NCBI GenBank assembly: GCA_045646345.1
Contig: JAZRKN010000016.1
Coordinates: 1,693 to 65,692, forward strand
From: Candidatus Scatovivens sp.
GTDB taxonomy: Bacteria > Bacillota > Clostridia > TANB77 > CAG-508
Direction: 5' to 3'
DNA length: 64,000 nucleotides
Shown: one piece after another, positions 1 through 64,000 of the stretch
Numbering within the stretch: position 1 is the stretch's first letter
Layout of the letters: each line of letters begins with the position of its first letter
The notes under the pieces: model-generated
Told to the model about the DNA's origin: nothing
What the model saw: only the letters and a program-made list of their open reading frames with translations
Database searches by the model: none
Program-made: the position numbers and the translations under genes

Positions 1-2
1 TA

Positions 3-554
3 TTAATCCCTATTTCTAATAATCGAATATAAATGCATATCATGATATCCATCTCTTAATTTTAAATAATTTCTTAATGTTCCTTCATATACAAATGAAC
101 ATTTTTCCATTACTCTTTTTGATGCAACATTGTTTATTTCACAGCCACCATATAATCTATTTACATTTAATTCATTAAAACAATAATCTTTTACTGTTTT
201 TAGAGCTTCAGTCATATAACCATTTCCTTTATATCTATCATCAATCGCATAGTTAAATTCTAAAGACTCATTGAAATCATTAGCTCTTAAGTTTATTGCG
301 CCAATTATTTTATTATCGTATTTAAGAGTTATTAACCAATTATAATAATCATTATTTTTATATTTCTCATCTATTCCTTTTAGCGAATTTATTTCTTCTT
401 CTAAAGTTCTTTTTTCTTTATTAGCATAATATAAAAATTCCTCTTGATTAACATAGCCATCATATATTTCTTTTGCATCTAATTCTTTAAATCTTCTTAA
501 TATTAATCTTTCACTTTTTAACAATTTAGTTCCTAAATGATTCATTATTATCAC
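3..554 (-). CDS. GNAT family N-acetyltransferase (RimJ/RimL-like)
   Basis: 183-aa ORF; the characteristic RimJ/RimL-type GNAT N-terminal run (LILRRF...) and acetyl-CoA-binding-like region (ASKRVMEKCSFVYEGTLR); typical length. Confidence 0.7.
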   Translation of the reverse strand: MIIMNHLGTKLLKSERLILRRFKELDAKEIYDGYVNQEEFLYYANKEKRTLEEEINSLKGIDEKYKNNDYYNWLITLKYDNKIIGAINLRANDFNESLEFNYAIDDRYKGNGYMTEALKTVKDYCFNELNVNRLYGGCEINNVASKRVMEKCSFVYEGTLRNYLKLRDGYHDMHLYSIIRNRD

Positions 555-816
555 AACCTTTATTAATTATTTTATGTGCATAAGAACATTCTGCTGTAAG
601 CTTTTTTTGTTTTTTATTAGCTTCTTCTATAATTCTATTTACTAATTTTTTTGCTATACCTTGACCTTGATAATTTTCATCTACTTCTGTGTGAACTATA
701 TTCCATTCTTCGCAATTAATTATATATTCACATAAACCAATTACTTTTTCCTCATCATATGCAATTGCTTTATTAGTTTTTTCTTCAAATTCAATTCTTA
801 TCATTTTTTTCTCCAC
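526..816 (-). CDS. small GNAT-like acetyltransferase (about 95 aa, YjdJ/Acetyltransf_CG-like)
   Basis: 96-aa ORF with QGQGIAKKLV motif typical of minimal GNAT folds; overlaps the upstream GNAT gene by about 29 nt. Confidence 0.5.
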   Translation of the reverse strand: MEKKMIRIEFEEKTNKAIAYDEEKVIGLCEYIINCEEWNIVHTEVDENYQGQGIAKKLVNRIIEEANKKQKKLTAECSYAHKIINKGCDNNESFRN

Positions 817-832
817 TCATCTCTATCTCATT

Positions 833-2317
833 TTATTTTTCTATATTTATTACTTTAGTTGCAATCTTTTCAATAAATCTTTCATCGTGTTCTACAAAAA
901 TAATAGTAGGATTATAAGTTAAAATTGTATCTTCTATTTGTTCTCTTGTTAGTATATCTATATAATTTAAAGGTTCGTCCCATATATAAATATTGGCTTG
1001 TTCTGAAATGCTTTTTGCAATTAAAACTTTTTTCTTTTGACCTTCACTCATATCTTGAATATTGGTATCAAAATCATTTTGTGAAAATCCCATTTTTATA
1101 AGCATCGCTTTAAAAATACTTTCATCAACATTATTTTCTTGAGCAAACAGCTTTAATTTCCCTTTCAAATCATCTGTATTTTGAGACACATAAGATATTT
1201 TTAAATCATTAACAATTTTAAAATTACCATTATATTGTAATTGTTCTCCTAACAGTAACTTTAATATACTTGATTTTCCAATTCCGTTTTTGCCTATTAT
1301 TGCAATTCTATCTCCATTGTTTACTTCAAAAGAGATGGGATTAAATATTTCTTTATCATTATATTTTATTTGTAAATTATTTATCCAAACTAATGGATTT
1401 TTATTATTCAATAAAGGAATTAATTTTAATTTATCGTTTCTATCAACATTCTTTAATAAATTAAATTTCTCATCCATTGCTCTTTCAATCCTTTGTTCCA
1501 TAACTTTTGATGTTTTCATTACTTTAGCCGCCTTATGTCCAATGAATCCTTTATCTATGTATGTTTCGGAATTATATTTTTGACTTTTGGCTTTTTCAGC
1601 TTCATTAGACCATTTTGCCGTATTTTTTGAAGCAATTTCAAGTCTATTTATATCTTTTTGTATCTTTTCGTTTTGCATTATTTCAAAATTGTCTTGTCTA
1701 TCTTTATTTTCTTTCCAAGATGAAAAATTGCCTTGTTGAATTTCTATATTAGTATTATTTATCGCAATTATATGATCTATAACTTTATCTAAAAAAATTC
1801 TATCATGAGATACTAATATAAAACCTTTTTTCTTTTTCAAATAATTAACTAGATTGTTTCGTGTTTCAATATCTAAATGATTTGTAGGCTCATCTATAAG
1901 CAAGAAATTATTCCCTTTTAAAAATAAGCTTATTAAAAGAATTTTTACTTGTTCACCACCACTTAATAGATTAAAACTTCTATACAATATCTCTGGATTA
2001 GTATTAAGCAAATTTAATTCTTTTATAATTTCCCAATCTTCACTATTAGGAGAAATATCGTTAACAATTTCTATTGCCATTTTATTTTTATTTGAAACTT
2101 CAAACGGAAAATAGTCAAAATCAACATTTTTTGAAATTGTTCCCTTATATTCATATTTTCCTTGTAGTAATTTTAAAAACGTTGTTTTTCCTTTACCATT
2201 TCTTCCTATTAATCCTAATTTCCAGTCTGTATCTATATTAAAAGAAACATCTTCAAATATATTATTATAACTTCCATCATATCTAAAAGTTAATTTATTT
2301 ACACTAATTAAAGACAT
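833..2317 (-). CDS. ABC-F family ATPase, Lsa/CplR-like (putative ribosomal protection or antibiotic resistance ABC-F)
   Basis: 494 aa with two ABC cassettes: Walker A GRNGKGKTT and GKNGIGKSS, signatures LSGGEQ and MSEGQKK. Basic interdomain linker. N-terminal run DTDWKLGLIGRNGKGKTTFLKLL...DFDYFPF resembles Lsa-family ARE ABC-F proteins. No TM domain. Confidence 0.65.
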   Translation of the reverse strand: MSLISVNKLTFRYDGSYNNIFEDVSFNIDTDWKLGLIGRNGKGKTTFLKLLQGKYEYKGTISKNVDFDYFPFEVSNKNKMAIEIVNDISPNSEDWEIIKELNLLNTNPEILYRSFNLLSGGEQVKILLISLFLKGNNFLLIDEPTNHLDIETRNNLVNYLKKKKGFILVSHDRIFLDKVIDHIIAINNTNIEIQQGNFSSWKENKDRQDNFEIMQNEKIQKDINRLEIASKNTAKWSNEAEKAKSQKYNSETYIDKGFIGHKAAKVMKTSKVMEQRIERAMDEKFNLLKNVDRNDKLKLIPLLNNKNPLVWINNLQIKYNDKEIFNPISFEVNNGDRIAIIGKNGIGKSSILKLLLGEQLQYNGNFKIVNDLKISYVSQNTDDLKGKLKLFAQENNVDESIFKAMLIKMGFSQNDFDTNIQDMSEGQKKKVLIAKSISEQANIYIWDEPLNYIDILTREQIEDTILTYNPTIIFVEHDERFIEKIATKVINIEK

Positions 2318-2472
2318 TGTTCCTCCACTTTCAAAATAAGTAATATTTATATCAACATAATATTATCATAAAAGGCTAGTATATTCAATTAAGTCGTTTA
2401 TAAAACTTGCACATATATTTTAAAAATGTGTTATAATAATTTTATAATACAAATGTTAAAGGAGAAATAATT

Positions 2473-3177
2473 ATGAACAAAAAAGTAGCAATTATTTTAT
2501 CAATTTTATTAATTATTATAGCACTATTAATAAGTACTTTCTTTTTTTATAATCAACAATATTCTTTGGAAAAAGTTTTAGACTTAATTAATCCACAAAT
2601 CACTGAAAACATGTCTTTAAAAATTAATTCAAAAAACTCAAATGGAAATTCTTCGGAAGAATATAATATAATAGATAATTTATCTTACCAAAATTTTTAT
2701 ATAAATGATGATATAATACATGAATTTACCTTCAATTTTGAAACCAAAGAACAAGTTAATATTTTTCATCATTCAAAAGAATTTTTCTTATTTAAAATAG
2801 AAGACCCATCTTTAAATATAATATCTGATCGATTAAATTATTATAAAGAACTTCTATCAAAATCACAAAAAAATAGTTATAAATATCATAGTAAAGAAAA
2901 TATAAATAACAATGAAATTATAAAAATTTCTGTAGATTTTGAAAAAAACTTTTTCTTAAATATAGATAATCCTGTAAGACTTTATTATTATATAAACCTA
3001 ACTCAAAAAACAATTGATAAAATTGAACATTACAATCTTGTCAACAATAATGAAACTTTAGTTTCTACTGATAACTTTAGTTATTCTTATAACACAGTTA
3101 CTAAAGAAAACGTTTTAGTTAATTTAGATGATTATTCTGATTATACATATGCAAATAAAAATAATATTCAAAAATAA
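2473..3177 (+). CDS. hypothetical membrane-anchored protein (N-terminal TM helix)
   Basis: 234-aa ORF with RBS aaaggag; N-terminal hydrophobic segment; followed by an intrinsic terminator. Confidence 0.5.
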   Translation: MNKKVAIILSILLIIIALLISTFFFYNQQYSLEKVLDLINPQITENMSLKINSKNSNGNSSEEYNIIDNLSYQNFYINDDIIHEFTFNFETKEQVNIFHHSKEFFLFKIEDPSLNIISDRLNYYKELLSKSQKNSYKYHSKENINNNEIIKISVDFEKNFFLNIDNPVRLYYYINLTQKTIDKIEHYNLVNNNETLVSTDNFSYSYNTVTKENVLVNLDDYSDYTYANKNNIQK

Positions 3178-3185
3178 TAAAAGAT

Positions 3186-3220
3186 AAAACTCCAGAAAAA
3201 TACTGGAGTTTTATCTTTTA
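3186..3220 (+). terminator. rho-independent terminator
   Basis: stem aaaactccag/ctggagtttt followed by T-run. Confidence 0.7.
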
Positions 3221-3339
3221 TTTCAATATTATAACACCCTCCAAATTTATGGACAAAAAAAATTCGATATGATAATATATTTGTGTAATTTAATAAATAA
3301 CAATAATAAGTAAATTAATAAAAAAGAAAGGTTTAATAT

Positions 3340-4933
3340 ATGTTTATTGATAGAAAATTTAAATTTTTTCTGTTAATTTTTTTATTGATCATATTTGGAG
3401 TTCTTACTTATTATTCTATAATTACTACTAATTATAGAACAGCAAAGCAAGTACTAAAAAGTGATGTAAATATTGAAGAATTAAAAGAGTCTTTAAAAGA
3501 AGTACAAAAATTTGATGTAGAATTAAAAATTAATAATAGTCAAACTTATTATAACTCAGTTCAAGATATGTATTTTTATTGTTTAGACGTTAATGAAGCT
3601 AATTCATATAATAAGTTAAAATTAAAAATAGCCTCAAAAGAAAAATATAAATATATAATTGATAATGAAAAATATGATAAAGACAAAGGTTTTTTTATAA
3701 ATTTTAACGAACCTGTAGACTTAATAATTTATAACGATACTTCCTATTATCAAACACAAATAAAATTTTCTAACATTCCTATTGTAAATATAATAACAGA
3801 TCATCAATTTGTTACTGAATATCAAGCAATGAAATTACAAATTTTTTGTCCAAATCCACAAAATAAAGAAAAAATGTTATTAATAGATACAAATACTCAA
3901 TTAAAAATCAGAGGCGGAACTAGTTTCGTATTCCCTAAACAGCAATATAAAATATCATTAACCTCAGAAGATATACACGAAAAAAGTAGAAAGTCTTTAC
4001 TAGGCATGGATGAAGACGAAGATTACATTTTAGATGCAATGTGGAATGATTATTCAAAAATTAGAACAAAATTATCTTTTGAGTTATGGAATCAAATAAG
4101 TTCTTATAATGTTAATTACAATCAATTCGATTACGACGCTGAATACGTAGAGCTTTATGTGAATCAAAACTATCATGGATTATATTTATTAAAAGAATTC
4201 ATTGATTGGAAAATGCTTGGCGTAAGTAAATTTACCGAATCAAATTCTGGAATTGTTTTAAAAGGTAATGGATACGCAAATTGGGATCAAGAACTATATA
4301 AACAAAATAAAAATTCTGATTTTGTTCTACGGTTTTTCTATGAAATATCCTTCAAATCAATCGGATTATTCAAAATATTGGGATTTTATAATGGATAAAA
4401 TTTACACAGAATATTATGACAGAGAAAATGTAACTGAAGAATATATTGTAGAAAATTTCGATTTAGAAAATTATATTGATTATAAAATTTTTATTCACGC
4501 TATCTGTGGAAATGATAACTTCGGATTAAATAATACTTATTGTTATATAAAAAACATGAACGACGGTCATAAAATAAAACTTGTACCATGGGATTTAGAT
4601 ATGACTTGGGGCTACGACTGGAGTGGCGAGTATCCAACTCTATTATATGAAGATAGCGAATCAATCAGCACTATTGATGGCTTATTGACAAAATCTGAAA
4701 ATATAAATAATTTATTAAAAAAACGTTATTTTGAATTAAGAGAAACAGTATTAAGCGTTGATAATGTTTCAAAAATTATCGACACTTGTCACGAAACTAT
4801 AAGATATCCAATACAAGAAGAAAGCAACAAATGGCTAAAAACTGACTTGGATGTAGAAACTACAAAACTTAAAGAATGGTATAAAAAAAGAGTAGAATTT
4901 TTAGATAATTATTTAGGAGAAAATAATGTATAG
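3340..4933 (+). pseudogene. cotH: CotH kinase family protein, split by an apparent +1/-1 frameshift near 4330-4340
   Basis: Two overlapping ORFs (3340-4398 and 4268-4933) in different frames. N-part has KIRGGTSFVFPKQQYKISL and the C-part LVPWDLDMTWGY, both CotH-like hallmarks. The frames overlap around a T-run (cggtttttc). Confidence 0.6.
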
Positions 4934-5615
4934 ATATGAGAAAAAATTCTTAATTACCAATATTCAAATGGAAATATTAAGAAATACTTTATCTGCGGCA
5001 TTATATCTTGACTCTAATATTAAAAATCCTGACGGAAGTTATTTTATTAGAAGTCTATATTTTGATGATTATAAAAACACTAGTTATTATCAAGTTTTAG
5101 ATGGTATTAGTAAAAGAGAAAAATATAGAATCAGATATTATGATTTAGATCCTAGTTATATAACTTTAGAAAAGAAAACTAAAGAAAATAATCTTGGAAA
5201 AAAAGATAAAGATAAATTAACCCCTGAAATGGTAATGAAATTTATAAATAATGAAGAAATTGAATCAAATAAACCTGTAGTTGAAGAATTACAAAGTAAA
5301 ATGAAAACATCGTTTTATAAACCAGTTATTATAATTGATTATGAAAGAAGAGCATTTACATATCCTGTAAATGATGTCCGAATCACATTGGATTATAACA
5401 TTTCTTGTTCATATGAAATTTCAAAATTCTTTGAAAATAATATAAATTCAATTCCTTTACTTGAAAAAAATACAGCAATATTGGAAGTAAAATATAACGA
5501 CTTCCTACCTGATTTTATAAAACATTTAATAAATATTAATAATTTAGAAATAACATCTTTTTCAAAATATAGTACTGGAAGAGATATGTTAGAAAAAATA
5601 GAAAGAAGGGCTTAA
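4926..5615 (+). CDS. VTC domain (polyphosphate polymerase-like) protein
   Basis: 229 aa; YRYEKKFLI...YFIRSLYFDD...REKYRIRYY pattern typical of the VTC domain; overlaps cotH stop by 8 nt (operon). Confidence 0.7.
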   Translation: MYRYEKKFLITNIQMEILRNTLSAALYLDSNIKNPDGSYFIRSLYFDDYKNTSYYQVLDGISKREKYRIRYYDLDPSYITLEKKTKENNLGKKDKDKLTPEMVMKFINNEEIESNKPVVEELQSKMKTSFYKPVIIIDYERRAFTYPVNDVRITLDYNISCSYEISKFFENNINSIPLLEKNTAILEVKYNDFLPDFIKHLININNLEITSFSKYSTGRDMLEKIERRA

Positions 5616-5617
5616 AT

Positions 5618-6274
5618 ATGGGTATTAATAATATAATAAAAAATAGTTTTTTAAATAATTTCACTGACGCAATTTCTCTTTCAACTGTTATAACAACAGG
5701 ACAAATGAGTTTGTTATTTGCATTTGTTGTATATGTAATTTATTTACTAACATGCGATAAAACAATTTATTCAAAAAAATTCAATGTAGCAATGAGTTTA
5801 ATGACAGTTATAACTTCTGCTCTTGTAATGGCAATGCAAGCAAATATTGTTATCTCTCTTGGTATGGTTGGTGCTTTATCTATCGTTAGATTTAGAACAG
5901 CAATCAAAGAACCAAAAGATTTACTATTTTTATTCTGGTCAATCTCTAATGGTATAATTATAGGTGCTGGTTTATATTCAATTGTTTGTGTACTTGCTGT
6001 CGTTATCAGTATAGCTTTAATCGTATTTGAACTTATTCCTGCTAGAAGAAAAAGTATGTTATTAGTAGTAAATCTTATGACAATTGAATCAGAACCTGTT
6101 ATTGAAAAAGAACTAAAAAAACACAATGTTAAATTCAAAGTAAAATCTAGAAATGTATTTAGAGAAAAAGCTGATATAATGTATGAAATTTCTACAAAAA
6201 AAGATGCACTATTAGTTTCAGAACTATCTAAATTAAATGAAATTCTTTCTTTAAATTTAATCAAACAAGATTAA
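5618..6274 (+). CDS. DUF4956-like integral membrane protein
   Basis: 218 aa, multiple TM helices, starts 3 nt after the VTC gene. The CotH-VTC-DUF4956 gene trio is a recurring arrangement. Confidence 0.6.
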   Translation: MGINNIIKNSFLNNFTDAISLSTVITTGQMSLLFAFVVYVIYLLTCDKTIYSKKFNVAMSLMTVITSALVMAMQANIVISLGMVGALSIVRFRTAIKEPKDLLFLFWSISNGIIIGAGLYSIVCVLAVVISIALIVFELIPARRKSMLLVVNLMTIESEPVIEKELKKHNVKFKVKSRNVFREKADIMYEISTKKDALLVSELSKLNEILSLNLIKQD

Positions 6275-6281
6275 CAAAAAT

Positions 6282-6313
6282 AAAACCTTCCATATTGGAA
6301 GGTTTGTTTTTTA
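6282..6313 (+). terminator. rho-independent terminator
   Basis: stem aaccttccatattggaaggtt followed by T-run. Confidence 0.7.
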
Positions 6314-6323
6314 TAAAGCAAAA

Positions 6324-6360
6324 GGCCAGAACTTTTTAAGTTCTGGCCTCCATTTTTTTT
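6324..6360. terminator. bidirectional intrinsic terminator
   Basis: stem ggccagaac/gttctggcc with A/T runs on both sides. Confidence 0.65.
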
Positions 6361-6384
6361 GGGCAAGTGCCCACACATCTTTGT

Positions 6385-6699
6385 TCAAACAACAGGTATC
6401 ACTTCTTTGGCCAAAAACTCTTTGACCTTTTGCACCAACTCATCTACATGCTCTTCGTCTTCGATTTTAACGGTATATGCGACTATAAGAGTACTGTAAG
6501 AGGCGGTGCCACTTCCACACTCGGTCAATTTGCATCCAATGCTGTCTACAAACTGGCCGAGTTTGGAATTTACAAGTTCTGAAACTTTATGGTCTGGATA
6601 ATTCTTAACAGGTATCATAAACATCCATTTTTGAGATACCAACTTAAGTATATCTACACCCCGTTCCATTGTTTCGAGTTCTCTCCTATCATTCGTCAT
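6385..6699 (-). CDS. hypothetical small protein (104 aa) in a higher-GC cassette
   Basis: ORF 6385-6777 probably starts at MTNDRRELE (ATG at 6699) with RBS aaggagga. Region is about 40-45% GC vs 27% background. Upstream minus-strand promoter ttgtaa-17-tataat. Confidence 0.45.
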   Translation of the reverse strand: MTNDRRELETMERGVDILKLVSQKWMFMIPVKNYPDHKVSELVNSKLGQFVDSIGCKLTECGSGTASYSTLIVAYTVKIEDEEHVDELVQKVKEFLAKEVIPVV

Positions 6700-6972
6700 G
6701 TGCTCTTTTCCTCCTTCACAGTTGTCTATACGAAACAGTAGGAATATAACTACTAATAATGTTATACGTTCAACCATTATATCACACTTAACATAAATTT
6801 ACAATACTTTTATTAAGTAATCTTTCAACTTTGTTCGACAATAAATTTTCCTAGATTGTTCAAACAGTATTTTCTCACAATTATTTTAGCATTATTGTCT
6901 TCAAATATCTTTATTTTAAAGCTATTTTATGGTATTATTATAATTAACATTTATAATAAAAGGAATTTAGTT

Positions 6973-9309
6973 ATGAATTTAAAATCTTTAGAAAAATTAG
7001 AATTTAATAAAATCTGTAATATTTTAAAATCTTATACCATCACTTATATAGGTATGGATTTAGCAGAGAATTTAAAACCTTTATCTACAAAAAGAGAAAT
7101 AGAAAAAGCTCAAAAACAAACAACTGAAGCTTCTACTCTTTTATATAGAAAAGGTTCTATTCCTGTATCTGAAATTGAAGATATTACCCCACACATAAAA
7201 AAATTAAACAGTAATTTATTTCTTTCAATAAAACAATTATTAGATTTAAAGAAAATATTAAATACATCTTCAAAACTAAAAGATTACTTCACATCTACAG
7301 AAATAGATATGTCTGAATTTGTAAATCTTGAAGGTTTATTTAGCAATTTATATATAAATCCATCAATTGAAAAAGAACTTGAAAAATCAATTATTGATGA
7401 AAACACATTATCAGATGACGCTTCTAGTGAATTAAAAAATATCAGAAAATCTATACGTTCTAAAGAACAAGAAATTAGAAATAAATTAAATTCATTCTTA
7501 AATTCAAAATATGTTCAAGAAGGAATTATAACAATGCGAAATGGTCGTTTTGTTATTCCAGTAAAAAATGAACATCGCCAAGATGTAAAAGGATTTATTC
7601 ACGACATTTCATCAAGTGGTTCTACTGTATTTATTGAACCTATATCAATTTTTGATTTAAACAATGATTTGAATAATTTAAAAAATGAAGAAATTATTGA
7701 AATAGAGAAAATTCTACAAAAACTATCATCTTTATTTTTTAATATTATTCCTAATATAGAAAATAGTGTCAATTTAATTGGTCTTATTGATTTTATTTTT
7801 GCAAAAGCAAAATATTCAAATAATTTAGATGCAACTGAACCAATTATAAATGATGATAAATATATAAATTTATTAAATGCATGGCATCCTTTATTAAACA
7901 AGAATCAAGCTGTAAAAAATAATATTCCAATCGGAAAAAATTATAATTGTTTAATTATAACTGGACCAAATACTGGTGGTAAGACTGTAACTTTAAAAAC
8001 TGCTGGTTTATTAATGCTTATGGCAATGAGTGGACTTCATATTACTGCAAAAGAAGGAAGTAGTATTTTTATTGCTGATAATATTTTTGCTGATATTGGT
8101 GACGACCAAAGTATTGCTGATTCTTTAAGTACATTCTCTTCTCATATGACAAATATAGCAAATATTTTAAAAGAAGCTACTGAAAATAGTTTTATTTTAA
8201 TTGATGAATTAGGTTCTGGAACAGATCCAGTTGAAGGTTCTAGTTTAGCAATAAGTATTTTAGAAAAACTAAATTCACTAAAAGCCTTAACTTTATCTAC
8301 AACTCATTATCCTGAAATAAAACATTTTGCTTTAGTAACAGATGGGTTTGAAAACGCAAGTGTTGAATTTAATATAGAAACCCTATCTCCTACTTATAAA
8401 TTATTATTAGGAGTTCCTGGTACAAGTAACGCATTTGCTATTAGCAGAAAACTTGGAATATCTGAAGACATTATCAATAGAGCAAAAGAATTTATTGATT
8501 CTGATAAAATTAATATTGAAGATCTATTAACTACTATTTATGAAGATAAACGTACAATTGAACTTGAAAAGCAAAAAACATTAGACAATTCAAAAGATAT
8601 TGAAAAATTAAAACAATCTCTTGAATTTGATGTATCAAAATTAAAACAAGAACAAAAAGAAATCATAAACAAAGCCAAAGACGAAGCACGTAATATATTG
8701 ATTTCTGCAAAAGAAGATGCAAATGATATTATAAAAGAACTTGAAAAATCTTCTAGCAATAAAGAATCAAATAAATTAAGAAATAAATTAAACGAAAAAA
8801 TAGATAAATTAAGTGTTGTAAATAAATCAGAAGCAACTAGTAATTCCATTTCTATTAATGATTTAACCCCTGGTGTTACTGTTTGGGTTAGCAAAATAAA
8901 TCAAGAAGGAACTGTTTTATCTATTTCAAAAGAAAAAAAAGTTCAAGTCTCTCTTGGACTTGGAAAAATGTTCTTTGATATTTCCGATTTAGAACTAATA
9001 AAAAATTCCACAAAAAAAGAAATTTCAAAAGACTATTCATCTAGAAAAGAATTTAAAGCTAAAGCTATCGCTTCTGAAATAAATGTAATTGGACAAAATG
9101 TTGATGAAGCTTGCTTAGTTATTGATAAATATTTAGATAATTGCTATTTAAATGGATTAGCAACAACTAGAATTGTTCATGGAAAAGGTACTGGAGCTTT
9201 AAGAAATGGTATTCACAAATTCTTAAAAACTCACCCACATGTAAAATCATTTAGAGTAGGTACATTTGGCGAAGGTGAAATGGGAGTTACGATTGTTGAA
9301 TTAAAATAA
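6973..9309 (+). CDS. mutS2: endonuclease MutS2 (MutS domain plus C-terminal Smr)
   Basis: Walker A GPNTGGKT and C-terminal Smr motif VHGKGTGALR. Likely true start MNLKSLEKLEF at 6973 rather than the 6856 ORF start. Confidence 0.9.
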   Translation: MNLKSLEKLEFNKICNILKSYTITYIGMDLAENLKPLSTKREIEKAQKQTTEASTLLYRKGSIPVSEIEDITPHIKKLNSNLFLSIKQLLDLKKILNTSSKLKDYFTSTEIDMSEFVNLEGLFSNLYINPSIEKELEKSIIDENTLSDDASSELKNIRKSIRSKEQEIRNKLNSFLNSKYVQEGIITMRNGRFVIPVKNEHRQDVKGFIHDISSSGSTVFIEPISIFDLNNDLNNLKNEEIIEIEKILQKLSSLFFNIIPNIENSVNLIGLIDFIFAKAKYSNNLDATEPIINDDKYINLLNAWHPLLNKNQAVKNNIPIGKNYNCLIITGPNTGGKTVTLKTAGLLMLMAMSGLHITAKEGSSIFIADNIFADIGDDQSIADSLSTFSSHMTNIANILKEATENSFILIDELGSGTDPVEGSSLAISILEKLNSLKALTLSTTHYPEIKHFALVTDGFENASVEFNIETLSPTYKLLLGVPGTSNAFAISRKLGISEDIINRAKEFIDSDKINIEDLLTTIYEDKRTIELEKQKTLDNSKDIEKLKQSLEFDVSKLKQEQKEIINKAKDEARNILISAKEDANDIIKELEKSSSNKESNKLRNKLNEKIDKLSVVNKSEATSNSISINDLTPGVTVWVSKINQEGTVLSISKEKKVQVSLGLGKMFFDISDLELIKNSTKKEISKDYSSRKEFKAKAIASEINVIGQNVDEACLVIDKYLDNCYLNGLATTRIVHGKGTGALRNGIHKFLKTHPHVKSFRVGTFGEGEMGVTIVELK

Positions 9310-9314
9310 GTATA

Positions 9315-9352
9315 CAAAAAAATCTGAGCAAAAACTTGCTCAGATTTTTTAT
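9315..9352. terminator. bidirectional intrinsic terminator between mutS2 and lexA
   Basis: stem tctgagcaa/ttgctcaga flanked by A- and T-runs. Confidence 0.7.
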
Positions 9353-9370
9353 TTATAGTAAAATTTGGAC

Positions 9371-10030
9371 TTATTTTATTTTTCTAAATACACCAGATAC
9401 TTTTCCTAAAATTTCGCATGTTGGTACAATTATTGGATCTAAAGTGCAGTTTTCTGGTTGAAGTCTTATATGATCTTTTTCTTTATAGAATGTTTTTACT
9501 GTAGCCTCATCACCAATTAATGCTACAACAATTTCTCCATTACGAGCTGTATTTTGTTTTCTTACTAAAATATAATCTCCATCTAAAATACCAGCTTCGA
9601 TCATAGATTCCCCTCTAACTGTTAACATGAAACTTTCTCCTGTTCCAACAAAATCTAATGGAATTGGGAATGTATCTGTTACATTTTCAACAGCTAAAAT
9701 TGGTTCTCCAGCTGTAATTTTTCCGATTACTGGTACATCAACCATTTCTTTGCTTGAGTAAACTTCTTTATCAAAAACAGTTTCTTGTCCTTCTAAAGCA
9801 CCACCTTTTAATAATTTTAAAGTTCTACCTTTTTGACTTTCTTTTTTGATATATCCTTTTTGCTCTAAAGACGCAATATATCCATGAACTGTTGCTGTTG
9901 ATTTTAAATCTACTGCTTTTCCTATTTCTCTAACAGATGGTGGATAACCATTAAGATTTATTTGTTTTTCAATAAATTTTAATATTGCTTTTTCTCTTTT
10001 ATTTAAGCTATTTGGATCTTTTTTTCTCAT
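9371..10030 (-). CDS. lexA: LexA repressor
   Basis: N-terminal winged HTH and C-terminal S24 peptidase domain (GESMIEAGI...VALIGDEATVKTF). Start is probably M8 of the track ORF; an alternative start is at 10051. Confidence 0.9.
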   Translation of the reverse strand: MRKKDPNSLNKREKAILKFIEKQINLNGYPPSVREIGKAVDLKSTATVHGYIASLEQKGYIKKESQKGRTLKLLKGGALEGQETVFDKEVYSSKEMVDVPVIGKITAGEPILAVENVTDTFPIPLDFVGTGESFMLTVRGESMIEAGILDGDYILVRKQNTARNGEIVVALIGDEATVKTFYKEKDHIRLQPENCTLDPIIVPTCEILGKVSGVFRKIK

Positions 10031-10087
10031 ATTACTTGTACCCCATTTCATTTTTAATACATCTTTTTACCGAAAATTTATTCTAGA

Positions 10088-10099
10088 GAACTTCCGTTC
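10088..10099. promoter_or_regulatory. Gram-positive SOS (Cheo) box GAACTTCCGTTC in the lexA promoter
   Basis: exact GAAC-N4-GTTC just downstream of the lexA -10 on the minus strand. A 9-bp palindrome ttttgtttg-t-caaacaaaa (10130-10148) covers the -35 TTGACA. Confidence 0.75.
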
Positions 10100-10214
10100 T
10101 ATAATCTATCAAAATATTATCATAAAACATTTTGTTTGTCAAACAAAAGTTTTATTTTTTCATTTATTTTATTATCAAAAAAGAAAGCAATTTTGGTTGC
10201 TTTCTTTTTTTAGT

Positions 10215-11498
<1,284 letters not shown>

Positions 11499-11562
11499 TT
11501 ACTCCTTATCTTACACAAATTTATTTCTAGCAATGATTTTATTTTAGCAACTTTTAAAAAAT

Positions 11563-12582
11563 CTATTCTCCAAAATAATCTAACATCATCGCTTTTTTTA
11601 CTTTTTTCATTGTTTCTTTTGCTGTTTGTCTTGCTTTTTCTGTTCCTTCTTTTAATATTCTATCTACTTCTTCTGGATGAGCTTCATAATAAGCTCTTTT
11701 TTCTCTCATAGGTCTTAAAAATTCTATAACATTATTTGCAAGTTCTCTTTTACATGCTACACAACCTCTAGCACCAGCCTTGCATTCTGTACAAGCTTTC
11801 GAACATGCTTCTTCGCTTGAGAATAATTTATGGTAATAAGCAACCATACAAACATCAGGATTTCCTAAGTCATCCTTTTTAATTCTGTTTGGATCAGTTA
11901 CTGCACTCATAACTTTTCTTGTTATTTCTTCTTCACTATCAGATAGGTAAATTGCATTTCCTAAAGATTTTCCCATTTTTTCATTTCCATCTAAACCTTT
12001 AATTCTTTTTCCTTCAGATAAAACTATTTCTGGTTCTTTTAAAATCCCTTCACCATATATACTATTAAATTTTCTAACTATTTCTTTACATTGTTCAATT
12101 AAAGGTGCTTGATCTTCTCCAACAGGAACAAGTTCTCCTTCAAATGCTGTTATATCTGCAGCTTGACTTACCGGATATCCTAAAAATCCATAAGTTACAC
12201 TTTCTCCAAATAAATCTCTTTTTTGAGCAATTTCTGTTTTAACAGTTGGATTTCTTTGAAGTCTAGCTATTGTAACTAGATTTGAATAAAACACTGTAAG
12301 TTCTGCTGTTTCTGGTATCATTGATTGTATATATATAGTTGTTTTTTCTGGATCAATTCCAACTGATAAATAATCCATTACAACTTCTCTAACATTTTTT
12401 CTAACTTTTTCTGGATTATTGAAATTATCTGTTAAAGCTTGAACATCTGCAATTAAAATATATGGATCATATTCTCCACTGTTTTGCATTTCAACTCTTT
12501 TTTTCAAAGATCCAAAATAATGTCCTATGTGTAATTTTCCTGTAGGTCTATCACCTGTTAATATTCTTTTTTTATTTCCCAT
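11563..12582 (-). CDS. trpS: tryptophan--tRNA ligase
   Basis: HIGH-type motif TGKLHIGHY and KMSKS-type KMGKS; 339 aa. Confidence 0.95.
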   Translation of the reverse strand: MGNKKRILTGDRPTGKLHIGHYFGSLKKRVEMQNSGEYDPYILIADVQALTDNFNNPEKVRKNVREVVMDYLSVGIDPEKTTIYIQSMIPETAELTVFYSNLVTIARLQRNPTVKTEIAQKRDLFGESVTYGFLGYPVSQAADITAFEGELVPVGEDQAPLIEQCKEIVRKFNSIYGEGILKEPEIVLSEGKRIKGLDGNEKMGKSLGNAIYLSDSEEEITRKVMSAVTDPNRIKKDDLGNPDVCMVAYYHKLFSSEEACSKACTECKAGARGCVACKRELANNVIEFLRPMREKRAYYEAHPEEVDRILKEGTEKARQTAKETMKKVKKAMMLDYFGE

Positions 12583-12709
12583 TTTCTATACCTCACTTTA
12601 AAATTTATTTTATTTTTTTAAAGCTTAGCATTGCCATCGTCTTCCTACTTCCATTATATTTTTTCACGGCCTTTCTTTAGTTTTATAAAATTTATAAAAA
12701 TTCCTTTAT

Positions 12710-12738
12710 ATTATACTGTATTTTTATTTAAAAATCAA
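12710..12738 (-). promoter_or_regulatory. sigma-A promoter for trpS (TTGATT-17-TATAAT)
   Basis: read on the minus strand: ttgatttttaaataaaaatacagtataat. Confidence 0.55.
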
Positions 12739-12744
12739 TGTTTT

Positions 12745-12774
12745 TTGACATTTTATGTTAATTTATGTTATAAT
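12745..12774 (+). promoter_or_regulatory. near-consensus sigma-A promoter (TTGACA-17-TTATAAT) driving the GC-rich ORF
   Basis: ttgacattttatgttaatttatgttataat, divergent from and 6 bp away from the trpS promoter. Confidence 0.65.
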
Positions 12775-12906
12775 TAAATAGTTAACATAGTTATCAACAG
12801 TATGAGTCAAACTCGACTAACCTATAAGGTGCCCAGCCTTACACGAAAAACTATAATAATCTGGGAACGAAAGTATAGACTTCTATACCGTAGGGAAAGG
12901 AAAGAC

Positions 12907-13443
12907 ATGATTATTTTCATCACCAAGGTCCCTCAGGAATTCCGTGTTAACGAAACAATCAAATCATGCTTCACCGGCCGGTTCCTTCAGACCAAAATCC
13001 GTGACGAAGTAGTTTTGTCTCAGCCCGCACAATTGGGAAATGCATTTTATATCCAACCGCAAGGATTAGATAAAGTTCCCGTTGTCACCAGAGCTGAACT
13101 TCCTGCCAGCAGGGGCGCCAAAATAGCATGGGCTTTGTCTTTTATCGGTGACGATAAATGTATGACCACCGAAGCAAGTTTCTATGAAAACTATGACAAG
13201 CTGGTTAAGCAGGATATCATTACCAATATCGCTGCTTTCACCAAGTTTGGTCAGTACGCAATCGTCCTCGCAGACAAAACTATGTTCAATGTATCCCTTG
13301 GCAAAAACAAGATTAAGAAAAATAACCCTGTGCTTGCATGGATCTCTGATGACATCACTCTCGAGAGTTTACATGAACTTCTCGAAAGATATGAAAGTCG
13401 TAAGAAAATTCCCTGCAGCAAAGAATTTTTCTATCTCTTGTAA
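12907..13443 (+). CDS. hypothetical protein (178 aa) in a higher-GC cassette
   Basis: ORF 12802-13443; probable start MIIFITK at 12907 with RBS ggaaaggaaag. About 45% GC, distinct from flanks; own promoter and GC-rich terminator. Confidence 0.5.
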   Translation: MIIFITKVPQEFRVNETIKSCFTGRFLQTKIRDEVVLSQPAQLGNAFYIQPQGLDKVPVVTRAELPASRGAKIAWALSFIGDDKCMTTEASFYENYDKLVKQDIITNIAAFTKFGQYAIVLADKTMFNVSLGKNKIKKNNPVLAWISDDITLESLHELLERYESRKKIPCSKEFFYLL

Positions 13444-13447
13444 TCAA

Positions 13448-13486
13448 AAAGCACGCATCCTGAAAAAGGATGCGTGCTTTTTATTT
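13448..13486. terminator. strong GC-rich bidirectional terminator
   Basis: stem aagcacgcatcc/ggatgcgtgctt with A-run before and T-run after. Confidence 0.8.
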
Positions 13487-15614
13487 AATTTCTTTTTAAA
13501 ATTCTAAGTGTATTTAAAATTGTAAGTAATGTTACACCAACATCAGCAAATACAGCAAGCCACATTTGAGTCAACCCAAATACAGTTAATATTAGTACAA
13601 ATAATTTTGTTCCAATTGCAAATATTAAGTTTTGTTTTATAATTTTATTCGTCTCTTTTGAAATTTTTATAGCTTGTTTTACCTTCTTCAAATCATCTGT
13701 CATTATTACTACATCTGATGCTTCAATTGCAGAACTTGCTCCAATTCCTCCCATTGAAATTCCAATATCAGCAAGAGCAAGTACTGGTGAGTCATTTATT
13801 CCATCTCCAATAAATGCAACTCTTCCTTCTTTTTTATTTTTAATAATATTTTCAATTTCATTATATTTATCTGTCGGAAGCATTTCTGCCTTTACTTCGT
13901 TTATTCCTATTTCATTTGCTACTTTGTTTGCAACTTCCCAATTATCTCCTGTAAACATCATTGTTTTAATTCCAAATTTATTCAAATCTGTTATTACTTC
14001 TTTAGCTTCTGGTTTTATTGTATCGTTTAAAATTAAACATCCAATTACAGAATTATCAATTTTCACATAAATAATTGTTCCTGATTCTTTTTCTTCTTCA
14101 CATTCTACTAAATCATTATTTCCAATTTTTATTATTTTTTCATCTAGTTTATATGAAAGACCTTTTCCTGTTATTTCTTCAAAATCACTTATATTGTCTT
14201 TGTTGATAATTTTTCCATATTTTTCTAAAACAGCTAAAGCTAATGGATGGTTAGAAAAACATTCTCCAAAAGCTGCATATTCTAAAATTTGCTCTTCTGT
14301 ATAACTTTCATCATATAATTTTATTTTTTCTACTTCAAATTTACCTTTTGTTAATGTTCCTGTTTTATCACAAGCTAAATATTTTATATCTTTTAATGCA
14401 TCTAAATAGTTACTTCCCTTTACTAAAATTCCATTTTTCGATGCTTTACCTATTCCTGAAAAATAACTAAGTGGAACAGAAATTGCAATTGCACAAGGAC
14501 AAGAAACAACTAAGAATATTAACGCTCTATATACACTTTCTGAATATGTAAGTGTTGTAAATAAAGGTAATAATGAACCTACTAAAACTGCTAATATAAA
14601 GACAATTGGCGTATATACTCTTGCTGCCTTATTAACAAATGTTTCCGTCTTAGCCTTTTTATCTGTTGCATTTTCAACTAATTCTAAAATTCTATTTACT
14701 GTACTATTCTCATATTTTTCTGTTACTTTTATCTCTATTAAACCTTTTTCGTTTATACTTCCTGATAGTACTTTATCATTTTCTTTTACTTGTCTTAAAA
14801 TTGATTCTCCAGTTAATGAAGCTGTATTTAAACTAGCTTCTCCAGAAAGTACAATTCCATCTAAAGGTATTTTCTCGCCTTGTTTTACAACTATAATATC
14901 ATCAATATTTACTTCTTCTGGACTTACTTTATGATCATGCTTTCCATGTTTTAAATTCGCATATTCTGGTCTTATATCCATTAATGATGATATAGATTTT
15001 CTTGTATTATTAATTGCTTTTTCTTCTAGAATTTTACCAATTTCATAAAGAATAATTACCATTAATCCTTCAAAATGTTCACCTACTGCAAACGCTCCTA
15101 AACAAGATACAGTAATTAAGAAATTTTCATTTACAACTTTTTGCTTCATCAATTTTAATGCATTTTTAGTTGTTCTATATAGTAAAATCACATATGCAAA
15201 AATTAAAATTATAAAATTTATTTTTTCTGGTAATATATTAACAAGAGAAATTAATGTTAATATTAAACCAATCATTAATCTTATCAAATGAGGATTCATT
15301 TTTTTCTTCTCTTTTATATGGCAAGAACCATCACAAGAATGCTCGTGTCCATCTTCGTGTTCATGCTGATGTTTATTTTTTAAATCCAATATTTTTATAT
15401 CAGGTTCTACACTTTTTACTATTTTTTCTATATCTTCTTTTACATCATCTATCTCTGATTCAAAAGAAAGTTTTAATGTATTATAATTTAATACAACATT
15501 TTTATAATCATTATTTTCTGCCACTTTATTTTGTATTTTATTTGCACAATTTGGACATCCTAATCCTTCTAAAATAAACTCATACTTCTTCAATATGTTC
15601 ACGACCTTTCTCAA
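13485..15614 (-). CDS. cadA: heavy-metal translocating P1B-type ATPase (Cd/Zn/Co, CadA/ZntA-like)
   Basis: N-terminal HMA CxxC (GCPNC). His-rich stretch HQHEHEDGHEHSCDGSCH. CPC in TM6 (SCPCAIAI), DKTGT phosphorylation site, GDGINDSP. Confidence 0.9.
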   Translation of the reverse strand: MRKVVNILKKYEFILEGLGCPNCANKIQNKVAENNDYKNVVLNYNTLKLSFESEIDDVKEDIEKIVKSVEPDIKILDLKNKHQHEHEDGHEHSCDGSCHIKEKKKMNPHLIRLMIGLILTLISLVNILPEKINFIILIFAYVILLYRTTKNALKLMKQKVVNENFLITVSCLGAFAVGEHFEGLMVIILYEIGKILEEKAINNTRKSISSLMDIRPEYANLKHGKHDHKVSPEEVNIDDIIVVKQGEKIPLDGIVLSGEASLNTASLTGESILRQVKENDKVLSGSINEKGLIEIKVTEKYENSTVNRILELVENATDKKAKTETFVNKAARVYTPIVFILAVLVGSLLPLFTTLTYSESVYRALIFLVVSCPCAIAISVPLSYFSGIGKASKNGILVKGSNYLDALKDIKYLACDKTGTLTKGKFEVEKIKLYDESYTEEQILEYAAFGECFSNHPLALAVLEKYGKIINKDNISDFEEITGKGLSYKLDEKIIKIGNNDLVECEEEKESGTIIYVKIDNSVIGCLILNDTIKPEAKEVITDLNKFGIKTMMFTGDNWEVANKVANEIGINEVKAEMLPTDKYNEIENIIKNKKEGRVAFIGDGINDSPVLALADIGISMGGIGASSAIEASDVVIMTDDLKKVKQAIKISKETNKIIKQNLIFAIGTKLFVLILTVFGLTQMWLAVFADVGVTLLTILNTLRILKRN

Positions 15615-15936
15615 AAATTTCTCTCACATGTTCATCATCTAAAGAATAGAACACTGATTTTCCATCTTTTCTATATTTAACAAGTTTTGCTTGTTTTAAA
15701 ACTCTCAATTGATGAGATATAGCCGATGGTGTTGAATTAGTTATCTCTGCAATATCACACACACATAATTCTTCCATCATTAAAGCATTTAATATTTTCA
15801 TTCTAGTCGAATCTCCAAATACTTTAAATAGTTCTGCTAAATCAAATATTTCTTCATCTTCTAAAAGATTAGATTTAATTCGATTTACAATTTCTTGATT
15901 TGATGATTCTTCTTCACACCTTATAAATTCATTCAT
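15580..15936 (-). CDS. cadC: ArsR/SmtB family metalloregulator (CadC-like)
   Basis: ELCVCDIAE metal-binding motif and HTH SHQLRVLKQAKLV. Overlaps the cadA start by about 35 nt. Confidence 0.85.
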   Translation of the reverse strand: MNEFIRCEEESSNQEIVNRIKSNLLEDEEIFDLAELFKVFGDSTRMKILNALMMEELCVCDIAEITNSTPSAISHQLRVLKQAKLVKYRKDGKSVFYSLDDEHVREIFEKGREHIEEV

Positions 15937-15967
15937 AGTTTTCTCCTATTTATATATTATTTGAATA

Positions 15968-15985
15968 TATGAATAATCATTCATA
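15968..15985. promoter_or_regulatory. candidate CadC operator (inverted repeat tatgaat-aatc-attcata)
   Basis: 7-bp inverted repeat in the cadC promoter region; inferred by analogy to cad operators. Confidence 0.4.
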
Positions 15986-16051
15986 TAAATTATAAGTCTT
16001 AAAATTTTCGAAGTCAATAAATAACAAATAAGATTTATATTTTTTACATAA

Positions 16052-16090
16052 TAAAAAAGCTCTAGTTTTCTAGAGCTTTTAATTTTTATT
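16052..16090. terminator. intrinsic terminator downstream of the 16093-17049 gene
   Basis: stem gctctag-tttt-ctagagc flanked by A/T runs. Confidence 0.7.
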
Positions 16091-16092
16091 TA

Positions 16093-17049
16093 TTAATAAT
16101 TATCTCTTCCTTCTGGTAATGCTGGGTAATCTAAAACAACTCTAATTTGCATTACATATCTTATTGTTCTTACAAATTTGCTGTTTTTAATTCTTTGCCA
16201 TAATGAAGGTTTAACTTCAAATCTTGTTTCTTCAAAGTATGTTTCTTCCTCTGAAGTTGCAACTTCAGCAGAATCTCCAGCAACTGGTTCTTCAACAGTA
16301 GCTGCTGCTGCAACTTCTGGAACAACTTTTTCTTCTTTTACAGGAGCTGGTTCTAATATTGCATTAGCAACAATATTTTCTTCAACACCTTCTTCTCCAC
16401 CACCTAACACTTCATCAACTGGAGCTGGAATGTATTTAAGCGCTTCTGCAATTTCAATTCCTATGTAACTTAAAGCTTTTGATTTATCTTCAATTCTTTC
16501 CATATCTATTTCAATATGTAAATTTGACTCTAAGTTATTTACTTTTGTATCTATTAACTTAACAGCATTAGTATATTCTTCTGTTGTTTTATCTTTACTT
16601 TTTCCAATTAATGTTAAAGCTTCTGCAATATCAGCTGGATATTTTGTTTCTAATTTTTTAACAATTTCTTTCCAGTTTTTAGCTCTTGCTTTAACAGCAG
16701 TTGTAGCATCTCTTAAAACACTTGCTAATTTGATATTTTTTTCTCTTTGTCTTATTAAATCTTCTATTTTCTTTGTGTTTTCTTCGAATTGGTTTGTGGC
16801 ATACTCAACTAAATCATAAGCAGCTTTATAAACACTTTTTGGAAAGTTCTTTTTCTTTGGATATTCTAATAAATATGTTTTTACAGATTCTACTAAATCT
16901 TTAAAATAAGAATCATCCTCTAATTGAACTATTTGTTTTTTGCTGTTAGGATTTATTAATTTTTGAACTTTATCGATATTTGATAATATTTTCTCTTCCG
17001 TGATCACCATTTTCACGTTTACTATGCCTGATTTTTGAAAAAATGACAT
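16093..17049 (-). CDS. hypothetical protein, coiled-coil N-region and acidic Ala/Val/Glu-rich C-region
   Basis: 318-aa ORF, no recognisable catalytic motifs. Confidence 0.45.
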   Translation of the reverse strand: MSFFQKSGIVNVKMVITEEKILSNIDKVQKLINPNSKKQIVQLEDDSYFKDLVESVKTYLLEYPKKKNFPKSVYKAAYDLVEYATNQFEENTKKIEDLIRQREKNIKLASVLRDATTAVKARAKNWKEIVKKLETKYPADIAEALTLIGKSKDKTTEEYTNAVKLIDTKVNNLESNLHIEIDMERIEDKSKALSYIGIEIAEALKYIPAPVDEVLGGGEEGVEENIVANAILEPAPVKEEKVVPEVAAAATVEEPVAGDSAEVATSEEETYFEETRFEVKPSLWQRIKNSKFVRTIRYVMQIRVVLDYPALPEGRDNY

Positions 17050-17358
17050 TGTAAACTACCTCCTTCGTATCAATCTAATTAAATACTAAAGTTATTATAT
17101 CTTTATTTCCGTAAAACTACAAGAGTTTTTATGATATTTTTGTATTACATTTTTATTACATTTCAAAGTTATTTTTGTAACATTATGTAACATAGTTTTT
17201 ATTTTCCAATTACAATTTTATTATAAAAAAACAAAAAGAACAATTGAAAATTTATCTTTTTATGACATTTTTTTCAATTATTCTTTTTGGTTTTGTATTA
17301 TTTAAATAATTATTATATTTTCTCATAACAATTATCGTTTTTATTAAAATTTATTATA

Positions 17359-19101
17359 TTATTTTAAAACTTTTTTAATTTCTTCATGTCTTTTTATTTT
17401 CAATGTTGTTGTTTTAATTAATTCTTCTTCAGTAATAATTAATTCTTTAACATATTTATATTTTGGCATTGTCTTGTTCATATCTTTTATTTTTTCCCAT
17501 AATTTAGCTTTTATTTCTTCTTCAGATTCAGCACCATATTCTGATTTCATTATGTCTCTATCATAAACAACTTTAACACACATCTTTAAGTCATTTTCAT
17601 CACTTTCATCTGGTTTTCCGAAAACAAATGACTCTTTTACTCCAGGAATTTTGTTTATTAAAGATTCAGTTTCTTCTGGAAATACATTTTTTCCGTTTTT
17701 TAATACTATAACACTTTTCTTTCTTCCTGTTATAAATATAAATCCATCTTTATCTATGTAAGCTAAATCTCCTGTATGGAACCAACCATCTTTCATACAT
17801 TCATTTGTTGCTTCTTCATTTCCATAATAACCAAGCATTACAGTAGGTCCTTTTACAGCTAGTTCTCCTATTCCCATTTCATTTGGCTCAACAATTTTAG
17901 TTTGAATACTTGGGAAAGTTTTTCCTATAGAACCTAATCTATGATATGTTGGATTTTCGGCAGCAACAACTGGAGCTGTTTCTGATAATCCATATCCTTG
18001 GAATGTATCTACACCTAAATTTGTAAATCCTTTTTCTGTTTCAGGATCAAATGCTGCACCACCAGCAACCAAAATTCTTAATTTTCCACCAAAGTTTGCA
18101 TGAATATCTTTAAATAATTTTCTTCTAATATCTATTCCCATAAATCTTAAAAAGTTAGATACTTTTATAGCTAATTTAACTGTTTTTGTTTTTCCTTTTT
18201 TATCAATTCCTTGTAAAACTTTTTTGTACATATTTTCAAAAAGTACTGGAACTGCAATCATTACTGTTATTTCAAATTCTTTTAAATTTTCTGCGATATG
18301 TCTTATACCATCACAAAAAGCAATTGTTGCTCCAACACTCATTGCAAATAAGAAACCAACTGTACATTCGAAAACATGATGTAATGGTAAGAATGAAAGT
18401 AAAGTATCTCCTTTTCTAATATCAAACATTGCTGTTATATCATAAATATTTGTTGCTATATTTGTATGTGAAAGCATAACTGCTTTTGATTGAGAAGTTG
18501 TTCCAGATGTAAAAAGCATAACTGCCATTGCATCATTATCAATTTTAGCATCTAAAAATTCTCTATTACCATTTTTTAATAATTCTTTTCCATTTTTAAT
18601 TAATTCTTTTTGAGAATATATATCATCTGTTTTTTCTTCTAAATCCATTGAAATGTAATGTTTTATTTTTCCAACATTTTCTTTTCTAGCTCTTTCCATT
18701 ACTTCTGTATATTTTGAAGTATAGAATATAGCTTCAATTTCAGATCTTTCAATTAGACTTAAAAGTTCATTTTCTGTTAAAGCTTTATCTAATGGAACAA
18801 CAATACCAGTTCCACATGTTATTGATAAATAAGCTTCTTCCCATTCATATCTGTTTTCTCCAATAAGACCTATTCTTTTATCTTTTAATCCAATATCAAT
18901 TAAAGCAGTTCCTAAAGCTTCTACTTCTTCGATGTATTCTTTATATGACATTGTATACATTTCTTTTGTTTCAGGATTTTTAAATTTAAAAGCAGATTCA
19001 TTTTCAAATTCATTTTTTGTATTATTAATTATTTCTTTTAAATTGTTAAATTTTTTAACATTATAAACTCTTTCACAACCTCTATAGATTCTTTCTCCCA
19101 T
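17359..19101 (-). CDS. AMP-dependent acyl-CoA synthetase (long-chain fatty acid--CoA ligase, FadD-like)
   Basis: AMP-binding motif LFTSGTTSQSKAV and a GYGLSET-type motif; 580 aa. Confidence 0.85.
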   Translation of the reverse strand: MGERIYRGCERVYNVKKFNNLKEIINNTKNEFENESAFKFKNPETKEMYTMSYKEYIEEVEALGTALIDIGLKDKRIGLIGENRYEWEEAYLSITCGTGIVVPLDKALTENELLSLIERSEIEAIFYTSKYTEVMERARKENVGKIKHYISMDLEEKTDDIYSQKELIKNGKELLKNGNREFLDAKIDNDAMAVMLFTSGTTSQSKAVMLSHTNIATNIYDITAMFDIRKGDTLLSFLPLHHVFECTVGFLFAMSVGATIAFCDGIRHIAENLKEFEITVMIAVPVLFENMYKKVLQGIDKKGKTKTVKLAIKVSNFLRFMGIDIRRKLFKDIHANFGGKLRILVAGGAAFDPETEKGFTNLGVDTFQGYGLSETAPVVAAENPTYHRLGSIGKTFPSIQTKIVEPNEMGIGELAVKGPTVMLGYYGNEEATNECMKDGWFHTGDLAYIDKDGFIFITGRKKSVIVLKNGKNVFPEETESLINKIPGVKESFVFGKPDESDENDLKMCVKVVYDRDIMKSEYGAESEEEIKAKLWEKIKDMNKTMPKYKYVKELIITEEELIKTTTLKIKRHEEIKKVLK

Positions 19102-19102
19102 T

Positions 19103-19684
19103 TTAAGCTTCCATCCTTTTTACTAATTTATTAAATAATGTTTTTTCATACTCTTTATATATTTTTACAACATCAATTTGTTCTAGGTTTGCTTTTCTTC
19201 TATAAATTAATGTTGAACATGTTAGTGAAAATATTTCTGACGCTAATATTTCTGCATCACAATCCACTATATCGCCATTATCCACGCCTTCTTGCACAAT
19301 TTTTTGAATTACCTCAATATATTCCATTACTTTATCTTTACAAAAACGATTTCTATTTTCATTTCCCCACACTTGACTAAGAACTATTGTAAGTAAATTC
19401 TCATATTTAGCAACTGCTTTTAATTGTATTAGAGAAACAGCTTTAATTTTATCTAATACATTATCACATTTTGCAATTTTAATTTCTATACTGTTAATTA
19501 AAAGCTTCATACCTTCTTCAACTAAGAAATTAAAAATTTCTTCTTTACTACTAAAGTGATAATATAATGTTCCTTTAGCCACTCCAACAGTAGCTGTAAT
19601 CTCTTCTATACTTGTAGCATCATATCCCTTTTCTGAAAAAAGTTTTAATGATGTTTCAAATATCTTTCTCTTCGTTTTATTCAT
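19103..19684 (-). CDS. TetR/AcrR family transcriptional regulator
   Basis: N-terminal TetR HTH (TSIEEITATVGVAKGTLYYHF); immediately upstream of the acyl-CoA ligase (1-nt gap). Confidence 0.85.
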   Translation of the reverse strand: MNKTKRKIFETSLKLFSEKGYDATSIEEITATVGVAKGTLYYHFSSKEEIFNFLVEEGMKLLINSIEIKIAKCDNVLDKIKAVSLIQLKAVAKYENLLTIVLSQVWGNENRNRFCKDKVMEYIEVIQKIVQEGVDNGDIVDCDAEILASEIFSLTCSTLIYRRKANLEQIDVVKIYKEYEKTLFNKLVKRMEA

Positions 19685-19750
19685 AGAATATTTCCTATCT
19701 TTATAAGATTAAATTTATAGAGTAGAATAGTCTCTCAAAAATTTAAACTT

Positions 19751-19779
19751 ATTATATAATCTTTTTTTTAAATTTGCAA
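19751..19779 (-). promoter_or_regulatory. sigma-A promoter TTGCAA-17-TATAAT for the tetR-acyl-CoA ligase operon
   Basis: minus-strand reading ttgcaaatttaaaaaaaagattatataat. Confidence 0.55.
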
Positions 19780-19902
19780 GAAAATATTCAAAAATGAATC
19801 AATAGTCAGTTTCTACAGACAAGCGGATTTAGAGTCGAAAACTAGATGTAAAAATGTACGAAATCACCATGATATTTTAATCAAAATTTTATCCTTTATT
19901 TA

Positions 19903-19945
19903 TAAAAAAAAATCAAAATTGTTTATAACAATTTTGATTTTTTTT
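19903..19945. terminator. bidirectional intrinsic terminator
   Basis: stem tcaaaattgtt/aacaattttga within A/T runs. Confidence 0.65.
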
Positions 19946-19954
19946 ACTATTTTT

Positions 19955-21235
19955 TTAATCTCCGATTTCTTGCCCTTCATCTACTTTTTTTGTTGAATCA
20001 GCATTTTTATTTGTGTTATCTTCTTCCTCAATACCAGCACACATATTTAAGCCTTTTTTTCTTGCTTCTGGATCTTTTTCATATGGATAAACATATCTTA
20101 AGTAATTTCTTGCTACAATAGCTCTTTTTCTCTCTTCAGCTTCTTCTAAAGTCTCTCCCGCTAGTTCTAACATCAATTTAGCCACAGTAGAATCCACCAC
20201 TCTTTTTGGTTTTGTATCTTCCATCATTTTTGCTGAAAAACGTTTTGCTTCTTCCAAAAAGAAATATGATTCTTCTGCTAATACTTCATCCATTTCTGCT
20301 GGTTCTGTTATTAAAGAAACTTGATGTAATAATTCTACTTGATCTAAACTAGTTGATTGAACAATTCTCATTTTCTCTTGAGCAGATAACAAATCTGAAT
20401 TAAATCCTAAAATTAGTTTCGCTAATTTTCTTGTTGTATCTGAATATTCATCCCAAGAATTAGGTTCTCCTCTTTTTTGTCCTCCTCTTTTTTGCAAAAA
20501 TGATTTCATACCTTTACAAAAATCTGGCAATATTATATCATCTCTTCTTCTTTCAATTTCAAATAATCTATCATCTACATACGCACTTTCATTTTCATAA
20601 TCAGTTTTCGCTTCTTCAAACTCAAGTCTAAATTTTTCTTTTGAAAAATCTTCTGGAGTATTAACCATTACAGTTTCTAATCCTGTATATTTTATTCTAG
20701 AAACATATTGTGCAAGAGCAGGATATCTTTCAATATATTTTATAGCATGACTTAAATCCATAATAGAATTATCTGGATTTGGCTCTGTATAAAAAACTGA
20801 ATTCACTTCTTTATATCCTAGCATCTTTACTATAGTCAATTCCATGATTTTTCTTCTTAAATCTAATACATCTGCTGGAGAAACACCTAATTTTTCATAT
20901 CCTTCTAATTGTTGAATCAATCCATACATTTCTCTTCCCAAATTATTTAGATGTCCTAAATCGGAAAAATCTGGATAATAATGTTTTTCAATAGTTTGTG
21001 CAACTGGAGTCATATCGTTTGCATATTCCACTGATCCATCATTGTTCATTCTCATCCAAAAATAAGAATCTGAATGTTCTGTACTATTTTCATCAAATTG
21101 CCATCCATTTTCTGTACTATATAACGTTCTTTTTAATCCATCAGGACTTGGTAAATCTAATTTATATCCATATTTATTTTTTGTTGCTTCTAAAAATTCG
21201 CCTTTATACAACACATTAATCTTTTCTTCTGCCAT
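19955..21235 (-). CDS. hypothetical protein (426 aa)
   Basis: long acidic ORF with no recognisable motifs. Confidence 0.45.
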   Translation of the reverse strand: MAEEKINVLYKGEFLEATKNKYGYKLDLPSPDGLKRTLYSTENGWQFDENSTEHSDSYFWMRMNNDGSVEYANDMTPVAQTIEKHYYPDFSDLGHLNNLGREMYGLIQQLEGYEKLGVSPADVLDLRRKIMELTIVKMLGYKEVNSVFYTEPNPDNSIMDLSHAIKYIERYPALAQYVSRIKYTGLETVMVNTPEDFSKEKFRLEFEEAKTDYENESAYVDDRLFEIERRRDDIILPDFCKGMKSFLQKRGGQKRGEPNSWDEYSDTTRKLAKLILGFNSDLLSAQEKMRIVQSTSLDQVELLHQVSLITEPAEMDEVLAEESYFFLEEAKRFSAKMMEDTKPKRVVDSTVAKLMLELAGETLEEAEERKRAIVARNYLRYVYPYEKDPEARKKGLNMCAGIEEEDNTNKNADSTKKVDEGQEIGD

Positions 21236-21376
21236 TATAGACCTCCAAAAATCTAATATCTACATATATATCATACTATTAATTTTAAAAAAAGCAAATA
21301 TTTTTTATTTTTTTTTTATAAAAAAACATTTGCAATAAAAAATCCCCTAAATAAATAGGAGCTTTTTTATCTTATA

Positions 21377-24300
21377 TTATATTTTTGTTATATCTACTGG
21401 TACCAAATCTTTTTCATCTACATCATTTTCAATTGCTTTATATAAAGCATTAACTGTATCTAAAGATGTAAAGCATGGAATTTTACATTCAACAGCCATT
21501 CTTCTAATTTTGAATCCATCTCTATTTGATTGTTTTCCTTTTGTAGGAGTATTTACAACAAAGTTAATTTTTCCTGATTCAATTAGATCAATTATGCTAT
21601 TTTTTCCTTCCCATAATTTTTCTATCATTGTAGATTTTACCCCATTTTCTTCTAAGAATTTTGAAGTACCATAAGTTGCATATATTTCAAATCCTTTTTC
21701 TTTAAATTTCTTAGCCATTGGAAGCATTTCTTCTTTATCTTTATCTCTAACTGTTATTAATATAGCTCCTTTTTTAGAAACATTTGCACCACTTGCTATA
21801 AACGCTTTTAAAACAGCATTTTCAAATTTTTTAGAAACACCTAAAACTTCACCAGTTGATTTCATTTCAGGCCCTAATGATGTATCTGCATTTTTAATCT
21901 TTTCAAATGAGAATACTGGCATTTTTACACATATATAATCACTTTTTTTATATAGTCCTGTTCCATATCCTAATTCTTTTAATTTTTTACCTAAAATTAC
22001 TTTAGTAGCTATATCAATCATTGGAAGATTTGTAACTTTACTAATATATGGAACTGTCCTACTAGAACGAGGATTTACCTCTATAATATACACTTCACCT
22101 TCACTAATTATAAATTGTATATTTAAAATACCTATTACATTTAATTCTTTAGCAATTTTCTCTGTATATTCTATGATTTTTTTCTCATGTTCTTTTGATA
22201 CATTTTGTGTTGGATAAACTGAAATACTATCTCCAGAGTGAACTCCAGCTCTTTCTAAGTGTTCCATTATACCTGGTATTAATATATCTTTACCATCACA
22301 AATCGCATCTACTTCAACCTCTCTACCTAAAATATATTTATCAACTAATATCGGATGTTCTTGTTCTATTGTATTAATTTCATTTACATAGTTTTCAATT
22401 TCTCTATCATCATATGCTATTGCCATACCTTGTCCACCAAGAACATATGATGGTCTAACAAGTACTGGATATCCAAGTTTGTTTGCAACTTCTTTTGCTT
22501 CTTCTACAGTAAAAATTGTGCTTCCTTTTGGTCTTAATATTCCACAATTATTTAAAGCTTCATCGAATTCTTTTCTATCCTCAGCTCTATCCATATCAAC
22601 TTCTTGGGTTCCCATTATTTCAACGCCCATTTCAGTTAAATCTTTTGTTAATTTTATCGCTGTTTGCCCACCAAATTGAACAATTGCACCATCTGGTTTC
22701 TCTACTCTTACTATATTTTCAACATCTTCTCTTGTTAATGGTTCAAAATATAATTTATCTGCAATATCAAAATCAGTACTTACTGTTTCTGGATTGTTAT
22801 TTACAATTATAGTTTCATAACCTTGTTTTTTTAATGCCCAAACACCGTGAACACTACAATAATCAAATTCAATACCTTGTCCAATTCTAATTGGTCCAGA
22901 TCCCAAAACCATAACTTTCTTTTTATTAGATTTTTTTGCTTCACAACCATCATCATATGAAGAGTAATAATATGGAGTTTTTGCTTCAAATTCTGCCGCA
23001 CATGTATCTACTACTTTAAAGCTTGCTATAATATTATTTTTCTCTCTCATTTTCTTAATTTCTTCTTCATTTTTGCCCGATAATTTAGCTATTATTTTAT
23101 CTGTAAAACCTAATTTCTTTGCTTTTTCTAGCATTTTTGAATTCATTTGATTTAATTCTAATTCTTTTTCCATTTTTATTAGTTTATAAATGGCTCCAAT
23201 AAAGAATTTATCTATTTTAGTTATTTCACTAATTCTTTCAACAGAAATTTCTTTTCTTATCGCTTCTGCAATTACAAATAATCTTTCGTTATCTACTATC
23301 CTTAATTTTTCTTCAACTTCAGATTTTTCAAGTTCTGTTAATTTATCTAGTTTTAAATATTCTACATTTTCTTCTAAAGAACGAATTGCTTTCATAAGTC
23401 CAGCTTCTAAATTAGTAGCTATCGACATTACTTCTCCTGTTGCTTTCATTTGAGTTCCTAGTGTACGATTTGCTGTTAAGAATTTTTTAAATGGCCACTT
23501 TGGAACTTTAACAACAACATAATCTATTGTCGGTTCAAAACATGCATAAGTTTTTCCTGTTACTTCATTTCTTATTTCATCTAATGTATAACCTAAAGCA
23601 ATTTTTGATGCAACTTTTGCTATCGGATATCCAGTTGCTTTTGACGCTAATGCTGATGAACGGCTAACTCTTGGATTCACTTCTATTACTGCATATTCAA
23701 AACTTGTTGGATGAAGTGCAAATTGAACATTGCATCCACCTTCAATTTTTAATGCTTCAATTATTTTTAATGCAGAATTTTTTAACATTGAAAATTCTTT
23801 ATTTGATAATGTTTGAGCTGGTGCTACAACTATACTATCTCCTGTATGAACTCCAACTGGATCTATATTTTCCATACTACAGATTGTTATACTATTTCCT
23901 TTTCTGTCTCTCATAACTTCAAACTCGATTTCTTTCCAACCTGTTATACATTTTTCTACTAGTATTTCATTTACTCTAGACATTCTTATACCAGAACCTG
24001 CAATTTCTTCTAGCTCTTCCATTGTATATGCGATACCTCCACCAGTACCACCTAAAGTATATGCTGGTCTTATTATAACAGGAAGACCAATTTCTCTTGA
24101 AAATTCAACAGCATCTTCTACTGTATGTACAACTTTACTTGCAATACAAGGTTCATTTATTGCTTCCATCATATCTTTAAAGCATTGTCTATCTTCTGCG
24201 TTTCTTATTCCATCTACACCAGTTCCTAAAAGTTTAACTTTTTTCTCTTTTAAAAATCCAGCTTCTTCAAGTTCCATAGCTAAATTAAGCCCTGTTTGTC

Positions 24301-24574
24301 CACCTAAATTTGGTAAAATGCTGTCTGGTTTTTCTATATTTATGATTTTCTTTACAGTCTCTACTGTTAGTGGCTCAATATAAATTTTATCTGCCATATT
24401 TTTATCTGTCATAATTGTTGCTGGATTAGAATTTATTAAAACAACTTCTAAACCTTCCTTTTTTAGTTCTCTACAAGCTTGGGTACCAGCATAATCAAAT
24501 TCAGCAGCTTGTCCTATTATAATTGGTCCAGAACCTATAACTAATACTTTTTTTATATCTTTATATTTTGGCAT
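21377..24574 (-). CDS. carB: carbamoyl-phosphate synthase large subunit
   Basis: 1065 aa, duplicated ATP-grasp halves, MGS-like C-terminus. Confidence 0.95.
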   Translation of the reverse strand: MPKYKDIKKVLVIGSGPIIIGQAAEFDYAGTQACRELKKEGLEVVLINSNPATIMTDKNMADKIYIEPLTVETVKKIINIEKPDSILPNLGGQTGLNLAMELEEAGFLKEKKVKLLGTGVDGIRNAEDRQCFKDMMEAINEPCIASKVVHTVEDAVEFSREIGLPVIIRPAYTLGGTGGGIAYTMEELEEIAGSGIRMSRVNEILVEKCITGWKEIEFEVMRDRKGNSITICSMENIDPVGVHTGDSIVVAPAQTLSNKEFSMLKNSALKIIEALKIEGGCNVQFALHPTSFEYAVIEVNPRVSRSSALASKATGYPIAKVASKIALGYTLDEIRNEVTGKTYACFEPTIDYVVVKVPKWPFKKFLTANRTLGTQMKATGEVMSIATNLEAGLMKAIRSLEENVEYLKLDKLTELEKSEVEEKLRIVDNERLFVIAEAIRKEISVERISEITKIDKFFIGAIYKLIKMEKELELNQMNSKMLEKAKKLGFTDKIIAKLSGKNEEEIKKMREKNNIIASFKVVDTCAAEFEAKTPYYYSSYDDGCEAKKSNKKKVMVLGSGPIRIGQGIEFDYCSVHGVWALKKQGYETIIVNNNPETVSTDFDIADKLYFEPLTREDVENIVRVEKPDGAIVQFGGQTAIKLTKDLTEMGVEIMGTQEVDMDRAEDRKEFDEALNNCGILRPKGSTIFTVEEAKEVANKLGYPVLVRPSYVLGGQGMAIAYDDREIENYVNEINTIEQEHPILVDKYILGREVEVDAICDGKDILIPGIMEHLERAGVHSGDSISVYPTQNVSKEHEKKIIEYTEKIAKELNVIGILNIQFIISEGEVYIIEVNPRSSRTVPYISKVTNLPMIDIATKVILGKKLKELGYGTGLYKKSDYICVKMPVFSFEKIKNADTSLGPEMKSTGEVLGVSKKFENAVLKAFIASGANVSKKGAILITVRDKDKEEMLPMAKKFKEKGFEIYATYGTSKFLEENGVKSTMIEKLWEGKNSIIDLIESGKINFVVNTPTKGKQSNRDGFKIRRMAVECKIPCFTSLDTVNALYKAIENDVDEKDLVPVDITKI

Positions 24575-24609
24575 TATAATTCTCCTTTACAACTTTCATT
24601 TAATACTAT

Positions 24610-25659
24610 TTATTTTTTCATCGTTTCCATAAATTCATCATATATATAATCAGCATCTTCTGGATAGAATTGAATTGTAAATATTTTTTTATTTTTATAT
24701 CTTAAACCTTCATTTGTTCCATCATTTAAATTTATATGTGAAACTTCTGCAATTTCTTTTTTTATACTCTCTTCAATAATATAGTAACCATGATTTTGAT
24801 TTGTTATATGCACAATATCTTTTCTTATATCTTTTACTGGATGATTTGGTCCTCTATGTCCGTATTTTAATTTTCCTATCTCAAATCCATTTGCAAGTCC
24901 CATAAGTTGATGACCAAATGCAATCCCCAATATTGGCACTCCAGAATCATATAGTCTTTTTACAACCTTTATTTGTGCATCATAATCCGCCGGATCTCCA
25001 GGTCCATTTGAAAGCATTACACCATCAGGATTCATTGCCAAAATTTTATCTGCACCTGTACTTGCTGGGAAAACCGTTACTTCACAATTTCTTTTTAACA
25101 AGGAATTTATTAAATTATGTTTTACTCCATAATCTATTACTGCAACCTTTTTCTCTTTTCCTCTACCATACATTTGGACTTGTTTAGAAGTAACTTTACT
25201 TACTGCACTTTCAATATGATAATCTTTAATTTTTTTCATTATTTCATCAATATTTGAAATATTTGATGTTAAGTATCCTTTCATTGTTCCATTGTCTCTT
25301 AACATTCTTACAAGTTTTCTTGTATTTACATTTGTTAATCCCGGAACTTTATTATCTCTTAAGAACTTATCAAAATTAAATTTTGATCTAAAATTGCTTT
25401 CAAAATCTGCAACTTCATGTACAAAAACTGCTTTTGCAAATATACCATCTGATTCATAATCTTCTGGCATAACCCCATAATTTCCAATTAGAGGATAAGT
25501 CATAACTATACCTTGTCCATAATATGAAGGATCAGTAAGAGTTTCAATATATCCTACCATAGAAGTATTAAAAACAACTTCACAAGGTGTATCAGCATTA
25601 AAACCAATTCTTTCTCCTTCAAAAATTTCACCATTTTCTAGTACTAAATAACCTACCAT
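24610..25659 (-). CDS. carA: carbamoyl-phosphate synthase small subunit (glutamine amidotransferase)
   Basis: 349 aa; class I GATase Cys-His region (GIAFGHQLM). Confidence 0.95.
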   Translation of the reverse strand: MVGYLVLENGEIFEGERIGFNADTPCEVVFNTSMVGYIETLTDPSYYGQGIVMTYPLIGNYGVMPEDYESDGIFAKAVFVHEVADFESNFRSKFNFDKFLRDNKVPGLTNVNTRKLVRMLRDNGTMKGYLTSNISNIDEIMKKIKDYHIESAVSKVTSKQVQMYGRGKEKKVAVIDYGVKHNLINSLLKRNCEVTVFPASTGADKILAMNPDGVMLSNGPGDPADYDAQIKVVKRLYDSGVPILGIAFGHQLMGLANGFEIGKLKYGHRGPNHPVKDIRKDIVHITNQNHGYYIIEESIKKEIAEVSHINLNDGTNEGLRYKNKKIFTIQFYPEDADYIYDEFMETMKK

Positions 25660-25741
25660 TTTTCCATCCTTTCTTTATCTTTTATAGTCTTTTGTAGCTA
25701 TCAACCATTTGTATATTATTCTTTATATCTTATGTTGATTT

Positions 25742-25776
25742 CCAAAAAAAGAGTCACTAATTAAAAATTAGTGACT
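25742..25776 (-). terminator. intrinsic terminator or attenuator hairpin in the carA upstream region
   Basis: stem agtcactaatt-aaa-aattagtgact, with a U-run following on the minus strand. Sits about 85 nt upstream of carA. Confidence 0.55.
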
Positions 25777-25893
25777 TCTATTAATATTATTTAATTTTAA
25801 ATTTGAAAATATAATTGAAGAAAATGAAACTAAAATAGAATTAAAAAACATTTTATTTTTTATTCTATTTGCTACATTTGAATATGTCATCAT
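25768..25893 (-). CDS. candidate small hydrophobic peptide (41 aa)
   Basis: GGAGG RBS at 25900-25904 and tandem ATG; sequence MMTYSNVANRIKNKMFFNSILVSFSSIIFSNLKLNNINRSH. Its stop codon lies inside the terminator stem. Confidence 0.3.
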   Translation of the reverse strand: MMTYSNVANRIKNKMFFNSILVSFSSIIFSNLKLNNINRSH

Positions 25894-25969
25894 TTACATC
25901 CTCCATTATCTTCACATTGTTAAAATTTTACTATACATTTTATAAAAAATCAAGAAATATTATTTTTTT

Positions 25970-27946
25970 TTATATTTTTTTAGATTTTAACGACCGCCGC
26001 AGCTTCCTCCACCGCCTCCGGCCACCTCCGCCGCTTGAGAATCCACCTCCGCCGCCAGAGCCACTACTATCATATGAGTTAGCAGCCGAATATGCAGCTG
26101 ATGCTCTATCATATACACTTTCTAATCCTCTACTAAATCTATCAAAAACATCAATATCAAAATTCGAATTTGCCATTACATTCCAATAAGTTGCATTTTG
26201 TAAATTTTCAGAATTTTCAAAAAATTCTGGATGAATAGCTTTTAATTGTTTTAAGACTTTTTTAGAAATACCAAATGCAGTAGCATAAACTAAATATTTT
26301 TCCCACATAACAAGATCAGGAACTTCTCTTTCAGCCATCATTGAATAATCTTCAATATATTTTTTTAAGCCCTTCCATTGATTTTTCTCTTCATTTCCTT
26401 TTGTTGAAAGAATAGAAATATATTTATAGTTTTTCATACATCTCACTTGAAGTATAATACATCCAATAATTGGAGTTATTATTCCTATATAAAACATAAA
26501 AATTGAAATAATAGCAAATATCAGATACTTGCTAGCTTTTGATTTCCATTTTTCTGCAAGGAATAATCTTTCTTCTTCTATATTACCAGCGTTTTGATTT
26601 AATCTTTTTCCAACAACATCCAACGAATTCAATTTTGAATAAACCAAATCGTATTCATTTTTTGCAAATCTTTCAAATTCTTTTGGAGTTATATAATCTT
26701 TTCCAAGCATTGCAGCTCTTATAAGTTCTAATACCAATCTTTCATCTTCAGATGTATTAATTTGAGGATCTTTGTTAGTTCTTAATATTTTCACATCTTT
26801 TGATTCTGTTACTTCAAGCGAAATATACCCTTTTAAAGCTAAATTTAAAATTGTAGCTGAAAAGATTTTTGGAATATAACTTCTCATAATTGAAGTATTA
26901 TTATTAAAACAATACAAATACATTGCTTTTGTTGGTGTTGCTTGTTTTTCATCCGGTATATCTCTAAAATATTCTAACTCTGATTTTGGATATGTATACT
27001 TTTCTTTTAATTCTTTACCTATTTTTCTATATTTTCTTGCTGTCACAATGAATGGTATCAGTATAATACCATTTACTATACAAGCAATAATTATAATCTT
27101 TTTTAATTTTTCTATTTTTTCTCTAGCATATTCTCTTTCATCGTTTGCCCTTTTTGCCCATTTATTTTCTTCTTCTAAAATATTATCTAACTGTGATTTG
27201 TTATATTTATTGTCACATTCATAATAAATATTTTCATCTGTTACAATACGTAATTCAAACATTTCATTTGAATTAATTTTTGCTAAAGAAAAACTCGCTT
27301 GAGATTTTGAATCTTTAAAAATTGAAGCACTTAAGTTCCCATGTCCCCAAACTCTAAAAGACTCTTCATTTTGCACTTCATCTGGTAATCTTATTCTACC
27401 AGTTAAGTTTCTTCCATACATTCCATTTTCATTACTTAAAAATTGCCAATACAATTCAGTACAATCATTATAAATTTTAACCGCATTTTCCACTGTATAA
27501 TACATCTTATACATTTTGTTACCCGAAGTATTATCTAATCCTATATTCCATGCAATTTCATATGTACCTTTTTCCGTTTCTAACGCATAAAAACATCCAG
27601 GATCAACATGATATTTATATTGATTAATTTCCCTTAATTTTTTTTCTTGATTATCTGTTATTTCTATAACACCAGCATCTTTTATTTGATAACCACTACT
27701 TACTCCCAAATCAAATGTTTTAAATAAAGTATTAGTTTCGCTAGCATAAACATCCCAAGTTTCTACTACAGTCATACTTCCATCTGAATTTAAAGTCACA
27801 TCATAGTCAAGTGAATTCCATCTTTGAGTTCCAGCATATGAAGATGTACTAAATAAAAAAATGATGCATAATAAAAATAAGCTTATTAATCCAATTTTTT
27901 TCTTAAGTTCCATAATGTATCTCCTTTGTAATTTAATTTTAAACAA
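25970..27946 (-). CDS. DUF2207-like membrane protein with a Gly-rich C-terminal tail
   Basis: 658 aa: signal peptide, large extracytoplasmic domain, TM helices, C-terminus SSGSGGGGGFSSGGGGRRRW. This architecture recalls DUF2207. Confidence 0.55.
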   Translation of the reverse strand: MFKIKLQRRYIMELKKKIGLISLFLLCIIFLFSTSSYAGTQRWNSLDYDVTLNSDGSMTVVETWDVYASETNTLFKTFDLGVSSGYQIKDAGVIEITDNQEKKLREINQYKYHVDPGCFYALETEKGTYEIAWNIGLDNTSGNKMYKMYYTVENAVKIYNDCTELYWQFLSNENGMYGRNLTGRIRLPDEVQNEESFRVWGHGNLSASIFKDSKSQASFSLAKINSNEMFELRIVTDENIYYECDNKYNKSQLDNILEEENKWAKRANDEREYAREKIEKLKKIIIIACIVNGIILIPFIVTARKYRKIGKELKEKYTYPKSELEYFRDIPDEKQATPTKAMYLYCFNNNTSIMRSYIPKIFSATILNLALKGYISLEVTESKDVKILRTNKDPQINTSEDERLVLELIRAAMLGKDYITPKEFERFAKNEYDLVYSKLNSLDVVGKRLNQNAGNIEEERLFLAEKWKSKASKYLIFAIISIFMFYIGIITPIIGCIILQVRCMKNYKYISILSTKGNEEKNQWKGLKKYIEDYSMMAEREVPDLVMWEKYLVYATAFGISKKVLKQLKAIHPEFFENSENLQNATYWNVMANSNFDIDVFDRFSRGLESVYDRASAAYSAANSYDSSGSGGGGGFSSGGGGRRRWRKLRRSLKSKKI

Positions 27947-28024
27947 AATCTTTAAATATTGAATCCATTATATTATATAAATTTTAATTCTACTAGTTTT
28001 TACAAAAATTTTATTACAAAAAAA

Positions 28025-28056
28025 AAGATGTCTCATTATCTGAGACATCTTAATAT
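28025..28056 (-). terminator. intrinsic terminator after tsf
   Basis: stem aagatgtctca/tgagacatctt with U-run on the minus strand. Confidence 0.75.
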
Positions 28057-28062
28057 TACTTA

Positions 28063-28938
28063 TTATTGTAATTGTTTCATAACTTCTTCAGCAAAGTTTT
28101 CTTCTTTTTTCTCGATTCCTTCACCTTTTTCAAATCTTGCAAATCTTGTCATTTCTGATCCGTTGTTTTTAATTAAATCTCCAACTTTAACACTTGGATC
28201 TTTAACAAATTCTTGATCTAATAAACAGATTTCTGAATAGAATTTTCCAATTCTTCCTTGAACCATTTTTTCAGCTATTTCAGCAGGTTTTCCTTCATTC
28301 ATAGCTTGAGCTTTTAATATTTCCATTTCTTTAGCTACTCTGTCTTGTGGAACTGATTCTCTGTTAAAGAATTCAGGTCTTGCAGCAGCGATTTGCATAC
28401 ATACGTCTTTAGCTAATTCTGATTCACCTTTAGCAAAATCAACTAAAACAGCGATTTTTCCTGCTCCGTGAATATAACTTTCAACTAAACCAGCTGATTC
28501 GAATCTTTCAAATCTTCTGATTGACATATTTTCTCCTATTGTAGCAATTTTTTCTGTTAATACTTCTTGAACTGTTTTTCCAGCATTTTTATATGTTGTA
28601 GCAAGTAATGCTTCTACATCAGCAGGAGCATTTACTGCAACTATTTCAGCTATATCATTAACAAAGTTAACGAATTCTTCGTTTTTAGCAACGAAATCTG
28701 TTTCAGCATTTACTTCAACTATTGCTCCAACTTTTTTATCAGCTGTTACATGAGCTGCTACTAAACCTTCAGCTGCAATTCTTCCTGATTTTTTAGCTGC
28801 TTTTGCTATTCCTCTTTCTCTTAATAACTCAGCTGCTTTTTCCATATCTCCATTTGTTTCTGTTAAAACTTTTTTGCAGTCCATCATTCCTGCACCTGTT
28901 TTTTCTCTCAAGTTTTTAACTAATTCTGCAGTTATCAT
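28063..28938 (-). CDS. tsf: elongation factor Ts
   Basis: N-terminal ITAELVKNLREKTGAGMMDCKKVL signature; 291 aa. Confidence 0.95.
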   Translation of the reverse strand: MITAELVKNLREKTGAGMMDCKKVLTETNGDMEKAAELLRERGIAKAAKKSGRIAAEGLVAAHVTADKKVGAIVEVNAETDFVAKNEEFVNFVNDIAEIVAVNAPADVEALLATTYKNAGKTVQEVLTEKIATIGENMSIRRFERFESAGLVESYIHGAGKIAVLVDFAKGESELAKDVCMQIAAARPEFFNRESVPQDRVAKEMEILKAQAMNEGKPAEIAEKMVQGRIGKFYSEICLLDQEFVKDPSVKVGDLIKNNGSEMTRFARFEKGEGIEKKEENFAEEVMKQLQ

Positions 28939-29075
28939 TTTTTACCTCCCAAAAAATTATATATTTCCACTTTTCTCACTAAAGTGGTATTAAAATCTTT
29001 TATCAAAAAACGGACATAATAATAATACTACTAGCTTGAATATTATTAAATGTCCGCTTCTGTTATATTTAAAAA

Positions 29076-29840
29076 TTATTCTTCTTCGCTAGCAACTACT
29101 TCTTCCATATCTGTAGCTTCTTCAGCTTCTTCAACCATAGTTGTTACTTCAGCATCTTCACCTTGTCTACCTTCTATAACAGCGTTAGCCATAACATCAG
29201 CAATTAATTTAACTGCTCTTATAGCATCGTCGTTTCCTGGTATAGCAAAGTCAACGTCTTCTGGATTGCAGTTTGTATCTACTAATCCAACAACTGGAAT
29301 TCCTAATTTTTTAGCTTCTAATACAGCTATTCTTTCTTTTTTAGGATCAACTACGAACATAACTCCTGGCATTTCTTTCATATCTTTGATTCCGCCAAGA
29401 TTTTTTTCTAATTTTTCCATTTCATTTTTTAATCCGCTAACTTCTTTTTTTGGTAATACTTCGAATGTTCCATCAGCTTGCATAGCTTCTAAATCTCTTA
29501 ATCTTTGGATTCTTCCTTCGATTGTTTTGAAGTTTGTTAACATTCCTCCTAACCATCTTTGGTCAACATAGTACATGTTACATCTTTCTGCAGCTTCTTT
29601 AACACATTCTTGTGCTTGTTTTTTAGTTCCTACGAAAAGAACTGTTTTTCCTTCTTCTGCTTGTTCTTTAACGAATTTGTAAGCTTCGTCTAATTTTTTT
29701 GATGTTTTTTGTAAATCGATAATGTGAATACCATTTCTAGCTTGGAATATATATTCAGCCATTTTTGTATAGCATCTTCTTGTTTGATGTCCGAAATGAA
29801 CACCAGCTTCAAGTAATTGTTTCATTGCAACTACTGCCAT
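29076..29840 (-). CDS. rpsB: 30S ribosomal protein S2
   Basis: [15 protein letters not shown]-terminal signature and acidic C-tail. True start at 29840 (MAVVAMKQ) with RBS GGAGGA; the track's 5' extension is spurious. Confidence 0.95.
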
Positions 29841-30028
29841 TTTAATTTCCTCCTTAAATTTTGTTTTTTTCCTCCATAGATTTCCACATTTTAGACAACT
29901 ATTGTTAAAACAATAGCACAATCTAAAACTCAATCTATGTGTGTTATTATATAACTCTGACATTATACCAGCTTTTTTCCTTAATTGCAAGTGTTTTTTA
30001 GATTTATTTTACATATTTTATTGTTTTA

Positions 30029-30068
30029 TAAAAAAGAATGGGAGCTAGCGCAACTTACACTAGCTCCC
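30029..30068 (-). terminator. GC-rich intrinsic terminator downstream of paralog A
   Basis: stem gggagctag/ctagctccc followed on the minus strand by a U-run. Confidence 0.7.
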
Positions 30069-30080
30069 ACAATCCAAATA

Positions 30081-31193
30081 TCACCAAATTGTCGTTTCAA
30101 CAGCTCTTTCACTGTTTCTCACACCCCTTGCCAAAAGATCCCACAGATCAAATGCCAGCAAGGAAGTTCTGATGTTGGCCTTACCGTAGCGGTAGTCAAC
30201 AAAGATCAGACAATTTTTTTCCCAAATCTGGCGGTGATTATCAGGATTCACACGGTCTCTGCGATGTTCACCGATTTTGGTGTAGGTCATCATCTGGTTG
30301 GTAATAAAGTCGTGCTTATATACCACGTCGATGATACCTTCTTCCTGACACATAGCCTCGAAAACACCCTTTGCAAATGCGTGAATGTCTCGAGAACCAG
30401 CAGAAAGCGAACGAGTTCTTCCGTATCCCTTATCCAGGATACTTACTTGCTTGCTGTGCTTCAGCTTAGCAAAGTTAGGATAAGCCACCATTGCATTCTT
30501 ATAGATTTTTCTCAACAGCACGGCTTCAGAGCCGCTGATGTGAGCATAACCATGAACATGCAGGGTGTCGAAGAAGTACTTCAGAAAACGATTCAGATTG
30601 TCGAAACACTCCATATCGTCGCGAGCCATCTTCAGTTCTTTCTCCAGTTCTTTGCTGCAGCGAGATTCAGTAGCCGGATCCTTTGCAGTCACTTCCAGCA
30701 CTTTCACTTCGAGCACATTCTTTTCAGGATTGAAGTAGAACAGCACTTTAGCCTTAGCCTTAGGCTTTTTTACCTCAACTTCCTTAGGTTCTCTGCTAGG
30801 AACCATGGTAGTTTTTCCGTCGTTCACAACAACCTTGTTCACAACGACGTATTCGGTCTTAACTTCCTTCACTTTTGCTTTGGTTGCCAGGTATACAACA
30901 TTGCCCAACACCTCGTTGTCCATGTTGACACCATCATTGGTCGTGATTTTCTTACCGGAAGCCTTCTTCGAGGATTTTTCCTCATTCTTCTGGTATTTCA
31001 TTCTCTCCCAGCTGCATCCGGTTCCCAAAAAACCACTCAGAAAACTCCGCTGATGAGCTTCGGTCATGATCGCATTTCGTTCTTCGGAGGACAAACCTCT
31101 AAATTTACGCAGCTCCTGACCATTGCCATCAAGAACCTTTCCCAAAAACTCGGGACTGACTGTTACCTTAATATCATTCTTCTTAATATCCAT
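30081..31193 (-). CDS. hypothetical protein, paralog A of a tandem pair (370 aa)
   Basis: About 45-48% GC. C-terminal roughly 170 aa is homologous to the downstream neighbour. Shared motifs: EAV, YPxFAKL, KGxxRxR, FAxxxFExM, VYKxD, IRTSxxxFDLW. Own promoter and terminator. Confidence 0.5.
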   Translation of the reverse strand: MDIKKNDIKVTVSPEFLGKVLDGNGQELRKFRGLSSEERNAIMTEAHQRSFLSGFLGTGCSWERMKYQKNEEKSSKKASGKKITTNDGVNMDNEVLGNVVYLATKAKVKEVKTEYVVVNKVVVNDGKTTMVPSREPKEVEVKKPKAKAKVLFYFNPEKNVLEVKVLEVTAKDPATESRCSKELEKELKMARDDMECFDNLNRFLKYFFDTLHVHGYAHISGSEAVLLRKIYKNAMVAYPNFAKLKHSKQVSILDKGYGRTRSLSAGSRDIHAFAKGVFEAMCQEEGIIDVVYKHDFITNQMMTYTKIGEHRRDRVNPDNHRQIWEKNCLIFVDYRYGKANIRTSLLAFDLWDLLARGVRNSERAVETTIW

Positions 31194-31266
31194 GTTGCAT
31201 TTCTCCTCCTGTATATGTAGAATTTAAGGTTTACAAGTTTCAATTAAAGCACAATGCTTCAATTAT

Positions 31267-31295
31267 ATTATAACACAAAGTCATATTTTCGTCAA
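31267..31295 (-). promoter_or_regulatory. near-consensus sigma-A promoter (TTGACG-17-TATAAT) for paralog A
   Basis: minus-strand reading ttgacgaaaatatgactttgtgttataat. Confidence 0.6.
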
Positions 31296-31352
31296 ACAAA
31301 TCTTGTATAAAAAATTACCACTAGTATAACCTGAGTTTTACTCTAAAATTAA

Positions 31353-31388
31353 GAAAAACGGAGACATACTCATGTCTCCGTTTTTTAA
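31353..31388. terminator. bidirectional intrinsic terminator after paralog B
   Basis: stem aacggagacat/atgtctccgtt with A/T runs on both sides. Confidence 0.75.
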
Positions 31389-31398
31389 TCCATTTCAG

Positions 31399-32292
31399 TT
31401 AAGCTCGAACATTAGAGAGGTCAGATTTTATCAACATCTCCCACAAATCAAAAGGCATGAAAGATGTTCTAATTTCAACACCACTTGCTGTTCCAAACTT
31501 ATACATAATGAATCTAGGACAAATACTGTGCGGAATTCTGTGCGGACTTGCTCCACAGCGTTCATAAGTTTTGTACTTATTGAGGTTAGGATCGTATTTG
31601 TATACAAATCTTGTCAGACCCAACTTTTCCATCACTTCGAACGTTGCTCTTGCAAAGGTATACATGTCACGCTCTCTTGCGTTTATGATTCTACCTCTGG
31701 CAAACCCTTTTCTTAAGACTTCATACTGATCATCTTTATCAAGCTTTGCAAATTCCGGATAGTGCTTGATAGCTCTCATCATAATCTTATACATTGTGAC
31801 AGCTTCATCGCCTCTTACACTGCAAAGCTTTTCACCATACAAAGTCTCAAAACAGTACTTTATTGCCAACTCCTCCGTCAAGTTTCTAGCTAAGAACTTC
31901 TCTACTAAGATAAGTTGTTGGCTAACCTTATCTAAAAGTCGTTCTTTAGTACTTTCATCTTTGGCAATGACGTATGGCACTATTTCTGCCACAGAAAGAT
32001 CTTGATTGTACGAAACATTCAAGATAAGATATGCCTCATCTGCTTGTTTCTTTCCTTTCAAAATGATCGCTTCCTGCATTGAAGAGAAGAATTCTTTTTC
32101 TTTAGCATCAGCCTCTCTCCAATAAGTGTTTTCAAACTTATTTAAAAGAACAAACTTTACCAAATTTGCCCAAAACTTCGAAATCACTTCGATTCTTTTC
32201 TCTTTAGAAAGTTCGTGATATTTCGAAAGCTCCTCTCCTCCAATTCGCATAATAGTGTCAAACCATACCATACCGAAGTTGCATTTAATCAT
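31399..32292 (-). CDS. hypothetical protein, paralog B of the tandem pair (297 aa)
   Basis: About 40% GC. Probable start MIKCNFGMVWF at 32292 with RBS aaggggg. Upstream promoter TTGAAT-17-TATAAT at 32360-32388. C-terminal domain homologous to paralog A. Confidence 0.5.
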   Translation of the reverse strand: MIKCNFGMVWFDTIMRIGGEELSKYHELSKEKRIEVISKFWANLVKFVLLNKFENTYWREADAKEKEFFSSMQEAIILKGKKQADEAYLILNVSYNQDLSVAEIVPYVIAKDESTKERLLDKVSQQLILVEKFLARNLTEELAIKYCFETLYGEKLCSVRGDEAVTMYKIMMRAIKHYPEFAKLDKDDQYEVLRKGFARGRIINARERDMYTFARATFEVMEKLGLTRFVYKYDPNLNKYKTYERCGASPHRIPHSICPRFIMYKFGTASGVEIRTSFMPFDLWEMLIKSDLSNVRA

Positions 32293-32359
32293 AAAAAACC
32301 CCCTTTTTCGGCAACTAGACTCTTGTCTTTCCTCCAAATAGCATATAAGCTACCTTATT

Positions 32360-32388
32360 ATTATACCATAAGGTTACATAATATTCAA
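32360..32388 (-). promoter_or_regulatory. near-consensus sigma-A promoter (TTGAAT-17-TATAAT) for paralog B
   Basis: minus-strand reading ttgaatattatgtaaccttatggtataat. Confidence 0.6.
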
Positions 32389-32425
32389 TAGTGTTAACGA
32401 TTTTTTATTCTTATCTTAGTTATTA

Positions 32426-33313
32426 TTAATTATAAACTTCTATTCTTTGTTTAAACATTGTTCCATCTTTAGTTGTAAACAATTCTAATTTGTTATCTTT
32501 TCTTAAAATATCTTGTATTTTCCAAAGTCCTAGTCCAGAATTTCCTTTTTCTTTTTTAGTAGTATAGTTCTTTTCAAATATTCTGCATGTATCTACATCT
32601 TTATTAGCATATGTATTTTCTACTACTATATCAATTTTGTTTCTACTCATATCTTTCAAAAATTGAATATTAACAACCTTTTCTTCGCAATCATTTGTAG
32701 CTTCAATAGCATTATCAACTAATATACCAAGCATTCTTGATAATACATAAGCTTTTTCTTTCAATTCTTTTAAACTTGCCATAATTTCAATATTCATTTT
32801 TATACCTTTTTCTTCAGCAACTTTAAATTTATTTTGCAATATTCCATATATTGCTGGATTTTCTAATCCTTGACAATTTAGAAAATCAATAACATTCGCA
32901 TGATTGCATTCTTTCATTAATGATTTAAAATATTTTCTTAATGAATTCATATCTTCTAAATAGATATAAGCATCCATAGCTTGAATAATATTATTAAAGT
33001 CATGTTTAAAACATCTAACAGTATCAGTAACTTCTAATAAATTCTTATTTTCTTCTGTTAACTGTTCTATATCTTTTTTCATCTTTTGAATATCTCTTTT
33101 GCTTAAAAATCCATATATATTTATACATACAATTCCTATGCAAATGATTAAATTTCCTAAAATTATTTTAGGATCCATTGTTTTGGTTGCTTGTATTATT
33201 GTTTTAGCTTGGATATTAGAAACAATAACTGCAATAATAGATATTATAAAATTAATAATATCCATTAAATTAATTTGTTTTTTGATTGAATCAAATTTTA
33301 TTTGTACACTCAT
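32426..33313 (-). CDS. sensor histidine kinase, AgrC/ComD-type GHKL (HATPase_c_5) family, apparently orphan
   Basis: 2 N-terminal TM helices, H-box FKHDFNNII and a C-terminal GHKL domain (ENTYANKDVD...GNSGLGLWKIQDIL). No adjacent LytTR regulator, agrB or agrD. Confidence 0.7.
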   Translation of the reverse strand: MSVQIKFDSIKKQINLMDIINFIISIIAVIVSNIQAKTIIQATKTMDPKIILGNLIICIGIVCINIYGFLSKRDIQKMKKDIEQLTEENKNLLEVTDTVRCFKHDFNNIIQAMDAYIYLEDMNSLRKYFKSLMKECNHANVIDFLNCQGLENPAIYGILQNKFKVAEEKGIKMNIEIMASLKELKEKAYVLSRMLGILVDNAIEATNDCEEKVVNIQFLKDMSRNKIDIVVENTYANKDVDTCRIFEKNYTTKKEKGNSGLGLWKIQDILRKDNKLELFTTKDGTMFKQRIEVYN

Positions 33314-33852
33314 CCTTCGTACCCTTTCTTTATTTTATTTTTTTCTGAACTTTTTTTATAATAGTATAATTTCTTGGCTTTTTCAACATAATTAATCATA
33401 CAGAATTCGACTATTTTCGAGCTTTTTGAATTTTTTTAATTATACAAATTTATAAAAAAAATCCTTATTTTGTTTGTTGCTTTAAGCAAAAACAAAACAG
33501 GATTAGAATAGCATATTGAAATCGATTTGTGTAAAAAAGTGTTGAAAAGTAACGAATTATTTTTTCTCAAACCCGCAAAACCTTGAAAATACTGTATCGA
33601 TTTTTAAACTTTTTTCAAAAACTAAAAGTTTTTTTGTAAAAATTTAGCACAAAATCAACAAAACACCATTTTTCGCCACCACATCTATAAGTTTTATAAT
33701 CTCCCTGATATAAAAATCTAAAATTTGCACTTCGCAAATTTAGAAGTTCGCTTCATCTTCTCCAATCTCTAAATTCAGAGTGGAAAAAAGAAGCAGTACA
33801 GAAAATTTAGCAGCCCATCAACACAAGTCAAAACAAAATGGAGGTATGACAA

Positions 33853-34335
33853 ATGTACAAACTCAAGAAAATCTTTGCCATGGTATTGGCACTCGCACTT
33901 GCTTTCAGTTTCTCAACTGTAGCATTTGCAGCAGAGGAATCTGGTATTCCTGAAAACGCAACTCGTCACACAATCGAAGTAACAGTTGAACCTGGTGAAA
34001 ATGACATTGCACCTTATATCTGGGGGCAAGGAACCTACAATCCTCCCGTTAACGGTGCAACTTATACTGCATCTTTCACAACCCCTCACAGATACATGGC
34101 TTATGAAATCCGCGGTATCAAAAGCGATGGTTCTACTACAGGATTAACTTATCAAGTATCTTTGCTTTATTCATTAACCATGTCTTCAGTTTCTTCAATT
34201 ACACGAGCTGTTGATGGTAACACCTATAAAATGGATTGGGTAGATGTAGAAGCTAACGATAACTATTTATTTAAAATCCAAAATTATACTGGAACCCCCA
34301 TAAACGTTACAATTACTTATTACACTTGGGCATAA
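33853..34335 (+). CDS. small secreted protein (signal peptide, 160 aa), unknown function
   Basis: N-terminal signal peptide ending AFA-AEE. About 40% GC. RBS aatggaggt. Confidence 0.5.
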   Translation: MYKLKKIFAMVLALALAFSFSTVAFAAEESGIPENATRHTIEVTVEPGENDIAPYIWGQGTYNPPVNGATYTASFTTPHRYMAYEIRGIKSDGSTTGLTYQVSLLYSLTMSSVSSITRAVDGNTYKMDWVDVEANDNYLFKIQNYTGTPINVTITYYTWA

Positions 34336-34346
34336 CTTTTCTGATA

Positions 34347-34378
34347 AAAGAGGCTAGATCACTCTAGCCTCTTTTTAT
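34347..34378. terminator. bidirectional intrinsic terminator
   Basis: stem agaggctaga/tctagcctct followed by T-run. Confidence 0.75.
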
Positions 34379-35043
34379 AGATATATTTCTATATTTCCAC
34401 ATTTTTTTATTACTTCTTTATTCGATATAATATTCAAATAATCAATTTTTACTTTTATATTATCTTGACTATAAAAACTATTAAATTCTAAAACATAAAT
34501 ATACGTTTTTTTATCAATTCGTTTTCCATATTTCGAAATTTCATTAATTTTTAAATCTATATTTTCTTCAAAAATAACATTTCCATTTATCTTATCTACT
34601 AATTTTATATTATCAAAATAAACTTTATCAAATTCCTCTTCACATCTAACATTAAATGCAATGCAAAGTTTGTCTTCTTCTTGAATAATATAATCTACTT
34701 TGATTCCAACACCATCATGTTCAACATATTCCATGTCTATTTCTTTGTAATTACCGTTTGCAATAGCCTCTTCTATTTGTTTATCTGTATTTGAGAAAAT
34801 ATTAGTTACTAAACTTTCTATTTCATCAGCAAATACTCCTAAACTTGAAATTAAAAAGATAACACAAGCAAATGTTGCAATAAGCTTTTTGGAAAAAAGA
34901 ACAGTTCTTGTTTTTTCTTTAATGTCTGGTTTGTTTAATTCTTCTTTCATTTTTATCTTTAAATTTTGTTTAAATTCATCTCTTAATTTTACTTCATTAA
35001 GTTCATTTTTTATTTCTTCTAATTCTTTATTAAATTCTTCCAT
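34375..35043 (-). CDS. putative anti-sigma factor (single-pass membrane protein)
   Basis: 222 aa; N-terminal cytoplasmic coiled region, one TM (LIATFACVIFLISSLGVFA), extracytoplasmic C-domain. Overlaps the sigma gene by 14 nt. Confidence 0.5.
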   Translation of the reverse strand: MEEFNKELEEIKNELNEVKLRDEFKQNLKIKMKEELNKPDIKEKTRTVLFSKKLIATFACVIFLISSLGVFADEIESLVTNIFSNTDKQIEEAIANGNYKEIDMEYVEHDGVGIKVDYIIQEEDKLCIAFNVRCEEEFDKVYFDNIKLVDKINGNVIFEENIDLKINEISKYGKRIDKKTYIYVLEFNSFYSQDNIKVKIDYLNIISNKEVIKKCGNIEIYL

Positions 35044-35530
35044 TTGCTCTTTCTCCTTTCAGAATAATTTCTTTTACTTTATCTCTGGCTCGCTTTAGTC
35101 TGGTCTTAGCATTCGATTCGCTTATTTTTAGAATCTTACTTATCTCAGAAATTTTGAGTTCATGTATATAAAATAATTCAAAAATTTCTCTATATTTCTT
35201 TTCTAGTTTATTTATTGCAACCTTTAATCTATTATCACAAGTCACTTCAGAATTATAACCAAGATTACCTGTTAATGGCTCTGTTTTTCTAATTTTATTA
35301 TATTTTAATTTATTTGAAACTAGATTTAATGCAATTCTTATCAACCAACATTTCTCATGTTCTTCTGTATTAAATCTTTTGCCTTTCTTTATATATTTTA
35401 CATATTCCATAAATATTTCTTGTACAATATCTTCACAATCTTCTATATTTTCTAACTTATTATACAAGATAGTATTTATCATATCAGCATATTTATCTAT
35501 TATTTTATCTACGTCTATTTCCTTTTTCAT
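35030..35530 (-). CDS. RNA polymerase sigma-70 family ECF-type sigma factor
   Basis: region 2 (CWLIRIALNLVSNKL) and region 4 HTH (ISEISKILKISESNAKTRLKRARDKV). Likely start at 35530 (MKKEIDVD). Confidence 0.75.
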   Translation of the reverse strand: MKKEIDVDKIIDKYADMINTILYNKLENIEDCEDIVQEIFMEYVKYIKKGKRFNTEEHEKCWLIRIALNLVSNKLKYNKIRKTEPLTGNLGYNSEVTCDNRLKVAINKLEKKYREIFELFYIHELKISEISKILKISESNAKTRLKRARDKVKEIILKGERANGRI

Positions 35531-35653
35531 TTTCACTTTCCTGCTTCTTTTTTTGGCATTTTTTATATTTTTTTTAATTTTTTTAACTTTTTTAAAAATT
35601 TTTGTCACCTTTTGACCTCCTCAGTTGATTTATTATATAGGAGGTATTTTTTT

Positions 35654-36328
35654 ATGTACAACTTAGTATTATTTGTAAGTGATTTAAGTTTAATCAAAAA
35701 AATGGGTAATATAGTTTTTAACAATTTTAAATCTATGAATTTAATTGGTATAGTTTCAACACACAAAGAATTAGAATCACTTTGCAAAAAACATAAAGTA
35801 AATTTAATTATTTTGTCTGAAACCAAATACAATTCAAAACCAATTAACTGCATTTTACCCAAAATTGATTCTGTAATTGTTCTTTGCGAATCTGACACAT
35901 CTAATTACACAAAAGATTCTAATACACTATTCTTATCAATCAATAAAAGTACTACTTATATGATAAATGAACTTAGTAAATTTAATAATTTTATTTATAA
36001 TCAATTTATAAAAAACAAATTAATTTATATTCTTGAAAACTTAAAATTTGATTTTAAATTTTCTGGAACTACATACTTTTTAGATGCCGTTATTATTTCA
36101 TATTTAACCATGGAAAATTATGAATTTGAAAATCTAAAAAAATATATTTATCCTTTAGTATCTCAAAAACATAATACAGATTTATCTATAGTAAAATCTT
36201 CCATTTTTCGTGCAATTCAATCTGCTAAAAAGCATTTAAAACCTGAAGATTTCCAAAAACTTAATATGAATTATCCAGAAAAAATAACCACAAAACATTT
36301 AATTACTGAAATTATTAATCATTTATAA
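35654..36328 (+). CDS. Spo0A C-terminal-domain-like regulator with a degenerate receiver-like N-domain
   Basis: C-terminal region GTTYFLDAVIISYL...LKKYIYPLVSQKHNTDLSIVKSSIFRAIQSA matches the Spo0A_C pattern (YL..AI....K.iYp.va.k..T..s.VE.aIR.AI). RBS aggagg. Confidence 0.45.
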   Translation: MYNLVLFVSDLSLIKKMGNIVFNNFKSMNLIGIVSTHKELESLCKKHKVNLIILSETKYNSKPINCILPKIDSVIVLCESDTSNYTKDSNTLFLSINKSTTYMINELSKFNNFIYNQFIKNKLIYILENLKFDFKFSGTTYFLDAVIISYLTMENYEFENLKKYIYPLVSQKHNTDLSIVKSSIFRAIQSAKKHLKPEDFQKLNMNYPEKITTKHLITEIINHL

Positions 36329-36364
36329 TTTTACCAGATTTAAATCTTAAATCAATACTCATTA

Positions 36365-36402
36365 AAAACCAAGCAGCATTTTAAAATGCTACTTGGTTTT
36401 TC
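36365..36402. terminator. bidirectional intrinsic terminator
   Basis: stem aaccaagcagcat/atgctacttggtt (one mismatch) with flanking T-run. Confidence 0.65.
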
Positions 36403-37257
36403 TTATTTTATAAAAATTTTCTTTTTGAATATCATTTTATTTGTATCTATTTCATATTTAAAATATTCAATTGGATTTATATTTATAAAAACATTTTCGG
36501 ATTTTATATATTTTATAAATTTATAAGCATTATCAATATTTTTTGTAAATATAACTGAAATTTTATTTATATTATTACTTTGATTAATTTGTTCTATATT
36601 TTTTTCTAAATCATTATTAAAATAATTTACTTTAATTTCATTCATATAAGCAAATTTATCTATTTCATTTAATATACTTTGGAATATATTATCTTCAACA
36701 TATACATACATTTCACCAAAATTTTCAAATTCTGAATCTATATGGATTCTTTTACAATACTCAAGATATTCATTTTTATTACCAAAATAATATAATAAAT
36801 CATAATTATCTTGTTTTAATACAATGTTATCTTTAGTCATATTTATATAAGTTACTATATCCGAATCAAAATTTACTTCTTTAAGTGATTTTTTTATTAC
36901 TTCCAATAAAACTTTATTTGATGCAAGCATCTTTTCTTCTAATACAACTTCAACACAGTTATTAGTATAAATTGCATTCAAACAAAAATTAAATATTAAA
37001 TACGGATTTTGATTCGTTATTAATAGTATTTTTCCAATTCCAGAAACAACTTCTTGTTTGGTAATTTTAGGCATATATTCTTTTTCTTTTATTGAAGCTA
37101 TTAATTCAAAAATCTTATCTAGATTAAACTTTATTTCCCATTCTTTAAAATCTAATTCAAATGCTTTGTTTATACTTTCCTTATTTTTAATTAAATTATT
37201 TTCAATTTTATTTATAAGCTCTATAGCTTTTTCTTTTTTCAAAAAATAATTATTCAT
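36403..37257 (-). CDS. hypothetical protein (284 aa), weak aldehyde-dehydrogenase/ProA-like pattern
   Basis: GKILLITNQNPYLIFNFCLNAIYTNNCVEVVLEEKM loosely resembles the ALDH NAD(P)-binding region. 14 nt downstream of the 853-aa gene (operon). Confidence 0.4.
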   Translation of the reverse strand: MNNYFLKKEKAIELINKIENNLIKNKESINKAFELDFKEWEIKFNLDKIFELIASIKEKEYMPKITKQEVVSGIGKILLITNQNPYLIFNFCLNAIYTNNCVEVVLEEKMLASNKVLLEVIKKSLKEVNFDSDIVTYINMTKDNIVLKQDNYDLLYYFGNKNEYLEYCKRIHIDSEFENFGEMYVYVEDNIFQSILNEIDKFAYMNEIKVNYFNNDLEKNIEQINQSNNINKISVIFTKNIDNAYKFIKYIKSENVFININPIEYFKYEIDTNKMIFKKKIFIK

Positions 37258-37271
37258 ATTTTACCTATAAA

Positions 37272-39833
37272 CTATCTTATTTCATTTTTTCTTTCTTCAT
37301 AGTCTGTTTTTATATCTTCAACCAAAGTATCGATTGCCAAACTATATTCTGAATCCACCTTCACTTTTTTAGCAAATTCTGGACTTAGTTTTTTCATTTC
37401 GTATACAACATTTTTTCCCCATCCTGCTGATGCATTTCTTACTTTAACGTGTTCTGTCTCTCTTAACCCTTGCTTTGTTGCATCTGATTCTATTACTTTA
37501 GTTTCTAAATTTCCATTTCTAGCCATTTTATTTAAAAAGAACAAACCTTGTTGAAGTGACATTATATATGTTGCATTGCCTGGTTTATCATTTTTCATAA
37601 ATACCATTAATTCTAATTCTTTTGATGGATAAATTCTATAACCATCAAGAGAGTTATTAGTTCCTTTAAGTACTGGTTTTCTAGCATCAAATCCAATTTG
37701 TTCTAACAGCAACTCTTGAAGATCTGGATCTATTTTTAATTTTGATTCTCTTCTTGTTCCAGCTATTCGTAATCCTTTTGTTGTACTCTCACCTTCTGGT
37801 GTTTCTTCTGTTAATATTATAATTCCATTATCACTGTTAAAAATAGATTCATAAGCTTCATTTGTTGCAATATTTTCAGCAAACTCTTTCGCATTTTCTT
37901 CAGTTATTATATTTCTTTGAACTAAAGTACTTAATTCATCTTGAGAAATATAATAATTTTTAAACAAATCTTCTACTTTATCTAATGAAATTTCATCCGT
38001 AATAAAATCAGCTAATTCAATTTCAATTTCATAATTTTGAACTATTTTTAAAAACTCATCAATATCAATCCCATCTTGATTTGAATATAATACCATTAAT
38101 TCAGATGGTCCAATTTTTCCGCTTAGTAATTCTTTTCTTATTACATCTGCTCTATTTTCTGTTAAATTTAAAACTTCATAACTTAACGTTCCATTTTTAT
38201 AATGTTGTATAATTTCATCGCTTGTAAAAATTTCCTTTACAGCTTCTAATGATATTAATTTGTTTTTAAATAAATTTAATATTTCTTCTTCAGAAATTGC
38301 TTCTTCAATATATAAATCTTCTATAACATCTGTTGCTACTTCATAATTTAATCCGCTAAAATCAATTTCTTTTTTACTTAATAATACTAAAACAATTTCC
38401 TTTTCTTGAGATGTAATAGATTCTTTATATACATTTAAATATTCATCTTTCTGTTCTTTTGATAAGTCATTATTTAAAAATTTATTAAAATCTTCAACAA
38501 ATCTTTTATTAATTTTTCCATCATTTAATAATTTTTCTAAAACTTCTGGTGTATAGGTTCTTTGTATCAACTCTATCATCTTTTCATATTCTTCTGGTTC
38601 TTGATACTTTAAAGATTTAAATTTTGTTAGTTTCAATACATCTTCAACATTAATCGCACCATTATTTATAAATAATTCAATATCTTCAATTTTTAATGTG
38701 CCAAACATATTTATATAATCATTTGATTCTAATGAGTTTTTATATTTTATTTGGTCTGACATTACAATTTTCATAAACTGTTCTCTATTTAATGATGTTA
38801 AGAAGTCTGTTCTCAACACTCTTTCTGTTCCATGTTGTGTTTGAATAAAATCTAAAAATTCAATTCCTTTTGGAAATGCGCCATATCTTAGTAAGGCTTC
38901 TAAATCATCTGGTGTTAAATTTTTTAATTCTTCTTTTTTTAATCTTTTTAATACTGTTTTAGCCTCAATTTTTTCTTCTTTTAAATATTGAACAATCTCT
39001 TCTATACTCGCAAATTTAGCAAAGAATCTTTTATCTTTTTCAGCATAATAATTTAAAATCGCATTTCTTGATTCAAAAGAACCAGTTAAATAACAAGCAT
39101 TTTCAAATTCTTCGTTTGTTAGTACATTTAATTCTCTAAAAACTTCATCAAGTGTCATAAAATCCAAACTAGTTATTATTCCACCTTCAACTAACTGGCT
39201 ATAATCTACAACTCCAGCTTTTAACATTTTGCTTATAAAATCATTTCTAAAATATTCTTTTTCTTCTCTATTATTTAAAGTAACTTTTCCATCATTAAAT
39301 TTTCTTGTTTCTCTAGAAATTGTTGAAAGTGATTTTTCAAAAAATATACTAATACCTTGTCTTATTAATCTTCTCTCTTCATCGCTTCCATTTTTTATTT
39401 TTTCACTTAAAACATTATTTAATCTATTTATTAAGTGATCTATTTTATCCGATTCTAGATATGCTGCATGAACTGATTCTATTTTTATTAATATTGTCTC
39501 TACATCATAAGAAGTAAATCCATATTTTAATGCTTTTTCAAACTTTTCTACTTCTTGATATACAGTCATTTCTATTGCTTTTATATCTCTTTCAGTAATT
39601 TCAACAATTCCTGTTTGGGTAAATGCATATTTTTTATTTTTCTTTAAATCTAATACTGTTGTTTTATTTCTTATAGCTTCTGCAATTAAGTATGCATCAC
39701 TAACAGAATGTCTGTCTACTGTTATTGGTTTTACTTGTAATTTTTGCTCTAAATTTTCAATTATTCTTTCTGGTGCTTTTTCACCAGTTCCATGTTTTAC
39801 TTCCAATACGTTTTTTGAGTTACTTTTTGACAT
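37272..39833 (-). CDS. large hypothetical protein (853 aa), Glu/Lys-rich helical repeats, unknown function
   Basis: no NTPase or nuclease motifs recognised. Confidence 0.45.
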   Translation of the reverse strand: MSKSNSKNVLEVKHGTGEKAPERIIENLEQKLQVKPITVDRHSVSDAYLIAEAIRNKTTVLDLKKNKKYAFTQTGIVEITERDIKAIEMTVYQEVEKFEKALKYGFTSYDVETILIKIESVHAAYLESDKIDHLINRLNNVLSEKIKNGSDEERRLIRQGISIFFEKSLSTISRETRKFNDGKVTLNNREEKEYFRNDFISKMLKAGVVDYSQLVEGGIITSLDFMTLDEVFRELNVLTNEEFENACYLTGSFESRNAILNYYAEKDKRFFAKFASIEEIVQYLKEEKIEAKTVLKRLKKEELKNLTPDDLEALLRYGAFPKGIEFLDFIQTQHGTERVLRTDFLTSLNREQFMKIVMSDQIKYKNSLESNDYINMFGTLKIEDIELFINNGAINVEDVLKLTKFKSLKYQEPEEYEKMIELIQRTYTPEVLEKLLNDGKINKRFVEDFNKFLNNDLSKEQKDEYLNVYKESITSQEKEIVLVLLSKKEIDFSGLNYEVATDVIEDLYIEEAISEEEILNLFKNKLISLEAVKEIFTSDEIIQHYKNGTLSYEVLNLTENRADVIRKELLSGKIGPSELMVLYSNQDGIDIDEFLKIVQNYEIEIELADFITDEISLDKVEDLFKNYYISQDELSTLVQRNIITEENAKEFAENIATNEAYESIFNSDNGIIILTEETPEGESTTKGLRIAGTRRESKLKIDPDLQELLLEQIGFDARKPVLKGTNNSLDGYRIYPSKELELMVFMKNDKPGNATYIMSLQQGLFFLNKMARNGNLETKVIESDATKQGLRETEHVKVRNASAGWGKNVVYEMKKLSPEFAKKVKVDSEYSLAIDTLVEDIKTDYEERKNEIR

Positions 39834-40002
39834 TTTAATTCAACTTCCCCTTTTTTACAAAAGATAACGGTATTATAACACATTATGTCAATCAATTCAA
39901 CGTTTTGCCTAAAGTTTATTAGTAAATATTGATTTTAAAGGCAATCTATAGTAAACTCATCTTAGAAATTTTATACATTGTTTTTAAAAAGGAGTTTTTA
40001 TT

Positions 40003-41160
40003 ATGTTAAAAAGATTATTTATTAAAAATTATAAAAACACCGAAGATCCTTTAGTTAGAAATCAATACGGAAAAGTTGCTGGAATCTTTGGAATATTCAC
40101 TAACCTAGTATTAGGAATTATCAAATTAATAATTGGACTAATTTCTCACAGTGTTAGTATCATGGCAGATGCTGCCAACAATATTGCAGATACTGCATCA
40201 TCTGTTCTTACAATTATTGGTTTTAAACTTTCAAACAAAAAACCAGATAAAGATCACCCTTATGGTTATGCTCGTTATGAATATGTAGCAGGTTTTGTAA
40301 TTGCTATTTTAATGTTAATAATGGGATTAACATTTGCCAAAGAAGCTTTAATAAAAGTATTTAATCCAGAAGAACTTGTTATTAATTGGATTACATATTT
40401 AATTTTAATAATTGCTATAATTGGAAAAGGAATTCAGATGTTAGTATATCTTGATTTCTCAAAAGCAATTAATTCAAACACATTAAAAGCAAATGCTGTA
40501 GATACTAGAAACGATATTATTTCTACAACGGCAATTCTTATCTCAATGATTATAATGGGAATCTTTAAAATTAATATAGATGGAATTCTTGGTTTAGCTG
40601 TTTCTGGATTTGTAATATATAGTTCTATAAATATGATAAAAGAAGTTTTAGAACCAATCATTGGTATCATTCCAACTGAAGAACAAGTTAATGAAATCAC
40701 TGAAAAACTTTTAAAATATGATTGTGTTGAAGGAATTCATGATTTAGTAATTCATAATTATGGTGTTCACAATGACTTTGTTACTGTACATGTTGAAATC
40801 GATTCAAAAATGGATATAATGAAAGCTCATGATTTAATGGATAATATAGAAAAAGATTTTAAAGATGATCTTGGAATTGCTCTTACAGTTCATATGGATC
40901 CAATAGTAGTTGGTGATCCAAGAATAGATAAACTTCAAGAAAAAGTAATTCAAATTATCCACAAATTCGATAAAGATTTAAAAATTCATGATTTTAGAGT
41001 TGTTGAAGGAATTACACATACAAATATATTATTCGATTGTATCGTTCCTTATGAAAAAGATTATACAGAAGAATCTTTCAAAGAACTTTTATCAAAAGAA
41101 TTAATTCCAGAACAAGGTATTTATTATTATATAATTCAAATAGATAGACCATATGTATAA
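40003..41160 (+). CDS. cation diffusion facilitator (CDF) family metal efflux transporter
   Basis: 6 TM helices, HSVSIMADAANNIAD motif, C-terminal cytoplasmic metal-binding domain. Confidence 0.85.
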   Translation: MLKRLFIKNYKNTEDPLVRNQYGKVAGIFGIFTNLVLGIIKLIIGLISHSVSIMADAANNIADTASSVLTIIGFKLSNKKPDKDHPYGYARYEYVAGFVIAILMLIMGLTFAKEALIKVFNPEELVINWITYLILIIAIIGKGIQMLVYLDFSKAINSNTLKANAVDTRNDIISTTAILISMIIMGIFKINIDGILGLAVSGFVIYSSINMIKEVLEPIIGIIPTEEQVNEITEKLLKYDCVEGIHDLVIHNYGVHNDFVTVHVEIDSKMDIMKAHDLMDNIEKDFKDDLGIALTVHMDPIVVGDPRIDKLQEKVIQIIHKFDKDLKIHDFRVVEGITHTNILFDCIVPYEKDYTEESFKELLSKELIPEQGIYYYIIQIDRPYV

Positions 41161-41164
41161 AATA

Positions 41165-41204
41165 AAAAAGAGTATAAGGATTTTCCTATACTCTTTTTTA
41201 TTTG
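41165..41204. terminator. bidirectional intrinsic terminator
   Basis: stem aagagtata/tatactctt with A- and T-runs. Confidence 0.7.
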
Positions 41205-41209
41205 TTTTT

Positions 41210-42004
41210 TTAAATTTTTTCGTATTCAACAATTTTCAGCCCTTGCTTTAAAGAACTAGCGTGTGAACAAAACAATCCAATTTCTTTACATTCATTACTA
41301 TAAACTTGAGAAGCTAGTGGAACAACTCCATCCCCTTTCAAATTCATTATTTTGTTTGCCATATACAATACTAAATCAGTTAAATTCTTGCAATCAAATA
41401 TTACTCTAAAACACGAAATTATATTAAGATGTTTTACACAAACCGGTTTGGTTAAATTCTCGATAAATTCCGAGTTAGTCGCGATATCTCTATCGACCTT
41501 ATGATCGCTAAATATCATATTATAAATTGCAATATAAAACTTGTTTTTTAATCTTGCTTCTACCATTTTCTTTTCTGCAATAACGGTACCATAAAAAGGT
41601 GTCGATATCGTCACAAGATATATTGGTTGTAAGCAAAAATAACTAGCATTTGTCAAACAAACTCCACATTTTGAATGTCCAACTAAAATGAGTTTTTCAT
41701 ACACCTCATATTGTTCATTTACAAACTCTGAAATTTCATAGCTCGATATTTCGAGCCCATCACATTCGAATGTGAAATAAAAAGCATATACAGTATGTTC
41801 CTTACTTATCTCAGGTTTAAACTCTTTCATAAGCGGATCATGCTTGATTACTCTATTTTCATCATCCAAACTCAGAGAATGTCCATTTCCAATTATATAG
41901 CACCTTTCATTTTTGGTGCCTTTTTGAATCTGTTGGACTATTATATTGTCTGTTTTATACACAACTCCAGCCAAATGCTGATTTTTTAAAATATACCGTT
42001 TCAT
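41210..42004 (-). CDS. alpha/beta-hydrolase, lipase/esterase-like (GHSxG)
   Basis: nucleophile elbow LVGHSKCGV; about 264 aa. Confidence 0.55.
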   Translation of the reverse strand: MKRYILKNQHLAGVVYKTDNIIVQQIQKGTKNERCYIIGNGHSLSLDDENRVIKHDPLMKEFKPEISKEHTVYAFYFTFECDGLEISSYEISEFVNEQYEVYEKLILVGHSKCGVCLTNASYFCLQPIYLVTISTPFYGTVIAEKKMVEARLKNKFYIAIYNMIFSDHKVDRDIATNSEFIENLTKPVCVKHLNIISCFRVIFDCKNLTDLVLYMANKIMNLKGDGVVPLASQVYSNECKEIGLFCSHASSLKQGLKIVEYEKI

Positions 42005-42052
42005 AAAAAGTCTCCTTAACATTTGACTACGGTTGTTTACGAGTTACCAGTT

Positions 42053-42078
42053 TTAGGAGGACTGAAAATCAGTCCTCC
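42053..42078. other. GC-rich hairpin aggaggactg-aaaa-cagtcctcc at a cassette boundary
   Basis: perfect 10-bp stem. T-run only on the plus side although both flanking genes are on the minus strand. Confidence 0.5.
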
Positions 42079-42113
42079 CTTTTCATACTAATATTCAGTT
42101 GTTTTTTTCCTTT

Positions 42114-43097
42114 TTACAGGCATTGTTCAAAAGAGAGATCGTCACAAAGTGCTTCTGCCAAATACATACAAGTATCAGACACTTCATCCAGAACATCTTT
42201 CGGAATTTCAGCATCCTCTCTGGCATTTTCAGCATGCTTAATGTACTCGATTACAGGAGCTTCCAGCATATCTACCATGCTTCTGTCTTTTTCGTACAGC
42301 ATCTTTGAAACGAGCAGGGATTCATCAGGAGTACCAACTTCACCATAAAGAACAGTCTGATCATCTTCATCCATTCCGAACAGGAATCTGGTTTTTACCA
42401 GTAAAACTCCAGCTTCTTCATATTTCTTTGCCAACTCAGTATAAATAAACTCACAAAGCATTCTGAGATGCTCAATGTAATGAGTAGCACTATTATGAAG
42501 TGATGCCCTTTCCAGCAGTTCGATTTCTTCTTCAGTGTCAAAATCTTCTGCATACTGTATATCTGCAAGAGAAATATCTACTAATTCGAATGCCTCATCC
42601 ACGGTTTCACACTCTATCATAGCTTCATAATTTTCGCTACAATAGTCGTTTTCGTAAAACCACTCTACCAAGAGTCTAATAGCTTCCTTTTTGCAAATTT
42701 CTTTGCCTTCTTCAGAATAGAAAATAACTTCAGGTACACAAAGCTTGTCTTTCTTTCCGGTCTCTTCGTAACCATTTACGATAAAATCCACAGGAAAAAC
42801 AGACAGAGGCTTAAGCAACATTACTGTTCCTCTCTTCTCTTCAGAGATACCATACTTCTTCCACAGTTCTGGAGTACTGACGATATGGTCTGTCAGTAAC
42901 TCAAACTCAGTCTCCAAAAACCTCTTATTACTCTCGGAAAGAGCAACCGTAAGGTTCGGCTTCATCAGGATTCCATCAACTACCGGTCTATCGGCAATCG
43001 ACAAAATACTGCTTGCCTCGTAGATGATGAGTTCAGGATTTTCCTCTTCAGAAATAACAACCTGATCATCAAAAGGGATCGTTGCATTCTCGCTCAT
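42114..43097 (-). CDS. hypothetical highly acidic cytoplasmic protein (about 327 aa) in a higher-GC cassette
   Basis: About 42% GC. Start MSENATIPF with RBS aaaggtgg. Upstream promoter TTGCAA-17-TATACT. Confidence 0.45.
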   Translation of the reverse strand: MSENATIPFDDQVVISEEENPELIIYEASSILSIADRPVVDGILMKPNLTVALSESNKRFLETEFELLTDHIVSTPELWKKYGISEEKRGTVMLLKPLSVFPVDFIVNGYEETGKKDKLCVPEVIFYSEEGKEICKKEAIRLLVEWFYENDYCSENYEAMIECETVDEAFELVDISLADIQYAEDFDTEEEIELLERASLHNSATHYIEHLRMLCEFIYTELAKKYEEAGVLLVKTRFLFGMDEDDQTVLYGEVGTPDESLLVSKMLYEKDRSMVDMLEAPVIEYIKHAENAREDAEIPKDVLDEVSDTCMYLAEALCDDLSFEQCL

Positions 43098-43221
43098 TGT
43101 GTTCTTACCACCTTTCAATTTTCTTAGTATTACTTTATTTCCACATTTAATTAGTCAATTTTTTGCAGGAAATAAGTGAATACAGGCTATAGTATACTAC
43201 ATTTCAAGCATAATTGCAACA

Positions 43222-43260
43222 CAAAAGAGCCGCACCACACTTGGTGCGACTCTTTTGCTT
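43222..43260. terminator. GC-rich intrinsic terminator
   Basis: stem gagccgcacc/ggtgcgactc followed by T-run. Confidence 0.7.
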
Positions 43261-43266
43261 GAAAAA

Positions 43267-43860
43267 TCACGAATTGTCGTACGCCTTGTCACTATAGTAC
43301 GAACAGAAAAGCATCAGTACAGTCGTATGATCGAGAGGACAATCTTCGCTAATTCTCACATCAAAATCCTTAAACAGCACAAACGAATTGTATTCTGCAA
43401 TAAGATTGTTTTCTGTATCAACTAGTTTTCCAGAAGTGTCAAAATAATTGAAGCTTGCCATGCCAATCTTTTGTCCAGCACCATCATAAATGTCATAAGT
43501 GTTGCCAAACAAATCAAATTTGCCTACCATTTCAGCCGTTACTACTCCATTTACAATAATTGCATGAGAGTCCTGAGAAATAAAATGGTAATCATCGCCC
43601 GCATACGCTTTCTTGTTACCTTCAAGGTCTTTCATTGTAAGCGGATCTTCTACAACCCTAAAAATGTTTCCGCTAACTTTGCAGATGTCTTCTCCTCCCG
43701 TGCTGATTTCGATATCAGTAGAAAGCCGAAAGTTCTTAACATCACAGTCATACTTGGTATGAGGACCGATTTTGGATCCAGAAAAAACAGTTCCCAAAAT
43801 CACGATTGCCACAAGAAAAATTATGAGTGCTTTTACTTTTGTCCGAGTAACATTTTTCAT
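43267..43860 (-). CDS. hypothetical membrane-anchored protein (197 aa), beta-rich extracytoplasmic domain
   Basis: N-terminal TM (ALIIFLVAIVILGTVF); about 45% GC. Confidence 0.45.
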   Translation of the reverse strand: MKNVTRTKVKALIIFLVAIVILGTVFSGSKIGPHTKYDCDVKNFRLSTDIEISTGGEDICKVSGNIFRVVEDPLTMKDLEGNKKAYAGDDYHFISQDSHAIIVNGVVTAEMVGKFDLFGNTYDIYDGAGQKIGMASFNYFDTSGKLVDTENNLIAEYNSFVLFKDFDVRISEDCPLDHTTVLMLFCSYYSDKAYDNS

Positions 43861-43985
43861 TCTTCTAAATACCTCCAGTTTTTAGTATTCTAAATAATTA
43901 CTCCCACTATTAATTATACCATAAAATTCACTGTTTTTAAAGACTTTAACATCATTTAAAAACAGTGAATTAATTTAATTTTGTA

Positions 43986-45008
43986 TTAATTTTTATCTGT
44001 TATTATTTTGTCCATTTTTATATCCGTTTCTACTACTGGTATTAAGGACTTTTGTAAAACTTGTTCATTAAAACCAACACCAACTTTATAAATATTTGTG
44101 TTTTCTAAATATTTATCATAATAGCCTCTACCAAAACCTAATCTATTGTTTTGAGTATCAAAACATAATCCTGGAATTATAGCAATGTCTATCATTTCTT
44201 TATCAATAAAATTCTCTTTATTTTCTATTGGTTCTTTTATTCCAAACTTATTTTTTATTAAATCAGTTTCTAATGAATTTATTTTATAAAATTTCATTTC
44301 ACCATTTTTTATTTTGGGTAGACAAACTATTTTTTGATTCTCTAAAGCTTCATTTATTATATCTTTAGTTGAAACTTCTGTAGAAAAATTATTATAAATA
44401 GCTACAACTTTAGCTTTTTTATATTCATCTAGAGCAATAATTTTATTTTTTATTTCAATTGATTTTAATTCTTTGTTTTCTATATTTTCTCTTATTTTTT
44501 TATAATTTAATCTTAATTCATATTTAGATACAGTAACTACTTTTTTATAATTAAGTACCATATATAAAAGAACAATTACAATGTATATGTAATTAAAATA
44601 ATTTATATAAGTATTTTGAGTATAATTATAAATAAAAACTATATATTTTAAGATCATTGCTAAACTTGAAGAATATACCAAATAAGAAAAAATTTTAGAA
44701 TATCTTTTCTTATCTTTTTTTATTATTTGAAACACATAAACTGCAATTGATAAAATCATAATCGTATCAAATGTTAACGAAATTGAATTATCAAAAAAAT
44801 CTATTAAAAAAGTATTAATATACTCATAAATATCAAAAAAAGATGCTGTAAAAAAACTTCTTGCAAACAATATTGCAATTATTAATGTAAACAAAAATTC
44901 TAAAATTGCCAAATAAAAAATTGCATACCAAGAAGTTTGACTTGTCATTTCATTATACTTTTTACAAAATATTGAATTATAAAATCTTTTAAAAAATTTA
45001 AATTTCAT
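43986..45008 (-). CDS. 5-formyltetrahydrofolate cyclo-ligase domain fused to an N-terminal polytopic membrane domain
   Basis: C-terminal roughly 190 aa carries 5-FCL motifs (KVVAIYNNFSTEVST...IAIIPGLCFDTQNNRLGFGRGYYDKYL). N-terminal roughly 150 aa has about 4 TM helices. An internal Met (MVLNYKK) could also give a standalone 5-FCL. Confidence 0.65.
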   Translation of the reverse strand: MKFKFFKRFYNSIFCKKYNEMTSQTSWYAIFYLAILEFLFTLIIAILFARSFFTASFFDIYEYINTFLIDFFDNSISLTFDTIMILSIAVYVFQIIKKDKKRYSKIFSYLVYSSSLAMILKYIVFIYNYTQNTYINYFNYIYIVIVLLYMVLNYKKVVTVSKYELRLNYKKIRENIENKELKSIEIKNKIIALDEYKKAKVVAIYNNFSTEVSTKDIINEALENQKIVCLPKIKNGEMKFYKINSLETDLIKNKFGIKEPIENKENFIDKEMIDIAIIPGLCFDTQNNRLGFGRGYYDKYLENTNIYKVGVGFNEQVLQKSLIPVVETDIKMDKIITDKN

Positions 45009-45099
45009 AAAACTCTCTTTTCATTTTTTTATTTTATTATATCATAAATTATTTTTAATTAAAAAAGTATTACTATATATTCTAGTAATACTTTCATTT

Positions 45100-46410
45100 T
45101 TAAAATTCTTTTATTTTTTCTTTAAATAATTCAAAATCTGTTAGTTTCCAAGACCAATTATCTTGACTAATTGTACCTGGAAAATTCATCCTTGCACTAT
45201 TATCTAATCCTAATATATCTTGAACCGCCAATATTACAATGTCAGCTCTGCATTTTTTAGAATATTGTATAATGCCCAAATTTATATCTTCTGAACACCC
45301 CTTGTTTTTTAAGAAATTTGTAATTTTTTCTTTATCCTCTGGTTTTAACTCGTTATACCATCCGCGCATTGTTGGACAATCATGATTAGCAGGAAACATT
45401 ACTACATTTTCCGTATCATTATCTCTATCTTCACATCTTTCGAAATCAAATGTAAATTGAAATAATTTTTGTCTTGTAAATCCATAATGTTCTCTTAAAT
45501 TAATTGTTTCTTGTCTAATATCTCCTAAATCTTCAACAATTAATCCATCTTTGTTTACTACTTTTAAAAGTTCATCAAAGAAAGGATAACTTACTCCATC
45601 ACAATATATTCCTTCTTTAGCAGATTTTCCAAGTGGAACTTTAAAGAAAGAATCATATCCTCTAAAATAATCAACTCTTATTTTATCAAACAAATTCAAA
45701 TAATATTTATATCTATTTACTAAATATTTAAAATTATCTTTTCTTAAATTTTCAACATTGTATACTGGATTTCCCCATGTTTGACCATCTTCATTAAATG
45801 CATCTGGTGGTGCTCCAGCTTCATATTTAAATACTCCATCTTCCATATCAAAACATTCTGAATGGTAATTTGTTTCTGCAGAATTAAATACTGGATATGC
45901 TGGCATATCTCCAATTATTTTCACACCTTTAGAATTTGCATATTGTTTTAACTCCATCCATTGTCTATATAAAATATATTGTAAAAATAAACAATATTCT
46001 TTGCTTACATCTTTAGAATCGCACACATATTCCACATATTCATTTATTTCCGGACATTTTATAAATTCTTCATATTCTTCATTTTTTCTAAATCTTGAAA
46101 ATGCTTCTCTATAATATTTTTCTTTATAATCATCATATTCTACTCTGTCTTTTATTTCTCTTGTTTCAGCACTTTTTATTAACTTATGTTCAATTAATTT
46201 ATCAATTGAAATATAATCTTCTTCTAGTGCATAATAACTTAAAGGTGAATATGGTGCTCTGTTACATGCATTTATTGGAAGAATATTCCAATATTTAATA
46301 TTATTTTCACTTAAAATATCAATAAATTCATAAGCTTCATTTCCAAAATCACCAATTCCATATTTACTTGGTAATGAATATATAGGTAAAAGAATTCCTT
46401 TTTCTTTCAT
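45100..46410 (-). CDS. malQ: 4-alpha-glucanotransferase (amylomaltase, GH77)
   Basis: N-terminus GILLPIYSLPSKYGIGDFG is the GH77 signature; 436 aa (short form). Confidence 0.75.
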   Translation of the reverse strand: MKEKGILLPIYSLPSKYGIGDFGNEAYEFIDILSENNIKYWNILPINACNRAPYSPLSYYALEEDYISIDKLIEHKLIKSAETREIKDRVEYDDYKEKYYREAFSRFRKNEEYEEFIKCPEINEYVEYVCDSKDVSKEYCLFLQYILYRQWMELKQYANSKGVKIIGDMPAYPVFNSAETNYHSECFDMEDGVFKYEAGAPPDAFNEDGQTWGNPVYNVENLRKDNFKYLVNRYKYYLNLFDKIRVDYFRGYDSFFKVPLGKSAKEGIYCDGVSYPFFDELLKVVNKDGLIVEDLGDIRQETINLREHYGFTRQKLFQFTFDFERCEDRDNDTENVVMFPANHDCPTMRGWYNELKPEDKEKITNFLKNKGCSEDINLGIIQYSKKCRADIVILAVQDILGLDNSARMNFPGTISQDNWSWKLTDFELFKEKIKEF

Positions 46411-46616
46411 ATTTATTTTCCTCTTTCGTAAAATATAATTCTATTAATATTATAAATATAATATTAATTATTATCAATATAAAATTCATAAACAAAATTA
46501 TATTTTATTGTTTTTTATAATACAAGAATTTTGACTTATATAAAAATTCATTGTATAATCTTATCGAAAAAAATCAGTTACCTTTATACTGAATAATTTT
46601 AGAAAGGATTGATAAA

Positions 46617-47246
46617 ATGAACATACGGCTTTTAGACAGTATCCCACTGATTTCAAACAAGACAAAAATCAAAATTAGCATTTCACTTCTTATCTTCGCA
46701 TTTTTCGTTTGCATTTTTCGTTCTGGCAGCATTGATAGTAAGATTTGTCTCGTCGCCATGTTTTTTTCAAGCCTAGGTGATATCGCACTTAACTGTAAAC
46801 CAATCGAAAAACGTTCTCATACCCTTTTATATATTGGGGCGTTTTTCTTCATGATAGCACATCTCATTTACGCATCTGCATATTATTTACTTATCCAAGG
46901 AGCATCTCTTTCTTTTGCAAATCCTGGTATGTATATAGCAATGAGTATTATGATTTTGATTTTTATAGTTTCTGTAATCAGTATTCGTAAAGGAAAAAAA
47001 TCAATGAAACTTTCTATGATTTTTGTCTTTATGATGTATATGATAATGATTTCTATAAATTTTATAACTATCTATTCTTACAGTTGGAATTTTAAAGCAA
47101 TCTCATTTATAGGCGCAACTTCATTCTTGATTTCAGATTATATCATTGGAATTGAAACTGTCTTCAAGATTAAAAGTAACTTGTTAAGAAAACTGGTTTG
47201 GATTTTTTATCCTATTGGGCAAATTCTAATAATCTTTTGTCGATAA
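46617..47246 (+). CDS. YhhN-family (lysoplasmalogenase-like) membrane protein
   Basis: multi-TM; FFSSLGDIAL motif characteristic of YhhN. Confidence 0.6.
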   Translation: MNIRLLDSIPLISNKTKIKISISLLIFAFFVCIFRSGSIDSKICLVAMFFSSLGDIALNCKPIEKRSHTLLYIGAFFFMIAHLIYASAYYLLIQGASLSFANPGMYIAMSIMILIFIVSVISIRKGKKSMKLSMIFVFMMYMIMISINFITIYSYSWNFKAISFIGATSFLISDYIIGIETVFKIKSNLLRKLVWIFYPIGQILIIFCR

Positions 47247-47257
47247 TGTCCGTAAAA

Positions 47258-47290
47258 AAACAGAGAGCTTTTTTTGCCCTCTGTTTTTTT
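47258..47290. terminator. bidirectional intrinsic terminator
   Basis: imperfect stem acagagagc/gccctctgt flanked by A/T runs. Confidence 0.55.
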
Positions 47291-47292
47291 TA

Positions 47293-48417
47293 TTATTCTG
47301 CTTCTGTACTTCCCCAGTGAATATTTACTTGTGTATTTCTTTCGTTATACCAATCATCTACCCATTCTTCTGGTTTTTCAGCATCTTCACAATATATATC
47401 TGTTAAATTATCACATTTTATAAAATTATCATAATCTATAACTTTTACTCCTGATTTTATAATTACAGTTGTTAAGCTTGGACAATCATAAATCGCAAAT
47501 TTGTCTATTCTTTCAACATCCCCTAAAAATGTTATTTTTTGTAAAGATGGACATTCTCTAATTGCAAATTCATTAATATATTGTGTATTCTTTGGAATTA
47601 CAAGTTCTTCTATTCCTGTCTTTTCAAATGCATATCCGCTTATATATTCTAGTCCTTCTGGTAATTCTATATTTTTTAAAGCATCACAACTATAGAAAAG
47701 TGATGATGAAATTCCTTTTACTCCAGATGGAATTTTAATACTTTCTAATGATTCGCAATCATCAAATGCATGCATTTTCATTGTTGTTACACTTTCAGGT
47801 AATTTCACTTCTACTAAATGACCACATTCTGCAAATGCATATTCACCAATTGTTGTTAATGATTCTGGTAATGATAAATCCATTAAGCTATTGCAATTAT
47901 AAAATGCGTAATCTCCTATTTCCTCAACACCTTCTGGAATGACTATTTTAGTAAAACGACTTTGAGATCCCCAAGCTGAATTATCTTTAAATGCATCATT
48001 TCCTATTTTTGTTACTTTATATTTTTTACCATTTTTTTCAACAACACTTGGTAAATCTAATTCATTATGAACATAAGTTCCAACTTTTATATATGCTGGA
48101 ATTATTTCTCCATCAGAATCTTCAAAAGCATATTCATCTTTTATCCCTGTAATTGTTGCTGTTTTTTCACTATCATTAAATTCAAATTTTAAGTATTCTG
48201 CAATGTGTTCTGCATCAAATTTTAGTTCTTCTTCCTCATCTTCGTCTTCTTCCACATAATCTTCTGTTACTTCATAATTTAAAGTTTCTTTTCCAGCAAC
48301 TAAATCTTCTTCTCCATTATTGCTTGATGTTATTACCACTACAGCTCCAACAGCAATAAATATCAATAATACTATTAAAATTAAAGCTATTAAAGTTATT
48401 CCATTTTCTTTTCTCAT
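47293..48417 (-). CDS. leucine-rich repeat (BspA-type) surface protein with N-terminal membrane anchor
   Basis: repeated LxxLxLPxxLxxIGxxAFxxC units; N-terminal TM; acidic spacer. Confidence 0.75.
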   Translation of the reverse strand: MRKENGITLIALILIVLLIFIAVGAVVVITSSNNGEEDLVAGKETLNYEVTEDYVEEDEDEEEELKFDAEHIAEYLKFEFNDSEKTATITGIKDEYAFEDSDGEIIPAYIKVGTYVHNELDLPSVVEKNGKKYKVTKIGNDAFKDNSAWGSQSRFTKIVIPEGVEEIGDYAFYNCNSLMDLSLPESLTTIGEYAFAECGHLVEVKLPESVTTMKMHAFDDCESLESIKIPSGVKGISSSLFYSCDALKNIELPEGLEYISGYAFEKTGIEELVIPKNTQYINEFAIRECPSLQKITFLGDVERIDKFAIYDCPSLTTVIIKSGVKVIDYDNFIKCDNLTDIYCEDAEKPEEWVDDWYNERNTQVNIHWGSTEAE

Positions 48418-48530
48418 TTGTTCCTCCTTATTTCTTTTGTAAAAAAATATCTACTAATACTATATATTAAAAAAAGATTTATTTCAACAAAGATTTTTAA
48501 AATTTTATAAATTAGATTTTAGTAAGCATA

Positions 48531-48565
48531 AAAAGCGTTCCATCTATTAGGAACGCTTTTCTTTT
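48531..48565 (-). terminator. intrinsic terminator after the amino-acid ABC transporter operon
   Basis: stem aaagcgttcc/ggaacgcttt followed by U-run on the minus strand. Confidence 0.7.
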
Positions 48566-48591
48566 ATTAATAAAATATCAATTATAAAAAA

Positions 48592-49335
48592 TTATTTTTC
48601 TACATTTCTAAATCTTTGAAGGAAATCCTTAGTTTCTTCTTTTTGTGGATTTACAAAAATATCTTCTGAAGTTCCTTCTTCAAGTATTATACCATTATGC
48701 ATAAACACAACATGATTTGATATCTCTTTTGCAAAAGCCATTTCATGAGTAACTATAATCATTGTAAACCCTTCTTTTGCTAAAGTTTTTATAACTGATA
48801 GTACTTCTCCAACCATTTGTGGATCTAATGCCGATGTTGGTTCATCAAATAGTAGCACTTCTGGCTGCATTGCTAATGCTCTTGCTATTGCAACTCTTTG
48901 TTTTTGACCTCCGGATAATTGTTTTGGCTTAGCATTTATAAAAGGTGTCATTCCTACTTTTTCTAAGAAAAATAAAGCTTTTTCTTTTGCTTCATTTTTA
49001 CTTATTTTTAACACTTTTTCTAACCCAATCATACAATTTTGAAGAACATTCATATTCTCAAAAAGATTAAAATTTTGAAATACCATACCTACTTTTGTTC
49101 TGTAATTTGGAATATCTTTTGAGTCTAAAATATTTTCTCCATTAAAAAGAATCTCTCCTCCACTTGGAGTTTCCAATAAATTAATACATCTTAAAAGAGT
49201 AGATTTACCTGATCCTGATGCTCCAATTATTGAAGTTATATCACCTTTTTTTACTGAAAAATCTATATCTTTTAAAACTTCGTGGCTGCCAAAATTTTTA
49301 ATTAAATGTTTAATTTCAATAATTTTCTCACTCAT
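48592..49335 (-). CDS. polar amino acid ABC transporter ATP-binding protein (GlnQ/TcyC-like)
   Basis: Walker [10 protein letters not shown], signature [14 protein letters not shown], Walker [12 protein letters not shown]. Confidence 0.95.
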
Positions 49336-49336
49336 T

Positions 49337-50131
49337 TTATTCTACCTCCTTTTTTGAAGGATATTTTAAAAGTCCACTAGTATAAGCTAATGTATCAGTT
49401 GTTGAAAGAGAATAATCTTCTGGACCATTTAATTTATTTTCAACTATTCTTAATAATTTTGAACAAGTTACGGTCATAAATAAATACATTATCATTGTAA
49501 CTGTATATGCTTCAAAATATGTATAATAAGTTCCTGCTACAGACTTTGTAGCAAAAAATAATTCTACTGTTCCAATTACAGAAAGTACACAAGTATCTTT
49601 TATATTAATTATTAAGTTATTTCCTATTTGAGGCATTATATTTCTTGTTGCTTGAGGAAGTATTATATAAAGCATTGTTTGGAAATGATTCATACCAATT
49701 GCTTTTGCACCTTCTGTTTGTCCATCAGATATTGATAGTATTCCTCCCCTTACAGTTTCAGCCATATATGCTCCTGTATTTATTGAAACTATAAAAAATG
49801 CAGCAAACCACATACTCATATTAATTTCAAAAACAACAGCAGAACCATAATATATAAACATTGCTTGAACCATCATTGGAGTTCCTCTAAAAACCTCCAC
49901 ATAAATATCCATTATTGCTTTTAATGTTTTTAAAAATATTTTCTTAAATAAATTATCTCTTTTGGAAACCGGTATTGTTTGTATAATTCCAACAACAAAT
50001 CCAATTAAACAACCTATAATTGTACCAACTAATGCAATTAATAATGTTGTCCCAGCACCTTTTAAAAGAGAAGTTCCATATTTTTGAATAATAAATATAA
50101 TTCTTCCTAAAAAGTCTTGTGGTAAACTCAT
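49337..50131 (-). CDS. polar amino acid ABC transporter permease
   Basis: HisM/GlnP-type permease with EAA-like loop. Confidence 0.9.
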
Positions 50132-50150
50132 TTTTTATTCTTCCTTTCTT

Positions 50151-51014
50151 TTATTCAGATAATGGTTGAACACTAATTGCAGTATTCATCATTTCTTCAA
50201 AATCTGTTGTATCAAGTTCAGCTAATGCTGTATTTAATTCGTTTAATAATTCTGTATTTCCTTTTTTCACTGAAATACCAATATTTATTTCTTCTTCTGA
50301 AACATTAAAATTATCATTTTCAGAATTTGTAAAATCTAATAATTTAAAATCTGGATAAACTTTTGTTGCAGCCATTGCTGTTGGCATATCTGTTACAACT
50401 AAATCTGTTTTTCCTGAATCTAATGCTACTAACATTTGTGACGCAACTTCCATTGCTGGTAAAATATTTGCATTTTTAATTTGAGGTAAGCACACATCAT
50501 ACCAAACTGTATTTATTTGTGAAGTACATGTAGCACCTTCTAAATCACTAACTCCAGTTGCATCTGCATATTCACTATCATTTTTTGTTAATCCTACGAT
50601 TGAAGCATAATAATATGGTGTAGTAAAATCAACTGTTTGTAATCTTTCTGAAGTAATTGATTGACCAGCTATAACACAATCAATTTTGTTTGATTGAAGC
50701 GCTACTGGTAAACTATCCCAATCAATTTGATAAATTTCTAATTCATATCCTAATTTTTCTGCTAAAAATTTTGCTACCATTACATCATATCCATAAGCAT
50801 ATTCTGAACTTCCTGCTATTGGAACAGCTCCGTTTGATGTATCTGATTGTGCCCAGTTATATGGTGCATATGCACACTCCATACCAACTCTTAATACTTT
50901 TGTTTCTTCACCTTCATTTGTGTCTACTGTTTGGTTTTGGCATCCTGTAAGAGTTACTAATCCAATAACCAATAAAATTAAAGTAATACTTAAGTTTCTT
51001 AAAATGTTTCTCAT
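50151..51014 (-). CDS. amino acid ABC transporter substrate-binding lipoprotein
   Basis: lipobox LTGCQ; SBP_bac_3-like. Probable start MRNILRNLS at 51014 with RBS GGAGGG. Confidence 0.85.
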   Translation of the reverse strand: MRNILRNLSITLILLVIGLVTLTGCQNQTVDTNEGEETKVLRVGMECAYAPYNWAQSDTSNGAVPIAGSSEYAYGYDVMVAKFLAEKLGYELEIYQIDWDSLPVALQSNKIDCVIAGQSITSERLQTVDFTTPYYYASIVGLTKNDSEYADATGVSDLEGATCTSQINTVWYDVCLPQIKNANILPAMEVASQMLVALDSGKTDLVVTDMPTAMAATKVYPDFKLLDFTNSENDNFNVSEEEINIGISVKKGNTELLNELNTALAELDTTDFEEMMNTAISVQPLSE

Positions 51015-51400
51015 AATAAAACCCTCCACTAAATTTATTTTTAAATATCTGTTAATGATTAGTGGAATTTTATGTTTGTAAAACAAAAAATTCGTGAATG
51101 ACTACTTACATAGAACATTCACGAACACAATAATTTACATATCAAAATAAAGATATATTAAATATATCATTCGATTCTAGATAGCGCTCCACATAAGTGA
51201 CAGTTCGTTACATATTTTGCAACGTCCCAGCAATATTTATTTAGACGATAAATATAACTTCGGCAACATTTCCTTTCAAGCAAATATAGGAGTCTATTCC
51301 ACTTAATTTACTTTACTCTTAAACATCGCGACCTCTACCAATAGTCATTGGGGTTACCAATAACAGATTATTTAATTGTTTTTAAGTTTAGCATAGATTT
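51015..51400 (-). ncRNA. candidate structured cis-regulatory leader (riboswitch or attenuator) of the amino-acid ABC operon
   Basis: Roughly 330-nt 5' UTR, noticeably GC-enriched for this genome. Promoter TTGACA-17-TAAACT near 51380-51410. Terminates in a hairpin ttcgtgaatg-N15-cattcacgaa (51091-51125) followed by a U-run just before the RBS. Confidence 0.45.
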
Positions 51401-51512
51401 TTTTCTTTGTCAACATAATTTTAATTTTTTATTTTAAAATCCTTCGCTTTACTTTTAGATAAAATCGTGCTATCATATATTCTTGTGTGAATAATCAAAT
51501 TTTGAATAAAGA

Positions 51513-52274
51513 TTGGAGAATGCGAAAATGTCATTATTAGGAATCGTTCGGGATCAACATCTATTACTGCTCTTTGCAGTACAATTTGTAACCTCATTTT
51601 GCTTTATCTACTATGGGAAAAATAAACTCAGCTTTATTTCAGAAATCTTACTAATAATAAGCTGTGTTTTATACCATAAAACACCATTTAACTTGGACAT
51701 ACTACATTGCTATATTGCTGAATATATTTTACTGAAACTTTCTCTTGTTTTGATTGTATATATCGCAAAACGCTTTGCTTTTTTCATTTTGGTAGTAATA
51801 ACCCATAAAGAAAAATACAAAAAAGCGTATAAATTTCTTGTAAAAAAGAAACGTTTTTTGCGATTCCAATCACGCATATGGAATAAAGTAAAATACGGCA
51901 TTAGAATCAAAAAGGGTATTCCATCGATGGTAAACAAAAGAAATGCTCAGCACGGAATTTCTTTTGATAGTGATGGTTTCCCAAAGTTCAAAGTCATCAC
52001 TGAGGTTTACATAGATTCGTGTTATTGGAAAAAAAGCCGAGATGTACATTTTTATCAAGCAAATCGGCAATTATATACTCGAATCAAAAAATACTCTAAA
52101 CTTTCCAAAAAATTTACCAAAAACGAAATCAAAGAATTCAAGCAAGGAAATACTCCTAAAAAATATACTTGGCATCATCACCAAGATAAAGGATTGTTAC
52201 AGCTTGTCGATTCTGAAATTCATGCAAAAGTTCGTCATAATGGTGGATTTTCGATTTGGGGCCCAAGAGAATAA
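51513..52274 (+). CDS. ORF ending in a WHH-type HNH/EndoVII nuclease toxin domain; N-terminal part probably degenerate (orphan toxin module)
   Basis: C-terminus KKYTWHHHQDKGLLQLVDSEIHAKVRHNGGFSIWG matches the WHH nuclease signature (W-HH ... H ... H-GG). N-terminal 130 aa is low-complexity hydrophobic and may not be translated. Alternative start MVNKRNAQHG at 51927. Confidence 0.55.
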   Translation: MENAKMSLLGIVRDQHLLLLFAVQFVTSFCFIYYGKNKLSFISEILLIISCVLYHKTPFNLDILHCYIAEYILLKLSLVLIVYIAKRFAFFILVVITHKEKYKKAYKFLVKKKRFLRFQSRIWNKVKYGIRIKKGIPSMVNKRNAQHGISFDSDGFPKFKVITEVYIDSCYWKKSRDVHFYQANRQLYTRIKKYSKLSKKFTKNEIKEFKQGNTPKKYTWHHHQDKGLLQLVDSEIHAKVRHNGGFSIWGPRE

Positions 52275-52276
52275 CA

Positions 52277-52310
52277 AAAAACCTCCGGTTATACGGAGGT
52301 TTTCTTTTAA
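52277..52310 (+). terminator. intrinsic terminator
   Basis: stem aaaacctccg/cggaggtttt followed by T-run. Confidence 0.75.
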
Positions 52311-52358
52311 ATTAAACAGGGACAGCTTATCTGCTGTCCCTTCGTTTATTTTCGAGAA

Positions 52359-53333
52359 TTATCTCTTAATCATTATTCCGCTTCCACTTGATTTAATAGT
52401 AGTCTCATCAAAATCTTCAATCAACCACATCGCTTTGCTAATTTCAATCTGCTCTTCATTAAGATTGAAACTTCTGCAATATGCCGTTGCGATTTCCTGA
52501 ATCAAGAAATGAAAAACTTCAGGCGCCTGCATATACAGTTCATTGCTTTGAATCATGCAAATTAGATATGCGTTAAGCTGATATGCAATACTGGTTTCAG
52601 CAGGAACTTTTGCCTTAGGATAGATTGCATCTTTCAGTACTTCATTGATATGATCTTCCAGAAGGAAATCTTCATCCATAATGCTTCTGGTCACCAGTTC
52701 AGGGTTTGCAAAAATCATCTGCTGACCAATCATCGCAGCATAGAGATATGCACTATTATTACAAGGATATCCCATCCAGCTTACCAATCTCAGATTTACA
52801 GCTTCTGTAATGGTTTCATAAAGTCCCCAATACATATCAGTATCGTATTCAATACCAAGCATATGAACTACTTCATGACACCAAGTAAAAGGAAAATATT
52901 CAGGCAGATTTTCATAGAGATTTTTGTTTACATAGACAACATTACTTCCAGGCTTATGATAGCCCATCAGCACATTGTCAGAAACACCAATGAGTTTCGT
53001 CTCTACAGAATTGATTTTTTCGGTAACATCAATTCCATATTCGATCTGGAAATATTCAATTACCTTTTCCTTTAATCCTCTAATGTACTCTTTATCAGGA
53101 TTGCAGATTTCGACATTAGACGAATCGATCAAAGAATTAATGTACTCTTTTTCATCCCAAATCATATTTTCTTCAGGAATATCTACAGAGTCACTCTCTT
53201 CCATAAAGAAGAATTCTGCCAGTGTAATTTCCTTATTGGTAGGATCATAGAGATTATCCCTTTTTACTCCACATCCCACCAAAGTGGTCATGAGCATAAC
53301 TACAACCAAAATCATAGCAAAAATTTTTTTCAT
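52359..53333 (-). CDS. lipoprotein with HExxH zinc-metallopeptidase motif
   Basis: lipobox LVGCG; HEVVHMLG; about 40% GC. Confidence 0.55.
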   Translation of the reverse strand: MKKIFAMILVVVMLMTTLVGCGVKRDNLYDPTNKEITLAEFFFMEESDSVDIPEENMIWDEKEYINSLIDSSNVEICNPDKEYIRGLKEKVIEYFQIEYGIDVTEKINSVETKLIGVSDNVLMGYHKPGSNVVYVNKNLYENLPEYFPFTWCHEVVHMLGIEYDTDMYWGLYETITEAVNLRLVSWMGYPCNNSAYLYAAMIGQQMIFANPELVTRSIMDEDFLLEDHINEVLKDAIYPKAKVPAETSIAYQLNAYLICMIQSNELYMQAPEVFHFLIQEIATAYCRSFNLNEEQIEISKAMWLIEDFDETTIKSSGSGIMIKR

Positions 53334-53589
53334 CGTTTTACCTCACTTCATTTAGATATCTCACAAAACATAACTTACGATAAATTATTATTTTTGCTTA
53401 TCAACCTCACTTAGATATAATAAAGACAATAACATATTAGTTTTTTGGTTTCGTTTATCATTCCTTTCTTTATTTACACTTATTCGCTTTATATACAGCG
53501 GTGGAAGCCGCTTATTTTAAATGTGCTCGTCTGCTTATTATAACACCTTTTCGAAGTTATGTCAACTTAGTGCTTTCAAAAAAATTATC

Positions 53590-53630
53590 GCTATTGAATT
53601 TTACTTCAACAGCGATTTTTATTAATTATA
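53590..53630 (-). terminator. intrinsic terminator after the surface-protein gene
   Basis: stem atcgct...agcgat with U-run on the minus strand. Confidence 0.6.
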
Positions 53631-53633
53631 ATT

Positions 53634-56006
53634 TTAATATCTATGTTTAAAATTATATATTTTTTTGTTTTTCTTTTTTCCTAATATAATTACACTAATC
53701 AATACAATTACACATCCAATTATTATAACTGTATTATTACCAGAACCACCAGCTTCCGGCAACTGTATCATCGGTTTATTAGGAACATTTAATATAATTT
53801 CAGGTTCAGAAGATACCATTTCTACTTCATAAATTTCTTCACTTAACTTATAACCATCTGGCGCTTTTATTTCTCTTACTCTATATGTTCCATTATTTAT
53901 ATAACTAACTATAGCCATTCCATCTGAATCTGTAGTATAATCTCCAACAGGAAGAACCGTATCTTCATATATTTGATCTACCGAAAAAACAGCTCCTTCT
54001 AGCGGTTCATTTGTAAAGTAATCATATTTATTGATAATTAAAAGAGTTTGTCTCATGTTAGCAATTGTTGCAATACCATATTCATTGTCATTTACACAGC
54101 TACTCACAAAATATCCATCTGGAATATCAAATTCTGATACTGAATATATTATTTCTTCACCATTTTCATCAAACCTTGGTAAATTCTCAAATTTGTAATA
54201 CCAAACGCCATCATCTGTCACTGTTTCTACATCAAGAGCCATTGTTCCATAAGGATTCGGTGTAATTGCATTATCATCTTTCATTTCTACAACTTCAACT
54301 TCATCATCTTTATTAGATGATAATCTTATATTTATTGACTCTGGTCTTTTAAAATTTTCCGATTCCTCTTCAGAAAGAGCCATTGTTGGAACATCATCTA
54401 CCCATACTTTATAAACTTCATAATCAGTTACTGTTTTTATATATGTGTAGACTACTTCTTGAGTTTCTGGTGTAAATATTCCTGAACAATTTTCTGGTAA
54501 TTCCATTATTTCATAATATAAATATTCACCTACTTCCGCATTATATTCTTCAAATAATTTTCCCTTTAGTTTAACTGGATCTTCTAATTCTTCTCCATAT
54601 TCATCTAAATGTCTTACTATTACATAAGAAACTAAATCTAAATTTGCTGAATTTGTAGTAATTGTATTATCATTTTCTGTTATTACTGCAGTATTTGAAA
54701 TTAAATTTGTCGTTGGATTATCTACAACTTTGGCGTCTATAACAAACTTATAATTCTGTCCTTCATAATTTATCAAATTCAAATAATTTAAATCAAATGT
54801 ATATTCCAAAATATTGTTATTTGTATTTACTGTACCTGCGATATCTGTTATATTATTTTCATTTTCATCATATACAATTAGATTTTTATAAATTAAATTT
54901 GTATTTAATTCATCCAAAAATTTTAGTTTTGATAACCTAAATGTCGTTTCATCTGAAGTTGGCATTTTATATGATATTGTATATTTTATATCTTCTCCAG
55001 CAGTAGCTTCAAATGTTGAAACTTCTTTTATAGCATCACCTTCATAATTCGAAGTTAACGGTAAAAAGTTCATATGGTAACCGTTTGATAAATTAGAATT
55101 TAATGAATGTAAATTTATATTTATATAATCTACATTTTTATACAAAAAAGATATCGCATATTCTTTTTCTAAGAGATTTGATGTGGAATTCATTCCAGCA
55201 TATAAATCATTGTATCTTTTTTCACCATGCGTAATATTTTCTATATAATTTATGTTTGAATTTTTATACAAATATACTTTTGATGAATTACTACTATTTA
55301 TAGCTTCTTTTGCTATTCCATTTTCACCACTTAATCCATATAAAGTGTAATATGCTGTTTCTAATATTATCTTATCAGTTCCATTAACATAAAAATACAC
55401 TTTCATATTAATATTTTCGAATCCTCTTTGATACCATTCATTATTCAAATTTTGATTTTCCACATAACCATAAGACGTCCACCATAATACTTTTGAATTA
55501 TTTAATTTTTTTTGATTTAAGTCATCTCCGGTATATTCACTTCCTGAGAAAAAATCGGAATAAACTATTTTGATATCTATATTGTTTCCATTCAATGTTC
55601 CACAATCTTTAAACAAAGCTTCAATTTCAATATCTACATTTTGATTATACGGTAAATCCATAAATGTAACACTTTTTATTGGTTGTTGCACTTCATCGTT
55701 TTCTATTAATGGTCTTCCTCTATTTACCCCATCTTCTCCATCAATCACATATTGATAATCAGTTTTTATTGTTAGTATTGGTAATTTTGAAAAATTTAAT
55801 TTTAAATTCTCTAATGTTGATTTCTCAAGCAAGGAATTATTATCAATACTTATAGAATTATTGGCTAGTTTTGAATCTAAGTCAATAATTTTATATATAT
55901 CATATTGTGTTTTACTGTAATTTAACAATATACATCCTAATATCGTACTCAAAATAAAACATATCACTATTAAATTAAACTTTAATTTAAATCTATTTTT
56001 TCTCAT
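53634..56006 (-). CDS. cell-wall-anchored surface protein with Cna-B/SpaA-type domain and LPxTG-like sorting signal (LPEAG)
   Basis: 790 aa; N-terminal signal/TM. C-terminal Cna-B pattern (GAVFSV...TTDSDGMAIVSYINNGTYRVREIKAPDGY). Sorting signal LPEAGGSGN followed by hydrophobic segment and KKKNKK tail. Confidence 0.7.
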   Translation of the reverse strand: MRKNRFKLKFNLIVICFILSTILGCILLNYSKTQYDIYKIIDLDSKLANNSISIDNNSLLEKSTLENLKLNFSKLPILTIKTDYQYVIDGEDGVNRGRPLIENDEVQQPIKSVTFMDLPYNQNVDIEIEALFKDCGTLNGNNIDIKIVYSDFFSGSEYTGDDLNQKKLNNSKVLWWTSYGYVENQNLNNEWYQRGFENINMKVYFYVNGTDKIILETAYYTLYGLSGENGIAKEAINSSNSSKVYLYKNSNINYIENITHGEKRYNDLYAGMNSTSNLLEKEYAISFLYKNVDYININLHSLNSNLSNGYHMNFLPLTSNYEGDAIKEVSTFEATAGEDIKYTISYKMPTSDETTFRLSKLKFLDELNTNLIYKNLIVYDENENNITDIAGTVNTNNNILEYTFDLNYLNLINYEGQNYKFVIDAKVVDNPTTNLISNTAVITENDNTITTNSANLDLVSYVIVRHLDEYGEELEDPVKLKGKLFEEYNAEVGEYLYYEIMELPENCSGIFTPETQEVVYTYIKTVTDYEVYKVWVDDVPTMALSEEESENFKRPESINIRLSSNKDDEVEVVEMKDDNAITPNPYGTMALDVETVTDDGVWYYKFENLPRFDENGEEIIYSVSEFDIPDGYFVSSCVNDNEYGIATIANMRQTLLIINKYDYFTNEPLEGAVFSVDQIYEDTVLPVGDYTTDSDGMAIVSYINNGTYRVREIKAPDGYKLSEEIYEVEMVSSEPEIILNVPNKPMIQLPEAGGSGNNTVIIIGCVIVLISVIILGKKKNKKIYNFKHRY

Positions 56007-56099
56007 TATTCACCAATCTATTTTATTCTTAGAGTCAGTATATCATATAATTTTTATTTTGAGGATTTTGTTACCAAAATGTATTAATTCTTACTTACA

Positions 56100-56128
56100 T
56101 TGAATTTTTAAGCATTTTATGTTATAAT
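56100..56128 (+). promoter_or_regulatory. near-consensus sigma-A promoter TTGAAT-17-TATAAT
   Basis: ttgaatttttaagcattttatgttataat upstream of the 56181 ORF. Confidence 0.6.
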
Positions 56129-56180
56129 AGAAATGCAGTTTATATATTTTTTGCATCAAAGCCAATTGGGAGGTGTTAAT

Positions 56181-56786
56181 ATGGCATACAACAGTCTTGA
56201 TTTACGAAAAAAACTGTCTATTGAGGAGTACTATCGGTTCTCTCAACGGTTAGCATATGAATATGCTACCACTTCAGCATCAACTGCTGTTACCGCGCTT
56301 ACTGAAAAATATGATGTTACAAAAAGCGCATTTTACACATTGCTGGAATTTGCTATAACTCATCATTTGGTTTCTGATAAAGTTGTCCAATCGATTCGAG
56401 AAAAGCTTGTTTCCAATCTTGCAGCTCATGGTTGCAAAGGTTACAAAAGCAATGTGAAATACAATCAGTTAACAGCAAAAAGAGACAATTTTTCCGCATT
56501 CCAAAAAAAGGATATTGAGTATATTGCAAAATATTACGCTATGCATCCTGAGGAATCCAAGCAGGAAGTCACAGCTCGTTTTCATTTCTATAGTCCCAAA
56601 GTATTGAATCGACTTTTGAAACGGGCTTGTATGGAATTAATCATCACAGACAAAATTTTCAATATGCTTCGTCAAAGAGCAATCGATAATGCAGTAGATC
56701 TTGATTACACAATCAATTTCTTTTGCGAGCTTGCTCGTTATCGCGACAAAGCAAAACAAATCAAGAAAAGCCAATCTGCATTCTAA
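56181..56786 (+). CDS. hypothetical protein (201 aa) in a higher-GC cassette
   Basis: start MAYNSLDLRKK with RBS gggaggtg; about 40% GC; followed by a bidirectional terminator at 56805-56845. Confidence 0.5.
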   Translation: MAYNSLDLRKKLSIEEYYRFSQRLAYEYATTSASTAVTALTEKYDVTKSAFYTLLEFAITHHLVSDKVVQSIREKLVSNLAAHGCKGYKSNVKYNQLTAKRDNFSAFQKKDIEYIAKYYAMHPEESKQEVTARFHFYSPKVLNRLLKRACMELIITDKIFNMLRQRAIDNAVDLDYTINFFCELARYRDKAKQIKKSQSAF

Positions 56787-56804
56787 CGCAGACAGAACTG
56801 TAAA

Positions 56805-56845
56805 AAAGAACTACATCCAAAAATGTAGTTCTTTCTTTTTTATTT
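56805..56845. terminator. bidirectional intrinsic terminator
   Basis: stem aagaactacat/atgtagttctt with flanking A/T runs. Confidence 0.75.
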
Positions 56846-56849
56846 TTAA

Positions 56850-57107
56850 TTAATTAAGAAATAATGAATCTCTTACCAGCAATTCAAATGTGTCTAACCA
56901 AAGCTTATGCTCTCCCATTTTCTTTTTATAAATTAAATGTAATACTTCATTAGCATAATTAAATGTATCTTTACTCATTTCAGTTTTTATTATATCTCTC
57001 ATTTCAAATATAAAAGAATCTCTTCTAAGATATGGTATATCAATAGGATTATCAATATTTAGCAATTCTGATAGCTCTTGTAAACTTTTTTGTATTCTCT
57101 CTTCCAT
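56850..57107 (-). CDS. small protein (85 aa) tightly coupled downstream of the 918-aa gene; possible immunity/partner protein
   Basis: 11-nt gap to upstream gene on the same strand; no motif recognised. Confidence 0.4.
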   Translation of the reverse strand: MEERIQKSLQELSELLNIDNPIDIPYLRRDSFIFEMRDIIKTEMSKDTFNYANEVLHLIYKKKMGEHKLWLDTFELLVRDSLFLN

Positions 57108-57118
57108 AACAATTCCTC

Positions 57119-59875
57119 CTATAACTCAATTTCATCAGTATTTTGTGCATTAGTTTTTTTACTTTTTGCAGTTTTTCTTTTTGTATCTCTTACAACTTCA
57201 GATAATTGTCTTGCAGCTTCTCTTGCAGAGTATTTCTTGTCCAAAGCTTTTCGCAAAGAAAATTTTAAAACTGAATTCGAAACAATTGGTTCAAAGCCAT
57301 TTTGGGGCCTTGCAACACCTGATACTTTTCTTATAACTTCTCTTGGATCCATATATGTTTTTTCTACTCCAAGACTTAATATATCTCTTGTTGACTCTTG
57401 TCGAACTCCAGTTGAAACAAATAGAGTATCTGCTTTTAATCCTTCTTCATTTTTTTCAGATACATCGATCTCATAATTAATTTTAATAGCTTGTTTTCTA
57501 GTTATAGCTTCAGCTTTATCATATACAGAAAATTCTGAAATTTTTGTTATCCTATCTCTTTTTTCTTCCAAGTCACCTTTACCTGTAGCTTCAACTTCAT
57601 GTTTTGAAACTCTAGTAGAAGGAATTATCATTTCACTAATAACTTCGCTTTTTTGTGGATCCGGCAATTCTAAACCATTATCTTCAATTAATTGTCTAAA
57701 TTGCTCATTATCAAGTAATTTCTTTATTACTTGAGTTCTCATTGATTGTTCATACACTCTCTCTGATATATTGTTCTTCTTAGCAATTAATTCTTTATCA
57801 TAATCATATATAGTCAATATAGATTCAATTGGCATATTATTTATATAATATTCCTGTAAAAAATATAACTCATGCTCATTTAATCCAAATGTTTCTTCTG
57901 GATTTTCTTGCATTATTTTTTCTATACAACTTCCCACTTCAACTGGATTTTTCGCTATATCTTTTAAAAACTTTTCTTGTCTTTTCGTTCTTCTGTCTTC
58001 TGTTAATAATAAAGCATCATATAATATTGGATCTATTTCTACTATCGCCTCTTTAGGAATTATTCCTTTAAATAAAACCTCTCTTGAAGCAGGTGCATAT
58101 TTTCTCACTCTTTCATGTTTTTTCTCTTTGCCAGATTTATCAATCTTTGAAGATATTAATGATGAGCCTGCATCACGTAAAATTCCTTCTTGATAACTAA
58201 TCTTTCCACCTTGTGAAAAATCAATTATTCCTTCAGGAAGTTTTTCTCTACCAACATATATTAAATTTTCTTCATTTTCAATAATAGATAATCTTTCTGT
58301 GATTTTATTTTTTTGTTCTTCAGATAGTTTAGCTCTTTCTAATAATTGTTTTAAAAATTCTTTTTCTCCAGTCAAAGCCATTTTTTCATCATTTATAATA
58401 CCCAAACGTTGTCCCATTAATTCATAAACTTTATCTATGTTTATCAAAAATACCGATGCTCTTTGATTTTTATAAGCATTCCCAGAAGGAAATTCACTTA
58501 AATATGTTGCTGATATAGCAAATATCTTACTTGTTGAAATAAATGAAGTTTGCATTCCTGGTTTTGAGCCTTGTTCTATATGTGTTTGAGGTGAAATTCT
58601 AGAATCCAAATCCGCAGCTATAATTTCATTTCCATATTTAGAATCTTGCGCTCTGAATAACATTTCTGGGAAATCATACTTTTGTTTTATACTTTCACTC
58701 CATTCTAGTTTTCTTTGTTCTATATATTCATTTTCAGTTACACTTACATATTCACTTATCAAATCTCCCAAAACATCTTTTTTTACCAAAGATGGCATTT
58801 CATCCAATATACCTGCGATATAATTAGTTCCGTTATTCATTTTTTTAAAAAAGGGTTCATTTGGAAATCTAACATGTGTTATATACTTTTCTATGTCATT
58901 TTCGCTTTTTCCTTCTTTTCTTAATTGTACAATATCTTCAAAAATAGTTTTTAAAACAATTTCTGCACACCTTTCCCATTCTCGAGTAATTTTTTGTTTT
59001 GGATATTTTTTTCGATTTTGTTCTTTTAATTTATTTACATACACCTTATAGTTAATAGATTTTGAAATAAACTCTTCTGCTGAAACACCTTCATTTTCTT
59101 TTTCTTCTAACAGTTTTAAGAAAATTTTCAAATTATAATATCCAGCATCTACATCTCTTTTTTTTGAAGTTCCATATCTAGACATTCTTACTTGATCAGT
59201 CAATTTACTTACTTCTTCTTCTATTAACTTTTCTAACTCTTCTTCTTTTATCTTACTATGTTGTTCTACTTGTAAAGACAAACAATCTCTCTCATATTCT
59301 CTTGTATAAAACGCTGCTATAAGTTCTGAATACGAACTCATCATTTCAGGATTTTCAGTTAATATTTCAGTCAATTCCTTAGGTGATATTCCTAATGAAT
59401 TTTTTAAATATTCAGATTCTCTTTCCATAATTGGCTTTACACTTTTTCTCTCTTCTACAGAATATTGATCGTGCAAAATCAACATATCTTTCATTCTTGC
59501 ATCTTTACGAAATAAGTTCAAAATTGTATCAAAATCTTCTATTGTGACATCAGCTTTATTTATTAACTCATTAATTAACTTTTTTAAATCTTGATCTCTT
59601 ACAGGTTCTTTTCCTTCAAAAATTTCGCAAAAATCATCGATTACTAAATCCATTTCAGTTTCAAATACTAATCGATCATTCTTTTTTCCTCCCAAAAGTA
59701 TTGCATCTTCTACAAAAACAAAATCTTCCTTATAATCATAATCTCCAATTATTCTCTCATAAGATTTTAATTTTTCTTTGTATTCTGGTTTTCTTTCTAA
59801 TAAAACTCTTATTAATTTATTTTTTATTGCTATTTGATCTGAATAACTCAAATTATCAAATAATTCCCTTACCAT
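57119..59875 (-). CDS. large hypothetical cytoplasmic protein (918 aa)
   Basis: no TM. Central region has FR...(38 aa)...FISTS...(about 57 aa)...GEKEF, which loosely matches the R-S-E spacing of ADP-ribosyltransferases (speculative). Confidence 0.45.
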   Translation of the reverse strand: MVRELFDNLSYSDQIAIKNKLIRVLLERKPEYKEKLKSYERIIGDYDYKEDFVFVEDAILLGGKKNDRLVFETEMDLVIDDFCEIFEGKEPVRDQDLKKLINELINKADVTIEDFDTILNLFRKDARMKDMLILHDQYSVEERKSVKPIMERESEYLKNSLGISPKELTEILTENPEMMSSYSELIAAFYTREYERDCLSLQVEQHSKIKEEELEKLIEEEVSKLTDQVRMSRYGTSKKRDVDAGYYNLKIFLKLLEEKENEGVSAEEFISKSINYKVYVNKLKEQNRKKYPKQKITREWERCAEIVLKTIFEDIVQLRKEGKSENDIEKYITHVRFPNEPFFKKMNNGTNYIAGILDEMPSLVKKDVLGDLISEYVSVTENEYIEQRKLEWSESIKQKYDFPEMLFRAQDSKYGNEIIAADLDSRISPQTHIEQGSKPGMQTSFISTSKIFAISATYLSEFPSGNAYKNQRASVFLINIDKVYELMGQRLGIINDEKMALTGEKEFLKQLLERAKLSEEQKNKITERLSIIENEENLIYVGREKLPEGIIDFSQGGKISYQEGILRDAGSSLISSKIDKSGKEKKHERVRKYAPASREVLFKGIIPKEAIVEIDPILYDALLLTEDRRTKRQEKFLKDIAKNPVEVGSCIEKIMQENPEETFGLNEHELYFLQEYYINNMPIESILTIYDYDKELIAKKNNISERVYEQSMRTQVIKKLLDNEQFRQLIEDNGLELPDPQKSEVISEMIIPSTRVSKHEVEATGKGDLEEKRDRITKISEFSVYDKAEAITRKQAIKINYEIDVSEKNEEGLKADTLFVSTGVRQESTRDILSLGVEKTYMDPREVIRKVSGVARPQNGFEPIVSNSVLKFSLRKALDKKYSAREAARQLSEVVRDTKRKTAKSKKTNAQNTDEIEL

Positions 59876-59995
59876 AATTTATACCTCTTTTTTTTAAATA
59901 TATTATTATATTACCACTATTTATGGTCCTAAAACATAACAATTACATTTCATTATGTTATCAAATCACTTATATTTCAACAAACAAGTTGTAAT

Positions 59996-60175
59996 TTATC
60001 TTTCATAAGAATCTTCTAATTTTTTTCTTCCTTCACGTGATATTTCTACTGTTACAGCTTGATTTACCGTTGTTTTTCCTTTTTTACTCTGTTTTGATTG
60101 ATTATTGTTTTTGTTTGGATTTTGATTCGAATTAAATGTCGTTTTGTAAACTGGATCAATTTTTTCTATTTTCAT
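59996..60175 (-). CDS. candidate small basic N/K/Q-rich protein (59 aa)
   Basis: GGAGG RBS 7 nt upstream; not in the supplied track (below its length cutoff). Confidence 0.3.
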   Translation of the reverse strand: MKIEKIDPVYKTTFNSNQNPNKNNNQSKQSKKGKTTVNQAVTVEISREGRKKLEDSYER

Positions 60176-60289
60176 ATAATTTCCTCCGTTTTTTCATTTA
60201 TTTAATTCTATCATAAAAGTAAAAAAAATATATAATTATTATATATTTTTTTACTTTTAGAAAATATTTTATTTTTTTTCAAAAAAGTG

Positions 60290-60318
60290 TTGACATCTTA
60301 AAATTTAAATTGTATAAT
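60290..60318 (+). promoter_or_regulatory. consensus sigma-A promoter (TGnTTGACA-17-TATAAT) for tRNA-Leu
   Basis: gtgttgaca tcttaaaatttaaattg tataat. Confidence 0.7.
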
Positions 60319-60356
60319 ATCACTTGTCAGTTGGAAAACTGATTGCCAGTAAAAAT

Positions 60357-60445
60357 GCAGATGTGGCGGAACTGGCAGACGCACAGGACTTAAAATCCTG
60401 CGGGACCTAAATCCCGTGCCGGTTCGATTCCGGCCATCTGCACCA
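60357..60445 (+). tRNA. tRNA-Leu (anticodon UAA) with encoded CCA
   Basis: acceptor stem gcagatg/catctgc, anticodon loop cTTAAaa, long variable arm, T-arm ccggTTCGATTccgg, terminal ACCA. Confidence 0.9.
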
Positions 60446-60478
60446 AATCTTGAGAGAAATCTCAAGATTTTTTTTATT
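60446..60478 (+). terminator. intrinsic terminator after tRNA-Leu
   Basis: stem atcttgaga/tctcaagat followed by a T8 run. Confidence 0.8.
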
Positions 60479-60757
60479 TCAAAATTATTTAACATTATTT
60501 AAAAGCATTGATAATACTAGGCTTTGTGTCTAGTATTATTTTTTTCCTAATTTAACAGTATGTGTCATTATTTAAATTTTTTTATTATTTACCACCCACC
60601 TTAACACCCTCAAAAAACACCCTCTATTTTTAAATTTATTAAAAATAATATAAAAATATGCTTTTTTGTGTCAAAAATAGCTATATTTTGAACACAAAAA
60701 ATAATCGTGCAAAAGAAGATGGGACAAGAGATTGCTGGATTATTTTTGAGAAAATTT

Positions 60758-60790
60758 TCAATGAAAATCAATGAAAATCAATGAATTTTA
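60758..60790 (+). repeat. tandem direct repeat, about 2.6 copies of the 10-bp unit atgaaaatca, upstream of the xis-like gene
   Basis: tcaatgaaaatcaatgaaaatcaatgaatttt, followed by palindrome gaattttaaaaaattc. Confidence 0.6.
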
Positions 60791-60873
60791 AAAAATTCAT
60801 TTTTTTCGTGTTATCATGAAGTTAGTTCGAACAAAAAATATTTCTAGAAATTAAATTTAAAAGGAGTGTTTTT

Positions 60874-61131
60874 ATGAATAATAATGTAATTAATCAAACA
60901 AAAGATAAAAAATATACAAAAGCAGAATTGATAACAATTGATTCTATTAGAAGAGTAAAAAATCCATTTAGAATGATTACTGTTAAAGATGTTATGAAAG
61001 ACTTAAATATATGTGAGACTGTCGCATATAAAACATTTAAAAGACCAGATTTTCCATCCATAAATGTAGGCAAAAATAATCAAGTAATGTTATTGGCTTA
61101 TTTATTATGGAAAATGGAAAAAAGAGATTAG
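60874..61131 (+). CDS. xis: excisionase/AlpA-like small HTH DNA-binding protein
   Basis: 85 aa, basic, immediately upstream of and overlapping the integrase gene; HTH-like segment NICETVAYKTFKRPDFP. Confidence 0.55.
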   Translation: MNNNVINQTKDKKYTKAELITIDSIRRVKNPFRMITVKDVMKDLNICETVAYKTFKRPDFPSINVGKNNQVMLLAYLLWKMEKRD

Positions 61132-61142
61132 GAGGTGTTTAT

Positions 61143-62333
61143 ATGGCTGCTATACATACACAAGAAGGTACAGTTTATTATGAAAAAACAAGAAATCGTT
61201 GGAGATGTGATTATAAAATTTTAGATCCCGATACATCTAAATTTATAAGAAAAACAAAAACATTTCGTTCTGAACAAGATGCAAGAGATTTTTTTTCAAT
61301 GCTTCAATATCAAAAAGGTAATGATTTATATGTGAAAAATAATGGTATACCTTTAAATAAATTAATACGAAGTATTTTAGAAAGAAAATTAGAAACTGGA
61401 GTTATTGGTGAAAGAACATATGCTAGAACAATGGAAACAATTACAGCAATGGAAAAATGCGAGATACTTAAGAAAAATATTGATGATATATCTAGTGTGG
61501 AGCTACAAAGTTATTTAAATTCTTTAAGACATTATAGTCAAAATACTATAAAGAAATTTATGGATCAATTAAATCATGCATTTAAATATGCTCAAAATAA
61601 AGGGTATATAATAAAAAATCCTATGTTTGATATTATAAAACCTAAAAGTAATAAACAACCAAGAGAAGTTCGTGCATTAGAGATTGAAGAACAACAAAAA
61701 TTAACTGATTATTTACTATATGTTCCTATTAGTGAAGAACCATTTAAGAATGTATTTTTATTACAAATGTTTTTAGGACTTCGTATAGGAGAGGCATTAG
61801 CGTTGCAAGTAAGTGATATAAATTTATACAAGAATATAATTTGTATATCAAAAACTTTAACAACAGATAAAAATCGAAAAGTAATTATGGGAGATAAAAC
61901 AAAAACTTATGCTGGAAAAAGAGAAATACCTATACCAGATTTTTTATTAAATGAAATAAAAAATCAAATGAGATTAGCAGAAAATAATAAAGATAAATTA
62001 TTATTTGTTGATAAAGCTAATAATTATGTATTACCAAATAACGCAAATAGGAATTTACAAAAGATCGCTCAAAATTTGGGAATTGAAAATATATCAAGTC
62101 ATAGTTTAAGACATACTTATGGAACAAGATGTATTGAAGCTGGAATGAGAGCAGTTGCCCTTCAAAGACTTATGGGACATACTGATATAGCTGTTACATT
62201 AAACACTTATACTTCAATATTTAATAAATATAAAGAGCAAGAATTAGAAAAAGTAAATGAATATTATCTAAATAATGAAATTTTAATGAAAAGAAATTTG
62301 CTACAGGATGATACTGAAAATATTCGAAATTAA
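61143..62333 (+). CDS. int: tyrosine-type site-specific recombinase/integrase
   Basis: catalytic signature LRIGEALAL...HSLRHTYGTRCIEAG...LMGHTDIAVTLNTYTS (R...HxxR...Y). RBS aggagg before the ATG at 61143. Confidence 0.9.
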   Translation: MAAIHTQEGTVYYEKTRNRWRCDYKILDPDTSKFIRKTKTFRSEQDARDFFSMLQYQKGNDLYVKNNGIPLNKLIRSILERKLETGVIGERTYARTMETITAMEKCEILKKNIDDISSVELQSYLNSLRHYSQNTIKKFMDQLNHAFKYAQNKGYIIKNPMFDIIKPKSNKQPREVRALEIEEQQKLTDYLLYVPISEEPFKNVFLLQMFLGLRIGEALALQVSDINLYKNIICISKTLTTDKNRKVIMGDKTKTYAGKREIPIPDFLLNEIKNQMRLAENNKDKLLFVDKANNYVLPNNANRNLQKIAQNLGIENISSHSLRHTYGTRCIEAGMRAVALQRLMGHTDIAVTLNTYTSIFNKYKEQELEKVNEYYLNNEILMKRNLLQDDTENIRN

Positions 62334-62849
62334 TTTCGAATATTAATAGAAAACGTTTTCGTTTTCTAAATAGTACATAAATCAATTTTGATTTGTGTAC
62401 TATAAATAAGATATTAAAAACTATTCAACATTATTCGTTAGAATACATTGAATAGTTTTTAATAATCTTTAATAAGGGTTTATTAAGGGATATGCCCTTA
62501 ATCATACAGAGAACTTTTTTAAAGTTCTCTAGTATGTTAGAGCACTTAATGCTTATAGTAAATTTAAAGAAGTGCAATACAGTAAAGCATAAGTAATACC
62601 TCGTAAGCTCTACTTAAATAAAAATAGAGATAAAATATTAATGAAATAATTTCATATACTCATTAATGGAACAATTGATAATTAATCTCTTTTATGATAA
62701 TATCAAGCTATAAAATAGTAATTTGATATTTTCACTTTATTGTGATTATATAAAAAATTTTAAAGGAGGTATTTTTTGAGAAAAATTAATATAGGTATAT
62801 TGGAACTCGTATTAGATTTGTAAAAACAAATCAATAGGAGGAAATAAAA

Positions 62850-63566
62850 ATGAAATATGAAAAAACAGAAAAATACGATACTGAATTAATTAATCAAAAA
62901 ATTATGGGACCTAACCCATTAAAATTGGAAGAAGAACTTATGAAAGACAATAGAATAAAAAAAGGTTCAATTGTTATGGATTTGGGCAGTGGACAAGGTG
63001 TTACATCAATATTTTTAGTAAAAGAATATGGATTTAAAGTTTATGCGACAGATCTTTGGAGTGATGCAGGAGAAAATAAGAAATTCTTTTCTGAAATGGG
63101 ATTAACAGATAAACAAATTATTCCTGTAAAAGCTGATGCTACAGACTTGAAATATGAAAAAGAATTCTTTGATGCGGTTGTTAGCACCGATTCTTATAAT
63201 TATTTTGGAAGAGATGAAAATTATTTAGATGAAAAACTTTTACCTTTTGTAAAAAAAGATGGTTATATCTATATAGTTGTTCCAGGAATGAAAAAAGACT
63301 GTCATAATAATATTCCAAAAGAATTATTGTTATCTTGGACACCTGAACAATTAGACTATATTCACGATATAGAATATTGGAAAAATATTGTTTCGAAATC
63401 AAAAAATAGTGAAATTATTTCAATTTATGAAATGGAAAGTAATGAAGAATGTTGGAATGATTGGATAAAATGCGAAAATGAATATGCTATAAATGATAAA
63501 AAAGCTATTGATGCAGGTGCTTGTAAATATTTGAATTTTATTGCTATTGTTTTAAAGAAAAAATAA
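62850..63566 (+). CDS. class I SAM-dependent methyltransferase
   Basis: motif I VMDLGSGQGVTS; acidic motif II around VYATDLW; RBS aggagg. Confidence 0.7.
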   Translation: MKYEKTEKYDTELINQKIMGPNPLKLEEELMKDNRIKKGSIVMDLGSGQGVTSIFLVKEYGFKVYATDLWSDAGENKKFFSEMGLTDKQIIPVKADATDLKYEKEFFDAVVSTDSYNYFGRDENYLDEKLLPFVKKDGYIYIVVPGMKKDCHNNIPKELLLSWTPEQLDYIHDIEYWKNIVSKSKNSEIISIYEMESNEECWNDWIKCENEYAINDKKAIDAGACKYLNFIAIVLKKK

Positions 63567-63631
63567 GTTATAAAGGCTGATATAATTATATATCAGCCTT
63601 ACAAATTACAATTTGTAAGGAAGAATATATA

Positions 63632-64000
63632 TGGAATTTGGAGAAAAAATACAAAAATTAAGAAATCAAAATAAATGGACACAAGAACAATTGGCAGAAA
63701 AATTATATGTATCTAGAACCGCTGTATCAAAATGGGAAAGTGGAAAAGGTTATCCTAATATCGATTCATTAAAAGATATAGCGAAATTATTTAATAAAAC
63801 AATAGATGAATTATTATCAAGTGAAGAAATAATAGATATTGCTAAAATAGAAAATACATCTAATATAAAAAGAACAAATAACTTAATATATGGACTATTA
63901 GATATAATTAGTGTGTTATTTATATTTTTACCACTATATGCACAAAAAGCAGAAAACTTTGTATATTCTGTATCTTTAATTAGTACAAATGATTTAAGTA
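63632..64000 (+). CDS. XRE-family HTH transcriptional regulator with C-terminal membrane segment (partial, runs off the window)
   Basis: HTH_3 signature QEQLAEKLYVSRTAVSKWESGKGYPNIDSLKDIAKLF. Confidence 0.7.

Follow-up and report, generated by a model that had tools for sequence, protein, structure and literature searches.

Gene organization and genomic context

The window analysed here is a 64-kb stretch of DNA from Candidatus Scatovivens sp., in which a 918-aa ORF is followed on the same strand, after a spacer of 11 nt (57108-57118), by an 85-aa ORF (Table 1). The ORF listing thereby confirmed a layout already reported by a first-pass annotation made from the letters alone. The TAG stop codon of the 918-aa gene shares nucleotides with an AGGAGG box (57115-57120), an arrangement that fits translational coupling with the 85-aa gene. 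Because the pair is present in three near-identical metagenome contigs (L001, L002 and L097) and, in a diverged form, in every related locus examined, it is not a chance arrangement of ORFs; the co-occurrence across genomes that the annotation had proposed to check is thus borne out. Hydrophobic segments are absent from both proteins (the highest Kyte-Doolittle-19 scores being 1.12 and 0.24 for the 918-aa and 85-aa proteins, respectively), so both are classed as soluble, as had been claimed for the larger one. The gene of a 59-aa peptide travels with the pair, being kept in L002 and lying inside the same indel. This peptide had no family match in library scans and is unrelated to the coiled-coil 'up1' proteins of the related cassettes described below; a FlgM-like reading of it found no match and was dropped.

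Table 1 Features of the locus (window coordinates; a dot marks a feature without strand)
Feature	Position	Strand	Evidence
WHH/Colicin-DNase protein gene	51513-52274	+	
LPXTG adhesin gene	53634-56006	-	
Hairpin terminator common to the convergent 85-aa and 201-aa genes	56805..56834	.	conserved with L098
Indel of ~3.4 kb with the whole module (59-aa, 918-aa and 85-aa genes)	56835..60261	-	blastn against L098
85-aa acidic (pI 5.1) helical partner gene	56850..57107	-	ORF listing
Junction of the 918-aa and 85-aa genes: stop codon, AGGAGG RBS and 11-nt spacer	57108..57121	-	sequence read
918-aa predicted multidomain ADP-ribosyltransferase (ART) gene	57119..59875	-	ORF listing, homologue searches, alignment, profile
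C-terminal region (aa 736-918), basic (pI 9.0)	57122..57670	-	dN/dS, model, pI
Conserved helical domain (aa 626-735; GLNEHELYFLQEYYIN ... MRTQVIKKLL)	57671..58000	-	
Predicted ART domain, second half (aa 591-625)	58001..58105	-	family alignment; QEVLI..IP stretch of RhsF-CT profile match
E599 codon (ASREV), invariant predicted catalytic Glu	58079-58081	-	
Helical insert dividing the ART fold (aa 483-590, ~108 aa)	58106..58429	-	alignment, models
GEKEF (aa 503-507), within the insert	58355-58369	-	
Predicted ART domain, first half (aa 396-482)	58430..58690	-	invariant/near-invariant columns, HMM match to 9zdm_B over H..G..ISTT
Y458 codon	58502-58504	-	
S447 (FISTS) codon	58535-58537	-	
H432 codon	58580-58582	-	
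R408 codon	58652-58654	-	
N-terminal helical region (aa 1-395)	58691..59875	-	alignment, model, regional dN/dS
Promoter-like TTGAAA-17-CATAAT between the 59-aa and 918-aa genes	59952..59980	-	consensus match only
59-aa basic (pI 9.9) low-complexity peptide gene	59996..60175	-	ORF listing
tRNA-Leu(taa)	60357-60445	+	
Tyrosine integrase gene	61107-62333	+	

The WHH protein, LPXTG adhesin, basic peptide, tRNA-Leu and integrase named as neighbours in the first-pass annotation were all recovered, and its suggestion that 51-64 kb forms one variable locus held in part. In a blastn comparison with a sister-lineage locus (L098), window positions 56115-56834 match L098 4803-5526 at 75% and positions 60262-60446 match 5621-5807 at 97%, and between these two matches L098 has only ~95 nt. 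The resulting indel is bounded by the terminator of the 201-aa gene on one side and the tRNA-Leu promoter region on the other; no flanking repeats were found around it, nor was a second copy of the tRNA 3' end found in the 64-kb window. Relative to L098, the stretch from 51 to 64 kb falls into five pieces: a conserved block of the WHH, 324-aa and 201-aa genes, an indel with the adhesin, a separate indel with the 59-aa, 918-aa and 85-aa genes, the conserved tRNA-Leu, and a separate integrase element on the 3' side of the tRNA. Thus, the adhesin and the gene pair are indeed variable, whereas the WHH block and tRNA-Leu are conserved and the pair lies outside the integrase element.

Identification of a putative ADP-ribosyltransferase domain

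Single-sequence scans of the 918-aa and 85-aa proteins against Pfam, NCBIfam, PADLOC and PHROGs gave only sub-threshold noise (e.g., PRODH and MOZART1), in line with the earlier remark that no catalytic motif is recognisable; a family profile, however, revealed one. A word-indexed homologue search returned three near-identical proteins and no others, the same type of search with the core profile gave no matches, and scans of GTDB genomes, JGI metagenomes and IMG/VR viral contigs found no family member. In contrast, an exhaustive phmmer search among 1.84 billion representatives yielded 10 relatives sharing aa ~382-748, in whose alignment R408, H432, S447 and E599 are invariant and Y458 is near-invariant. 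With six further members added, each of these five residues is kept in 14-15 of 15 sequences: the Arg of the [FY]R motif (F407-R408) in 14/15, and both the Ser of F-I-S447-T-S and E599 in all 15. The latter two align with the ISTT and with the Glu of QEV in RhsF-CT, respectively. The residue two positions before E599 is S, A or D instead of Q or E, so that the key Glu alone is kept from the classical Q/E-x-E motif.

The core profile matched RhsF-CT (PDB 9zdm_B) with an E-value of 1e-7 across H..G..ISTT and QEVLI..IP. Both proteins have an S-to-Y spacing of 11, and the R-to-S spacing is 39 in the 918-aa protein and 42 in RhsF, from which R408 is equated with RhsF R1403, a pair that the HMMER alignment itself did not match up; the Y-to-E spacing is 141 in the 918-aa protein, 59 in the short relative P0011 and 41 in RhsF-CT. 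Short relatives also exceed the gathering threshold (27 bits) of DUF7587 (PF24494), with 29.2 bits for P0011 and 32.7 bits for L027. The 918-aa protein (13.8 bits) and its core (17.0 bits) stay below that threshold, their match being interrupted by the insert; what the protein does match is the C-terminal end of the model, in the region of E599, and its link to DUF7587 is transitive, via phmmer and the family alignment. DUF7587 is a family without a described function, and no paper mentioning it was found.

The structure models agree with this assignment. A split beta-sheet NAD-binding core of the ART fold was found in the core model, which is of moderate confidence (pLDDT 69); its closest folds are EcPltA, pertussis toxin and LT, with all Foldseek E-values >0.1, and these enzymes modify proteins, not nucleic acids. 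Taken together, the profile and the conserved residues indicate that aa ~396-625 is a cholera/pertussis-like ARTC (R-S-E) toxin domain of the DUF7587/RhsF-CT family, and the 918-aa protein would accordingly be expected to act as an ADP-ribosyltransferase. The first-pass proposal of an R-S-E ART in the central segment therefore stands as to fold, R408 and S447, and neither of the two outcomes that would speak against it, lack of an ART-like fold and failure of the pair to co-occur, was seen. Its third residue does not stand. The annotated motifs exist (FR at aa 407-408, FISTS at 445-449 and GEKEF at 503-507, separated by 36 and 53 aa instead of the 38 and ~57 reported), and FR and FISTS are true conserved motifs, but GEKEF lies in the insert, which RhsF-CT and the short homologues lack or have only in a short form, and is not a conserved column. 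Given the invariant E599, a triad completed by GEKEF is hardly credible.

Around this domain, the N-terminal region is common only to the long-form relatives, and its aa 1-230 are modelled as helical (pLDDT 60-86). Family members of 390-481 aa begin straight with the ART domain at residues 1-10. The insert is short in homologues of 390-400 aa and in RhsF-CT, and models place helices at aa 480-533; the second half of the ART domain carries a conserved IP (P607). The helical domain that follows occurs in all family members, with E669, F672 and Y677 invariant; it is possibly HTH-like, as weak fold matches to HTH proteins, sigma region 4 among them, suggest, although sequence searches gave no support for an HTH identity. 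The C-terminal region is poorly modelled, and the full-length AlphaFold model (pLDDT 57) is too weak to assign either terminal region.

Small partner genes and NADAR linkage in related loci

Homologues of the 85-aa protein lie directly 3' of the ART gene in L003 (46% identity, 5e-28), L004 (2e-5) and L008 (2e-3), and a small acidic ORF follows the ART gene in all other related loci. Placing all small partners in one superfamily was rejected, because homology among those of the long-form, short-form and orphan loci was not significant (hhalign P=0.03-0.09). A fusion of the large protein with its 85-aa partner (P0017) was likewise rejected as 'Rosetta-stone' evidence of physical interaction, since it is really a frameshift/deletion allele or an assembly error.

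The gene next after the small partner encodes a DarT1-type NADAR (PF22397, E=1e-64 to 1e-67) in all five informative loci that were found through the ART (L003, L005, L008, L011 and L014), and a NADAR is adjacent in six more lineages found through the NADAR. The wider family is thus a cassette of three to five genes with the NADAR last, the long-form cassettes having two small helical proteins (up1 and up2) upstream; the first-pass annotation had lacked this wider view of a cassette ending in a NADAR hydrolase that is missing here. In 13 metagenome loci, a small acidic ORF and a NADAR occur with no ART nearby. Relatives' cassettes sit between housekeeping genes (tsf/pyrH, ftsH/serS, gatB), and L008 and L014 share the order gatB, cassette, DUF362. 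A common chromosomal position of these two cassettes and the window module, sought via an amino-acid ABC transporter, was discarded, as 32-53% identity is insufficient for orthology. The window module itself has neither up1 nor up2 and no NADAR: the terminator ends the operon after the 85-aa gene, leaving no space for one before the convergent gene, and searches of the full 64 kb with tblastn (best E=0.35) and with an HMM found no NADAR.

Selection on the module and alternative explanations

Comparison of the alleles showed a dN/dS of 1.1-1.3 for the 918-aa gene against ~0.1 for its neighbours (Fisher P=8e-4), with strong differences along the protein. The N-terminal region evolves fast (~1.2) and the C-terminal region fastest (~2.4), whereas the second half of the ART domain (0-0.2, with zero non-synonymous changes between alleles), the helical domain (0.2) and the 85-aa gene (0-0.2) are under purifying selection. 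The overall ratio, the absence of NADAR, up1 and up2, and the L097 allele, which at the DNA level is frameshifted by 2 nt and lacks a further 68 nt (or reflects an assembly error), would all suit an inactive or dispensable relic drifting neutrally after loss of the NADAR and the two upstream genes. However, the catalytic residues are intact in all three alleles, the 162 substitutions include no stop codon although neutral decay predicts 7.9 (P=3e-4), allele lengths differ by multiples of 3 only, and the ART second half, helical domain and coupled partner remain constrained, which makes decay improbable.

The same contrast between a diversifying large protein and a conserved partner would also be expected of an exported, polymorphic-toxin-like interbacterial effector, for which the 85-aa protein (and the NADAR in relatives) would provide the producer's immunity, and the orphan pairs of small protein and NADAR would be orphan immunity sets. 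The position of the 85-aa gene directly downstream and its co-occurrence fit a putative immunity role, the catalytic domain has a homologue in an Rhs toxin delivered by a T6SS, the neighbouring genes encode a surface adhesin and a toxin-type protein of the WHH/Colicin-DNase kind, and the two small upstream helical proteins of long-form cassettes resemble the layout of LXG/Lap operons. On the other hand, the 918-aa protein has no signal peptide and no hydrophobic segment, Pfam and NCBIfam searches found no LXG, WXG100, Rhs, PT-TG or other trafficking domain in it, and none of the large ORFs in the window is a secretion-system gene. Furthermore, its toxin domain occupies the middle of the chain (aa 396-625 of 918) with a conserved helical domain after it, the members of 390-481 aa start with the ART like intracellular TA toxins, and cassettes lie between housekeeping genes. 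An exported effector is therefore doubtful, if less so than decay. As improbable as decay is an endogenous regulatory writer, with the NADAR of relatives as eraser, whose reversible ADP-ribosylation of a nucleic acid or protein of the cell would control growth, replication or transcription instead of serving in conflict. The complete cassettes do lie in core-gene neighbourhoods, at the same position in L008 and L014, a writer-plus-eraser layout exists, and the ART is joined to a conserved helical domain that may bind DNA; but the family is extremely rare (the 10 phmmer matches), the module is present or absent between sister lineages, dN/dS exceeds 1 with one allele disrupted, and the window lineage would have lost the eraser and kept the writer.

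Proposed function of the module

The account we favour, though by a modest degree of confidence, is that a cytoplasmic ART and its 85-aa inhibitor form a base-modifying toxin-antidote or abortive-defence module, most likely a variant of the known ART-NADAR systems and of a type not described before. The 918-aa protein would be a multidomain enzyme with R408, H432, S447, Y458 and E599 in its active site, and its fast-diversifying terminal regions are candidate sensor or specificity modules. The 85-aa protein, a translationally coupled and presumably obligate partner, is most likely an inhibitor (antitoxin or immunity protein) that would keep the ART off stoichiometrically, as RhsFi does by occluding the electropositive pocket of RhsF-CT. 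In related Clostridia, a NADAR of the DarT1 type, a guanine-ADP-ribose hydrolase, follows the ART and its partner, and for this reason a base of DNA or RNA, guanine or possibly cytosine, is the most likely substrate of the family; as the NADAR is absent from the module and the window, this argument applies to the family and not to the locus. Enzymes of the NADAR family undo the ADP-ribosylation of guanine (and cytosine) and serve as antitoxins (PMC11543638, PMC11125620, PMC12945103), and the whole cassette may work in the way of DarT1-NADAR. The window lineage would then hold a reduced form, a 3.4-kb island beside tRNA-Leu with the 59-aa, 918-aa and 85-aa genes, in which the 85-aa protein would be the sole linked antidote. 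For the putative defence role, no direct support came from PADLOC-DB 2.0, which gave no match for the 918-aa, 85-aa and 217-aa proteins, or from the scan of viral contigs, which found no family member.

More tentatively, and as something we consider possible rather than probable, the family may be an undescribed immune or toxin-antidote system of several genes in gut Clostridia, in which a giant ARTC modifies guanine or cytosine, the small protein restrains it, a NADAR in most cases erases the mark and the termini sense triggers. If so, the window version would demonstrate that no antidote beyond the small protein is needed, and a nucleic-acid base would be predicted as the target of the RhsF-CT/DUF7587 toxin family. 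The consistent NADAR linkage of RhsF-CT homologues makes base modification by this toxin clade a testable hypothesis, and offers one at the level of function for the uncharacterised DUF7587 and for 'hypothetical' giant proteins in Clostridia MAGs from gut and rumen. The NADAR-less, fast-evolving window allele also offers a natural experiment to learn which of the antidotes is essential.

Comparison with known systems

The order R ... H ... S-T-S ... E is shared with pertussis toxin S1, EcPltA and heat-labile enterotoxin A, and the R-to-H and H-to-S spacings of the 918-aa protein (24 and 15) resemble those of pertussis toxin S1, whose residues are R9, H35, S52 and E129. Toxins of this group are secreted AB5 proteins that modify host G proteins, whereas the window module has no B subunit, signal peptide or disulfide loop, and differs from their Q/E-x-E motif as described above. 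YarT-YbiA pairs an H-Y-E/HYD1-clade ART with a YbiA-type NADAR, and ScARP/Scabin with the SCO5665 NADAR differs in that ScARP is secreted, actinomycete-restricted and not operon-linked to its NADAR; none of these has a small partner, helical domain or large extensions.

A close catalytic relative is RhsF-CT of Chromobacterium violaceum with RhsFi (PDB 9ZDM), which has a homologous ART domain with the R...S-(11 aa)-Y...E layout and a small protein gene directly 3', the likeness of the 85-aa protein to RhsFi being one of position. RhsF-CT is toxic in E. coli, requires R1403, Y1456 and E1497, and is neutralised by the immunity protein through occlusion of its catalytic site; its molecular target is not known, according to the authors of its structure (bioRxiv 10.64898/2025.12.06.692724). 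Unlike RhsF-CT, which forms the last 121 aa of a T6SS Rhs protein from a Gram-negative host, the window ART is internal to a non-Rhs protein in a low-GC, Clostridia-type genome, split by its insert and linked to further conserved domains. Pfam and NCBIfam gave no Rhs, FIX, PAAR or VgrG match in the 918-aa protein, its N-terminal region being helical, and it has no Rhs/YD-repeat shell with a PxxxxDPxGL cleavage motif and no T6SS delivery domain.

With DarT1-NADAR (DarTG1), the family shares a toxin-first operon logic and a NADAR from the DarT1-associated clade, a family that reverses guanine ADP-ribosylation (PMC11543638). In contrast to DarT1, the window ART has no DUF4433 match in Pfam or PADLOC and is of the ARTC R-S-E rather than the ARTD H-Y-E type, and long-form ARTs are about four times larger. 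The window module also differs from DarTG1 in having no NADAR, which is adjacent in the five ART-found loci given above. In those relatives, an unexplained small protein, which accompanies the NADAR even without an ART, stands between writer and eraser. The NADAR clade, which the literature consulted pairs only with DarT1, would thereby gain a third, ARTC-type partner.

The 918-aa protein contains an ADP-ribosyltransferase core

Single-sequence scans of the 918-aa protein against Pfam, NCBIfam, PADLOC and PHROGs gave no significant match, and a word-indexed homologue search returned only three proteins, all of at least 86% identity. An exhaustive phmmer search against 1.84 billion representatives found ten proteins, including one full-length relative (P0004, 34% identity) and eight whose match is confined to the central region (aa about 382-748); of these eight, two are short proteins of 390 and 400 aa that begin directly with that region. 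In the family alignment, R408, H432, S447 and E599 are invariant, and a second conserved block contains E669, F672 and Y677; after six later-recovered members were added (15 sequences), the catalytic columns were kept in 14-15 of the 15. The core profile matches one solved structure, 9zdm_B (E=1e-7), over H..G...ISTT and then again over QEVLI..IP. The structure is that of RhsF-CT, the toxin at the C-terminus of a T6SS Rhs protein from Chromobacterium violaceum. RhsF-CT has an ADP-ribosyltransferase (ART) fold, is toxic in E. coli, needs R1403, Y1456, E1497 and partly S1445, and is neutralised by an immunity protein covering its catalytic pocket (bioRxiv 10.64898/2025.12.06.692724). Both proteins have an S-to-Y spacing of 11; from R to S the spacing is 39 in the 918-aa protein and 42 in RhsF. 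Short relatives pass the 27-bit gathering threshold of Pfam DUF7587 (P0011, 29.2 bits; the member at metagenome locus L027, 32.7 bits), and the window protein stays below it with only 14-17 bits.

The invariant columns and the RhsF-CT match thus bear out the ART fold proposed by the first-pass annotation. Two of the motifs it quoted, FR (aa 407-408) and FISTS (aa 445-449), are true catalytic motifs falling on the conserved columns R408 and S447. The third, GEKEF (aa 503-507), had been taken for the triad glutamate; it sits in a helical insert of ~108 aa (aa 483-590), and the predicted catalytic glutamate is E599 in ASREV. The insert lengthens the Y-to-E distance to 141 residues in the window protein, compared with 59 in P0011 and 41 in RhsF-CT. 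The N-terminal ~395 aa are helical and common to long forms only, and the C-terminal ~180 aa are basic, with no resolved structure there in the full-length model (pLDDT 57). Neither the 918-aa nor the 85-aa protein has a hydrophobic segment.

Relatives of the ART are encoded in a cassette with NADAR

The contigs carrying phmmer relatives show a recurrent five-gene cassette, ordered as a 50-55-aa coiled-coil protein (up1), a 68-145-aa coiled-coil protein (up2), the ART (763-927 aa), a small acidic protein (85-103 aa) and a ~208-aa protein matching PF22397, "DarT1-associated NADAR antitoxin" (E=1e-64 to 1e-67). Among these relatives, up1 and up2 precede every long-form ART; neither has a family match, and up2 carries the motif ELxITLxIYxLEExYL. 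In the short-form locus L005, the order is ART, small protein, NADAR. NADAR follows the ART in all five ART-ascertained loci with sufficient contig (L003, L005, L008, L011 and L014), a count outside which L004 and L006/7 fall, their contigs stopping before the NADAR position. A metagenome scan with the cassette NADARs gave 220 relatives, from which 80 loci were kept, and an HMM search of the ORFs at these loci revealed six more lineages (L018, L019/23, L027, L036/39, L044 and L091) with a family ART beside NADAR in variable order, most of them with a small acidic ORF 3' of the ART. Since these six were ascertained through NADAR, they are not independent evidence for the linkage. Homologues of NADAR, up1 and up2 were not found in the 64-kb window (tblastn best E=0.35; HMM search zero).

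The 85-aa protein has clear homologues at the partner position of L003 (46% identity, 5e-28), L004 (2e-5) and L008 (2e-3) and shows no demonstrable homology to the short-form partners (hhalign P=0.03-0.09); what the small partners of the two groups have in common is limited to position, size and acidity (pI 4.3-5.7). In the metagenome sample, most NADARs of the cassette type lack a family ART within 6 kb. At 13 such gut-metagenome loci (L071, L035, L046, L061, L066, L070, L073, L075 and others), a 94-aa acidic protein with no detectable homology to the 85-aa partner is encoded just 5' of NADAR. Three NADARs form the C-terminal part of fusions to a WYL domain (~730-757 aa from predicted ORF starts) with a weak LRR match, and these may be ligand-sensing NADAR proteins. 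Around P0004 in L003 lie HD, lipase (Mbeg1-like), LRR_5 and HATPase_c_3 (736 aa) genes, two genes without known family (395 and 111 aa) and a ResIII fragment, which may represent a defence or variable island.

NADARs hydrolyse guanine ADP-ribose, and a NADAR is the antitoxin of DarT1 (PMC11543638). YarT, an unrelated ART, has a YbiA-type NADAR as its antidote (PMC11125620), and NADARs also undo the guanine and cytosine modification that two ARTC enzymes, ScARP and Scabin, introduce (PMC12945103). From this guilt by association we infer that the window's ART family modifies a nucleic-acid base; our literature search found no paper linking a DUF7587/RhsF-type ART to NADAR.

The module is a discrete accessory island

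The first-pass layout of the gene pair was confirmed: both ORFs lie on the same strand, separated by an 11-nt spacer in the sequence, and the ribosome-binding site AGGAGG of the 85-aa gene overlaps the TAG stop of the 918-aa gene. Its named neighbours were also found, namely the WHH/Colicin-DNase protein, the LPXTG adhesin, a 59-aa basic peptide, tRNA-Leu and a tyrosine integrase.

Positions of features in the window and in compared metagenome loci
Feature	Sequence	Position	Strand	Remark
Polar amino-acid ABC transporter operon	window	48592-51086	-	directly downstream of riboswitch
Lysine riboswitch	window	51174-51345	-	Rfam RF00168, 107 bits
853-aa ORF	window	37272-39833	-	zero Pfam matches at E<=0.01
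WHH/Colicin-DNase protein	window	51513-52274	+	N-terminal half hydrophobic
324-aa lipoprotein	window	52359-53333	-	HEVVH (HExxH) motif; weak phage-metalloprotease match
Indel with 790-aa LPXTG adhesin	window	53567-56114		SpaA, Cna_B, MucBP, AgI/II C2 domains
201/217-aa protein	window	56133-56786	+	all-helical; convergent to 85-aa gene
Hairpin terminator	window	56805-56834		directly 3' of 85-aa gene; common to 201/217-aa gene
59-aa + 918-aa + 85-aa block	window	56835-60261
85-aa ORF	window	56850-57107	-	ORF listing
918-aa ORF	window	57119-59875	-	ORF listing
Perfect AT-rich palindrome	window	60214-60259		14-15-nt arms; just upstream of 59-aa gene, right edge of indel
tRNA-Leu(taa)	window	60357-60445
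HTH-like protein, tyrosine integrase	window	60874-62333 and beyond	+	3' of tRNA-Leu; HTH-like protein small, weak DUF1836 match
324-aa/201-aa gene junction	L098	4719-4803		adhesin missing between
up1/up2	L003	9490-9985
up1/up2	L004	3593-4042
up1/up2	L008	1405-2015
up1/up2	L011	9602-10014
up1/up2	L014	9609-9988
P0004 neighbourhood	L003	442-9455, 13926-14114
Orphan 94-aa protein, NADAR	L071	5692-5976, 6001-6639
WYL-NADAR fusion	L042	2823-5096
WYL-NADAR fusion	L051	2335-4533
WYL-NADAR fusion	L078	4366-6639

We compared the region with L098, a sister-lineage locus whose 201-aa neighbour is 66% identical. The WHH and 324-aa lipoprotein genes (76% nucleotide identity), the 201-aa gene with its terminator (75%) and the tRNA-Leu region (97%) are conserved there, but the adhesin and the 59-aa, 918-aa and 85-aa block are absent. 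Because the block is missing from L098, where ~95 nt separate the 201-aa gene from the tRNA-Leu region, the module forms an accessory island of its own, 3.4 kb long; no flanking repeats were recognisable around it. The earlier idea of a single variable locus is only partly right. The adhesin is a second, independent indel, and in L098 the 324-aa lipoprotein and 201-aa genes are direct neighbours. The WHH gene is always paired with the convergent lipoprotein gene (71-76% identity in L098; also present in L001).

The 201/217-aa gene, which has no family match, occupies the relatives' NADAR position; its homologues (55-81% identity) occur in lineages without the ART pair, and it is therefore not part of the module. 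The island is also outside the integrase element, which lies 3' of the tRNA and whose HTH-like and integrase genes L098 lacks. The tRNA 3' end is not duplicated anywhere in the window, so this element extends past the window end. Farther away, the riboswitch and the ABC transporter probably form a lysine-regulated uptake system.

Selection differs along the 918-aa gene

Compared between the window and the near-identical contigs L001 and L002, the 918-aa gene has an overall dN/dS of 1.1-1.3, composed of 1.2 in the N-terminal region (aa 1-395), 0 in the second half of the ART (aa 591-625), 0.2 in the helical domain (aa 626-735) and 2.4 in the C-terminal region (aa 736-918). The values are 0-0.2 for the 85-aa gene and 0-0.13 for the 201-aa gene, and the 918-aa gene and its neighbours differ in N:S ratio (Fisher P=8e-4). 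These data fit diversifying selection on the flanking regions, with the catalytic and helical core under purifying selection, a pattern typical of conflict genes. Neutral decay is contradicted by the 162 substitutions, which include no stop codon against 7.9 expected (P=3e-4), and by allele length differences that are multiples of three only. In L097 (ENA ERZ28633818 scaffold_7495), a 2-nt deletion splits the gene after aa 709 (~window 57757), and the part left over is joined in frame with the 85-aa gene by a 68-nt deletion (~window 57083-57150). Either the allele is truly knocked out or the assembly is at fault here.

Proposed function and alternatives

On balance, we lean towards an ARTC-type toxin that would act in the cytoplasm and be kept inactive by its co-translated acidic 85-aa partner. 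Its target at the family level would be a nucleic-acid base, with the modification reversed by NADAR in most relatives; in the window lineage the eraser would have been lost or never acquired, leaving the small partner as the sole linked antidote. The system may serve phage defence, addiction or some other role; PADLOC gave no match for the 918-aa and 85-aa proteins, and no family member was found in viral contigs.

An exported interbacterial effector with an immunity protein seems unlikely, though it is the rival we take most seriously: the homology of the catalytic domain to a Rhs toxin, the orphan pairs of small protein and NADAR, and the nearby toxin and adhesin genes speak for it, but the protein has no trafficking domain or signal, its toxin domain is central, and the short forms begin with the ART. 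We regard an endogenous regulatory writer/eraser system as improbable, given the rarity of the family, its presence or absence between sister lineages and the dN/dS above 1. A decaying relic is equally improbable, with the ORF intact and the core constrained. An R-S-E triad completed exactly by GEKEF is hardly credible.

Relation to known systems

The catalytic domain of this putative toxin is a member of a known superfamily and of a toxin clade solved very recently, and ART-NADAR "partner swapping" is already an established theme. The features that appear undescribed are an architecture in which a giant ART has its core split and carries a conserved helical domain, the small partner as an obligatory companion, the association with the DarT1-type NADAR clade, and the two coiled-coil accessory genes. 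For the RhsF-CT/DUF7587 toxins, the module suggests a concrete target that can be tested. The window's copy is a reduced derivative with a predicted function.

Follow-up and report, generated by a model that had tools for sequence, protein, structure and literature searches.

The locus considered here raises the question of what follows the tRNA-Leu(UAA) gene near the right end of the window (the whole 64-kb stretch of DNA analysed), and whether it can still be transferred. According to the original prediction, an integrative element occupies the 3' end of the tRNA gene and continues past the window edge; its excisionase-like and tyrosine integrase genes point away from the tRNA. The attL and attR repeats, tandem arrays and differing occupants of the same site in related contigs bear this out, and every feature listed in that prediction was found at or close to its expected place. 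Positions 60436–64000 are likely to represent the left-hand 3.6 kb of a small integrative element, site-specific and inserted in a Candidatus Scatovivens-like gut Clostridia genome: a relaxase-less deletion derivative from a widespread family of integrative mobilizable elements (IMEs), which keeps int, xis and a putative MOBV-type oriT and carries probable bacitracin-type cargo.

The integration site

The target gene and the left end of the element contain the following features:

60290–60318, + strand: tRNA-Leu promoter, TTGACA-17-TATAAT (12/12 consensus); host DNA, outside the element
60357–60445, + strand: tRNA-Leu(UAA), anticodon taa, integration target (attB side of attL); ARAGORN, Rfam tRNA 59.3 bits
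60436–60445, + strand: att core ATCTGCACCA, the final 10 nt of the tRNA
60445–60478, + strand: tRNA terminator hairpin AAATCTTGAGA-GAAA-TCTCAAGATTT (hairpin proper 60445–60470) and T-run
60486–60873, + strand: left (P') arm of the element, holding a second terminator-like hairpin (60510–60540)
60603–60624, + strand: direct repeat AACACCCTC, two copies, in the left arm
60662–60701, + strand: inverted repeat in the left arm
60758–60785, + strand: 10-bp tandem repeat TCAATGAAAA, 2.8 copies, 100% match
60780–60801, + strand: palindrome AATGAATTTT-AA-AAAATTCATT in the left arm
60788–60817, + strand: extended -10 promoter in the left arm
60840–60851, + strand: 5'UTR palindrome ATTTCTAGAAAT in the left arm
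60874–61131, + strand: Xis-like gene, 85 aa, small winged helix, probable recombination directionality factor
61143–62333, + strand: tyrosine integrase gene, 396 aa, intact; Phage_integrase 4e-25, Phage_int_SAM_5, PHROG 1 integrase 2.5e-67

The tRNA gene is complete, with CCA encoded, and has the consensus promoter and the terminator of its own that had been predicted for it. A terminator scan finds 4 terminator-like sites against 0.5 expected. In other hosts, the tRNA promoter region is diverged yet conserved (86–97% identity in the 160 nt that precede the core). Related elements in L005, L007, L008, L024, L028 and L037–L041 are flanked by the same tRNA.

The core ATCTGCACCA is taken to be the crossover region because it is the only sequence common to every attL and attR of the family. 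The 64-kb window contains it once. In L029 (46/9106; 9.06 kb), L007 (7837/12581/13882), L024, L027 and L038, the elements are bounded by pairs of the core, and tandem arrays occur. A sequence identical to the tRNA terminator is located 3' of the core at the attR of L007, L029 and L027, and is thus of the native tRNA trailer type. The att repeat had been expected to comprise 23 nt of the tRNA 3' end; the shared core, (C)ATCTGCACCA, is instead 10–11 nt long, and for some pairs of host and element the match runs on for about 45 bp across the tRNA terminator. For the window copy, attR lies past the window edge and was not recovered; L001, the longest contig with a match, stops 1.6 kb beyond the window. 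A search for an empty attB in the same species found none.

The same xis-int-spacer block is found 3' of tRNA-Leu(UAA) in differing contexts, next to a GlyQS-lipoprotein flank in L005 and L008 and next to an SBP/ABC-operon flank in L007. Between the window and L005, identity rises from 51% farther upstream to 88.9% in the promoter and tRNA, and then to 99.8% (2185/2190) on the downstream side of the core. The L007 element is 98% identical to that of the window, whereas its host flank is 84% identical. In L028, which shares the host flank of L007, this tRNA is occupied by a canonical IME instead. The identity between the window and L007 stops at 62724, past which the two elements differ in cargo.

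The family and what the window copy has lost

The Xis-like protein belongs to an unannotated family of 275 homologues, the usual home of which is a ~9-kb IME with genes for XRE, DUF3846, Xis and Int, a gap, and then DUF3848, MobV relaxase and DUF6809. In all the contexts examined, xis and int are followed by the gap (~430 bp at most loci) and by DUF3848 and Mob_Pre. The full canonical backbone is attL, a Spo0A_C-like gene, XRE, a 155-aa gene, DUF3846, the Xis-like gene, the tyrosine integrase, an 88-aa ORF, oriT, DUF3848, MobV relaxase, DUF6809, cargo and attR. In L029, the relaxase has a Mob_Pre match (8e-43) and possesses the MOBV1 motifs HxxR, NYxL and HxDExxPHxH, as defined in PMC5090054.

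The integrase of the window has all of its catalytic residues (R214, H320-x-x-R323, H346 and Y356), and L007 and L008, both Ca. Scatovivens MAGs, encode proteins 98% and 94% identical to it, respectively. Although the AlpA/Xis-like gene and the integrase gene are both present as predicted, their proposed overlap requires int to start at the ATG at 61107. The ATG at 61143, preceded by AGGAGG, is where the gene calls of three independent contigs place the start (396 aa); it leaves an 11-nt gap between xis and int. The likeness to CP4-57 of E. coli that had been pointed out is positional and does not extend beyond position.

By sequence comparison, the window element is a deletion derivative without the DUF3848-MobV-DUF6809 operon and without the upstream regulatory genes. 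Its left arm is homologous to two separated segments of the canonical IME L029: 60459–60611 corresponds to the left end (77–232) and 60800–60878 to the promoter and 5'UTR of the canonical operon (2307–2395). The Spo0A_C-like, XRE, 155-aa and DUF3846 genes have thus been removed by an internal deletion. The 10-bp tandem repeat and the palindrome noted earlier upstream of xis, candidate binding sites for a directionality factor or repressor, are both present; the repeat is lineage-specific and variable in copy number, and is positioned in the -35 region of a promoter that is conserved family-wide. Near the second deletion lie two features:

62641–62649, + strand: remnant of the DUF3848 gene start (ATG AAA TAA), left edge of the DUF3848-MobV-DUF6809 deletion
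62675–62703, + strand: outward cargo promoter TTGATA-17-TAATAT with TG extension, also conserved in L007 and the canonical IME L022

The ATG of the remnant aligns with the DUF3848 start of canonical IMEs, its ribosome-binding site having decayed, and window positions 62616–62730 align with the region 3' of DUF6809 in L022. Homologues of Mob_Pre, DUF3848 and orf88 were not detected by tblastn in the 64-kb window, nor in the 1.2 kb past it that L001 covers. As the 64-kb window was found to contain no relaxase or mating-pore genes, a helper in this genome is hypothetical. The parts kept by the window copy are the left arm with the Xis-like gene and the integrase, the int-mob intergenic region, the conserved outward promoter, which now drives swapped-in cargo, and the right-end gene of the family.

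The int-mob intergenic region and a putative oriT

The region downstream of int is organized as follows:

62319–62411, no strand: three hairpins specific to the reduced lineage, namely a palindrome over the int stop (62319–62344, 15-nt arms), a terminator-like hairpin (62347–62368) and an inverted repeat (62370–62403)
62412–62640, + strand: conserved int-mob intergenic region, putative MOBV-type oriT
62412–62464, + strand: inverted repeat of the putative oriT
62482–62502, + strand: hairpin 1
62503–62536, + strand: IR3-like hairpin (inner arms 62508–62516 and 62522–62530)
62527–62542, + strand: nick-flanking inverted repeat CTCTA/TAGAG
62536–62537, + strand: nick site GTATG/TT predicted, by analogy with pMV158 and IMESag-rpsI, at the 3' end of the IR3-like hairpin

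The 515-bp spacer (62334–62849) is non-coding and contains perfect inverted repeats, as had been claimed, at 62347–62368 (9-nt arms), 62412–62464 (17-nt arms) and 62508–62530 (9–10-nt arms). A 16-nt 94% repeat (62370–62403) and a 7–8-nt hairpin (62482–62502) are additional structures. The spacings had been misjudged: the arms aactattcaa/ttgaatagtt are 19 nt apart instead of 20, and agagaactt/aagttctct 5 nt instead of 7. By chance statistics alone, inverted repeats are only modestly denser here than expected: 3 perfect ones with arms of 9 nt or more occur where 0.59 would be expected (P ~0.03), and 15 of 247 window tiles reach as many. The strong evidence for the hairpins is comparative.

This comparison changes the reading of the region from a mere hairpin-rich spacer to the conserved int-mob intergenic region of the IME family, with MOBV oriT architecture. 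Positions 62412–62640 are 72–81% identical to the region directly upstream of DUF3848/Mob_Pre in all canonical relatives. Between 62302 and 62412 no similarity to canonical IMEs was found, and the hairpins of the reduced lineage stand where these relatives have the 88-aa ORF region. The int-mob region contains the conserved block AGTAATACCTCGTAAGCT, an invariant motif TCTAGTATG/TTAGA and two hairpins that covary. In an alignment of 13 sequences, hairpins 1 and 2 are 97.8% paired with compensatory changes in 12 of 18 pairs, whereas none of 500 shuffles scores as high and slid controls give 44–65% pairing. The extended IR3-like hairpin is 100% paired, including a change of CATAC/GTATG to CACAC/GTGTG. 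Covariation does not distinguish between a DNA cruciform and an RNA structure, with which it is equally compatible. Folded as single-stranded DNA, the region has an energy of -17.6 kcal/mol (z = -8.0).

The oriT of pMV158 (PMC5863519) is built of a hairpin, 6–8 nt and a G/T nick (GTGTG/TT) at the 3' end of IR3-R, with another inverted repeat surrounding the nick. The window region has the same architecture, and its nick motif, GTATG, differs by one base from that of pMV158. The reference 41-mer was confirmed 41 nt upstream of a mobV gene in pSA8589. The nick of IMESag-rpsI is GTGCG/TT (PMC5090054). The motif TCTAGTRTGTTAKA is present once per Mob_Pre gene at 28 loci; the window has one copy, where 0.15 would be expected. 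GTGTG/TT variants in L037b and L016 lie beside two other, different Mob_Pre genes, one 42 nt upstream and the other ~460 nt upstream on the opposite strand. Position, architecture and covariation suggest that the int-mob region is best read as an orphan MOBV-type oriT, with a nick predicted, by analogy, between G62536 and T62537 of the + strand.

Cargo genes and the right end

Downstream of the outward promoter, the window contains three open reading frames:

62777–62824, + strand: 15-codon TTG-start ORF with an AGGAGG ribosome-binding site, a candidate leader peptide upstream of the methyltransferase
62850–63566, + strand: class I SAM-dependent methyltransferase, 238 aa, generic small-molecule type; Methyltransf_25/11/23/31, CMAS
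63631–64000, + strand: BcrR-family membrane-bound XRE regulator, first 123 of 208 aa in the window; HTH_3 3.9e-18

The 15-codon ORF is conserved in contigs of the identical lineage only. As predicted, the cargo starts with a SAM-dependent methyltransferase, followed by a terminator hairpin (63573–63600) and an XRE/HTH gene. The "membrane-tethered" regulator is indeed membrane-bound and can now be assigned as a BcrR homologue: its gene has blastn matches to bcrR on Enterococcus and Ligilactobacillus plasmids, and the complete protein encoded on L001 shares 48% identity with E. faecalis BcrR over 204 aa (E 1e-66). The next gene encodes a PAP2 lipid phosphatase with weak matches to undecaprenyl-diphosphatase and PgpB models. 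As this protein is a candidate undecaprenyl-pyrophosphate phosphatase, the BcrR-PAP2 module probably confers bacitracin-type resistance and is not a restriction-modification system. A BcrR-PAP2-CDP-OH module recurs on further mobile elements (L016 and L018).

The last gene of L001 is 87% identical to an HI_0787_N-type gene ~100 bp before the attR core of L022, and extrapolation from L022 predicts a total element length of ~5.7 kb. Without its XRE regulator and with a frameshifted CDP-alcohol phosphatidyltransferase gene, the reduced element could be heading to decay.

Alternative interpretations

The element might already be a fixed, immobile IME relic, in which int and the oriT-like hairpins are leftovers without current function. 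The loss of the relaxase operon, the XRE regulator and the 88-aa ORF, the frameshift in one cargo gene of the same lineage, and decayed relatives with a truncated int at the same site (e.g. L007 13457–13892) fit such a relic. It is nevertheless unlikely, as the int and xis frames are intact with catalytic residues present, the element is 99.8% identical between two tRNA-Leu contexts whose flanks are unalignable or 89% identical, and one xis-int-oriT block is joined at the same promoter to two cargo sets (window and L007). Furthermore, the hairpin pairs and the nick motif are all unchanged in the reduced lineage. It is quite improbable that the hairpin block is not an oriT, but a transcriptional or RNA regulatory element (a DUF3848-mob promoter/operator or 5' leader, a set of terminators behind int, or a small RNA). 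In every canonical relative the block does separate int from the mob operon, an RNA structure would account for the covariation equally well, and both roles can coincide, since oriT and mob promoters overlap in pMV158 (PMC5863519); the block has no Rfam match, which neither supports nor excludes a new RNA. However, it is intact although the operon to be regulated was deleted, the invariant TCTAGT(A/G)TG/TTA follows the hairpin exactly at the nick position of pMV158 and IMESag-rpsI, and the GTGTG/TT form of the motif accompanies two other, different Mob_Pre genes.

The earlier proposal of an orphan DNA methyltransferase in a restriction-modification or defence island has very little probability left. 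Its first cargo gene is a methyltransferase, and PADLOC gives a partial mad2 match (2.9e-12, 128/492 profile positions), but this match is the only one and covers the SAM domain. The protein matches no DNA-methyltransferase family; its best matches are of Methyltransf_25/11, CMAS, sarcosine, ArsM and TehB types, none of which reaches its curated cut-off (the NCBIfam matches fall far short), and its PDB relatives are small-molecule or protein methyltransferases. The downstream genes (BcrR, PAP2, a CDP-alcohol transferase pseudogene and an HI_0787_N-type gene) include no nuclease or defence partner and have no PADLOC defence matches except for generic HTH. That the locus is a prophage or phage-satellite remnant is hardly credible: tRNA 3' ends are classical phage attachment sites and the integrase falls into the large PHROG 1 family, but DNA similarity to 50,697 phage records is limited to the tRNA, IMG/VR contains no relatives, and the relatives all have Mob_Pre relaxases, with no phage structural or replication genes seen.

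A possible transfer cycle

If the element is a reduced IME with an orphan oriT, its transfer can be envisaged as follows. Int and the Xis-like factor would recombine the ATCTGCACCA cores to release an excised circle. If a full-length member of the family resides in the same cell, its MobV relaxase might act in trans and nick the + strand between G62536 and T62537. In the recipient, Int would reinsert the element at tRNA-Leu and thereby restore the tRNA 3' end. Relaxase-less and with a putative orphan oriT, the element is best read as an "iOriT"/MGI-type hitcher. It is real and ordinary in kind, a stripped-down member of a common family of mobilizable elements.

The element and its genes

The element begins at the 3' end of the only tRNA gene of the whole window, a tRNA-Leu with the anticodon taa (ARAGORN; Rfam concurs at 59.3 bits), and runs off the right end of the window.

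Features of the window's element (coordinates, strand, description and basis)
60290-60318, plus: tRNA promoter TTGACA-17-TATAAT, consensus match 12/12
60357-60445, plus: tRNA-Leu(UAA), gene complete (ARAGORN, Rfam)
60445-60470, plus: tRNA terminator hairpin and T-run (terminator scan)
60510-60540, plus: second terminator-like hairpin (terminator scan)
60758-60785, no strand: tandem repeat of TCAATGAAAA, 2.8 copies (repeat search)
60874-61131, plus: 85-aa ORF of the Xis-like protein
61143-62333, plus: tyrosine recombinase, 396 aa (Phage_integrase 4e-25, Phage_int_SAM_5; PHROG 1 2.5e-67)
62334-62849, no strand: 515-bp spacer, the gap between int and the methyltransferase gene
62850-63566, plus: class I SAM methyltransferase, 238 aa (generic SAM-methyltransferase domains)
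from 63631, off the window end, plus: XRE-HTH protein (HTH domain)

The recombinase is intact, all catalytic residues of the pattern R...HxxR...H...Y being present (R214, H320/R323, H346 and Y356). The int start codon that has a ribosome-binding site lies at 61143 and is also used by independent gene calls on three contigs. The xis and int genes, which the original prediction had overlapping, are thus separated by a gap of 11 nt.

The Xis-like protein has only a sub-threshold match to DUF1836 in Pfam, and profile searches against NCBIfam, PHROGs, PADLOC and the PDB return no match. Its AlphaFold model (44 homologues, pLDDT 82.5) consists of a β-α-α-β-β wing followed by a C-terminal helix. The best Foldseek match of the model is the TorI excisionase, with a probability of 0.96 but an E-value of 0.15, and fold comparison is the sole informative route for identifying this protein. 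Since the modelled fold is TorI-like and the gene has a fixed place just upstream of int, an RDF role is supported at the level of fold and synteny.

The left arm contains two copies of the direct repeat unit AACACCCTC (60603-60624), followed by the tandem repeat of the 10-bp unit TCAATGAAAA. This tandem repeat and a perfect palindrome adjoining it had been predicted upstream of xis, and both are real. The copy number of TCAATGAAAA varies, from 2.8 in the window to 5 in L014 (960-1010), and the repeat is confined to the reduced lineage, that is, the window and the L007 type of relative, which have no relaxase operon. The L014 contig (coverage 1.1, high-GC left part) looks chimeric and is used only for this variation in copy number. 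Neither TCAATGAAAA nor AACACCCTC was found near the right ends of related elements, contrary to what is expected of integrase arm sites. The promoter whose -35 region is overlapped by the 10-bp repeats has another palindrome in its 5'UTR. This 12-nt sequence of the xis operon (window 60840-60851; also in L029, L012 and L022) stays palindromic despite sequence change, its versions in the family being ATTTCTAGAAAT, ATTTCCGGAAAT, ATTATCGATAAT and CTGTCGACAG. Change of this kind suggests an operator or an RNA hairpin.

Integration at tRNA-Leu and the attachment sites

Relatives were gathered by look-ups of exact proteins and by scans of the collection for contigs with the same module. Two of them, L007 and L008, are MAGs named Candidatus Scatovivens (Clostridia), and their integrases are 98% and 94% identical, respectively, to that of the window. 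The DNA upstream of the tRNA encodes a 59-aa ORF and a 918-aa ORF in the window, a glycyl-tRNA synthetase and a lipoprotein in L005 and L008, and an SBP/ABC-transporter operon in L007 and L028. In the window the same operon lies 8.8 kb further off.

The complete tRNA-Leu of the window is a tRNA reconstituted at insertion. Between the window and L005 the sequences are unalignable further upstream, 88.9% identical over the promoter and tRNA, and 99.8% identical (2185/2190) from the tRNA 3' end on, so that the step in identity falls at the tRNA 3' end. The comparison with L007 gives 84% identity for the host flank and 98% for the element. In L028 the flank and tRNA are of the L007 type, but another, full-length family member lies downstream. 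The occupancy of the site therefore varies: a canonical integrative mobilizable element (IME; the full-length, relaxase-encoding form) in L028, the reduced element with other cargo in L007, and the present element in the window. The identities of flank and element are what one would expect if an element had recently been transferred to an integration hot spot. They fit the integrative element originally predicted at tRNA-Leu, and not a fixed remnant. A search through the 59-aa host ORF that adjoins the tRNA found no truly empty tRNA-Leu site. More distant relatives, with integrases 49-53% identical, adjoin tRNA-Glu(CTC).

The 8.8 kb between the SBP_bac_3/ABC-transporter operon and tRNA-Leu (window 51440-60240) are a strain-variable segment that is absent from L007 and L028. 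The segment contains no integrase and no copy of the att core.

Genes of the neighbouring 8.8-kb segment (coordinates, strand, description)
51513-52274, strand not given: Colicin-DNase/WHH toxin
53634-56006, minus: SpaA/Cna_B/MucBP surface adhesin, 790 aa
57119-59875, minus: 918-aa protein, no Pfam or PADLOC match

The att core, ATCTGCACCA, is the last 10 nt of the tRNA. It occurs once in the window and is paired or tripled in relatives.

Positions of the att core ATCTGCACCA in relatives
L029: 46 and 9106, bounding a 9.06-kb element
L007: 7837, 12581 and 13882
L024: 1959 and 13708
L027: 6200, 15259 and 17830
L038: 13486 and 3393, backbone inverted relative to the tRNA

The proposal that attR could be located as a direct repeat of the tRNA 3' end holds to the extent that core repeats do bound the relatives. 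The duplication covers no more than the last 10-13 nt of the tRNA, so the 23-nt string put forward for the search is too long to detect a true repeat. The hairpin after the window tRNA recurs without change as the trailer that follows the core at attR of L007, L029 and L027, and the identity between attL and attR can therefore reach ~45 bp. The right-end arm is conserved as ...CCGTGCCGTAC-ATCTGCACCA, and in the reduced lineage as ...GCGC-ATCTGCACCA. The right-end (P) arm of L029 (9085-9115), L024 (13690-13717) and L027 (15240-15268) reads CCGTGCCG-TAC-ATCTGCACCA, which resembles the T-arm and acceptor end of a tRNA with the T-loop deleted. This arm may be a tRNA vestige or a core-binding site of the integrase.

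The DNA between the second and third cores of L007 (12581-13892) matches DNA after attR in L024, and a truncated integrase on the opposite strand abuts the third core. L007 is therefore read as a tandem array with a decayed second element. The backbone of this second element is inverted, as in the elements of L037-L041. In L011 the order is L007-type cargo, core, left arm and xis-int. This contig may be a circular attP junction or the junction of a tandem array, since its P' hairpin is unlike that of L007.

The attR of the window's copy was not recovered among the contigs reached by exact look-ups of the methyltransferase and integrase proteins, which are at most 5.2 kb long. The longest contig that matches the element, L001, ends 1.6 kb past the window. 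A walk towards attR through PAP2 homologues reached other mobile elements, and a walk through the last gene of L001 reached L044, whose contig stops within that gene. The last L001 gene is 87% identical to a gene of L022 that lies ~100 bp before the attR core. From this likeness the window's copy is predicted to end ~2.2 kb beyond the window, for a total length of ~5.7 kb.

The family and what the window's copy has lost

The Xis-like protein has 275 homologues, none of which is annotated or has a Pfam domain, with individual variants present in >150 blocks of the assembly collection. Full-length members of the family share the following backbone.

Order of genes in the canonical backbone
1: Spo0A_C-like gene, minus strand
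2: XRE regulator, 238 aa
3: gene of 104-165 aa
4: DUF3846 gene
5: Xis-like gene
6: integrase, gene calls of 349-404 aa (~395 aa where intact)
7: 88-aa ORF
8: gap, ~430 bp in most loci
9: DUF3848 gene
10: Mob_Pre relaxase, 322-331 aa
11: DUF6809 gene, then cargo

The relaxase of L029 matches Mob_Pre at 8e-43 and has the motifs HxxR, NYxL and HxDExxPHxH, which are those listed for MOBV1 relaxases (PMC5090054). By their gene content the canonical relatives are IMEs.

Homology mapping shows that the window's element is a reduced derivative of this family. Positions 60459-60611 match the left end of L029, and positions 60800-60878 match the promoter and 5'UTR of the canonical operon, and the canonical genes between these two blocks are gone from the window's copy. 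Positions 62412-62640 match the int-mob intergenic region and are 72-81% identical to canonical IMEs upstream of DUF3848/Mob_Pre. The start codon of DUF3848 persists as ATG-AAA-TAA (62641-62649). Positions 62616-62730 match the region after DUF6809 in the full-length L022, including its promoter TTGATA-17-TAATAT. Taken together, the int-mob match, the remnant of the DUF3848 start and the match to the region after DUF6809 indicate that the DUF3848-MobV-DUF6809 operon has been cleanly excised. Homologues of Mob_Pre, DUF3848 and the 88-aa ORF are found nowhere within the 64-kb window by tblastn, there is no relaxase among the L001 genes either, and the unseen right end, ~0.5 kb by estimate, is too short for a relaxase gene. 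With no relaxase, the window's element falls outside the canonical IME definition. The reduced structure is shared by L007 up to window position 62724, beyond which L007 encodes a P-loop kinase-like protein, an ECF sigma factor and an anti-sigma factor. The same promoter thus fronts two different cargo sets.

Two further observations concern the full-length members. In L036 (5434-7027) an insertion sequence of the rve family lies between oriT and the mob operon, downstream of the predicted nick hairpin by a few bases. The members in L037-L041, L044, L042 and L032 carry a class A β-lactamase with VanZ, a chloramphenicol acetyltransferase, a response regulator with an ABC transporter, or ECF sigma modules. 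From such resistance-type cargo, the family would be a vehicle for resistance genes in gut Clostridia.

A prophage origin was considered and rejected. The original prediction had likened the present element to CP4-57, a cryptic prophage found at ssrA in E. coli, which has an integrase of the P4 type and a small HTH protein of the AlpA type. In both, int is next to a small RNA gene and points away from it, the 3' end of this gene serves as att site, and a small HTH protein is present. In contrast to CP4-57, the window's integrase consists of Phage_int_SAM_5 and Phage_integrase domains and has no match to the P4-type arm-binding domain, and its relatives are mobilizable elements and not phages. 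A blastn comparison of 60200-64000 with phage records matched the tRNA only, and no phage structural, packaging or replication genes are present among the genes of the window's element and its relatives. A scan of IMG/VR with the integrase gave no relative. Against plasmid records, the same 60200-64000 stretch matches only in the tRNA and bcrR, and the spacer alone gives only chance-level AT-rich matches.

The spacer as a proposed MOBV-type oriT

The spacer had been singled out as rich in hairpins. Its perfect inverted repeats are real, although the two spacings quoted as 20 and 7 nt are actually 19 and 5 nt, and the density of repeats alone stands out only slightly (3 perfect repeats with arms ≥9 nt versus 0.59 expected, P ~0.03). 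The alignment of 13 distinct versions of the core contains two hairpins followed by the invariant TCTAGT(A/G)TGTTA. In hairpins 1 and 2, 97.8% of the cells are paired and 12/18 pairs have changes on both sides. None of 500 shuffles reaches the observed values, and slid partners pair at 44-65%. The minimum-energy fold of the single-stranded DNA has an energy of -17.6 kcal/mol (z = -8.0), and in it hairpin 2 is extended by CATAC/GTATG with a one-base bulge. The extended, IR3-like hairpin (62503-62536) is paired in 100% of the cells across the 13 sequences. A second inverted repeat, CTCTA-GTATGT-TAGAG, overlaps the right arm of the extended hairpin; it is 95% paired and its covariation is weak.

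Covariation by itself would fit an RNA role for the hairpins equally well. Rfam, searched at a permissive E-value, matches the tRNA only and nothing in the spacer. The position of the hairpins argues for an origin of transfer: in all canonical relatives the region sits immediately upstream of the MOBV relaxase operon, the operon that is deleted in the window. A single copy of the 14-nt motif lies in the window, where 0.15 are expected, and the 28 fetched loci have exactly one per Mob_Pre gene. Two unrelated Mob_Pre genes are among these, and there the adjoining motif has GTGTG/TT.

The arrangement can be compared in some detail with the oriT of pMV158, the substrate of MobM (PMC5863519, PMC3105389). 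In pMV158, the longer, bulged IR3 contains IR1 and has its 3' end at the G/T nick of 5'-GTGTG/TT-3', and the nick is encompassed by the arms of an overlapping IR2 (PMC5863519). Likewise, the window has a hairpin 6-8 nt ahead of the predicted nick, a bulged, extended hairpin with its 3' end at this G/T site, a second inverted repeat that flanks the site and overlaps the first, and the nick core TAGT(G/A)TG/TTA in common. The two differ in that the window lineage has GTATG and not GTGTG, an extra hairpin upstream (62482-62502), other stem sequences and no relaxase in cis. The predicted nick sequence of the window, GTATG/TT, is one base off GTGTG/TT, and two related loci have GTGTG/TT together with a compensating CACAC. 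For comparison, the nick of IMESag-rpsI is GTGCG/TT (PMC5090054). A 41-mer of the pMV158-type oriT is present in 603 records of the plasmid collection, most of which are typed as mobilizable; in pSA8589 it is found 41 nt upstream of mobV. The window and this 41-mer have 10/12 bases in common around the nick. By analogy with these systems, we infer that window 62480-62545 is a MOBV-type oriT, with a predicted nick between G62536 and T62537, that has been kept without its relaxase.

Cargo

The original prediction saw in the methyltransferase a possible orphan DNA methyltransferase, or part of a restriction-modification or defence island. The evidence runs against this. The protein matches Methyltransf_25/11/23/31 and CMAS only, all of them generic SAM families, and its NCBIfam matches are far below the cut-offs. 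Its PDB relatives are small-molecule or protein methyltransferases. PADLOC gives a partial match to the mad2 SAM domain as the sole match to this protein, with generic HTH matches elsewhere, and among the downstream genes of the window and L001 no nuclease was found as a restriction or defence partner. A 15-codon ORF with a TTG start, MRKINIGILELVLDL (62777-62824), lies after the conserved cargo promoter and ahead of the methyltransferase gene; it has a strong AGGAGG ribosome-binding site and may be a leader peptide or an attenuator.

The 1.6 kb of L001 past the window complete the XRE protein, which is 208 aa long and has an N-terminal XRE HTH and four predicted transmembrane helices. Its identity to BcrR of E. 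faecalis, a bacitracin sensor and activator, is 48% over 204 aa and full length (E 1e-66). In the same direction follows a gene for a 216-aa PAP2 phosphatase with weak matches to the undecaprenyl-diphosphatase SepP and to PgpB/YodM, whose product could dephosphorylate undecaprenyl pyrophosphate. The next gene, for a CDP-alcohol phosphatidyltransferase (L001 4583-4976, ~1 kb past the window end), has a 119-nt frameshifting deletion relative to L017 and is therefore a pseudogene in the window's lineage. The last gene of L001 is of the HI_0787_N type. The genes of the element in the window and L001 are thus xis, int, methyltransferase, BcrR-like, PAP2, the CDP-alcohol phosphatidyltransferase pseudogene and the HI_0787_N-type gene.

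The likeness to bcrR-bcrABD of Enterococcus faecalis consists of a full-length BcrR homologue followed, in the same direction, by a candidate undecaprenyl pyrophosphate phosphatase gene. The module differs in that neither the BcrAB ABC transporter nor BcrD/UppP was found, the genes next to the BcrR-like gene being those of the PAP2 phosphatase (BcrC/PgpB-like class, weak matches) and the small, frameshifted CDP-alcohol phosphatidyltransferase. PAP2 homologues at 85-95% identity number thousands in metagenomes, and the BcrR-PAP2-transferase module is very common. It is present on an unrelated element with Mob_Pre and an integrase in L016 (9209-17347), and in L018 (3040-8273) it adjoins an ABC-F protein and a serine recombinase; in these modules PAP2 is 91-95% identical to that of the window's lineage.

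Comparison with known mobilizable elements

Integrative elements that have an oriT and no relaxase go by the name of MGIs (Daccord et al.; review: PMC5704250, section 3.2), and as 'iOriTs' they have been surveyed in six proteobacterial species (Ares-Arroyo et al., bioRxiv 10.64898/2026.01.13.699239). Like these, the window's element has its own tyrosine integrase and putative RDF, site-specific integration, adaptive cargo, no relaxase or mating-pore genes in the part covered by the window and L001, and a putative oriT that resembles those of relaxase-encoding elements. On the features that can be read from sequence, it fits the iOriT/MGI definition. No helper, relaxase or mating pore, is seen within the 64-kb window. 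The known elements are mostly proteobacterial and 18-50+ kb in size, whereas the present one is from gut Clostridia and is predicted to be ~5.7 kb. In the iOriT study hitchers are genetically unrelated to their helpers, oriT excepted (bioRxiv 10.64898/2026.01.13.699239). In contrast, the window's hitcher is a clear deletion derivative of its probable helper family, with 75-81% DNA identity in the integrase region and with homologous arms, cargo promoter and right-end gene.

Tyrosine-integrase IMEs with MOBV relaxases are well known in streptococci (PMC5357655, PMC5090054). The canonical relatives resemble IMESag-rpsI of Streptococcus agalactiae (PMC5090054; survey PMC5357655) in their size of ~9 kb, their tyrosine integrase and MOBV (Mob_Pre) relaxase, and, immediately upstream of the mob operon, a putative oriT in which inverted repeats overlap and which has a G/T nick motif. 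They differ in the target, which is the 3' end of tRNA-Leu(UAA) and not rpsI, and in the unannotated Xis-like protein and the DUF3846, DUF3848 and DUF6809 genes; no Rep_Trans gene was seen, and the window's copy has no relaxase. NBU1 of Bacteroides is likewise a small mobilizable integrative element with a tyrosine integrase and a tRNA-Leu 3' end as target (PMC5704250, Table 1). It belongs to another phylum and has its own relaxase, and the likeness is one of lifestyle and target type only.

Implications

It is possible, if on balance somewhat doubtful, that the element is a second-order hitchhiker: a ~5.7-kb mini-island born by deletion from a relaxase-encoding IME, dependent on the relaxase of its parental family, the parents depending in turn on the mating pore that a conjugative element provides. 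The outward promoter beside oriT would then be a plug-in slot for cargo, which would hold the methyltransferase and BcrR-PAP2 in the window, and the kinase and ECF sigma/anti-sigma factors in L007.

Current concepts are unchanged by these findings. They add a Gram-positive, gut-commensal integrative element that keeps only the integrase, a putative excisionase and a putative oriT. It stands apart by its host group, its small size and its clear descent from the probable helper family. The sequence directly tells both where the hitcher comes from, a defined IME family whose relaxase operon was deleted, and what its probable helper is. Annotation pipelines now miss the unannotated excisionase-like family, the conserved MOBV-type oriT motif with its clear covariation, and the 10-nt att core of tRNA-Leu(UAA).

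The family appears to be common in gut metagenomes, and in view of its β-lactamase, CAT, ABC-transporter and BcrR-PAP2 cargo, resistance genes may plausibly travel with it among uncultured Clostridia. If the tentative reading as a hitchhiker is true, it would stand in contrast to the reported unrelatedness of iOriTs and helpers, and the gut Clostridia would harbor a nested system, a parasite of a parasite, that spreads resistance modules at tRNA-Leu.
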